64,000 bases of DNA from Hemiscyllium ocellatum (Eukaryota): the NCBI RefSeq assembly GCF_020745735.1, contig NC_083402.1, positions 148,408,527 through 148,472,526 of the forward strand, in the 5' to 3' direction. A program made the translations under genes and the position numbers. How positions within the stretch are numbered: the first letter of the stretch is position 1; every line of letters begins with the position of its first letter. The notes beneath the pieces were generated by a model, which was not told the DNA's origin, did not search any database, and saw nothing but the letters and a program-made list of their open reading frames with translations. Shown here piece by piece: positions 1 to 64,000 of the stretch.

Positions 1-257
1 TCGCTCAACATCGAAATAGCCCAAGTTTAACTCCTCAAAGATTTTGAGGGAGTTGCTTTCGAACAGAATTTAAAAAAAACATTTGAATTAGTTTTAAAAT
101 GTATTAATGTTTAACCACTGCTTCTTACCACGAGCTGGAAATTGTCGTTGACTTTGTTTCCAATGCTCAGTTTTCTCTCACCTTCACTTTGTCTGACATA
201 ACACTTCCTGAACTTCCTTGTCTCCAAATCTGGGCAAGAAACTAATGTTTATTACAA

Positions 258-1545
258 GTCATAGAGTCATAGAGATGTACAGCACAGAAACAGACCCTTT
301 GGTCCAACCCATCCACGCCGACCAGATACCCCAACCCAATCTAGTCCCATCTGCCAGCACCCGGCCCATATTCCTCCATATCCTTCCTATTCATGTACCC
401 ATCCAAATGCCGCTTAAATGTTGCAATTGTACCAGCCTCCACCACATCCTCTGGCAGCTTATTCCATACATGTACCACTCTCTGTGTGAAAAAGTTGCCC
501 CTGAGGTCTCTTTTATATCTTTCCCCTCTCACACTAAACCTATGCCCTCTACTTCTGGACTCCCCAACCCCAGGGAAAAGACTTTGCCTATTTACCCTAT
601 TCATTCCCCCTCATAATTTTGTAAACCTCGAAAATGTCACCCCTCAGCCTCCAACGCTCCAGGGAAAACAGCCCCAGCCTGTTCAGCCTCTCCTTGTAAC
701 TCAAATCCTCCAACCCTGGCAACATCCTTGTAAATCTTTTCTGAACCCTTTCAAGTTTCACAACATCTTTCTGATAGGAAGGAGATCAGAATTGCATGCA
801 ATATCTGAACAGTAGCCTAATCAATGTCCTATACAGCCGCAACATGACCTCCCAACTCCTGTATTCAATATTCTGATCAATAAAGGAAAGCATATCAAAA
901 GCTTTCTTCACTATCCCATCTACCTGTGACTCCACTTTCAAGGAGCTATGAACCTGCACTCCAAAGTCCCTTTATTTAGCAACTTCCCTAGGACCTTACC
1001 ATTAAGTGTATAAGTCCTGCTAAGATTTACTTTCCCAAAATGCAGCACCTTGCATTTATCTGAATTAAAATCCATCTGCCACTTCTCAGCCCATTGGCCC
1101 ATCTGGTCCAGATCCTGTTGTAATCTGAGGTAACCCTCTTTGCTGTCCACTACACCTCCAATTTTGGTATCATCTGCAAACTTACTAATTGTACCTCTTA
1201 TGCTCACTTCCAAATCATTTATGTAAATGACAAAAAGTAGAGGACATAGCACCGATCCTTGTGGCACTCCACTGGTCACAGGCCTCCAGTCTGAAAAACA
1301 GCTCTCCACCACCACCCTCTGTCTTCTACCTTTGAGCTAGTTCTGTATCCAAATGGCTAGTTCTCCCTGTATTCCATGAGATCTAACCTTGCTAACCAGT
1401 CTCCCATGGGGAACCTTGTTGAACGCTCTACTGAAGTCCATATAGATCACATCTAACGCTCTGCCCTCATCAATTCTCTTTGTTACTTCCTCAAAAAACT
1501 CAATCAAGTTTGTGAGACATGTTTTCCCATGCACAAAGCCATGTT
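258..1545 (-). mobile_element. CR1-type LINE, 3' part (decayed RT)
   Basis: ORFs with VTSGVPQGSVL, KFADDTKIGG, HGFVHGKTCLTNLIEFFEEV; short tandem tail near 258-275. Confidence 0.9.
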
Positions 1546-2149
1546 GTTGTTCTGTGTTTTGTTTCAATCATTGAATTGTGTTTTCTTTCTTTACCTTTTT
1601 CTGTTGGTTACCTTTGTACCCTCCATTTCAAAGCGTGCCAAGTTATTCCTTCTCACTCCTGGGCCCATTATGTCCACATACCAACTTATTCTAATTTCTG
1701 CCAATTTCTGACGCCCAATAACCCTTATAATGTCTGATATCCAACACCACTGTCCTTTAGATCTTCAACATCAACTCATGCCTATTTACCCAGGATTCAC
1801 CCCCAGCAGATTTCAGGAGCCATGTGGAGATGAAATCAAATTAAGTTCTACCGTTTTGATGCAGATTTCACTATACAGATTTTTTTTTAAAGGCTCCTAT
1901 TTGAAAAAAAAACTCCATTTGATGCATTTTTATATCTAAAGTGATTAATCTCAGAAGAAAATGAAATCATATTCATAAACCACAAAGATAGCTCTTTAAC
2001 GTCTCAATCAATGTGAATCTCTCTTAATGTGAATTCAGAATACCTTGCTGAGATATTTTCATTTCTAAACATCAACCAAATATTCATTATAAAATCAGCC
2101 TTGAGGGACACATCGACAGTCAACTATTGAAACTTCAAATACTTGGATC

Positions 2150-2385
2150 AACAGATTCAAGAACAGCTTCTTCCCTGCTGTTATCAGACTTCTGAATGGA
2201 CCTTTCAAATTTCAAATTTAATGTTGACCTCGCTCTGCAGGCACTTTCTCTACAGCTGTAACATTGCATTCTTCACTCTGTTCTATGAACCCTTCTGCAC
2301 TGTATTTGGTATGTTCTGCCCGTACTGTACATAAAACAAAGCTTTTCACTGAACCTGGGTACGTGACAATAAGAAATCAAACAAA
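2150..2385 (+). mobile_element. 3' end of a Rex1/Babar-like LINE
   Basis: Encodes RFKNSFFPAVIRLLN-like C-terminus followed by an A-rich tail. Confidence 0.5.
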
Positions 2386-3019
2386 AAAATACATAAGGGG
2401 TTGGGATTACTTTCACATTTGAGAAACAACTGGTGGTGTTTCAACCTGAGGGTCACTTCACCTCAGCTGGGGGGAGTGGTAGAGAAAGAGAATCCATCAG
2501 GACAGCCTCAGCAGGGATTGAACCAACCATCCAGCCAACTGAGCTAACCAGCCTCCAACTTTGTGTATATAATTAGATGAAAATTAAGGAATGAGATTAA
2601 TGAGGAATTGGAGAAAGGATTAATGGATATAATATATATATATTTATTAACCAGCACCTGTAGGACCAGGAGCTTACCAGTTGATCAAATATTCTCATTG
2701 GCCAAGAGATTCACATGTTCAATGGAAAAAACACACACTAAGCAACAGAAACATAATGCAGGCAGTATACACATCATAGTTATACTTTATTTACCGCATA
2801 AATTGGCAGAGAGCCTTCTCAGTCGCACCATTAACTGACTACTTGGAGACCGCAGAGATTGTTATAATACAGTAAAATTCTGGCATTTCAGGTATATAAT
2901 TTTGACTGGCTTATCAAGAGCGCTGTTTCATAAGGTGCTGGTTAAAACAAGGTTTGTTGCACTAAAAATATCAGCTTCAAATAATGCAATTTAAATGTTT
3001 AAAAAAAACACTGTTAAGT

Positions 3020-3675
3020 TCAACAGGCAAATGGAATGTTGGCCTTTATTTCAAAGAGAGTAGAGTGTAAGAGTAGGAAGGTTGTGCTGAAACTATACAA
3101 GACACTAACAAGACCACAACTGGAATACAGTGCACAGTTTTGGGCCTTTTATCTGTAGAAAGGTATATTGGCATTGGGGGCAGTCCAGAGAAGGTTCACT
3201 TAGCTGATACCATGTATGGAGGGACTGCCTTATGAGGAGAGGTTGGTAGATTGGGCCTGGACCTAGTGAAATTTAGAAGACTGAGAGGCTACCTTATTGA
3301 AACATACAAGATTCTTTGAGGCCTTGACAGCGTGGATGGAGAAAGGTTGTTTTCCCCTGTGGGAGAGTCTAGCATCAAAGGGCATAAGCTCGGAATAAAT
3401 GGTCATACATGTAAGACAGAGATGAGGAGGACTTTCTTTTTTGAGCGGAGTGAATCAATGAAATTCTTTACCACAGAGTGCTGTTGAGGTGCGATCATTG
3501 AGTATATTCGAGGCTGAAAGAGACAGAGTTTTAATCCGTAAGGGAGTCACAGGTTATGGGGAAAAGGCAGGAAAGTGGAGTTGAAGATTATTACATCAAC
3601 AATTACCGTATTGAATGGTGGGGCAGAACTGATGGATTTAATGGCCTGTTTCTACTGCCATGCCTTATGGTCTTA
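3020..3675 (+). mobile_element. CR1 LINE 3' fragment
   Basis: LYKTLxRPQLEYSAQFW-like coding remnant and CR1 3' UTR ending cttatggtctta. Confidence 0.8.
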
Positions 3676-5291
3676 AAATAATTAGAAAACATGGCATTAA
3701 GATGACATTACAGTTACTATCTGTATGTCTGCTGCAAATCCATGCTAAAAACATGAATTAAGTTAAGGTAGGAGTGGAAGGGAAGGGTACTGTTTTCTAA
3801 AACAAAAAGAAAAATATTTGTTTTCTCATGCAGAAACTTATTGACACCTGTACATTTTACAGCATTGATTAACTCATCACTTAGAAGTGAATTCTCTTTT
3901 CTTCCTTCCAGCCAATGTTGCTACACCTTAAAACATTCTTTATTTATTGACAATTTATATGGCAAAGTATTTGCATAGGTAGGCTGATATTTAATATTTG
4001 ATCATTGCAACAATCCTTAACAATGATTTACCTGTGTAAGTGTGTAGACATCAGAAAGATCAACACATTTTCAGTTCAGATTAGAGTCAATAGCTCAGCT
4101 TATGATGTTTAAACATTATTACCACTTTATGCTTATTGTCTGACATCAATCTGATCAATATTTTTAATTGGTTTTGTATTCATGAAGATGGGACTAGTTG
4201 ATGCAACAACAAACTGCCACTTATGTTTTGAAAGTACTAATGTCATTCAGTTGCGTGAATTGGCATTGAGAACAAGAAGTGGTTTCCCTCGAAGACTATG
4301 CCCCTGCACCTGTGTTCCAGCAATGAGCAAGTGAAACAGCGCAGGTGAAAGCAATATGTGCAATATGGGAACAGTATGTCCAATGGTTAGGTGAATATAA
4401 TTTTTTTGAGGGGAGAGCACTTTACTTATTATACATAGAAATATTGTACATAACATTTTACATTTTTTATTATGTAATGCACTCAGAGGTCAAAGTTAAC
4501 AACTTTTTAAATCTGTTAGTGGGATCTCTTTGCAAGTTTAGCCCTTCAAAGCAAAGTGACAAAGCAGCTTGTAACTTTCTTATTTAGCAACCTCTGTGCT
4601 TTGGCACACACAATACTTCCAGCTTCCCCTAAAATGATTCTAGAGCATCAATCTTGACTTGTGTCACTTCTTGTTACACCTTGTCTAGTGTGGGTGCCTT
4701 ATGTCCTGCTTTTGATATCCAGCTGGGAGAATCATTCATCCATTAGGTATGTGTTTGATACAATTCAAAGTGAGGCCTTTATTTTTGAGGTGTTTGTTCA
4801 CTGAATACGTTCAAACTCCCTTGGTACACAAAGGTCTGGCAAAGACCTGGTCTCAAGGTTGCTGGATTACAGAGACCCAATCTGTATAATATTCAGTAAT
4901 ATGCATTATTAAAATCTGAATTTGTAATATGTTGTACGTTCCCAATTTCATTTTTCCACTTCAAGGTGAGAGGGATTCAATAGGAAGTGTAAAGAATACG
5001 TTTGTTTGGAATATAAACTAGTTAATAGGAAGCTTGGGCACTGCTGTGTTGCAGAGACTACACTAAGTATGTTTTTCTTTTCAGATTTCAAAGGACATGT
5101 ACATTTTGCAGAAGCTGCATTTGATACTTTTGTGAGACAAGATGGCACAAGGTGTTTCTGGGTAGAATATCTGCCTAGCAACAACTTTTGAGTTTTTACA
5201 TTGCAGTCTCTCATGGACCTAAGAGGACATAATTGGACACAGGCATCCTGACAATTTGCAAGCAATGTCATGCATAAATCTCTCTCTAAAT

Positions 5292-5660
5292 AAGACCATA
5301 AGACATAGGAGCGGAAATTACACCATCCACCCAATTGAATTTGCTCTGCCATTCAATCATTGCCTTCTGTGGCAATGAATTCCATAGATTCACCACTCTG
5401 GCTGAAGGAATTTATCCTTATCTCCATTCGAAAAGGTCTTCCCTTTAATCTAAGGCTATGCCTTTGGGTCCTAGTCTTGCCTACCAATGAAAACACCTTC
5501 CCAACATCTACTCTGTCCAGTATTCTGCATGTTCCAATTAGATCCTCCCTCATCCTTCTCAACTCCATTGAGTATAAACCCAGAATTCTCAAATGTTCCT
5601 CATATGTTAACGTTCCTCATTATAGACCCAGAGTCCTCAAACATTCCTCATAGTTTAAGC
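5292..5660 (-). mobile_element. CR1 LINE 3' fragment
   Basis: ORF 5353..5592 (LGLYSMELRRMREDLI...); taagaccataagac tail. Confidence 0.8.
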
Positions 5661-8313
5661 TTTTCCTTCTTGTAAACCAATATTTCAAGAGTCTGAAAAT
5701 AAGACATTCCAACTCAATCAAAGACCTAAGTCCAACTGACTGGCCAAGGAAATGGAAGAAGAAAGAACATTGGAATTCATAAGGATGGAAATGGAAATGG
5801 AACTCAGATTGAATCTAGGTCCAACTGACTTGCTACTGAATCGAGGATCTTCTAGACATCTCTGGATGACAATATGTGATATAATTACGGGAAACCAAAG
5901 AAAAACTGTGAGAAACTCAGCTAATCCACCTTTTGATTTGGACATTTAATCCACAAAATTTATTCCTTTTTTGCCTGTGTTTTCCACCCATCATGTTTCT
6001 CCTTTGTTTTCTGACTCCTCTATCGCATTTGTGAGTAAATAGGTTAAGTTTGTGATATCATACTAATAATCCATCTTTTCACTTGTTAAACGATAAGATA
6101 ACTTATAATCAATAGGATATTTTTGTTTATTGACAAAATGTTATGGGAATTTCCTTTGTCCTAGATAGCAGTCAAAGTCAGGCAAATTCTTAATTAAGTT
6201 TTTAATGGTGTTTTAATTTTGACATTTATACATTTGTGATTGCCCATGGAGTGAAGGGGCTTGATTATCAACTCAATCCTCTGACCAGGTCATGCCATTA
6301 AAAATTAGGGCTCAGTGCTAGGTTTTTGAATGTGGATTACATGGCACTGGACATAGAGGGACAGTATTTAATAAAGGATTAGGGTTTATTGTACTCTAAG
6401 TTAAGATGGGATTGGAAGAGCTAAAACCATTTTCCAAATAGAAGAGGCATCCTTGACTGTTTTACAAGATTTAACTTGGTCTAAATGCAACAGAATTGGC
6501 AAAGGACTTAATGGTGGAAATTCTTTATAAAAGCTGGGAAGGCAGAGATCATTAAGATGATGGCCCAGCGTTTCCTGTTGATACAAATACAACGGGGACC
6601 ACATACACTAAGTGGTGAGTCAACTGTGTTAGCGTGAATTAGGTTGTGAGTAAGACAGCATGAGCACAAGAAAGAAATAAAGCAGCTAATGAAATGGAAA
6701 AGGAAAGAACTTCAGAATTCATTAGGATGGAAAGTGAAATGGAACTTAGAGAATTTGATAATTAAAGGTACTGAAAAGGAATAATTATTTTGCGGAGTGG
6801 ATAAAGACTGAGAAAGACTAGTGAAGAGACTGGAATTAACATTGCAAAGAATAAGAGGAGTGGGACAAGTGAGAAGGAGAGAAAGAAAGGGACTTTCACT
6901 TTAGAAAACAGTTCTGTAAAGAGACTTCAGATGTAGAAGAAAATATTGATGAGGAAAACCATATCAATAAACTAAAGTCCCATAAGAAAATGTTTAAATT
7001 TGCACAGATCTTACTAAATTGACATAGGGAAGAATAAAAGGTATTGAGGTGTTGACAGTCTTAAAGGTGGCTGCATCTCCAAGTCTAGATGAATTACATC
7101 CCTGGCTGCTATGGGACGTAGGGAGGAAATTGCAGGGTTACTGACCCAAATTTTTAATTCCTCCCTGACCATGGGGGAGATGCCAAAGGACCAGACAATA
7201 ACTAATGTGATTCCCATATTTAAGAAGGGTTGTACAGATAGGTCAGTGGTGGGAAACTATTAGAGAAAATTCTAAAAGAAAGCATCTATCTCCACTTGGG
7301 AAGGCTTGATAGAGATAGTCAGCGTGGCTTTGTCAGAGGGAGGTCATGCCTAACAAGTTTGATTGAATTTTTTGGGAAGGTGACCAGATATCTAGATGAA
7401 AGCAGTGTGGTTACTGTAGTCTATATGGATTTCAGCAATGCCTTTGATAAGATCCCATGAAAGAGACTTATCAAGAAGGCAAATGCACAAAGGATGCAGG
7501 GTAATTAAATGAAGTGGATTCAAAATTATCTCAGTTGTAGGAGACAGAAGGTGATGACAGATGGCAGCTTTAGTAACTCCATAGGCATCTGCGCTGGGTC
7601 ACCTATTACTCGTCATTTATGTAATGCACATATATTCCTATAAATAGATGACCATATGGGGATTGGATTAGTAAGTGTGCAGATGACCCAAAGATTAGTT
7701 GGGTGGTTAACAATGAGTTTGATTGTCTTCAGTTATAAGAAGATATAAATGGATGGTTAAATGGGCAGATAAGTAGCTGATGGTATTTTCAGAATGATTA
7801 GCCTAACCTTACTTGTGGGTAAGATCTGAGAATCCATCGTGAAGGATGAGTTTTATGAATATTTGGAAAAGTATGGTAAAATAGGGTAAAGTAGGCATAG
7901 TTTCATCAAGGGGAGGTCATGTCTGACAACTCTGCTAGAATTCTTTGAGGAAGTAATAAGCAGGTTGGACCAAGGAGAGCCAATAGATGTTATCTATCGA
8001 GACTTCAAGAAGACCTTTGTCAAGGTGCTGCACAGGAGGCTACTGAGGAGTAGGGTCCATGGAGTTAGAGGCAAGGTGTTACCATGGATAGAAGCTTGGT
8101 TGTCTGGCAAAAAGCAGAGAGTGGGATTAAGGGTCCTTCTCAGGATGGCAGCTGATGACAAGTGGCAAGGCTCAGTGTTGGGACCATAACTTTTCACTTT
8201 ATACATGAACCATTTAGATAAAGGAACTGAAAGTGTCATGGCTAAGTTTGCAGATGATACAAAGATAGGTAGAGGGACAGGTAGCATTGAGGAGGTGGGG
8301 AGGCTGCAGAAGG

Positions 8314-8427
8314 GGCTTATGCTCGAAACGTCGAATTCTCTATTCCTGAGATGCTGCCTGGCCTGCTGTGCTTTGACCAGCAACACATTTGCAGCTGTGA
8401 TCTCCAGCATCTGCAGACTTTATTATT
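8314..8427 (+). mobile_element. Short Penelope-like element terminal repeat inserted in CR1
   Basis: Same family as 40669-40893; flanked by 9-bp direct repeat tgcagaagg (8305-8313, 8428-8436). Confidence 0.75.
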
Positions 8428-9952
8428 TGCAGAAGGATTTGGACAGGTTAGGAGAATGGGCAAAGAAGTGACAGATGGAGTACAACATGGGTAAGTGAGA
8501 GATCATGCACTTTGGTAGGAAACATAGAGGCATGGACTATTTTCTAAACGGGGAGAGAATTCAGAAGTCTGAAGTGCAAAGAGACTTGAGAGTTCTAGTC
8601 TGGGATTCTTTTAAGGTAAACTTACAGTTTGAATCAGTAGTTTGGAAGGCAAGTGCAATGATGGCATTTATTTTGAGAGAACTTAAATATAAAAGCAGGG
8701 ACGTACTTCTGAGACTCTATAAGGCTCTGGTCAGACCACAAGTGGAGTATTGTGCACAGTTTTGGGCCCCGTATCTCAGGAAGGATATACTGGCCCTGGA
8801 GTGTGTTCAGAGGACGTTTAAGAGAATGGTCCCAGGAATGAAAAACTTAACATATGAGGAATGTTTGAGGACTCTGGATCTATACTTGATGGAGTTTAAA
8901 AGGATGAGAGGGGATCTAATTGAAACTTATAGAATACTGAATGACCTGGACAGAGTAGATGTTGGGAAGATTTTTCCATTGGTAGGAGAGACTAGGACCC
9001 CAGGGCACAACCAGAGTAAAGGGAAGACCTTTCAGAATGGAGATAAGGAGAAACTTCTTGAGCCAGAGAGTAGTGAATCTATGGAACTCATTGCCACAGA
9101 AGGCTGTGGAGGGCAGGTCATTGAGTATATTTAAGACTAAGATAGGCAGGTTCTTGAGTATGAAAGGGACCAGGGTTACTGGGAGAAAGTGGGAGAATAG
9201 GGTTTAGAAACGTATCAACCATGATTGAATGGTAGAGCAGACTTGATGGGCTGAATGGCCTAGTTTCTACTCCTATGCTTTATGGTCTTATGGTAATTAC
9301 CTCTGAAAAGTATGAGGTGATACACTTTGGAAGGAGGAATTTGACAAGGAAGTATTTAGCGAGCAGCATGGCACTATGAAGTTCTGTGCAACAAAGGGTC
9401 CTTGGTGTGTTTGTTCATAGATTTCTGAAGGTGGGAGGGTATATTAGTAGGGTGGTAAAAAAGGCATATAGGATATTTCCCTTTATCAATCGATGCATAG
9501 ATTACACAAGCTCCATACATATGATGGAGTTATATAGACCTTTGGTGAGGCCACAGCTGGAGTACTGTGTATAGTTCAGGTCACCTCATTACAGGGAGGA
9601 TGTGATTGCACTGGAGAAGAGATTTACCAGGATGCTGCCTTTTTATGATGAAAGGTTGGATCAGCTTTGGCTGTTTTCATTGGAGCAGAAAGACTGAGGG
9701 ATGATCTGATTGAGATGAACAAGATTAAGGGAGCGTAGACAGAAGGGATAAGGGGCAACAGTTCCCCTTAGTTGAAAGGTCAATAATGAGGGGAAATGGT
9801 TTCAAGGTGAGGGAAAGGAGGTTTGGGGGTAATGTGACAAGAAACATTTTTACCCAGAGGGTGGTGATGTTCTGAAATGCACAATCTGAGTGGTATGGGG
9901 TGGGTTGCCTCATGTCCTTTAATAGGTACATGGATGTGCACTTGGCAACATC

Positions 9953-10041
9953 ATCCTGAAGAAGGGCTCATGCCCGAAACGTCGATTCTCCTGCTCCTTG
10001 GATGCTGCCTGACCTGCTGCGCTTTTCCAGCAACACATTTT
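9953..10041 (+). mobile_element. Short Penelope-like terminal repeat with hammerhead-type core
   Basis: ATC-CTGAAGA-A-GGGC TCAT GCCC-GAAAC-GTC-GAT; flanked by caacatcat (9946-9954, 10042-10050). Confidence 0.72.
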
Positions 10042-10429
10042 CAACATCATAATATTCAAGACCATGGGCCAAAAGATGGTCACTAGGTTTAGGCTGAAGG
10101 TCAGCTGTTCCTCACATGTCAATGCAGGCTCAATAGATGTCTTCTGCATTGTATGATTCTGTGATTCTGTGAGCAAAAGGCCCAGGCATGCTGCCTGCTC
10201 CAGACCATGAGCTGGGAATGTGTCCCTGAGTGCAAAATATTCAACAACGACAATACTGTGGGTACAACCCAGGGTGCAGCATTGAAGTGCAGAGACGATG
10301 TTTAGATGGATTCAAAGTTGTGTTCTGAGGGTTCTTAGAGGTTGGCACATGGATTTGGGGTGCCCATGTGGTCAGTGCCCATGAAGTGTGCCATGAGATG
10401 ATGCTGCGCTGTGGGGCCTTTTCGATTAC

Positions 10430-11790
10430 ACTCCTGTCTTGTGCCTTGTAGATGGTAAACAGGCTCTGGTGAGTCAGGAGGTGAATCGCTCATTGCAGGT
10501 TAGATTCCTAGCTTCAAATCTGCCCTTTTAGCTACTGTACTGATATAGCAAGTCCAATACAGTTTCTGGTCAATGGTGACTCCCCAGGATGGTGATTTTG
10601 AGGGATTCAGTGATGGTAATGCCAATGAAGGTCAAGGGCTGCTGGTTAGATTGTTTCTGATGGGAGATGGACATGGCCTGGCGTTTGTGCGTTGCGAATG
10701 TTACTTGCCACTTGTCAGGCCAAGCCTGGAACTTGGACATGGACTGTTTCAGTGTCTGAGGAACTGCAAACGATGCTGAATATTGTGTAATCATCAACAA
10801 ACAGAAGCAACTGAAAATGAATGGGCCTAAGATACAACCTGATGAGCTCCTGTCTGGGAGCTGAGCTGACTGACCTCCATCAACAACAACCATCTTTATC
10901 TGTACCAGGAATGACTCTAACAGTGGGAGATTTTACCCCTGATACCCACTGATTCCAGTTTATCTCAGGCTCCTTGACAACACACTCAGTCAAATGCTGC
11001 CTTGATGTTGAGTGCAATTTGAACCAAGGCTGGAATGAGGTCAGGAGCTGAGTGGCCCTGGTGGAACCCAACATCGGAGTCACTGAGGGGCAGAATGGAG
11101 GGGAGAGAGTTGTTGGACTGGGGTCTGATGCAGACAGTTAGCGGCTTGCGAGGCTGTTCAGACCATGTGTGGAAGCCTTCTGTGCTGACCTATTGCGATG
11201 TAATGCTTATCTGTAATCTGTTTCTCTGGCTTTAATGTTTATCGTTTTAATTCCTATTTTCTAAGTTCTAAAGTAATGTAACATTTTTTCTTTATTTCTC
11301 TATTTGGTATGTAAGGTTCGTACCTCAGTACCTGGCACCTAAGATGGATTTGTAAACTTTTCACCATACTCCTGTACTCGACTCCATGTGGCAATAAATC
11401 TAAATCTAATTCTAATTCTGAACAGGTTATTACTGATCGGGTGCTGTTTTGAGAGTACAGTTGGTGACACCTTACACTGCTTTACTGATGATCAGGAGTA
11501 GACTAATGGGACGGTAATTAGCTGAGTTGGATTTCTCCTGGTTTTTGTGTATCAGGTATAGCGAGGCGATTGTTGTGTAAACACCAGTGTTGAAACTCAC
11601 TGGAACAGCTTGGCTAGGGGAGTGGCAAGTCCATTATCCAGCGCCTCCAATGGTTTCTTGCTATCACATGGAGTGAATTGAATGGAATACTAGTAATTGA
11701 ATTAATGCTGGGGACCACTGGAGCGAGCCATGATGGATCAAACACTTGGCACTTCTGCCTGAAGGTTGCTGCAAATGCTTTGGACTTACT
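10430..11790 (-). mobile_element. Decayed LINE (CR1/L2 clade) interrupted by another repeat at ~11070-11415
   Basis: Minus-strand RT-like remnants (MVVVDGGQS...ILGPFIFSCF...WPDKWQVTFATHK). Confidence 0.6.
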
Positions 11791-12199
11791 TTCTATACTG
11801 AGCAAAAATAAAATCACAGAGGGTTTAGGAAGATTAGAACGAGACAGCTCTGACAAGAAGAGTTGGTGATGGGACCACTGATCACTAGAGGCTGTCACCA
11901 TTGGAATTGCTGGGAGATGTCATGGGATTTATGGATGTATGGAGGATTGGTGCTCAGGTTCGAAGGTCTGTCCTTGAGACAAGCCGGGGAACAGAACAGG
12001 AGGGTGGAAGGGAGAGATTGGAGGGCTTTGCAATGTGCGACCAAGCATACTCTCTCATCACATCTTATCAAAACTTGCTTATTCATTACCAAGCCTGTCC
12101 CTAAGGCATCTCTCATGTCTTACTATGTGTCAATCCCAAAACAATTCACCACTCAGCAGATATCCCGGACTCCACTGGCATGCCTTATGCCTATTCCAT

Positions 12200-12680
12200 C
12201 TCTAAAAACCTGGAGTGTCCCTGACAAAGACTGGCAGTCTGGAGCTGGCCTGCACTGGGAGGAATTGGTGCCCCGCTTTGTGGGCAGGAACATGAAGCTC
12301 CTGCTGGACAAAGTGTCTCTGGCACTCACACTATCTCTGCTGTCTCTGGCACTCACACTCTCTCTGCGCATGTACCTATCTTCCACCAAAGCTCATGTTC
12401 TGCCACTCTCAGTATTGCCTGCAGTATCTTCCCTCTCGCTGTCACCCACCCCAACCCTCAACAACACTCACCCTCCATGCCCTCTGTGCTGCATATTCAC
12501 TGACTCGGGAACACCTCCCCACCTGCAGCACAGTAACACTTGCATCTCTCTTCATACGCCCTTCTTTTCATTTCAGGAGGAAAGCAGCACACAATAGGGC
12601 AGAAAGAATCAAGACTTGTGATGTGCTGCCCAGCATCCTTTATGTGGAGACCATCCTGACTCTGCCCCACGTGACTGACG
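12200..12680 (+). mobile_element. Possible Harbinger-type Myb/SANT-like ORF remnant
   Basis: PRFVGRNMKLLLDKV and, after a pyrimidine tract + cag, KAAHNRAERIKT resemble Myb/SANT proteins of PIF/Harbinger transposons; highly decayed. Confidence 0.35.
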
Positions 12681-13889
12681 ATCCATGTCCCAGTCCTTGG
12701 TCTTGTTTCTGGTGAAACAAGGTGCCTGTTGGAGGCAGATGGAGTTCCAGTTGCGGATGTTTGAGATTTTATCCTATCCCAAGCCTCTCATCTATCGTTT
12801 ATGGGATGTTTCATGGTTTTTGCATCAAATATGTTCGCCAACACAAGCTCCAATAACTTATGTGTCCTAATGCCTCTCTGGATTCTTCTTTTCCTTCTTT
12901 TCCTCTGACTCCTTCCCTTCCCCTAATTCACAACCTGTTGCATATTCCCAATACCCTCTGACTATTCCCTCTCTAACACACAACAATCTATGCTGGGAAA
13001 GTGACTCAAAGTTTTATCCCTTTCACTCTTACAATGAATTTAACGTTCAACACAGTATCGAGATTTTATCCAGTCACCTTTGCCTTCTTTGGACGGGAAT
13101 CCCCTCCTTGATCAATGGACCCTGTCACACATCTCTAGTGTTCTCCATTTCATTATGACTACTCTGCCCAATTACCCATTCTTGATCTTGAGAGGGTGAG
13201 TTAACATTTTATTTCCTCTGAGACCAGATGAGATTCAGATGTCTTTGTTTAAACCTTCATTCACATATGCTTGGGAACTGCCAATAAAATGGGGAGCTGG
13301 AGACAGCACTGATGAAGGATCCTGCCAAAAACATTGACTCTCCTGCTCCTCTGATGTTGCTTGACCTGCTGTGTTTTTCCCAGCTCCATATTTTATCGAC
13401 TCAGACTTTCCAGCATCTGCAGCCCTCACGATCTCCAAGTTGTATGGGAAATATACGAATCCAAAAATGGTGTACAGCTGATTGCAAACATAAAGATTTC
13501 TTTTACAAATTTTTACAGATATCAATCTTCCAATCAAAAGGTTTTACATTTATACACACATCTCACTATATTTTCATATGTACAAGTGACAATAAATTGC
13601 TACTCTATTCATGAAACATCTGAGCACCAACACAGTTGACAGCTCTAACTATGTGATCCCTTGCGATAGCGCTATGTTTGGTTTACCAAATTTGAGGTTT
13701 CAAATGCCTGCAGATTCAGCTTTTTCTCATTCAATCATGGGACTGGACATCACTGGCTCTGCCAGAATTTGTTGCCTATCTGTAATTGTCCCCTGATGTA
13801 GTGTCGAGCTGAAGTCCATTGAACTGCCAGCATTGGGAGAAGGTGTTCCAGGATTTTCATCCATTGTCACATAAAGAATGGTGACGTTT

Positions 13890-15330
13890 GGGGAAATGTT
13901 ATCATAAGTGACTGGTTAGCAAGGTTAGATCTCATGGAATACAGGGAGAAATAGTCTGGGGTGGCATGGTGGCTCAGTGGTTAGCACTGCTGCCTCACAG
14001 TACCAGAGTTCAATTCCCACATTGGGTGATTGTCGATGTGGAGTTTGCACGTTGCCCCCGTGTCTGCGTGGGTTTCCTCCCACAATCCAAAGATGTGCTG
14101 GCCAGGTGAATTGGCCATGCTAATTTGCCCATAAGGTTAAGTGCGTTAGTCAGGGTTAAATATAGGGTAAGGGGGTGGGTTACTCTTCGGATGGTAGGTG
14201 TGGACTTATTGGGCCGAAGGGCCTGTTCCATACTGTAGGGAGTTTAATCTAGGCACTTGGATACAGAAGTGGCTCAAAGGTAGAAGACGGAGGGTTATAT
14301 TCAAACTGCAGGCCTGTGACCAGTGGAGTGTCACAAGGATTGGTGCTGGGTCCACTACTTTTCATCATTTATATAAATGCTTTGGATGTGAGCATAAGGG
14401 GCTTAGTTAGTAAGTTTGCAGATGATAGCAAAATTGAGGTGCAGCGGTCAGCGAAGAAGGTTACTTCCGATTACAACAGGATTTTGATCAGATGGGTCAA
14501 TGGGCTAAGAAATAGCAGATGGAATTTAATTTAGATAAATGTGAGGTGCTGCATTTTGGGAAAGCAAATCTTAGCAGGACTTATACACTTAATGGTAAAG
14601 TTCTAGGAAGTTTTGCTGAACAAAGATATCATGGAGTGCAGGTTTATAGCTCCTTGGAAGTAGAGTCACAGGTAGATAGGATAGTGAAGAAGGCATTTGG
14701 TATGCTTTCCTTTATTGGTCAGAGTATTGAGTACAGGAGTTGGGAGGTTATGTTGTGGCTGTACAAGACATTGGTTAGGCCATTTTTGGAATATTGCGTG
14801 AAATTCTGGTATCCTTCCTATCAGAAGGATGTTGTGAAACTTGAAAAGGTTCAGAAAAGATTTACAAGGATGTTGCCAGGGTTGGAGGATTTGAGCTTTA
14901 GGGAGAGGTTGAATAGGCTGGGCCTGTTATCCCTGGAGCGTCAGAGGTTGAGGGGTGACATTATAGAGGTTTATAAAATCACGAGGGGCATGGGTAGGAT
15001 AGGAAAGACAAAATTTCTTCCCTGGTGTGGGAGAGTCCAGAACGAGAGGGCATAGGTTTAGGGTGAGAGGGGAAAGATATAAAAACCTAAGGGGTGACTT
15101 TTTTTATGCAGGAGGTGGTGCGTGTATGGAATGAGCTACCAGAGGAAGTGGTGGAATAGGATACAATTACACTATTTAAAAGTCTTTTGGATGGGTATAT
15201 GAATAGGAAGGATTTGGAGAGATATGGGCCAGGTGCTGGCAGGTGGGACTAGATTGGGTTAGGATATCTGGTCAGCAATGGATGAGTTGGACTGTAGGGT
15301 CTGTTTCCGTGCTGTACGTCTCTATGACTC
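13890..15330 (+). mobile_element. CR1 LINE 3' part, interrupted by a SINE
   Basis: ORFs 14316..14534 and 14519..15055 (RT, LVRPFLEYCVKFW); tail ctctatgactc; same family as 258-1545. Confidence 0.9.
13958..14250 (+). mobile_element. HE1-type tRNA-derived SINE inserted in CR1
   Basis: A box TGGCTCAGTGG, B-box-like GTTCAATTCC, central gtggagtttgcacg...gggtttcctcc domain, CR1-like tail. Confidence 0.8.
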
Positions 15331-16855
15331 GATCACTAGACTATTTATCTGGAGGGCCAGGTGATGTTCTGGGAACTCCGGTTTGAATCCCACCATGACA
15401 GGTGGTGGAATTTGAATTTAAAAAAATAATCTGGAATTCGGAGTCTAATGTTGCCCATGAAACCATTGTCATAAAAAGCCCATCTGGTTATCAATGCTTT
15501 TTAAGGAAGGAAATTTTCTGCCATCTTTACCTAGTCTGGCCTACATGTGACTCCTGTCCCACATCAATGAATTGCCAGAGGGAGGGGTGGAGGCTGGTAC
15601 AATTACAATGTTTAAAATACATTGTGGAAGGGTTTAGAGGGATATCGGCCAAATGCTGGCATATGGGTCTAGATTAATTTAGATTATCTGAATGGCATGG
15701 ACGAGTTGGACTGAAGGGTCTGTTTCTGTTCTGTGCTTCTCTAAGACGCGGTGATAGTTGTTGTGGCTTTGGATGGTATTATCCAAGCACTTCAGGTGAA
15801 TATCTGTAGTGTATCTTGTGGATGGTATTCATTGCTGCTCGTATGTTGGTAGTGGAGGGAGTGACTGTTCGTGGACATTCCAAAATTCATTACAGACGCT
15901 GATAGGATGACCCAAACTGTTAAGCTCTGGGTGATGAAGGGGTGAACTGGTTTTTTTATTTAAATCCACCCCTTCCATTACATTGTTTGCAAAAGGTTCA
16001 TCTAAAAACAAATCCCTTCCCCTTTTAGATACATTTTGCTCAGACCCAAAGGAAATGGCTTTAAAAGGAGCCAATTTTTAACATGGCTTTCTTAAAAAAA
16101 ATTAACAAGAGACTTATTAACTACTACACGTGACAAAAAAAACACCAATGAAACACACACACAGATTAGAAATAAAAACAAAATTCCAAACTGATAAATG
16201 TTAATAAAAAAGGGTGGGTCCGTCTTTGAGTTGTTCATGAAGTGGGTTAGTTAAACAAGGTTACTCACTGGGACAAAAACAAATTACTGGAGAAAGTCAG
16301 CAAGTCTGGAAGTATCTGTGGAGAGAAAGCAGGGTTAATATTTTGTATCCAGAACCCTTCTGCACAAGAGTCATTGGACTCAAAACATGAACTCTGCTTT
16401 CTCCCCAAGTGCAGATCTGCTGAACTTCTCCAAAATTTGTGCTTTCGTATCAGATCTCCTCCATCCGCAGTTTTAGTTTTGTTCCATTTTGTGGTTATTG
16501 GTTGTTGACGGTCGAACAGTGACTTCTTTGGCTAATTGTTTTGTAGATGGATTGAAGCCCCGTTGGTGTTTAATTCCTTTGTTAACTCCTTTATAGAACT
16601 TGGTGCAAGGGTCTCCCTTCCATAGTCCTGCTGTACAGAGGGACTAGAGGATAGTCCTTCACCGCCCATTCATGTTTAAACTCAGGACGATATACAAGAG
16701 CATTCATTCCTTGAAGTCTACTGCAGCAGAGAGGAAACTGACTTTTTAACCTCAATCTTGGTGCATATCTGGAATGTAAAATGGACATGTCTACAAGAGG
16801 TGGCTCTCTGCTGAAAGGAGAGAGATAAGCAGCACCCCCTTATTATCCCTTCTGG

Positions 16856-17153
16856 TTTAGATTAGATTACTTAGTGTGGAAACAGGCCCTTCGGCCCAAC
16901 AATCCACACGGACCCGCCAAAGCGCAACCCACCCATTCCCCTACGTTTACCCCTTACCTAATACTACGGGCAATTTAGCATGGCCAATTCACCTGACCCG
17001 CACATTTTTGGACTGTGGGAGGAAACCGTAGCACCCGGAGGAAATCCACGCAGACACGGGGAGAACGTGCAAACTCCACACAGTCAGTCAGTCGCCTGAG
17101 TCGGGAATTGAACCCGGGTCTCAGGCGCTGTGAGGCAGCAGTGCTAACCACCG
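16856..17153 (-). mobile_element. HE1-type SINE
   Basis: Reverse complement is nearly identical to 44129-44445. Confidence 0.85.
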
Positions 17154-19612
17154 TTTAGTCTCTCTTTTTTGAAATTTCCCTGAATGTGTTTTTGGAACTT
17201 TCTATTGGGTTCACGTTGGATCTAACCTCAGTGACTGACTGTTTTTCTAGAACAGTCATCCTTAGCAGAACATTATCAAATTAATAGTAAATGAGAAGTC
17301 TAAAACACTTACTGATCCATCATAATAGATTCCCAATGAAAGGATCTCACTTCATTTTCTCTTTCAGTACAAAAAGTAAAATGGAACAATTAAAACCAAA
17401 CATATTTTTATCCTCATATTGAATATATCCTCCATCCTCTGCTCATTAGTTTTTTGCTTTTAATCAGGTCTAAGTTCTGGATTTGCGAGCAGTATTGGGT
17501 GATATTTTAAGCTTAAAGTTGAAGGAATAAACTCCAATGGAATAACCAGTTGAGACTTAAACATTTTCACCGAGTGTTGTAGTCTCTTGGTGGAACCCAT
17601 TGCAGATATACAGCTCAAAGTATTCATCAGCCAGAAGCTTAGCTACTCGATTGTGGAGCAGTGTTTCTGATGTTCGTTCAACTTGTTGGAAAACGTACTC
17701 AGTTGGTCTCTCTAAATCGGGACCATCCTGCCTGAACAACCACCCTTATCCCAGTTTCTCTTGCTTTCACGGTTACTTATTTAAATGTTTGGAGCTGTAA
17801 GCATAGCCTCAGTTGTTAACATTACTTCTACTTTTCAATAGCAGTTTGATATTGCCTAGTACCACATTCTCAAGAACCTCCTTATTTCCCATTTTGGTAT
17901 CAGAATAGGGATCTGTGCTGTTGATTCTCCCTGCACAACTCTGGGCAGTATGTATCCTTGACCCACTGTGTCTGAAAGAGGCCACATGGACACAAATGAA
18001 CATGGTTTCAAAGTGTATTTGGCATGTGCTGCCATGTACAAGATGGGTATCTAGGTACTCAGTGCAATTAGATTAATTGTGCAGCTATCTGGTTCAGCAA
18101 CCTTTCCAAACAGACTGGCCATTTCAGAGTTGAACTGACATGAATCAATGCTGGCAGATCCTGCCCAGATCATCAAGGTGGGACATTTTCCCTTCTCAGG
18201 AAAAGCTGCTGCCTAAGAATGTTACTGTCGTGAGTCATCTCCATTTTTAAAAGCCTTAGCTATGCTCAAAAAAAGTGTCCTAGATATTGTCACAGTCTGG
18301 GATTTTCTCTTGAAAATGCTCCCAAAAGGTGTAAATTGAATCAAACTTTTTGTTAGAACCGAAATCAGACAATTGGGTAATTTTATAATCTTAAGTGGTA
18401 TATAGCTCTACTAAAGTAAAATACACAATACCAAATTTAATCTAGTACAGCTCACAACTATCAAATATCCTGGAATAATCAAGAATAGAATATCCATCAA
18501 CATTTAAAATCTAACTTAATCTTAAAACTCCAGATTAGCAAGTTACCTTCAGGTGAGGGATGTAATGTATGAGAGTTTGGAAGGATCTTTGATATTTTGC
18601 AAAGCAGTTGTCAAAATAACATTTCATGTCAATCCTCTGATTAGAACCCCTCACTTTCAGATCATAACTATTACACATTAATAAAGGAGCTTTCACTTGG
18701 TCGTTGTGGTATTTCATAAATCCTTCAATCTTTAAATATTTCTGAGGTTTCAAATTTGTGTCTTTATCAGTGTTGCCTTACTCTGGTTTCTAATATTAGT
18801 TAGGAATCCTGGCTCTGATCGGATTGTTCTAATGCTACTCAAATTATAATTTTACCTTCACATCCATCATGTGGAGATGAGTCTTTCCAGCTGTTTTAAT
18901 ATTTCAACCTTTATAGTGTCAGCTGAGCATTAATTGAATAGCACAAGTCTCCATATCCCCCAACTATATCTTTTTCATCTGAGCTACAATTGAGCTTTTC
19001 ATTGTCAAAACCTTCAGGGATCTTTACCTTTTATATTTTTGTGCATTTATGTATTCTAGTTAGTTACTCATTTCAATCAAGCCAGTTTTTCTCTAATCAT
19101 TAAATAGATCCTGTAAGTCTCCTGGGCCAGATTTTTCAGGCCTAGCTGATAAACAGACATGGGAAAAGCCTCTCCAAGAGAGAGGATACTGAATTAGGGC
19201 AGTGAATTCTGGTTTCTCTCCATCAGCCTGTAAATATAGTGGGCAGCCCTGCACTGGGTAGGTGCATGAGGAATCTAAGTTTTCTAGTACTTCTGCATTG
19301 GTGAATAGGTGCCAAATGTGGCCTTCTCACATTTACCTCCAATTCTAAAGTAACAACCCTTGTCCTCCAAATTGGAGGAGTGACAGCCAGTTACCCATTT
19401 GTCCATTCAGTAGCAGTAGTCCTTTATTACTAACTCTAGAACCTTTGCTTTTCTCCCTAATCTGGAGTCCGTCCGTTAATTCAGTTGCAGCTTCTTGATT
19501 ACTCTATATAGGTCATCACTTTTTTTTTTAAAAAAAATGCCTAGTGTTACCAGGAACAACATTCTTCTGGCTGAAAAGGTTCAGGCACTAGTGTTGACTG
19601 CTTGTGTTCATA

Positions 19613-19746
19613 AGCTCTTCAGGAATCCTGAAGGGCTTATGCCTGAAATGTCGAATCTCCTGTTCCTTGGATGCTGCCTGACCTGCTGTGCTTTTCCAGC
19701 AACACTTTCAGCTCTGATCTCCAGCATCTGCAGACCTCACTTTCTC
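19613..19746 (+). mobile_element. Short Penelope-like terminal repeat with short inverted 5' segment
   Basis: 15-bp flanking direct repeat ctgcttgtgttcata (19598-19612, 19747-19761). Confidence 0.72.
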
Positions 19747-20500
19747 CTGCTTGTGTTCATATTTGGGACACTCTTCCTTGGCTACTTTGAGGCGGAAAAG
19801 TTACTCCACTCCGGTACCTTCTGCTTTAACTACTGGAGGTTTAGTTCAAAGCCCTCTCAGATGGTGCTTTAAAAACCAAACACCAATTGGATTTACTCAA
19901 CAGGCTCAGTTCAGGATTGTAACAAGGCCTAAAAAGTGTTACAACCAGGCCCCAGCTGCAAGTTTCAAATTTATATATCTAGATAAAAATGAATATTTCA
20001 GGGCATCTTATTGGGGAGGGGAAAAAAACTGAGCAGAGATGACCCAGCTCCCTTTTATTCTCACCATTTTGTCAGTTACAAAGGTCAAACTTATTTTTTT
20101 TTCCCCTATTTCCCCTTGTTTGACTTCCCGGCTGTTACTGTGCCTAACATTTTCATTAGGGCCAGAGATAGCTAATGGACAGCCTTTGAAGAGTCAGGGG
20201 ATGTTACTGACCTCAGAACTCAGTCTCTGATCTGCTTTTGGAACATTGATATAGTATTGGTGTTCCAGGATTAGTGGTGGGGATTCAGTAGCGGGGATTC
20301 AGTAGCTGATACCACTGAAAATGAAGCAGCAACTGGTTGTTTACAATGTTCATCTTAGTTGTGGCTTTCGTTTCAATCAAAAGCATACTGACTGCATGAA
20401 AAACTCCAGACCAAAGACAGTCACCTTTTCATTGGAATGGGAAAGCTAGAAGTGACATTTGTTGCAACTAACACAGTTGAGACAAGTTTGTAAAATTGCA

Positions 20501-20506
20501 TTTATT
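20501..20506 (-). terminator. Candidate polyadenylation signal AATAAA
   Basis: 18 nt downstream of the stop codon, followed by a U/GU-rich stretch (ctgtgttagttg). Confidence 0.5.
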
Positions 20507-20524
20507 TGCCTTTTGGAAAAAAAA

Positions 20525-20631
20525 TTAATCACCCTCAAAGGCTGGGTTCTCAAAATACATGCTCTGCTGAGTCTTCCTCTTCAGGTCTTGCCATTTCAGG
20601 TAACCAGCAACAACAGCCATGGTCAAGAGTA
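20525..20631 (-). CDS. VLDLR: Terminal exon: rest of TM plus short cytoplasmic tail [35 protein letters not shown]
   Basis: tttcag|TA CTC TTG...; aligns without gaps to VLDLR [32 protein letters not shown]; TAA at 20527-20525. Confidence 0.88.
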
Positions 20632-23600
20632 CTGAAATACAGAAGTGATAAATTAGGCTCCAGTTCAAAAGGAACAGAATAGATTCTCAGTCATATAGCA
20701 TGGAAACAGACCCTCCAATTCAGTTCATCTATGTTAAACAGATATCCTAAAATAGTCCAGTCCCACCTCTAACTTTTTTCATTTAGCCATCCAGATGCCT
20801 TTTAAATCTTGAAGTTGGTCTCTACCACTTTCTCTGGCCACTCATTCCATAGGGAAAAAAGCTACCCCTCAGGTCTCAAATCTTTCCTCTCACATTAACC
20901 TATGCCCTTAGTTTTGAATTCCCTTACGCTGGAGGAGAGAGATATTTACCCTATGTCCCTCATGATTTTATAAACCTCAAGGTCACCCCTTGGTCTCTGA
21001 TGTTCCAGGAAACAGCCTCAACCTATTTAACCTCTCCCTGTAGCTCACATCCTCTACCCTGGCAACATCCTTGGAGATCTTTTCTGAATCCTTTCAAATT
21101 TCACAACATCCTTCTGATTGAGGGAGACCAGAATTTCATACAGTATTCAAATAGTGGCCAAACTAATGTCCTCTAGAGCCACAACATAATCTTCAACATC
21201 TCTACTTAATGCTGACCAATAAAGGAAAGCACACCAAAATACCTTTACTAATCAATCTACCTGCAACTCTACTTCCAAGGAATTATGAATCTTCACTCAG
21301 TCTCTCTTCAGCAAAACTCTCCAGGACTGTACCATTAAGTCCTGCTCTGATTCACCTTTCTAAAGTGCAGCACTTTGCATTTATCCAAATTAAACTCCAT
21401 CTGCCACTTCTCTGCCCATTGGATCAAGATTCCATTGTACTGAGGTAACCTTCACTGTCTACTACACCTTCAACTTTAGTGTCATCTGCAAACTTATAAA
21501 CATACCTATGTTCACATCCAAATCACTGAATGACAAAAAGCAGTGATTCTTGTGGCACATCACTAGTCACAGCCCTCCAGTCTGACAAGGCAACCCTCCA
21601 GCACCACCCTGGCTACCTTTGAGCCAGTTGCATATCCAAATATGATGCAGAGATGCTGGTGTTGGACTCAGGTGGATAAAGTTAAAAATCACAACACCGG
21701 GCTATAGTCTAAGAGGTTTATTCAGGAGTATAGCTTTTGAGAGCTAGTACTTCCAAATATACCTGTTGGGCTGTAGCTTTGATTTTTAACTATCTGAATA
21801 ACTAGTTCTCCCTGTATTCCATAAGATCCAATCTTGTTAACTAGTCCAGCATGAGGACTCTTGAAGACCTTACTGAAGTCCATAAAAGATCACATCCACT
21901 GCTCTGTCTTCAATCTTGTTACTCCAAAGAAGAAAAAAAACAAAAACACCTCTGGTTTGAGGGACAAATTTTCCCCAAAGTCATGTTGGACTATCCTTAA
22001 AATCAGTCCTTGCCAGATTTGTCCTCCAGGTGTTTTGACTTCTATCCTTAAGGCAACTATATGACATTCTAAAGATGAGGAGGCTTGTGTGTTTTCCATT
22101 TAGAAATACTTACAAATGGCAAGTGCAATCCAACCAGCCACAGAGCCATTCTCTGGTTTGTTGACTTTATCAAGTGTAATGCTTGAATCTCTCCCTACAG
22201 AAACAGAATGAAAGCCACATTCCAATTCTTAAATCTAATCCCATTGGGGAAGAAAGCAGCACACGATATTGCTTACATAATGCTAATTGTGGAGTGAGCC
22301 AATTACACTAATTTAGTTAACTATTTGGCTTGATATTACAGGTTGCTTTTTTGCATCAGGAGTTAATCACATTACCTCTAGAAGTCTCAGTATGCTGTTC
22401 AGTTGATGGGTATTTAATGGTACTGGAGGATAAAGTAGACAGTGTTGCTGTAGATAGATGTACATTTGCTGAGAAAAAAGAAGAGAAAAATATTACCTAT
22501 TGCATCTTAAACATGCGATTCTAACTTTTTCAAATCCCTATAGTGCAGGGAGTGGGGACATTTGACCCATTGAGTCTGCACCAACCCTCAAGATCATCCC
22601 ACAGTCCTGAGAAAGTTAGTCATGGAGCACATAGCACAAAGGCCCTCGTTTGTCCAAATTAAACCACTTCATGGAATCACGTGGAAAGACTCAGCTGAGC
22701 AGTCTAATATTGCAGGATGAAACAAGCCAACTGGAGGAGAGTGGAGTGATCAGGATACTACATCCTACTTGACTCAATGGAAGCCAGAGCCAGGCCTGAA
22801 TTTCTGCTCAAAAGCTAGAAATATGTAGACCAGATTCATCCTCCAGGTATTTTGACTTCTATCCTTAAGGCAATCAAAATGGTCATCTTACACATTTGAT
22901 TTCAATATGATGCTGACATTTCAAGTGCTTTAGTTTGCCATAAAAAATTGAAATAAAGCAAGAATCAAGTAAATCAGATCACATCAGAATGATGGTGGAA
23001 ACAGCATCCTTCTGTACTGTTGATAGTTACACTACACATACATTTGAAGACTCAGTTTCCAGATTTAGAGTTTTGAACCTCAACCATTTAAAAAAGAGGA
23101 CATCTTAGAGATTTAAAGGGTGATAGAATTGAGAATTAAGAAAATAAGCCAGAATTCACCTTCAAAAAATGGAGACTAAACTGCACAAATTTGATGGAAA
23201 TCACAACTTCAGATGAATACAAAAAAAAAGTGCAGCAAATTGTACCAATGTCTGAATATAGCTATCCAAGATATGCTGCTCTATTTACAAAACAGTTATC
23301 TGCCTCACCATTTCAATTCAGTGAACTAAAAAAGTTTGTATGTATGGTAGTCGGGAACTAAAAACTCTAGAGTTTTGGTCATTTCAGGCCACTGTGGCCT
23401 GGCAACTCACCCTTGTTATATAGTTTGGGTTCAAGACCAACTGCTCACAAAGGCAGATTGAAGAACTGGTTTCAGGCACTTCTGTAGAGCTGTTTTCATA
23501 TTACATACACAAAACCAGATATAACTAGTCACTGAAATCCACTGATGTTTAACGGTCTCTGCCCAGTGATGTTTATGCTTTGCAGAGTGTCACTCCATGA

Positions 23601-26600
23601 CACTAAGTGTTACCCAAGGATATTACCACCACTTTACATTTTTAATTGTATTGAATTCACTATCCCAATTTCTTGGTGTAGCCTTTACACCATAGTCACT
23701 GTTGCACCAACCATTTGAAGGTGTTTGAGAACAAAGTTGATGATTTCAGATCCTAAATTCCCTCACAACTTTTATTGCCCAATGAAAGTTTTACAAAATT
23801 TAATAGTAGGTACCACATCTCACTGGATGAAGCCTTTCCAGCCTGTTTAACCCAGTTATGAAAAATTCAAATACTTTATCCACTTCATTTTCAGTGGATT
23901 CCCTGTATATTCTAAAGGAGGAATACAAAAAAGCTGGTGCTAGCTATTAAAGATTGATTGAGTTTACCTATTCTACAGTGTTTTCCATTCAGCTCCAGTT
24001 CCTTCCCAGATGGACACACACAGGTATATTTTGGTGACTGACTGTTGAACCAAGGTGCAGGGAGACACATGAAGTCACAGCCGCCATTCTTTAAGCTTTT
24101 ATTACACCAATTTTTACCTAGGAAAAAAGTACAGACCAATTCATGTAGAAATGGAGTCATACTATTTGGATAAAGTAGTGTGAAACCAAGGGAGAGCACA
24201 ATGAAGGTCTATTAATAAAAAGTATGCTGCCCAGAACAATTCAAGTTGGGTTGGCAAGCTACTGCATGATGAAGAAAGTCTTAAAAAGTACAAACTGTCC
24301 ACTGAGTGAGGAGAATTTAAAACCACTTCCACTGCCCAGCAAGGCGAGTTCTAGGAAGAGAAAAAGATGAAGGGGCAGAAACTGAAGTATTTTCCTTAAA
24401 GGAGCACTTTTGTCAACACTAGGGGAGGTGAGAATGAAGTAGTCCTGAAATTTCTGGATTCCAAAAGTATGTTAATAGAGTAATAGAACTAAACAAGTGG
24501 CTGGACGATAAAAAGAATTTGCAAAGACCTGAAACAAGGAGTTGATTTAAGTGTGGGGCTAGGATTTCACTGCAATATAAGAAATAGGAAGAGGTGTAGG
24601 CTGTTCAGTCCCTTCCCCACTAAAGAGCATGGCTGATCCAATATTACTCATCCACTTTCCCAAATCTGCCCATAGCCATCAATTCCATGACTAATCAACA
24701 ACTTACATCATGAAAATACACAAGTTCCCCATAGCTGTGACCAGGACTGTGTAAACACAACCTTCAGATTCCTGAATCTTAAATTGGCATTCCTTTCTTC
24801 AGTGACTATGCCCTCTGGTCCCAGACTGTCCCATGCAGGGGCGGACAAATACCTTTGCCTTCACCAAGGCGGCAGAAACCGCTTGACTGTTTCAATGAGA
24901 AACTAATTCTAAACTCGAGTAGAGTCCCACGTTGTTTAGCTTTTGCTCACAAGACATTCCTTGTATACCAGGGTTCATCTTAAGTAAACTTTCTCTGAAC
25001 TACCTCCAATGAAGTGCTAATTTTAAAAAAAGGGCACCAAACATGCTCAGTACTCCAGATGACAAAGCAGGATCAAGAGGCTGCAATGCCTAACTCTCCA
25101 TCCTCCCCAGAGAGCTTGATTAGATCCATTAAGAAAGAGAGGAGTGCAGATAGGAATTTGTGGGTTGAAATCTATTAATAAAAAAAAACTTACCAGATGG
25201 CTGCAACAGTTTATTATAAACAGTGAGGTCACGTGGCTTATGAAGGTTGGAAGCCAACACCTTCACCTCTTCTCCTGTGAACTTATTGGCTCCATAAATG
25301 GTTTTGCTTGCTGCATCAGTCCAGAAGACATTGTCCTGGAACAAGATCATTTTCAGCATGGAGACATAATCTAGACATCTCAGTACCTTTCCCGAGTGCA
25401 TTTCACTTAAATTAATCTTGATCTGTTCTAAATGATTTTCCAATTTTTTTTCCATAGAAGGAATGAAGATGGTAGCCACAAGAGGCCAGTGTTGGACTGG
25501 GCTGGACAAAAAAAGTCAAAAGTCACTACACCAGATTTAGTCCAATGGTTTATTTGAAAGAAAATCAAATTTTACCTGAAGCAACAGCACTGAAAGCTTG
25601 CAATTTCAAACAAACTTGTTGTACTACAACCTGGTGTTGAGACACTTTGGGTAAAAAGTCAGTGAATTTATAGTATGTTGTTTAAATCCTACAAGGATCA
25701 GTCAGCAAGCCTCCATTTCACTAAGTTGAAATGCCTTTAAATAGAATAATATTGGAAAATGTTAATAAAATGGATGGGAAATAAAGCATTACCTCAAATA
25801 CAGAGACAGCAAAAGGATGAATGAGGAATTCCAATGACCACAACACTGTTCTTCTATCCTGGCCATTCAGACCTACACTTGATATTGTGTGCAACTTTGA
25901 ATCAACCCAATACAAGCAGCTTTTCACAAGATCTGGGGACAAAGTTCAGGTTAAGCTAGTTGTCAATAAAAGCATCTATGCACTTTCAATCCCCAGTAGA
26001 AATATCCTTACCAAGTGCAATGCCATTTGGCCACTGAATCTCTTTGGTCACAAGATGCTGCCGGTCAGCACCATTCATTCCTGCTTTTTCAATCACTGCT
26101 GGTTCACCACAGTCTGACCAGTACATAAACCTTCAAAACAAAAACCGTTTTTAAGGAGCTCAAACTTTGACTATTAAATGAAGTTCAAGCAATGAACTGT
26201 TAATTCTGCAAGGCAGTTGGGAAGCCTCATGCCATACAATTTTCACAGTAAAGATAAAACAGGTTTAGCCAAACAGTTTCCAGCAAGAACAGATTTTGGC
26301 TGAGAACTAGTACATAATTACTAAACTCAAATTTGGGCGATATTCCAGCCAGGCCTGGATTTCTTTTTTCACCATATTCTTAATCTGGCTTCTTTATAAA
26401 TCAGTCCTTCAGTTAGGACAAAATATATAACGTTTTCCAAAATATCTTGTCCCTCACAGCTACAGGTTCAAAGTCACTCTTGGGTGACTGAAGTTTGCAC
26501 ATTCTCCCAGTGTCTGTGTGGGTTTCCTCCAGGCGCAGTTTCCTCCCACACAGTCAGCCAGAGATATGCTGGCTGGCTGGATTGGCCATGCTAAAATATC

Positions 26601-29600
26601 CTTATTGTCCAGGGATCATAGACTAGGTGGATCAACCATAGGAAATGCAGGATTACAAAGATAGGGGTGAAGGGGTGGGTTTGGGTAGAATACTGTTCAG
26701 ATTGACTGAATTCCATGGGCCAAAGTGGCCTGTTCCCACATTGTAAAGATTGTAGGATTTAAGATTTGGGATATGTTTGGGAGTAATTTCTCTTTCCACT
26801 CTCCATTGATTACAATAGTCAAAAGGGCAAAAGGCTGGATAAGCAGCTTTAGAATTTACAAGTCCACATGATCATGACAATTCTGTTCAGGAGACAGACA
26901 TATTCACAAGCTACACATTAAAGAGAGTACAAAGACCAGTACCCAGTAATTGGATCAACTGCAACAGAAGTTGGTTCCCTTAATTCAGTGTCAAAGAGTG
27001 TCTTCCTTTTAGTTCCATCGAATGTGGCCACAGATATGGACTTTGAACCCCAATCAGTCCAATAGATATGCTTGTAGATCCAATCCACTGCAATTCCTGC
27101 TGGAACATCCACATCTTCAATTTTGGTAATCACAGACGATTGTTCCCCTTCATTCATGGACATACTGGAAGAGAGTTACTGGTTTAGACTCCAATTGTAT
27201 TAAAAGGGGAAAAACAACTTTGAATTGTCTCATTAAACTCAAGGCATGGCACACTTGGAGTGCATGGTGTCTTAAAAGACATGACTAACTGACCTACTTT
27301 GGTGGCCTCTGAAAGCAAAAGTTATTCAGGGCAGTGGATAAACTCCTACTCTTTAATGCCACAATGTTGGTGCCCAAACAGAAAAAGACTGAGTTTTAAC
27401 TGATTCTGAACAGCAGCACAGCACCCCAGTAAAAGCTAAGATGTATTCAAGTCCTGACAGTTGGATTTGATGTTTATTAGTGGAGTCAAGCTGGTAACTA
27501 TATCGATGTTCCCAATTTGTACAAAATCAGTGCATTAAGTTATTTGCAGTCATGTAAGAGTCACAGGGTGAAGGCAGCATTTTACATACTGACATTCAGG
27601 ATCAAAACATGTGTTTGAGTTAGGAGGTTTTGTGGTTGTATAGTGTGCTGGTGAAGCTACTTTTAGAATATCAAATACAATTCTGGTATCCTATAGGAAA
27701 GTTGTTAAACTACAGGATGCACTCAAGGCCTAAGGATGTTCCTGGGCCTGGAGAGTTGGAGTCTAAGAAAAGGCTAGGCCACCTTCCATGGAGTACCAGA
27801 GGCTGAAGGGTGACCTCAGGAGAGAGACACGCACACAGCATAGAACAAACTGCCAGTGGAAGGGTGTGGTGGGTACAACTGCAAAATTTAAAAGACATGG
27901 AGTGCTATACAAATAGCCAGAGTGGAGGATGTGCCAACATTTGACCCATGGGACTAAGTCAGATTTGGATGTTCGGTCAGCCAGTATCCTGCTCCTCAGA
28001 TGCTGCCTGACCTGCTGTGCTTTTCTATACCACACAACTGATCTCCAACATCTGCAGTCCTCACTTTCTCGTGATGTTTGGATGAGTTTGACAAAAAAAA
28101 GAGACTGTCTGTGCTGTATGACTGAGTCCATATTTCTCATGGAAAGCACAGTTTTATCCTTAAACTCAGCCCAGTCTGATCAGTAAACCCCAGGCTATTT
28201 AGTAAAAGGAAAACACTGGTGTTACATTCCACGTCTAGTTTTGTTGCTGTAGATCCGAGATAGAGGAAGAAGTGATTTTAAAAAAAAGCTTGCTAGACAA
28301 ACTCCGCAAGTCTGGAAACATCTATGTTGAGAAAGCAGAGTCAATATAGAGAATGTCCTGAAGGGTCACTGGACTCAGTTGACTCTGTCCAGACCTGCTG
28401 AGATGCTCCAACCATGTTTTCAGATTTCCAGCATCTACAGTTTAGTTTTTAAACTAGCTTGTCGTAGGAGATGTGTTTTGAACTGCTGTTTGGCATACTG
28501 CATCTCAAACAAGTTTCTTGACTAGTGCCTGAAGACAACTACGTTTCAAATAAGTTTAAAAAAAAACACATTTGCAACAAGTAACCAGCCTTTTACATAT
28601 AATTGCCCAAAAGTAACAAAATGTTTGATACTCTGCAATGCAGAATAAGTTCAAGGCGACAAGTTACCTAAGAATTGCGTGCTGGCTTGATTCAGTCCAG
28701 AAAATTCTGTCTTCAGCAATATCAACATCCAGTGCTACAGCATTTCTCAACTGCATGGCAACCTGGGTGTACTCATAACGATGCAGTCCTAGTTTCCGGA
28801 TGTCGTGCTGATTTGTGAAGATCAAATAAGGTTCCTCTCCTGTGCCGGGTTTGCAATAGCAAAGTGAATAATCCACAATTTTAAACACAATCACAACAGG
28901 CCTTTTTATTTACTGCCAGGAAATCTAGTTTTTCTCAAAAATCAGTAAAATCTTAAAAATGGTCTCTACAAACCTAAATTAGAGTGATGTTGAATATTAT
29001 AGATCCTATGAAACCATATCCTTTACTCCATCACATTGAACAAATTTATAGCTAATAGGTTATCCCCATCTGGCCTGCAGCCACTTAGCCATTTGGAGGG
29101 TTTCATTTATTGCCAATGAATGTTCCCAACTTATTTATTCTTGCTGTTCAGAAGTAAAACACATTCATGCAGCTCGTTTTAAACAATTCTACTGCAAGGA
29201 TGATCTGTTGCACATTTGATTCTTAAACACCCAGTAATGATTTAGTTTCACTGTCTTCAGGAAAACATTCATTTGCAAACAGCAAAAGTAGATACATCCC
29301 TGCTACCATTAAACTGTAGCATGAAATATTTGATTTTCTCCCCCTAAAGGATTTATTGATTTTTGTTGCAAGTATCCTGATTACAATGCTTACTTGATGT
29401 TAAACATGAACACAGAGGAAGTTATCCAAAGATGGTGGTGGGAGAAACAACTTTTACAGTCGAGCAGGAGACAGTGAAGATATGGAAATCACTGCAGTGC
29501 ATTGGTGTTCTGTAGACACTTAAAAATTTATAATTAGATTCTTCTTTAAGGGCTGTGGGTATTAACTGCAAGGTCAGCATTTGTTGTCTAACTTGAGTGG

Positions 29601-32600
29601 AGTGGCCATTTCAGAAAGTAATTAACAATCAGCTCCATTTGTTGTGGGTCAGTAGACAGGACATAGCAAGGATGTAGATTTCCTTGTTATTTTGGTCTGC
29701 ATATCGATCACCCTTTTCTATCCGATTTAGATAATGAAACAAATTGATTACATCTTAGAAGCTCCAGCAGCAAGTTAGCTAGGAGCTGGATTAGTAAGAT
29801 CTCAGTTAAGGATCAGAGGGATTATAGTCACGTTCATTTCAAATTCCACCGAGAACACTCCTCTCAAAAATCAGTCCCTCCAACTGAAGACTAATTACAG
29901 GAGATGAGAGTGTGATCCAGAGCAGGCCAAGAAACAGTGGATGATCAGAGACAGGCATTTTAAAACATTTCAGTGTCCAAAAGATGGCTGGGGTAGGGGG
30001 CAGCAGTGAAATGCACCAAAATTTACTCAAAGGCAGACTTAACTGGAGGGGGGGGCTGTGTGATCTTGTGCATGAGACTGCATGAAGATACAGGGGGTAA
30101 TTAGAGGTGGCAAACAGAACAGGGACTTTAACTAGGGAACCAGTTTAAAATAATTGTAACTGTTAAAGAAAATTTGCAGAGTTTGAGACCAACAATTCTT
30201 TTAAGAGCAAATTGTGCCGAGTCTTACCTATTGCCTTGCAAATGGAATTAGTCAGGTCCATGTGATATCCAGGATGGCATTCACACTTGTAACTTCCTTC
30301 CAAGTTCACACAAATCTGGCTGCACGTTCCAGAATTTTGACATTCATCAACGTCTAAAAGTAAACCAACACATTTAAATTCATGAAGCTTTCATTCAAAA
30401 GCAGTTGACAAAAACCATTATAGCACAAGCAGTTCCAACTTGCCTTCACAGGTTCGATCAACCAATCGAAAGCCAACAGGACAGTCACATTCATATCCAA
30501 TGACAAGATCATGACAGAGATGAGAACAACCTCCATTATTGAGCAAGCATTCATTCACATCTAAAACAAAAACAAAGATTTAGTACTTCACTCCTCAGGA
30601 TCACTCAGTCCAAATGCTGCTATCATTCTTGCTCCTGCTAAAGAAAAAAAGGATACACTGAGGACTGATGTGTTGTAACTGACTATTTGATTCTTTTGGT
30701 TCCTGCATCCAATATGGACATTTACACATTGAGAATTGTACATTGACAAAAAAAAAAAACTGAGTATGGAAGATACTAGACATCTACAATATCAGGGAAT
30801 GCTCAAAACAGTTCTCACAGCATCTGGAGATGCAATTCTTAGATTTTTCTGTTATGAGACTTTCGTTAACAAAGACCATAATGACAAATTGTGGACCCTT
30901 TGAACAACAACTTTCTACTGAACTGGTATTACATTTTTTTTTAAATGCTGATCTTGAACAGATCAACTTTCTAAGCACAGGACTGCAGAGGAACAGTGTT
31001 ACATTACAGCAGACCAACCTGCAGATGCTGAGTATTGTCACCATATTAAAAATATAATACAAATGCAAAGTGGATTCCCAGATCAAAAGTAACCAGAATA
31101 AAATGTTCATTTGATAGATGCTCAATTCAATTAAAAATCATTGAAGAGTGTGTAGTGATTGAGAAGTATCATATATGCCCTGAAATTGGTAGGAACTTAT
31201 AGTAGGAACAGAGTATCTAATATCCTTTGAACATCTGTATTTCCTCTTCTGGCCCATCACCCAGCCAAATATTAGTTCACATCAGCTACTGCAACTTTCA
31301 TATCCATGTTCTGAATAGGAGAATTTGAACTTTCAAACTGGATGTAATATTTTGGATACTGCCATTTGGCTTGAAATAAATTAATTCAATCATATTCCAT
31401 AATATAGGTCTTCTACAATCTGCTTTCTGGTCAGATGCAGAATATGCTGCTCCAAAAAGCAATTCAAACATGCTTCCAATGAAAGGCCATCACCAATCTG
31501 ATTGCCATTCCTTTAATCAAATTGCAAATAACTTCAAAAAAAAGGACCTAATATATTCTTCATCCATGACGACTGTTCGGAGAGTTGCAAATTCCTGGTC
31601 AGTGAGATCTTTCCCAATCATCCCTTCTCTCCACCCAACAAATTCTACATCCTGATCTCCTGAATGAGGAAGTACACAGACTGTTGCAATAATTATGCTT
31701 ATTTACTTTATACTTACATCCTTCTACTTTAGTTTTGGAAGGGTAGAGTGCAGTTTTGGACCCTGTATCCAAGGAAGGCAATGTTGGTGTTGAGGGGGGG
31801 GGGGGGGGGGGGGGGGTCCAGGGATGATTCACAAGAATCAGAGGATAGAGGGCTAGTCACACAAAAGGGGCAGCTGAGGACTCTTTCAATCAATGGAGTG
31901 GAGACAAACTTGGAATTACAGGGAGGCCTGGATCAAGTAGATGTGACAACGCTTCCATTAAGAGAGAATAGGATCCAAGGGTATAGCCTCTAACTGGACC
32001 TTTTTGAACCAAGAGGAATTTCTTCAGCCAGATTGCAATTAGTTTTACAAATTTACCACAGTGAAGGGCTGTGGAGGCCAAGTCACCGAGTTTATCCACG
32101 AGATAGATTCTTGATAACTAAGGGGATTAAGGGTTACAGAGAAGGCAGGTGGTGAAATGGGAATTGAGAAACAATAGGAGCTAGGGCCCTGAGCCAAATG
32201 GCCCAATTATGTTCCTCTTATGGTCTTGCTATTCTCAGATGTCATACACCTCAATATACAAAGCCCAATCCTTGTCAGCGAGAAATCTGCAGGATCAATA
32301 TTTATTCACATGACCACAGCTCATTTACATTAGTACCATTTGTATTTAGATGGAGACCTTACAAAATAGGATTAGGCCATTCAGTACTAATCGCTGATTA
32401 GTAGCCTAACTCCATATGCTTACCTTTTCAGTTTTAGGGATGTGGGCCAAAGACATTTTATTTCAGATTTTAGCATTAAAACAGATTTAGCATCCATTGT
32501 TTTGTAGGAGGGTGTTCCAAACCTCTTCCATTGTGTGAGAAAGTGTTTCCCAACATCTCTCCTGAATGGTCTGGCCCTCATTCTCCCTAGTTCTAGGATC

Positions 32601-35600
32601 CCCAATGGAAATAGTTTATTTACCCCATCTTCTCCTGTTAATCTCTTTAGGCACTAACCCAATCATCCTGGAAGCTAAACTAAGAGAAGAGAAAACAAGC
32701 CTAATCAATAGACATTCCTCACAATTTAAACCTTCAAGTCCAGATACACTACAATGACAACAAATGTGTCTTGACTGATATATTCAATTGTCCCTTCTTC
32801 CCATTCTCACCTTTGTTTTCCATACTATGTCTTGCTGTATGCCTTAATCCATTTCTTTAACAATCCCTTACCCCTCCCGTAAGGAGCTGTACTTCCCTAG
32901 CGGTGTTTCAAAACACCAGTCCTAGCATAATGCAGGCTGTTGACCACCCCAATATTACAGATCCCACTCTCCCCAGTCCTGAAGAGTCGAGACTAAGTAC
33001 TCTCCAGATTTTGTTAGACCTGTGGAAGTATTTCTGCAAAGTGTGTTCATATTCCCAGTGCTAGTGTCAATGCCTCAAGTAACAGATCCAAACTCCTGCC
33101 AAACCAATCTTTGAACCACATTCATTATATTCACCCTTTACCAATTTGCACAAGATTTAGGTAGCAGCCCAGAGATTGCCACTTTAAAAACGGCTTTAAA
33201 ATTTAGCATTTTGCTTCTCAGAACTCTCCTCATTCCTGTTTGAGGAATATGAACATGGCCACAGAACCCTCCCTTGCCACTGCAAATTTTTCCAACTAAA
33301 AAACACCCCAAGAGGTCTGTAGGGACTCTGCTGCAGAGAATCAGCCACTTTTCCCACCAATCTCACTCCACTATTTCCTATTGCCCAATCTATTGGCACA
33401 CTCATTCACGGGATAAGCATTACTGGTTGGACCAGCATTTATTTCCCATCCCTAGTTATCCTCAAGTGATAGCGAGCTGCCTTCTTGAACTGTTGCAGTC
33501 CATTCAGTATAGACCCATCTACTATGCCATTCAGGAGGAAGGGGATGGTGTTAGGTTTGGAGGGCAATTTGCAAGTGTTGTTTCCAATATTTGACACTTT
33601 TCCCACTTGTAGATGGTAGCAGTCATTTACCAAAACTCCATTTATATAGCATCATTTTGATGGTACACACTCTGTGGAGGGGAACTGAGGGTTTATGGAT
33701 ATGGGCAGGTTGCTTTGTGCTGAACGGTAAGTGCTATTGGAGCCTGTGCTTATCCAGATCAATGGGAAATATACCCACTGATATGGAGGGGCAACTTTTG
33801 GAAATGGAACTGGTCTGACTAAAGATCAGAATACAGACAGACTAACGTCACATCTTCAAATGCATTGTCTGAGCAGAGATGTCACTCTTTAAAATCAAAT
33901 CTCAAGTTACCTTGGGAATGTGACTTGGTAGTTCTGGGATTTACATCAAAAGCTGCAACCCCATTCTAAAAGATGAATGGGGTAACTGCAATCTAGGTTT
34001 GTTCAATGTATCACAATTGTGTGACATGATAATGTTTTGCTTTAAATTCTGTGTCCTATGATCCTACCCTCCCATCTACCTGAAGCAGTGCTCTGAAAGC
34101 TTGTACTTAGATCTGTTGGACACTAACCTGGTGTCATGTGATTTATAATCCAGCATTGTAGATTGTATATATTTTGGGAGCCAGGAAGTGAGCTTCCTTC
34201 TGCCAGCATTGATATGGCTACACTAGTTCAGTCAACAGCAACTCCCTGGAATGGCAGCCAGTTAAAATCAATGCTCCTCACTTCATCTAGACAAGAAAAT
34301 CAGCTCTTTAAAATTGCACAATTGTTCAACTGCCAATTAATACATTGCTTTAACTAGTACCATGCAGCATTAAGGCCGACTTGTAAAGTTAGCCTGGTCT
34401 TACCAGACCATAGGGCTGCTCGGAGATGACCCAGGGTGGTTTAACCAGAGGGTCACCACCCCTCAGAGGGAAGGAGTGGAGTAGGATCCTGCATAGTAAC
34501 CTCAGCCAGTGCTGGAATTGAACCCATGCTGTTGGCATCATTTAGCACAGCAAACATGATCCAGCAAAAGTATCTCTGTCCTGGTGAACAAGGAATTTAT
34601 TGGTGCATTCCTTCAGTAATTAGGGATCACTTCTCCCATAGCATCTATCTGGCTCAGTTATTTTAAGATTAAAATGTTACTAATTGGAAATAAACCCCAT
34701 TGCACATGGGACTGCAGTGGCAAATACCTTGATTTTTGCAACAGTATCCATTGGAATGATGTTTTTAAAGAGTCTGAGCACAAACAGCTTTGGGTCTGAC
34801 CAGCCTATCCTGAAATGTGCACTAAGCTAGTCCCACCTCCCCTGCACTTGTGACACAAAGTTAGTCCCTTTTGTCCCTTAAAGGCTGTTACTTGGCTCAA
34901 GGAGACTGTCGAGGAGAAAAAGTGAGGACTGCAGATGCTGGAGATCAGAGCTGAAAATGTGTTGCTGGAAGAGAGCAGGTCAGGCAGCATCCAAGGAGGA
35001 GTCCGAAGAAGGGCTCATGCCTGAAATGTTGATTCTCCTGCTCCTTTGATGCTGCCTGACCTGCGCTTTTCCAGCAACACATTTTCAGCTCAAGGAGCCT
35101 GTCCTTGATTTTTTCAAAAAAAAGGGATAATAAACGAGGCTGGGCTCCAATCAATCTGGTTTGGTACAAAGATGAAAGGGATATGGAGAGGCCTTTTGTT
35201 TATGTAAAAGATGAGACTTCAGGCCAAAGTGGTCATATTTTCGAAGTGACCTGTATAATGAAAGGGGAGTGGTTAGCTCTCTAGCTAGCTGAGCAGTTTT
35301 AGTCCAGTCTTGAATTGATTGACTGTTCAGCAGGGAGCTGTATGAAAGCACTTTCTGCCCTTCAACTTCAACCTGTAAGCATAGGTTTTATTTATACTGG
35401 GACTGAGACATCTATTCAGAACAGCATAATTAAATCTAGCCGGATAGGTGGAGTTCTGTATCCTGTTCTTTGTTTTGTTGCATGTTTTTGTGAACTAGTT
35501 GGTTTAAAATCAAGTAGACAACCTAGCTAACTCAATCTAGGTAATTTTCACTGCACACTTACCAAAACAAAATTACAAAGTCGTAGTTGGCACTGCCTGC

Positions 35601-38600
35601 TTAAGAATGTTGAGTGGTCTAGTCTATAATATTTGGCCCATATCCCTCCAAACCTTTCATATTCATGGACTAATCCAACTATCTTTTCAACATTGTAAAT
35701 GCATCCACTACTTCCTCCATTTATTCCACAGGTCAACCACTAGGAGTTTTGTTCTTTTTAAAAATCTCATCTTAAATATATGTCCTCATTTTGCACTTCC
35801 ATACTTTAAGAGCAGACCTTGGTCATTCACCTTAGTTATGCCTCACTACTTTATAAATGTAAAAAAAGTCACCCCCCTCAACCTCCTATGCTCTAGTGAG
35901 AAGAAGGTTCCAGTCTATTTTTATTGTTGAAACCATCAATTCCTGACAACATCCTGGTAAAATCTTTTCCAAACCCTCACGAGTTAATATCCTTCCTATA
36001 ACAGGGTAACTAGAACTGCACAGTACTCCAGAACAGGCTGCCTCAATCTCCTGAGGCATTAATGATTATCATACTGAAATTTTCATGTTAGTGCTACACA
36101 GTTCTACCTTTGTGGATTGCCTAATTGCTCTAGCTCAATTATAGGCAACTAATTTCAGATAAAGGTAAACAGCATATTGTTCTTTTGCCTTAATAGATTA
36201 CATCAAGGAGTTAATTGCTCTTATTGGTGTACAGCTTAAATCTATTGTTTATTCAGTAATTGACAGCACAATTCTCCTGGATTACATATTACTAATTTTA
36301 TATTACAGGATGTTTGTAAACAAAGAAGAAAGTGAGGACTGCAGATGCTGGAGATCAAAGCTTAAAAGTGTGTTGCTGGAAAAGCACAGCAAGTCAGGCA
36401 GCAAAGGAACAGGAGAATTGATGTTTCGGGCATAGTCCTTTTTCAGGAATGAGGGTGCGCCAAGTGGGCTAAGATAAAAAGGTAGGGAGGAGGGATGTTG
36501 GGAATACGATGGTGGAATTTTTGAAAAGGGAGTAGCATGAAAAGCAGTTAGGAAGCAAATTTAATTTATTTAAAATGAACATTGCTTAACTAAACAAACA
36601 TGGGGACTTTTTTTTAAAAAAAAAAGAAACGTGTGCATGCTGGCTACCCCCAAATGATTAAACAGTTAGACCACACCATTCAGCCCTTCAAACCTGCTCC
36701 AGTGGATCCACAGATACATTAGGAGTTTTAGTGTTACACCATTCCAACTATCCCCCATAAAGCAGCCTGAAATCTCTATTTCCTTTGAAAATGCACAACC
36801 ATCCCAAACTCAAATCCTGAGGCAAAGTCCACTGCTGGCCATTGTGGGATTTGAACATTATGGATCAGTAGATTACCAGTCTGTCAGTTAGCCCACGAAG
36901 GCACACCAAAAAAAAAAGATTTTGTAAATCAGAAATAAAGCCAGAATTTGCCAGGAAAGCTCAGGTCTGGCAGCATGTGAAGAGAAACCAACATTAATGT
37001 TTGGAGGAAAGATCACTAGATTCAAAACATTAACTGATTGCTCTCCAGATGCTGCCAGATTTGCTGCGCTTTTTTTTTAGCAAATTGTGGTTTTACTTCC
37101 AAGGGCAGTTAAGAGTCAATGTATGGGTCAGGAGTCACATGAATTCCAGAAACATTAGTGGGACTGACACAGAACGAAGAGACAGCCTTAGGACTGAGGT
37201 GGAAAATTTCTTCAGAGTGAGTCTGTAGAATTTGCTACCACAGAACACAGTCAGGGTTAAATCATAGAATTTCAGGGAGGAGTTGATATAGCACTTGGGG
37301 GCTAAAGGGATGAAAAATAGATTGGAGGTGGGAAGAAACATGCTGAGTTAGATCTTAAAGCCACAAATCATGAAACGAGGCTGAAAGGCCCAGTCCTGCT
37401 CCTTTTTCCAGGAGCCTGGGATCCCTGTAGAGACAGGTCTGTCATCGCAGGATGAGCTACATAAATCAGGAGCCAAAAACAGTTAACTTTTATAACTGTT
37501 GCTATCAAGTAATAAACTACACTGACAAAGCAAGTGCCTTTTTAAAAGTATAGCAGTGGTCTCCCACCTGATTAGCCACACAGGATATCAACATCAGCAT
37601 CAAGGAGGAAGAATGAATGAACAGAATATCAACAACAGCACGGGGGTGGGGGAGATCATTTGAAGGCACTATGACACCAGCCCCACCTCAGGGCTATGAG
37701 GCCTGGGTTCAAATCCCAGCTGCTCCAAAAACATTTTTAAAAAAAGGAATATTAGGGGCTTGAGATAGCGGTAGTGTCCCTACCTCCAGGCAGAAGGCCC
37801 AGGCTCAAGTCCCACTACAATCCCAAATTGATTGATAATAAATTGAAAAAAAAGGAGAGAAGTTATGGCAGCTAGCGATCCCAAAACGTTCCCAGCAGGC
37901 AGTTCCCAGAGTGCACTAGAACATGGTTCAAGTCTGACATGCCAAACTCAAGTGCAAGAGGCTTAGGAAAGATTAGAGCCACAAGTCATACAAATATTGT
38001 AGGAGCATATTAACAAGTGGGTGTACTTAGAGTTAAAGCAGCAGAACTACTGGATACAACAGCAAGTGCTCAATAAAGGCAACACTTGGTCAAACAACTC
38101 AATTAGCTCATTGCCTGGAGACAAAAATTAGAATTCGACCAGTTTAAAATTATACCCTAAGAACAATTCAAACTCCAGTTGAGTTTGTATAGAGTATATT
38201 GACAATCTTAAAAGCCAATGACACAATCCAATGCATTGGAGGTATGAAACCAGTGAAAATTGAATAGTTAAGAGAACTGACAAGCCCAAAAGTAAACAGA
38301 CCGCCTGAAAATAGCTCTTAAATACTTTTTCAATCAGTAACCTGAGACAAAGATCCCTAACACACAGGAAGATCCAAATAGAAGAATGAAAGCTGCCTGG
38401 TTGAGATTAGTTTTGTTTTATAAATCTTAATGGAGGGTTTTTAAACCAGATTAAAAAAAAGATAACAGATAGGTTAGAGTAAGGAATAGTAAAGAGTTAA
38501 TTATTTGTTATACTTTTAACAAAGTAGTTAATTTTTACTTTAAATAGTCCTTGGCCACTTGAAGTTTTATAGATTACTGCACTGGATAAATCTTTGTTTG

Positions 38601-41600
38601 CTGGTTTTAAATTAAGCAAGAAGGTTTAACCTGGTGTTGTCAAAGGAGTTAAAAAGTGGACTTAAAGGAATAAAATTTCAGAAAGTTTGCTGGAAAAGCT
38701 CTGCAGGTGTGGCAGCACTGGAGGAGAGAGAGTGATCAGAGTTAATGCTTCAGGTCCAGTGACTCTTCCTAGGTTTGATATTTTCACCAACTGCAGTTCT
38801 TTGTTTATTGAAAAAAATGTTTGAAGTTAGTTGAGCTTTTAGTCCCAAAACACTTACTGCATTTTCCAATGAGTTCATCACTCCAATCCTTGCAATCCTG
38901 CTGCTGATTACAGACTTGTGATACATTAATACATTCACCACTTTGACACTTGAAATCCATGGGTCCTGTGCACTCAGCAACTGTCAAAAAAAGTTAAAGC
39001 ATGAAATTGATACTTGTACAAGTATCAGTGATATTCTAAAAATACAGTTACAAGAGTGTATTCACCTTTCTTGCAGCTGTTTTCGTCACTTCTATCTGGG
39101 CAATCACCAATTCCATTACACTGTCTGTGTCCTGGGATACAGCTACCATCACTGCATCTGAAGTGATCAGGTCCACATGTTGGAGGTGCTAACAAAAAAA
39201 CGTTAATGTAATTAAGAAGTTGGTTTGGGCGTGTTGTGAAAACAGGTGTGCCTACAAATTCTTTCAGAACACTTCTAAAGTGCAATTCATGTTGTAAACA
39301 TTGTGCTGTTTTCAGTCTGAACAGTTAGCAATATACAAAATTGACTAGCAAATTGTAAAGATGCACTTATGCAGATTTTGTACTATTTAATACTAATTTT
39401 GTAGCAGTATCTAGTTTCTAAACCACTAGAATTTAAAAAACCTCAAATGCTAGAAATGTGTGAAAATTGCAAAGGTTTGAGTTAATTTAAAGATTCATTG
39501 GATATGGGCATCACTGGCCAGGCCAGCATTTGTTGCCCAGAGGGCAGGAGGGAGTCAGCCACATTACTGTGGGTCTGGAGTCACATGTAGGCCAGACCAG
39601 GCAAATAAGAGGCAAATCAGATGGGTTTCCCTTTCAAATTAACCAGACTATTTCCAGATACTATTGAATTCAGATTCCACAATCTGTGGTCGGATTTGAA
39701 CACAGGTTCCCAGGACATTTGCTAGGTTGCTGGATTCTTGGCCTAGTGATTTCACCTCTGCATGAGAAGGAAAAACCTTTTAAATGGCATACATTTGCAG
39801 TCAATAGCATTATTCACTTGACTAATTCCTTCATCCATTCTACTGGTTGAGACTACATTCACTCAACATATCAGTGCTCAGCAAAATTTAGTCTGGTCAA
39901 AAAAAAGTGGCCAGAGCATATCCAAAAAACAACCAAAGATACAAAACAGTAAAAAAAAACAGTAATGGCCGGCCAGAGGACTGGCAATTTTACTGGAGCA
40001 AGAACCTTAAAATGTTAGTAAATTGGAAAGAAATTTAAAGAGCTTCAGAATAAATAAAAGCAGCTAAAGGAGTGTGGGACTTCCAGAGGAGGCAATGAAA
40101 GACTGAGAACACAATGTGGCAGATAATTTAACCCCATATTTTGCTTTCATTTTCATGAAAGACAACAGTAAACATCCCAAAGTTCAGAAGAGCAAGGTGC
40201 TAATAGAAAATTTGCCAAATTGCTGTCACTTAACAGCAAGCTTAAAACTAGGGGACATGACACTGAATGAGCACCCCTTTACCATGCAATGTATACACTC
40301 CGAGAGGGTAGTGAATGCCTGGAATTCTATATCCCCACAGCATAGTGATAGACCATTGAAGTATTTCCAAAGTGGTAGATCAATTAGAGAGAGTAGCTGC
40401 AGACTGAGAAAGGGAGCAGTGCGAAAAGGAATGGGAGTGCTGCCCGAGGATCTTAATCTAAGTTATCTTGTTGCAGTCTGAGGGGGAAAAAATCCCAATG
40501 ATTTACCTCCTGTATACTCACTTCAGGTATCCCTAAGAGTTGCATCTACATGGCATCTTTCAACTTTTGAAAGCAATGCCAATTTTCACAAATACTGATA
40601 CTAAGCTATTTTAAAACAAAAATCCACTTGCAGTAATTCTACCTCAGTCTAGTATTGGAAGAGACCAATGGGTAAAAAATGAGGTCTGCAGATGCTGGAG
40701 ATCACAGCTGCAAATGTGTTGCTGGTCAAAGCACAGCAGGTTAGGCAGCATCTCAGGAATAGAGAATTCGACGTTTCGAGCATAAGCCCTTCATCAGGAA
40801 TAATGATGAAGGGCTTATGCTCGAAACGTCGAATTCTCTATTCCTGAGATGCTGCCTAACCTGCTGTGCTTTGACCAGCAACACATTTGCAGCTTGGAAG
40901 AGACCAACATTGCTTTGGTCTGAAAATCAAACCAATTTTCCTGGCAACAGTCTGAAGGTTGACCTGGACTCAAACAGAGAAAGGCCACTAATTGTGATCT
41001 TCTCACTAAACTCCATTATACTTCATGAATGAAATATCTCTAGCTTCATTTGTCAGACCTCCAGCACAGGAAAAAAGCCCTTTGGCTCAGTTTGTGCTGG
41101 TCAAAAGTCTAATTGTTCTAATTCCACTTCCCAACACTTGGCCTATAGCCTTGGCATCACAAACACATCTAAATACTCAGTGTTGGAGGTTTCTGCCTCT
41201 TCCACCATTAGAGGTGGCAAGTTGTAGATTCTCACTACCCTTTGGTGAAAAAGCTTTTCCTCTTTAAACCTTCTGCCCTTTACCTCAAGTAGGTCCCTGG
41301 TCACAGATCCTTCCAGCAAGGGTTAAAAACTTTCTACCCAGCTACCTGACCTATGCCCCTCAACTTCTACACATCCCAAAACACTTCATTTTCTGCAAAA
41401 ATGGTAATTTAATACCAGGGATTTGAGAATATTCCAAATATGTAGATGGGTGAAGTGTTGATAACCATTGCATCACTGCAAATTAACATGCTGGTGCTGC
41501 ATTTTCTGTAGATAAAGATAAATTCCATCATACACATTGCATGTAGATCCCAATTGGGCAGCCAATCTGTCCCTTGATTCAGTCATTCTGAGACAGTGGA

Positions 41601-44600
41601 GTCTATTACAAAATCACCTTCAATATTTGTGGTCTTATAACAGTTCACTTCCTTAACTTTATGACTGAAAATCACTTACGACAATTTACTTCATCACTTC
41701 CGTCTTTGCAGTCAACGTCTCCATCACAAAACCATTTCTGGTGAATACATTCACCCGAACCACACCGGTGGTCATTAGGAGCGCAAGTGACAAGTGGAGC
41801 TGTTATGCCCCCACATCTGTCTGGGGATTCATCAGACTGATCAGCACAGTCAACATTGTGGTCACACAGCCAACTCAAGGATATACATTCTGAAGAATGA
41901 CTGCATTGAAACTCATGTGGGCCACAGGAAGTTGGTAGACAGCCTCTTTCATCACTTCCATCGCCACAGTCATTATCACCATTACAGCTAAACTTCTTGG
42001 AAATGCATCTGCCATTGGAGCAAGTGAACTCTGTTGGACTGCAGGTAATCTGGCCTGGAGGGTTTAAAAAAAAGACAAAAGCCGCAATAAAAACTTAATC
42101 AACTGGAGGCTCCGGAACTATGAAATTAATGTTAAAATCTAAATGACAAATAAGAAAATCTAGCTTAATACCAGCTTAATAGTAGAATGGCTCACTTATC
42201 TATATAGTTAAGAGCCTGGATAAAATTTTACACCCATCAAGTTTTGTAATTGAGCTCCAACATAGAACAGGTTACCGTCAGAACAGAAACAGGGACTAGC
42301 TTGCATCAACAGGATTTCTATTTCATTAGATAGAGTGGGGGTGGGGTTTTTGGGTAAAAGGTTCGGCAAACCACCTCTATGTAGTGATCCAAGAGGTTAT
42401 TGATTGGGATCAGTGTCTACCATATTTTAAATATTAAGGATGGGATAGAGACCAAAATAGTCTTAAGGAATCAAAGAATAGGGGAAGCAGGTGGGAAGGT
42501 AGATTTGAAGATCAAAATTAATATCTGATTGTATTGAAGCACAGTAGGCTCAAGCTGCTTACCTTCCTAATAGAAATGGGTTAAATAATGTGCCTATCAT
42601 CTTAGTGGCAGTACACGAGAGGGTTAGCTGACAGTTGAAACAAGGGAGGCATTGTCAGGATGGTGACTTGCAACCAAAAGGAGCACCAAAGATCATTGCT
42701 GGTGCCATAAATTTACAGCATAGGAATAGCTTCAAAATCCTGAGACAACATATTCCAAGTCTCCTTAGTAGAAGGAGAACAGACCCTCAGGGAAACTCTC
42801 CACCTGCAAGCTTCAAAGGAAGTGAATGCACCACTGCTCAGTTTGTGGATGATAAAAATAAGTGGGAAGGCACTCTTGGAGGAGGATGGCGAGGGAGATA
42901 TAGAAAACGTTGAGTGAGCAAAAGCTTGACAAATAGAATGTGGGAAAATGTGAGGTTCTCCCTTTGGAATTTTTCTCTCAAATTCATTTATTGCCAGAAA
43001 ACTATGGAACAAGAGGGATTTGGGAATGAGTCAAAAGATAGCATGGGTTCAGTGAGAAAGTGGAATATTGACCATGTCAAAGGGAATGAATTATAAAATA
43101 TGGCAGTTTTACTATGACTATATAAAAAAAAGAGGTATTATTCAGTCTAATGAGATGTTGAGCAGTTTTGCTCTCATTCTCCAATGGAGATTGGAGGCAG
43201 TCCAGAAGATTTGCTAGGCTCCTTCCTGTTATGGAAGGGCCTGGATTCATTGGAGTTACGAATGAGTGGTGACCTTAATTGAAGCATACAAGTTTTAGGG
43301 GGCTGACAGGACAGAAATAAATTGATGCAAGGCCAGATGGCATAATCTCAGCAAGGGATCACTAATGGAGACAGGCGAGGGAGGTATTTCCTGAGGGTAA
43401 CGAGTCTCTGGAATTCTCCACTGGCAATGATTGCCGAGGCAGGGTCATAGTTTTTTTTATTCACTTATGGGAATCACAGGCTCCATCAGAATTTATGCCT
43501 ATCTCTAGTTGCGAACTAATGACTCACCACAATCCATGTGCACTCCAGGATTTTGACCCAATGTTATTACAAAAACAGATATTTCCGAATCAGGATGGCG
43601 AGTGACTTCGTGGTGGGTGGGGGAACTTGCAGGTGGAGAGTTTCCCAGAGGGTCTGTTGTCCTTCTACTAAAAAGAGACTTGGAATATGTTGTCTCAGGA
43701 TTTTGATTTTCTGCAGTGCATCTCAATATTGTATTCAAATCACACTCCTAGAGGAGGTAGATAGAAGACTCCCTGAAACTGGTCAGTTGGTGAATTATTG
43801 CAATATTCCTAGTCTATGATCACTCTTGTAGCCACTAATGCAACTAGCCCAGTTCAGTTTCTGGTTAATAGTAGCCATTAGCATATTGATAGTGGGGGAC
43901 AGATGATAATTCAGTGAAATTGTTAGATTCTCATTTTAGATGGTTACTGCTTATATGAATCCCAATGGTCACTTATTAGCCCAAGTCTGGATATTGTCCA
44001 GTTCTTGATGCATTTGAACAGACTACTTCAAATGAGTTACAAAATGATATGAACATCTCCACTTGATCTTGGGGAGGGAAGGTCATTGAAACAGATGATT
44101 GGGATATAGTGTCCTAGACCCAACCAGAGGGCGGCACGGTGGCACAGTGGTTAGCACTGCTGCCTCACAGCACCTGTAGACCCGGGTTCAATTCCCGACT
44201 CAGGCGACTGACTGTGTGGAGTTTGCATGTTCTCCCTGTGTCTGCGTGGGTTTCCTCCGGGTGCTCCGGTTTCCTCCCACAGTCACAAAGATGTGCAGGT
44301 CAGGTGAATTGGCCATGCTAAATTGCCCATAGTGTTAGGTAAGGGGTAAATGTAGGGGTATGGGTGGGTTGCGCTTCGGCGGGTCGGTGTGGACTTGTTG
44401 GGCCGAAGGGCCTGTTTCCACACTAAGTCTAATCTAATCTAAAAAACTCCTACAAAAGATGCCCTGGAGCAGAGTTGACTGACCAACAACCACAACCATA
44501 ACCATGTGTGGCCAGGTATCACTCCCATCAGACTTTCCTTCCCAGGGCAGTGGATCATTAGATGACATTTTGCTTTTGGACAGAAGGCAGTGAATATTTT

Positions 44601-47600
44601 GTACATGTTAAAATCTTACCACAGTTTTCCTCATCAGCACCATCATCACAATCTAGTATACCATTGCACTTCCAGGAAACTGGAATACATCGAAAAGACT
44701 CCAAACCACATTTAATTTCTCCAATGGGGCATGCTGTCAGATCTTAAGAGAGAGACTTCATTAGTGCTCAGCTTTCACTAAACTGAGCAACAGTTTAGAC
44801 CAGATGAAAAAAAAGCTTTTACTATATGCTCTTAATCTTGAAACATAACACTGCACACGATGAGCATAGACAAGGATACAGCAACTCTGGCATTATCCAA
44901 ATTGCCCCTTGCCCATTTAACTCAAATGAGTGTCCTCACTGTGCTCCTTTTGGTTCGTTCCTGCAGAGGTTATCAAGGTTACCAAGTCTTTGGATTAATA
45001 AGCCACCTGCCTAATGGTCACAAGGCTGAAGGGATAAATTGCAGTGACTTGCGATGTCATTCTTAAGATAGTAGATTCAAGTAGTTCTTTGATTTTTTTA
45101 AGGGCACCTATGATGCAGTGGTAATGTCCTTGCCTCTGAGCAAGAGGGGCAAGTCCAAGTACCACATGCTCCTGAGATGTCTAACCAGCTTGATTAGAAA
45201 CACTGTTCTGGGCTTCTACTCTACCCATAGTTTGTTTTTCCACGTTATGCTTAAATTGAGAAAGTTTCTCAACTACTTTTGAAAGCAACAGGACAAAAAA
45301 AAAAATTCTCCTCCACCCCCACATAGTTGTCTATCTATTCAAGTTCAGGGGAACAAGGATTAACAAGCTTTTACTCAAACCAGCTCATCTTGAAAACTGG
45401 GAGGTGTGGGGACAACTGTGTGCTGTAAGCTACAATAGCAAGTATTATGTAGCACATTTACATTAGGAAGCACTTGAATATTTATCCCCATCTGCCATGA
45501 CTGACCAAGTTAATGCCAAGCCATAATTTTACAATTGAGCCAGCGCTGATCAAGGAATTGGTTTTAAAGTGTGAATGAAGCATAATTCACTGAAGACACC
45601 ACAATTGGGTTGCAGGTGGGGAACAAGACAGAGGATATACATGTATCAAGTAAAGGAGGCATTAAGAGAAGGACATTCAATAGTGAAGGAAACAAGCAGG
45701 TGTCTTTGCTCCACAGTAAATTCATGTGAGATCAGCTGATTCAGAAGTGAAACAAAAATTACACCTTAGAAAATAACTATTCCAGCCTCCAGTAAATACT
45801 TACAGCAAACTCCTTCACTTTCATCTGATCCATCATCACAGTCAGCTACACCATCACATTGCCACCTCGCAGGTATACATTGTCCATCATTGCATTTGAC
45901 CTCCATTACTCCACAGATTGTTTTGACTAGTCAATAAAAAAAATTTAAATTCAGTTAGTGTACTACTGTCTAGCATTGTTACTAAAGTGGAAATGGTTCT
46001 TTACATGAAATTGAAAAAATGGTCATATTGCATTGGGAAGTGCCTTTTAGTCATCAAGACCATTGATAGGAGCAGAAATTAGGCCATTTGTCCCATCAAA
46101 TCTGCTCTTTCATTCAATCATGGCTGATATTTTCAACCCCAACTTTGTTCCCACCCTCCCCCAGAACCTTTGATCCCCTTGGCAATCAAGAACTTGTTTG
46201 AAATGTACTCCATGACCTGACCTCCACAGCCTTCTGTGGCAAATGAATACCACTACTCTGGCTGAAGTTTCTCCTCCTTAGTTCTAAAGGGTCTTGCTTT
46301 ACTCTGAAGCTCTGCCCTGGGTGCTCGGTCAATGGAAATATCTTGCCAACATCCTCTGTCCAGGTTGAAACTCAGAACACTGATCAGATCCCCCCTCATC
46401 CTTCTAAACTCCATCGAGTATAGTCCCGGAGTCAAGTGTTCCTCAATATAACTGGTTTCCTTGTAGGTGCTGCAGCCCGACTTGTCACATTGTCCATGTT
46501 TAATTTCTAACATCTACAATACTTCATTTTACACTGTTCTTATACCTGCTCCACAATGATGTCCATCCTTTAGCAACTCCATTCCAGGTGGACACACACA
46601 AGTATATTTGGGACTGTAACTGTTGATTTGAGGAGCTGGTAGACACATGTATTTACATCCCCCATTTGTATTTTCCTTGCACCAGTTCTTGCCTAGGAAG
46701 AAAGATTAGTTTAAAAAAATTACTAGAAACAAGTGTCCCAGTAACTCAAAGTATTTAAAGAACCAATGACATGTAATATTGTATGCAAAGTAATGTGGAA
46801 AAATTCCAATACACTTTCCTCAGTTCATTCTATACATGACAGAAGTCAGTCAGGAGATGGTCATAAGCAATGGTTTTCATTAGGTTTATTACTAAAGGAA
46901 AGCACAGATTAAACCAAACTTCAATGTATTTCACCATGTGCTGGCTAAACCAAGATTTCAACAAGTATCACTATCTACAAGTATGATTCAGCTTTAGTGG
47001 AGGCTTGAATAGTTTTCACTTAGATATAACTCCAACGCAGACAAATTTCTACTTCAAAAAAGTGTTGGAAACTACAGTGTATGTATACAAATGGACCAAA
47101 GAGCTTTGAAGAACTTGGCTATGTATTAAATACTCAAAAGTAAAAGTCAACCATAAATGTAGCTTGTTTAAATGGCTTTTAAAGAAAAATTTAAATGGCA
47201 ACTTAATACGGTTCAATCTTTGAGTTATATTAATGGGCAGCATGGTGGGACTCTGGGACCTCAGCATTAGCACGGCTGCATCATAGTACCAGGGACCTGT
47301 ATTCAATTCCAACCTTGGTGACTGAAGTTTGCATGTTTTCCCTGTGCCTGTGATGGTTTCCACCAGGTGCTCTGGTTTCTGTTGACAAGGATGTGCAGGT
47401 TAGGTGGATTAGCCATGTTAAATCACCCATAGCATCCACAGATGTGTAGGCTAGGTGGGTTAACCATAATAAAGTGTAGGGATAAAACTGGGGCTTGGGT
47501 CTGGAGGGTCTGTGCAGACTCAGCTTAATGGCCTCTTACTGCTTTATGATTCTGTTGTCAGTTTAGAGTAACAGTTCAAAGCCACAAAATATGGGATTGC

Positions 47601-50600
47601 TAAAATGTGCCGATGTAATTAGTCAAAACATGAAGAATTAACTTCTATTTTATGCCCTCATGTGCAAAGTTTAGTGAGTAATTCAGTGGGTTCATTACAC
47701 TTTGGTGGATATATCCACCAGAGTTTGGAACAAAAGTGCACAAAATGTTGGATACAATTTATACTCCGAACATTCACTGGTAAATTTGGGCAAATATTAT
47801 ATTGATGAAACTAGCACAAAGTAGAAATCTCCAGTTAAACTTTGTGGAAAGGATTATGAAATTGGCAAATAGTTACTAAGATAAGGGGCAAGGGTAAATT
47901 TAGTGATGGGCATGGAGGGGTTTCTGTTTAAATATTCTCAAAGGTAGAGATCAGATTTTTCAAGTAATGAGATGTAGATTTTCCATTAAGAGATCTAAAG
48001 CACACTTAACAGATGAGAATAAAAGATTCTCAATCTTTTAAAAAGATAACCTGATCTGAAATGAATCTTGTGCATAACAGTTTACATTGTTGGCTACATA
48101 GAACAGTTGGATCTTCTGTAATCACACCGGCACCACTCCCCACCTCTTCCTCCACTACATCAATGACTGCATTGGCACCACCTTGTGCTCCTGCGAGGAG
48201 GTTGAGCAATTTATCAACTTCAACACATTCCATCCTGACCTTAAATTTACTTGGACCATCTGACACCTCCCTCCCCGTCCTGAACCTCTCCATTAATGAT
48301 GACCGACTTCACTGACTTTTTCCAAACAAACCCACCGACTCCCACAGCTACCTGGATTACACCTCTCCCCACCCTATCTCCTGCAAAAAATGCCAACCCG
48401 TATTCCCAATTCCTCCACCTCGGCCACATCTGCTCCCAGGAGGACCATTTCCATCACAATACACCAGATGGCCTTCTTTAGAGACTGCAATTTCCCTTCT
48501 CATATGGTTAAAGATGCCCTCCAATGAATCTTGTCCACATCCTGCACCTCTGCCCTCAGACTCCACCCCTCCAACCATAATGACAGAATGCCCCTGGTGC
48601 TCACCTTCCACCCTACCAACCTTCATAAACCAAATCATCCACCAACATTTCCATCACCTCCAAAAGACTCACCATCAGGGATGTATTTCCACCCCATCCC
48701 TTTCCACCTTCTGCCTACCTGGTCAGGTCCACCCCCACAACCCACCCTGGCACCATCCCCTGCCACTGCAGGGATTGCAAAACCTGCACCCACACCACCT
48801 CCCTTCACCTCCATCCAAGGCCCTAAAGGAGCCTCCCACATCCAAAGTTTTACCTGCACATCCACCAATAATCATTTATTGTATCCGTTGCAATCTCCTC
48901 TACATTGGGGAGACTGGACACCTCCTTAGAGAACATCTCCAGGACACCTGCATCCGTCAGCCACACTGCCCTGTGGCCCAACATTTCAACTCCCCCCTGC
49001 CAGTCTGCCGAAGACATGGAGGTCCTGGGCCTCCTTCACCTCCGTTCCCTCACCAAACACCTCATCTTCTGCCTCGGAACACTTCAACACAGTTTCCTCA
49101 TTTCCCCTTTCCCCACCTCACCCAGTTCCAAACTTCCAGCTCAGTACTGTCCCCATGACCTGTCCTACCTTTTCCACCTATCCACTCCCCCCTCCCCCTA
49201 TGACCTATCACCTTCAGCCCCTCCCGCACTTACCTATTGTACTCTATGCTGCCTTTCTCTACCCCCACCCTCTAGCTCATCTCTCCACCTTTCAGGCTCT
49301 CGGCCTTTATTCCTGATGAAGGGCTTTTGCCCGAAATGTTGATTTCACTGCTCCTTGGATACTAACTGAACTGCTGTGCTCTTCCAGCACCACTAATCCA
49401 GAATCCTTTACATTGTACTTGGATTAGATTTAAAATCTGTTTATTCACAAGGGATAGGGATGAGTGTATTCCAAGAGAATCTGTTTAAGTTGCTGTTAAA
49501 CTCAAATTGACAGTTGTTCAAGCAGACTAGGACAGCCTGAAGCACTATTTACTTCATCTAAACTGTTAAATGATATTTGTACAAAATTTTAAATTTTATT
49601 TTCACATGTACCAAGAGAAAAAAAAGCATTGTTTTGTCTACTACACAGGGAAGTCATACCACAGCCACAAACATCAGGATTAGAACAGAATGCAGAATGT
49701 AGTGTTATAGCTAAAAGGTACAGAGAAGGATCAACTCTAATGTGAGAAGTCTGTTTGCAAGTCTGATAACAGCAGGGAAACTGTTCATAAGTTTATTCAA
49801 ACTTTTGTATCTTCTGCCTGATGGGAGAGAGAGAGTATAATTGGAGTGGGAGAGATCTTGGATTACATCGGCTTCTTTTGAGACAGTGGAAAGTACAGAC
49901 AGGTCAGTGGAAGGCAGGCTGGTTTGGTGATGGACTGGGCTGCACTGAACTCCTTTCACATCTTGGACAGACAAGTTGCCATTCCAAGCTGTGGTGCATC
50001 TGGATGCTTTCCAAGGTGTATCTATAATTGGTAAAAATCATTATGGACACATTTTCCTGAGCTTTGAGGAAGTAGCGATATTGTGCGCTTTCTGGACAGT
50101 GGATGGACCAGAATAGATTGGTATTTGTTTGGAGCACCTCAGCCCCATTGATATAGATGGGGGTGTCCTCCACTGCTTCCTGAAGTGGATGACCAGCTTT
50201 TGTTTTGCTAAAAAATGGGAGGGAGACAGTGGCATGATGTAAAAGACAACAATAAAATCTCTCCTTCCTATACTCCATCTTATTTAAAGTAGATCCATTA
50301 TGGTGGGGTCATCAGCAAACTCAAAAGAGAGAGAGTTATGCTGCAATTACACCATTTATGGTAAACTGCTCTTACTGAAAGAGTGAACCATAGGACAATT
50401 CAAATAATATCCATTGTTGATTAACCATACTAAACATTGAAACTGTCAACTAGTTTCCATCTTAGCCAGGGAATTTCCAACCAGGAAGGCTACAACCTTG
50501 AAACTTTGTTTACTAAGGCTGTTCATTTAAAAAGATTGCTAGATATCCTACCTGATGGCTGTGAGAGCTCATGATAGATGATAACATCCCGAACATCCTG

Positions 50601-53600
50601 GAGATTGGAGATTAAAGTGATCAGATCCTTTCCTGTATATTTATTTGCTCGATAGATGGTGTTATGCTCCCAGCTAGTCCAGAAAATATGATCCTAAAGA
50701 GAACAACCATTTTCACAATTCATACTAGGTGCTAGCTAAGAAGGTCGAGTAGGTTAGGTTTATTTTCATTAGAAAAATAAAAAGGAGATGAGGGGGACCT
50801 GATTGAGGTTTATAAAATTAAGGGTAGAGAGAGGGTGGATAGAGACCAGCTTTTTCACATTGAAAGAGTGACCTCTTGTTAGTGAATTCTTCACCCTGGG
50901 GAAAAAAGGTGAAAAGTGTAAGGGGATACACCCTGCAAGTACTTCATACAGAGGGTGGAGGATGTCTGGAACACATTGCCAGCTGTTGTAGAGGCAGGCA
51001 TGGTAGATTCATTTAAGATACGTCTGGATAAATGCATGAGTAGGAGGGGAGCAGAGGGATCCAGATGCTTAGCAATTGACCGAACGGTTTAAGACAGTGG
51101 ATTTGAATCAGCTCAGGCTTGGAGGGCCGAAGGGCCTGTTCCTGGGCTATATATTGTCATACCAAAAGTCAGTCAAAAGCAATTTCACCCACTGGGAGAA
51201 TATAACAACCACTATTTGCACTGTAGCAGAGGTTATAGGGTAGAATTACTCAATGGGAAACTGAGTTCAGCAATGGAGTCTATTCAAATTTCTACCAGAA
51301 GTTTGATTCGGTCAGAAATGCATCTCGAATGGCAAAGAACTTGACTCCAACTGGGGAAGTCATGTACAGGCTTAACCTCCCACAAATACTACTACACCCA
51401 CCACATATTCCCACAATTTCAGATTGTCAACATCTAACATTTGTAGAAAATTTTACCCCACCATATTTCACCACTCTACCAATTAAAATAGATGGTTATT
51501 GTTTAATGCCCAAGGAAAATAGCTAAGTCTATGAACAGTCAAGAGCTTTAATGTTTTATTTTTTCAAAAAAGTTATGGTCACTTTTGTTGTGCACACTTT
51601 ACTGACTGCCTTGTGTACAGTCACTTGGGTATTAAGCAGATACAAGTTTATTGAAAATGGATGCATGCAATACAAAGGCTTAGTAGTATTTGTGAAATGG
51701 CAATTTTCCCCCAAAAGATCGTAAAATGTCACCTTTTCAAGAGGCAAAGAAAATAAACTGGGATATTTAAATACAGCAGCTTCTCATATGCTGTTTCATA
51801 GCTTCACCACGTTAGACCTTACCTCAAACACTGAAACACCATACGGATGAGCAAGAAATTCCATTGAGGAAAGCACAGTTTTTCTATCCTCTCCAGTCAC
51901 ATGTACACTTGACAGAACGTGCAGCTTAGAGTCAACCCAATATAGACGGCTTTGTGTGAGATCTAAGGCAAAGTGAAACTGAATAAAGTCATGCTGCAGG
52001 AATTTTGGGGGGGTAAAAACAAAATAACCCAAATCCGTTTTCACAAATCCACTCACCAAGTGTAATGGCACTAGGCCATTCAATGTCTCTGGTAACTAAC
52101 AACTTACGACCAACACCATTCATTCCTGCTTTTTCGATTACTGCTGGTTCACCCCAGTCTGACCAGTACATGTACCTTTCAAGAACAGATGTTTAAAATT
52201 AAACTCAAACTGCATTGTTTTGCATTTACAACATGTTATTTGACTGACAAGAAATACCACTGCTGCTCCATTGTCATTTTTGATGTATTTTTTCCTCAAG
52301 GCTTGTTGCTGCAATGCAGTAAAGATGGTAACACCAATTTTAGATTCTTACTATCTAGTATGATATTGGTTAGGTGAAGCTCATTTCAATATTGGAATTC
52401 AATCATTTGATACTTCTCTATAGCAAACCCACAACTTTCAATTAAGTAGGCACATTGAATTAAGCATTATTCCAATCCTGCATCTAGCTTAAGTCAATGT
52501 TTAAGGGACACAGTGCAAAAAATCCTTCTTCCTACAGTTTCCCTCTCGAAAGCAGCTATGTTATCATGATGGAATTCAGCACACAGGTGAAATCCAAGTC
52601 AATACACAAAAAAAAGTGAATGGATCCACAATGCCCATAATTATACATGCAAACCTAGAACATCCAGAACAGTTTCAATGTAGGAGCAAAGCAGCCATGT
52701 CAGCGAGAACACAAGAAAATAGCCAACTTCAGCATGCATTCAGATGGTCCTTCAGAAACATTGGTTACTTTCACACTTGCTACTACATGAACTAAGTTTT
52801 CCAGGTGTCGGTTGAGGACAGTGGAAAATCAAATCACATATTGGGTACATCGGAGTTTTTTTTTGCAAAGCTCCAGGGTCTGGTTGCCTTCAAAGAGGGT
52901 TAGTGTTTAATTGTGGTTTCTTCCATGGAGTGTTTATTATATTTATCAGTTACCACAGGGCCTGAACCCTCTAAATTGTTCTGCTCATTTCCAGGTGAAG
53001 AGCAGATTCCTTTTGTCACAAGGACAAATAGGTTTTAGAATAATTTTTTTGAAAAACAAATGTTTTGAATATGCAAAGGTCATTAGGGAACAAAGTAACT
53101 ACAAGAGGTACTGCATGCTTAATCAGTTCAGTAAATTACTGTTATGGGGAGTGGACAGTCTGGTCACTTTGATACTAGAATCTATCAGACTTCATTATCA
53201 CAACTGATTTGTAACCAGAAATCTGTAGCCAAAAAATACATTTAACTCCTTCAGGAAAATAAAAACAAGTGTTTTGACTTCCAGTTTGCTGTGACAGAAT
53301 CCCACTGAAGAAATTTCATCTCATTCCTAAAATGACCTTTGGTTGTATATTCCTGTCAAAGCAACCTTCCTACATCTACCATGTAGAAATTAAAAAATTG
53401 GAAGCTTCCATAAGCAACATCCTCCAAACTACTCCCTGTCCCAAGCTCTAGTATGTTTGACACCTGAATTGATCCAATCCCTGGTCATAAAGTCAGTCCC
53501 ACCATCCCAGGAATCAGCCAGGTAACCCTTTGAAATGGTTATGTTCACCATTTGTGTTGCAGACACTTCGTCCCCTGTCTAGGTGACATCCTCAGTGCTT

Positions 53601-63629: not shown

Positions 63630-64000
63630 CTGGGAGGAAAGAACTTAGACTTTAGCCCTCATCTAAAATAGATGTTTGATTTGAATGAGCTGAGGTTTGA
63701 CCATTAAATTACAAAAACTAAGCTGACATTTTGCATTACTGAGCTAAACTATTGTAATGAAAACAGTTAAGATCTATTTAGATTTTTCAAATTCAACCCA
63801 ACCAGACAAGTTTGACAACTGAAGCTGGTAGGACCAGATACTGGGCTCAAGGTTGGAGTATTCGACTACATTTTTATCCTAAAGGAAATGCCCCAAGTCA
63901 ACACAGGGCTGATTAGAGTTGAAATGTTTTAGATTATGAATCTAGTAACTAAAAACAGATGAGGATAGGGGAAAGAGATCAATATGAGATTAACTAGTGA

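What the first reader, a model, noticed from the sequence alone, without database searches (positions are those of the whole stretch)
20525..20631. Cytoplasmic tail cut to 23 aa with FxNPxY changed to FENPAF
Seen: the tail is [23 protein letters not shown]. Established: VLDLR has a ~54-aa tail with FDNPVY, which binds PTB adaptors (Dab1, Dab2, ARH). IDOL recognises a WxxKNxxS(I/M)xF motif and ubiquitinates a lysine downstream of NPVY. Here Y is replaced by F, the W and N of the IDOL motif are L and T, and everything after the motif (including that lysine and the final exon) is gone. Inference: an endocytosis-focused receptor possibly uncoupled from Reelin/Dab1 signalling and IDOL degradation.
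Basis: partly seen in the sequence, partly recalled or inferred. Interest (0 to 1): 0.72.

Follow-up and report, generated by a model that had tools for sequence, protein, structure and literature searches.

The report
Shark yolk-receptor gene's short tail
This is the true end of a giant shark egg-yolk-receptor-type gene (VLDLRc3): its inner tail has been only 23 amino acids long, with the uptake signal spelled NPxF instead of NPxY, in sharks, rays and chimaeras alike, so the oddity is real and ancient, but it sits in a gene family named in 2023.

Summary
On the minus strand, exon 20631-20525 encodes the end of the membrane span and the tail [23 protein letters not shown], then TAA.

The gene is the 3' third of VLDLRc3. 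This is a cartilaginous-fish-only, ovary-expressed tandem duplicate of VLDLR with a repeated outer part (Ohishi 2023, PMC10015161). That paper never mentions the tail.

The short tail is neither a local accident nor a splicing artefact:
- All 14 c2/c3 tails I recovered, from sharks, rays and a chimaera, read FENP[A/V/L]F. Twelve stop exactly 3 residues later.
- All 9 cartilaginous-fish VLDLRc1 tails keep FDNPVY plus 36 more residues.
- On a tree the short tail needs one change.
- In shark, sevengill shark and skate DNA the stop sits at the same codon, followed by an invariant AAGGCAAATAAA 12-21 nt later.
- No distal-tail exon lies downstream.

Likely function (inferred): a minimal coated-pit uptake signal. 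LDLR with FDNPVF keeps 95% of its internalisation. Arthropod yolk receptors carry FxNPxF.

Loss of IDOL control is plausible. Loss of Dab binding is unsupported.

Other notes of this scan cover the same window's outer part, not other DNA.

The finding is a new detail in a known family, of moderate interest.

The parts
20525..20631 (-). Last coding exon of VLDLRc3: C-terminal half of the membrane span, the 23-aa tail and the stop
   Evidence: Acceptor tatttcag| lies at 20639-20632, with a phase-1 join to 22114. The exon is 83-91% identical to the whale shark and bamboo shark c3 C-termini.
20528..20596 (-). Cytoplasmic tail [23 protein letters not shown] (23 aa)
   Evidence: Translation. It aligns without gaps to the VLDLR juxtamembrane segment.
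20537..20554 (-). FENPAF, the FxNPxY-equivalent motif with Phe at position 0
   Evidence: F, E, N, P and F are invariant in 14 of 14 c2/c3 tails. All c1, VLDLR, LDLR and LRP8 tails read FDNPVY.
20552..20584 (-). [11 protein letters not shown], the equivalent of the IDOL recognition motif WxxKNxxS(I/M)xF
   Evidence: W->L here, in Chiloscyllium and in Callorhinchus only. N->T in all elasmobranch c3; the chimaera gene has S there. K, S, M and F are kept. Motif as quoted in bioRxiv 2022.11.15.516687.
20525..20527 (-). Stop codon TAA, three codons after the motif
   Evidence: The stop sits at the same codon in Heptranchias (TGA) and Amblyraja (TGA) DNA. It sits at the same position in 12 of 14 predicted or cDNA proteins.
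20501..20506 (-). AATAAA poly(A) signal, 21 nt after the stop, inside the conserved AAGGCAAATAAA
   Evidence: The 12-mer is invariant in shark, sevengill shark and skate.
20465..20476 (-). GT-rich stretch CTGTGTTAGTTG, a candidate downstream element of the poly(A) site
   Evidence: It aligns with GGTGTTTAATTAC in Heptranchias and GGTGTTTACTTGC in Amblyraja. Similarity fades after it.
22114..22194 (-). Preceding exon: end of the stalk and start of the membrane span ([27 protein letters not shown])
   Evidence: Flanked by AG and GT, and in frame with its neighbours.
22376..22468 (-). Ser/Thr-rich stalk (O-linked-sugar-type) exon
23968..24117 (-). EGF-C exon of the last ectodomain unit
24118..63630 (-). 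Upstream exons of the same gene: EGF-A/B, YWTD propeller and EGF-C of the fourth unit, then 7 LA repeats and EGF-A/B plus propeller of the fifth unit
   Evidence: Collinear tblastn to whale shark c3 residues 2314-3398. Pfam Ldl_recept_a and Ldl_recept_b hits.

Best explanation
Exon 20631-20525 is the true terminal coding exon of the VLDLRc3 orthologue of a hemiscylliid shark. VLDLRc3 is a cartilaginous-fish-specific tandem duplicate of VLDLR with a multiplied outer part.

In the common ancestor of VLDLRc2 and VLDLRc3, before chimaeras split from sharks and rays, three things happened:
- The tail was cut three residues after the coated-pit motif.
- The motif changed from FDNPVY to FENPxF.
- A poly(A) signal came to lie right behind the new stop.

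All of this has been kept since (shown).

What is left is the VLDLR juxtamembrane segment in its original register plus FxNPxF. I infer that this works as a minimal, non-phosphorylatable signal for constitutive clathrin-mediated uptake, and probably for recycling, of yolk precursors in the oocyte. Candidate readers are PTB adaptors of the ARH/Dab2 type and SNX17.

The distal 36 residues of VLDLR were dispensable there. They carry the lysine used by IDOL and the LDLR-type distal sorting signal.
For: Identity of the gene:
- Collinear match to whale shark c3 residues 2314-3489.
- The window's last unit falls inside the c3 clade, next to Chiloscyllium (SH-aLRT 100).
- The family is defined in PMC10015161.

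Real terminus:
- The spliced frame is open.
- The stop is at the same codon, and AAGGCAAATAAA is invariant 12-21 nt later, in three species spanning sharks and skates.
- No distal-tail-like exon lies downstream.

Conservation:
- 14 of 14 c2/c3 tails read FENP[AVL]F, and 12 of 14 stop 3 residues later.
- 9 of 9 c1 tails keep FDNPVY plus 36 residues.
- The short-tail state needs one change on a tree built without the tail columns.

Function (indirect):
- LDLR FDNPVF has an internalisation index of 0.95 (PMC2133019 Table I).
- FXNPXF is conserved in tick and insect yolk receptors.
- The SNX17 FERM domain binds NPx(F/Y).
- Catshark c2/c3 are expressed only in ovary.
Against: - No transcript from this species was seen. 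A search for transcript-derived protein fragments found nothing.
- Most orthologue tails come from gene predictions, which stop at the first in-frame stop by construction.
- The candidate donor GAGG|GTGATT scores like a real donor.
- Tolerance of Y->F depends on context. A Jedi-1 NPXF mutant loses engulfment (PMC4055271). The LDLR proximal basolateral signal does not tolerate Phe (PMC2120116).
- No binding or uptake data exist for any c2/c3 protein. Vitellogenin binding is itself only proposed (PMC10015161).
Confidence: 0.72

Rival explanations
1. The stop is bypassed. The donor GAG G|gtgatt, just before TAA, is used in some or most transcripts and adds a longer, canonical tail from a downstream exon.
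For: On a rough donor matrix this site scores 6.0 bits. That is within the range of this gene's real donors (5.5-6.4) and in the top 5% of GTs on the strand.
Against: - The GT is absent in Heptranchias (CAGTATGATT). In Amblyraja it has a poor -1 base (AAC|GT).
- The stop codon position and a poly(A) signal right behind it are conserved.
- The three residues after the motif keep a pattern, [Q/E]-x-[D/N/E].
- tblastn with c1, LDLR and LRP8 distal tails finds nothing above chance on the minus strand below 20525.
- The 20 kb downstream is retroelement debris.
Confidence: 0.05
2. The tail no longer drives uptake by itself. NPxF is a weakened signal, and the giant receptor acts as a surface trap or works only together with VLDLRc1 or another partner that carries the real signal.
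For: - Y->F kills function in some NPxY receptors (Jedi-1).
- The tail lacks the LL/LI motif that accompanies FXNPXF in arthropod yolk receptors.
- c1 is also expressed in catshark ovary.
Against: - Five motif residues are invariant across two paralogues and all major cartilaginous-fish lineages. This argues that something reads the motif.
- In the closest tested relative, LDLR, FDNPVF is 95% as good as FDNPVY.
- The spacing from the membrane is unchanged.
Confidence: 0.15
3. The main selected effect is escape from regulation. Phe prevents tyrosine phosphorylation, and loss of the downstream lysine together with N->T prevents IDOL-driven degradation. Together these keep receptor levels high in the oocyte.
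For: - No Lys follows the motif in any c3 or batoid c2 tail. Only the shark c2 tails, which run 6-9 residues past the motif, have one.
- N->T holds in all elasmobranch c3; the chimaera gene has S at that position.
- Phe never reverts to Tyr in the 14 tails, although one base change would do it.
- The IDOL motif is as quoted.
Against: - Most c3 tails keep 5 of the 6 IDOL motif residues, including W.
- Three juxtamembrane lysines remain.
- There are no data on IDOL in sharks.
- This reading is compatible with the main explanation rather than opposed to it.
Confidence: 0.3
4. It is a decaying or mis-assembled gene end, that is, a pseudogene.
For: None beyond the unusual shortness.
Against: - The spliced frame is open.
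- All exons are collinear with whale shark c3.
- The tail is conserved over the whole class.
- The orthologue is expressed in ovary.
Confidence: 0.01

Closest known systems
VLDLRc3 / VLDLRc2 of cartilaginous fishes (Ohishi et al. 2023, Genome Biol Evol, PMC10015161)
   Same: This is the orthologue. It has the same repeated ectodomain units, falls in the same clade, and ends with the same tail as the cDNA-based catshark c3 entry (FENPAFECD*).
   Different: Nothing structural differs. The paper describes the ectodomain repeats, the tandem origin and the ovary expression. It does not mention the cytoplasmic tail, NPxY or the early stop: these words occur 0 times in it.
VLDLR (= VLDLRc1, LR8, vertebrate vitellogenin receptor)
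   Same: It is the parent gene. The exon layout at the 3' end is the same: the membrane span is split by an intron. The juxtamembrane register is identical up to the motif.
   Different: VLDLR has FDNPVY plus 36 nearly invariant further residues, 54 aa in all, and one ectodomain unit. Here the motif is FENPAF plus 3 residues, 23 aa in all, and c3 has five units according to PMC10015161; this window holds only the last two.
Engineered LDLR tail mutants (Davis et al. 1987, as tabulated in Kibbey et al. 1998, PMC2133019)
   Same: FDNPVF internalises at 0.95 of wild type. From memory and not re-read here, a tail cut to about 22 residues still internalises. The shark tail is a natural equivalent of both changes combined.
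   Different: Those are laboratory constructs in human LDLR. Here the state is natural and has been fixed throughout the cartilaginous fishes, in both c2 and c3.
Arthropod vitellogenin receptors (tick, insect)
   Same: They are ovary receptors of the LDLR family with more than one ligand-binding cluster and a conserved FXNPXF motif, NPAF in Bemisia.
   Different: Their origin is independent, because the shark genes nest inside vertebrate VLDLR. The arthropod tails are longer and also carry LL/LI signals, which are absent here.
SNX17 cargo motifs NPx(F/Y)
   Same: FENPAF fits the stated preference of the SNX17 FERM domain.
   Different: No binding was tested. This is a lead only.

Membership tests
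VLDLRc3 (chondrichthyan VLDLR paralogue) | Groups with named c3 sequences rather than with c1, c2, VLDLR, LRP8 or LDLR | tested here: met
   The window's last unit lies inside the c3 clade (SH-aLRT 100) and is sister to Chiloscyllium c3 (100). Per-exon identity to whale shark c3 is 59-97% and collinear.
VLDLRc3 (chondrichthyan VLDLR paralogue) | Several repeated VLDLR-type ectodomain units in one gene (five in c3) | tested here: inconclusive
   The window holds the EGF-precursor part of one unit, followed directly by a full second unit (7 LA + EGF-A/B + propeller + EGF-C) in one collinear gene. The first three units lie beyond the window's end.
VLDLRc3 (chondrichthyan VLDLR paralogue) | Ovary-restricted expression | not testable with these tools
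   Reported for catshark only (PMC10015161).
Canonical LDLR/VLDLR/ApoER2 endocytic tail | FxNPxY with Tyr at position 0 | tested here: not met
   The motif is FENPAF. Phe is at position 0 in all 14 c2/c3 tails.
Canonical LDLR/VLDLR/ApoER2 endocytic tail | Distal tail of about 33-38 residues after the motif, encoded by the rest of this exon plus a final exon | tested here: not met
   The stop comes 3 codons after the motif and the poly(A) signal 21 nt later. No distal-tail match lies downstream.
IDOL (MYLIP) substrates | WxxKNxxS(I/M)xF next to the membrane | tested here: not met
   The sequence here is [11 protein letters not shown], which matches 4 of 6 fixed positions. Most c3 tails match 5 of 6, with W kept and N->T.
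IDOL (MYLIP) substrates | Acceptor lysine (or cysteine) downstream of NPVY | tested here: not met
   Only E-G-D follows the motif. The requirement itself is recalled from the literature and was not re-read here.
Arthropod vitellogenin receptors | FXNPXF in the tail | tested here: met
   FENPAF. Motif as given in PMC6537121.
Arthropod vitellogenin receptors | LL/LI signal in the tail, and common descent with arthropod VgR | tested here: not met
   There is no LL or LI in the 23-aa tail. The gene nests within vertebrate VLDLR. The likeness is convergent, not membership.

The most novel reading that the evidence does not exclude
Oocyte yolk receptors have converged twice on the same design, once in arthropods and once in cartilaginous fishes: a multiplied ligand-binding ectodomain plus a non-phosphorylatable FxNPxF signal. 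This would mean that Phe rather than Tyr is specifically favoured for very high-flux, unregulated uptake and recycling in oocytes. Possible reasons are escape from tyrosine kinases and from IDOL-type turnover. The shark tail, at 23 residues, would then be the smallest natural tail that suffices.
Probability: 0.3. Interest if true: 0.6.

Novelty: new variant of a known kind. Interest (0 to 1): 0.42.

Why it matters
The LDLR-family tail is a textbook case of a sorting signal, and its minimal requirements were worked out with artificial mutants. Here nature has kept the minimal version across all cartilaginous fishes, in two giant ovary-expressed receptors: about 20 residues, with Phe in place of Tyr. 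The sister gene VLDLRc1, in the same genomes, keeps the full 54-residue tail almost unchanged.

That gives a clean natural contrast for asking what the distal tail, the tyrosine hydroxyl and the IDOL degron are for. It also adds a missing piece to the 2023 description of VLDLRc2/c3 as candidate shark yolk receptors.

The finding does not open a new kind of biology. The gene is known, and the function is inferred by analogy.

Tried and rejected
- **Teleost Lrp13:** I first suspected an Lrp13 orthologue. Lrp13 has 7-13 LA repeats plus one C-terminal LA repeat and about 1,234 aa (PMC9935665), which is a different layout. The sequence and tree place this gene in VLDLRc3 instead. I could not find what the Lrp13 tail looks like.
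- **Two tandem genes in the window:** rejected. The exons are collinear with one whale shark protein across the EGF-C to LA junction.
- **Transcript evidence:** a search for short protein fragments matching the last 159 residues of bamboo shark c3 found nothing. So I have no RNA-level proof for this species.
- **Orthologue DNA:** it could be fetched for Heptranchias and Amblyraja only. Whale shark and sawfish were not on record, and the bamboo shark, Mustelus and Hypanus genes or files were too large.
- **PDB search with the tail:** no hit.
- **Dab1 PTB paper (PMC84361):** not held. Tolerance of Dab-type PTB domains for Phe is therefore left open.
- **Other NPxF-only tails:** those among the search representatives are sea urchin, brachiopod and unnamed proteins, not arthropod yolk receptors. 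The arthropod comparison therefore rests on the literature.
- **Donor scoring:** my position weights are from memory and rough.

Full report
**What is in the sequence**

The feature lies on the minus strand. An acceptor (tatttcag|) ends at 20632, and the exon runs 20631-20525. With one base from the previous exon (22194-22114...GCC ATT T|gtaagt) it reads [35 protein letters not shown], then TAA.

The last four exons have GT-AG borders and splice into a single open frame. They are 24117-23968, 22468-22376, 22194-22114 and 20631-20525. The frame runs from the EGF-C module through a Ser/Thr-rich stalk and a membrane span of about 20 residues into a 23-residue tail.

- Tail: 20596-20528.
- FENPAF: 20554-20537.
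- Stop: 20527-20525.

**Which gene it is**

The window's minus strand carries LDLR class A and class B (YWTD) modules. A full-library search with one YWTD exon gave as best hit a bamboo shark protein with the same C-terminus.

Name look-ups and a region search showed the relatives to be "very low density lipoprotein receptor c3" and "c2" of the cloudy catshark. Their RefSeq counterparts in sharks, rays and a chimaera carry various automatic LRP1/2/4-like names.

The window's exons are collinear with residues 2314-3489 of the 3489-residue whale shark c3 protein. This includes the junction where an EGF-C exon is followed directly by an LA exon. So the window holds the last third of one gene, not two tandem genes.

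A stitched translation of the last unit falls inside the c3 clade, next to Chiloscyllium (SH-aLRT 100). Earlier notes of this scan call the genome epaulette shark, which fits.

VLDLRc2 and c3 were defined by Ohishi et al. 2023 (PMC10015161). They are tandem duplicates of VLDLR found only in cartilaginous fishes. They have three and five repeats of the VLDLR outer part, and in the catshark they are expressed only in ovary. That paper does not contain the words cytoplasmic, tail or NPxY.

**Is the short tail real and conserved?**

I collected 14 c2/c3-type tails and 9 VLDLRc1 tails from cartilaginous fishes. I added VLDLR, LDLR and LRP8 from other vertebrates.

- Every c1 tail reads ...[19 protein letters not shown] followed by 36 nearly invariant residues, as in mammals.
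- Every c2/c3 tail reads FENP[A/V/L]F.
- Twelve of the 14 end exactly three residues later. The endings are ECD, EHD, QSD, QRD, QYD, QNE and QSN.
- The two shark c2 tails run 6 and 9 residues past the motif.

A tree of the last ectodomain unit, built without the tail columns, puts c2, c3 and the chimaera gene in one clade (SH-aLRT 97-99). That clade lies inside the chondrichthyan VLDLR branch. The short-tail state needs a single change. The truncation and the Tyr-to-Phe change therefore date to before the split of chimaeras from sharks and rays.

**Is the stop used, or spliced around?**

On a rough donor matrix (weights from memory) this site scores 6.0 bits. That is no worse than the gene's real donors at 5.5-6.4 bits, so the score does not dismiss it. 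Comparison with other species does.

I fetched the orthologous DNA of a sevengill shark (L001) and the thorny skate (L002) and aligned the last exon and its flank.

- The stop is at the same codon in all three: TAA, TGA, TGA.
- The GT of the proposed donor is missing in the sevengill shark (CAGTATGATT).
- The 12-mer AAGGCAAATAAA, which contains a poly(A) signal, is invariant 12-21 nt after the stop.
- A GT-rich stretch follows it, and similarity then fades.

This is the signature of a conserved mRNA end with a very short 3' untranslated region, which I estimate at roughly 40-55 nt.

A relaxed tblastn with the distal tails of c1, LDLR and LRP8 finds nothing above chance on the minus strand downstream of the stop. 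That region is filled with retroelement fragments.

The catshark c3 entry comes from a study that sequenced VLDLR cDNAs by RT-PCR, although the primers were designed on predicted genes. I found no transcript-derived fragments myself. RNA-level proof for this species is therefore still missing.

**How it most likely works**

Shown:
- The tail keeps the VLDLR juxtamembrane segment in register, with no gaps up to the motif.
- It keeps five invariant motif residues.
- It has lost everything after position +3.

Inferred: it is a minimal coated-pit signal. The evidence is indirect.

- In human LDLR the peptide and receptor variant FDNPVF has an internalisation index of 0.95 relative to FDNPVY. Leu, Ser and Ala give 0.2-0.3 (Kibbey et al. 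1998, Table I, citing Davis et al. 1987).
- From memory, the same 1987 work found that a tail cut to about 22 residues still internalises. I could not re-read it.
- Tick and insect yolk receptors, which also have more than one ligand-binding cluster, carry a conserved FXNPXF, NPAF in Bemisia.
- The SNX17 FERM domain, which recycles NPxY cargo, accepts NPx(F/Y).

With ovary-only expression of the catshark orthologues, the simplest reading is constitutive uptake and recycling of yolk precursors in the oocyte.

Points against:
- Tolerance of Phe is not universal. A Jedi-1 NPXF mutant is inactive.
- The LDLR proximal basolateral signal does not accept Phe.
- No c2/c3 protein has been tested for anything.

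IDOL motif: the motif WxxKNxxS(I/M)xF is quoted. Here it reads [11 protein letters not shown], which matches 4 of 6 positions. Most c3 tails keep the Trp ([11 protein letters not shown], 5 of 6). Trp-to-Leu is therefore special to hemiscylliid sharks and the chimaera. Asn-to-Thr holds in all elasmobranch c3 tails. The absence of any lysine after the motif holds in c3 and in batoid c2. Weakened IDOL control is thus plausible but not established.

Dab1: uncoupling from Dab1 has no support. Phe removes the phosphorylation site, not necessarily binding by PTB domains that prefer unphosphorylated ligands. I could not obtain the primary paper.

One observation does hint at selection for Phe itself. 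Phe never reverts to Tyr in 14 tails from two paralogues, although a single base change would do it.

**Comparison with what is known, and novelty**

The gene is a member of a named family (VLDLRc3). Its sequences are public under mixed automatic names. The tail's state is not described in the defining paper.

In function it resembles engineered minimal LDLR tails and, by convergence, arthropod yolk receptors. It is not a member of the latter, because it nests within vertebrate VLDLR and lacks their LL/LI signals. It fails the canonical FxNPxY, distal-tail and IDOL-degron definitions.

I rate it a new variant of a known kind, of moderate interest. It is a tidy natural experiment rather than a surprise.

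**Limits**

- Most tails are gene predictions.
- The donor matrix and the 22-residue truncation result are from memory.
- The trees are quick searches with SH-aLRT support only.
- The stitched window protein contained two stops where alignments ran across a short intron. These were treated as gaps.

Noticed in passing
L001 1-32405 (Heptranchias) and L002 1-55881 (Amblyraja): In both genomes the public annotation splits VLDLRc3 into two adjacent genes: 1900 + 1065 aa, and 1471 + 2154 aa, with gaps of only about 400-1850 bp. The bamboo shark model GCC23412.1 (1768 aa) skips several exons that are present in this window. c3 gene models are unreliable.
   Followed up: partly
window 46532-46693 and 45805-45927 (minus strand): The EGF-C exon of one ectodomain unit is followed after about 600 bp by the first LA exon of the next unit. 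There is no membrane span or signal-peptide exon between them. This matches whale shark c3 residues 2662-2762, so the units are fused in one reading frame.
   Followed up: partly
window 1-20000: The 20 kb downstream of the gene holds no recognisable gene, only retroelement pieces. One ORF at 938-1315 (-) matches the reverse transcriptase family RVT_1 (E 7e-15). ORFs at 8505-9134 (+) and 14519-15055 (+) share a similar C-terminal LINE-like sequence but have no Pfam hit.
   Followed up: partly
window 57830-59260 (minus strand, inside an intron): Several overlapping long Pro/Ser-rich open frames (160-187 aa) have no Pfam match. Together with a GC-rich, strongly skewed stretch at 48000-49350, they look like unclassified repeats inside introns.
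   Followed up: no
window 20268-20306: A 14-bp tandem repeat (GGATTCAGTAGCGG, 2.9 copies) lies about 220 bp beyond the stop codon, outside the conserved 3' end.
   Followed up: no
proteins P0157 and P0158 (shark VLDLRc2): Shark c2 tails run 6-9 residues past the motif (QHKSTE, QHKISDETK). Batoid c2 tails stop after QSN. The stop codon has therefore shifted in one lineage while FENPxF stayed fixed.
   Followed up: no
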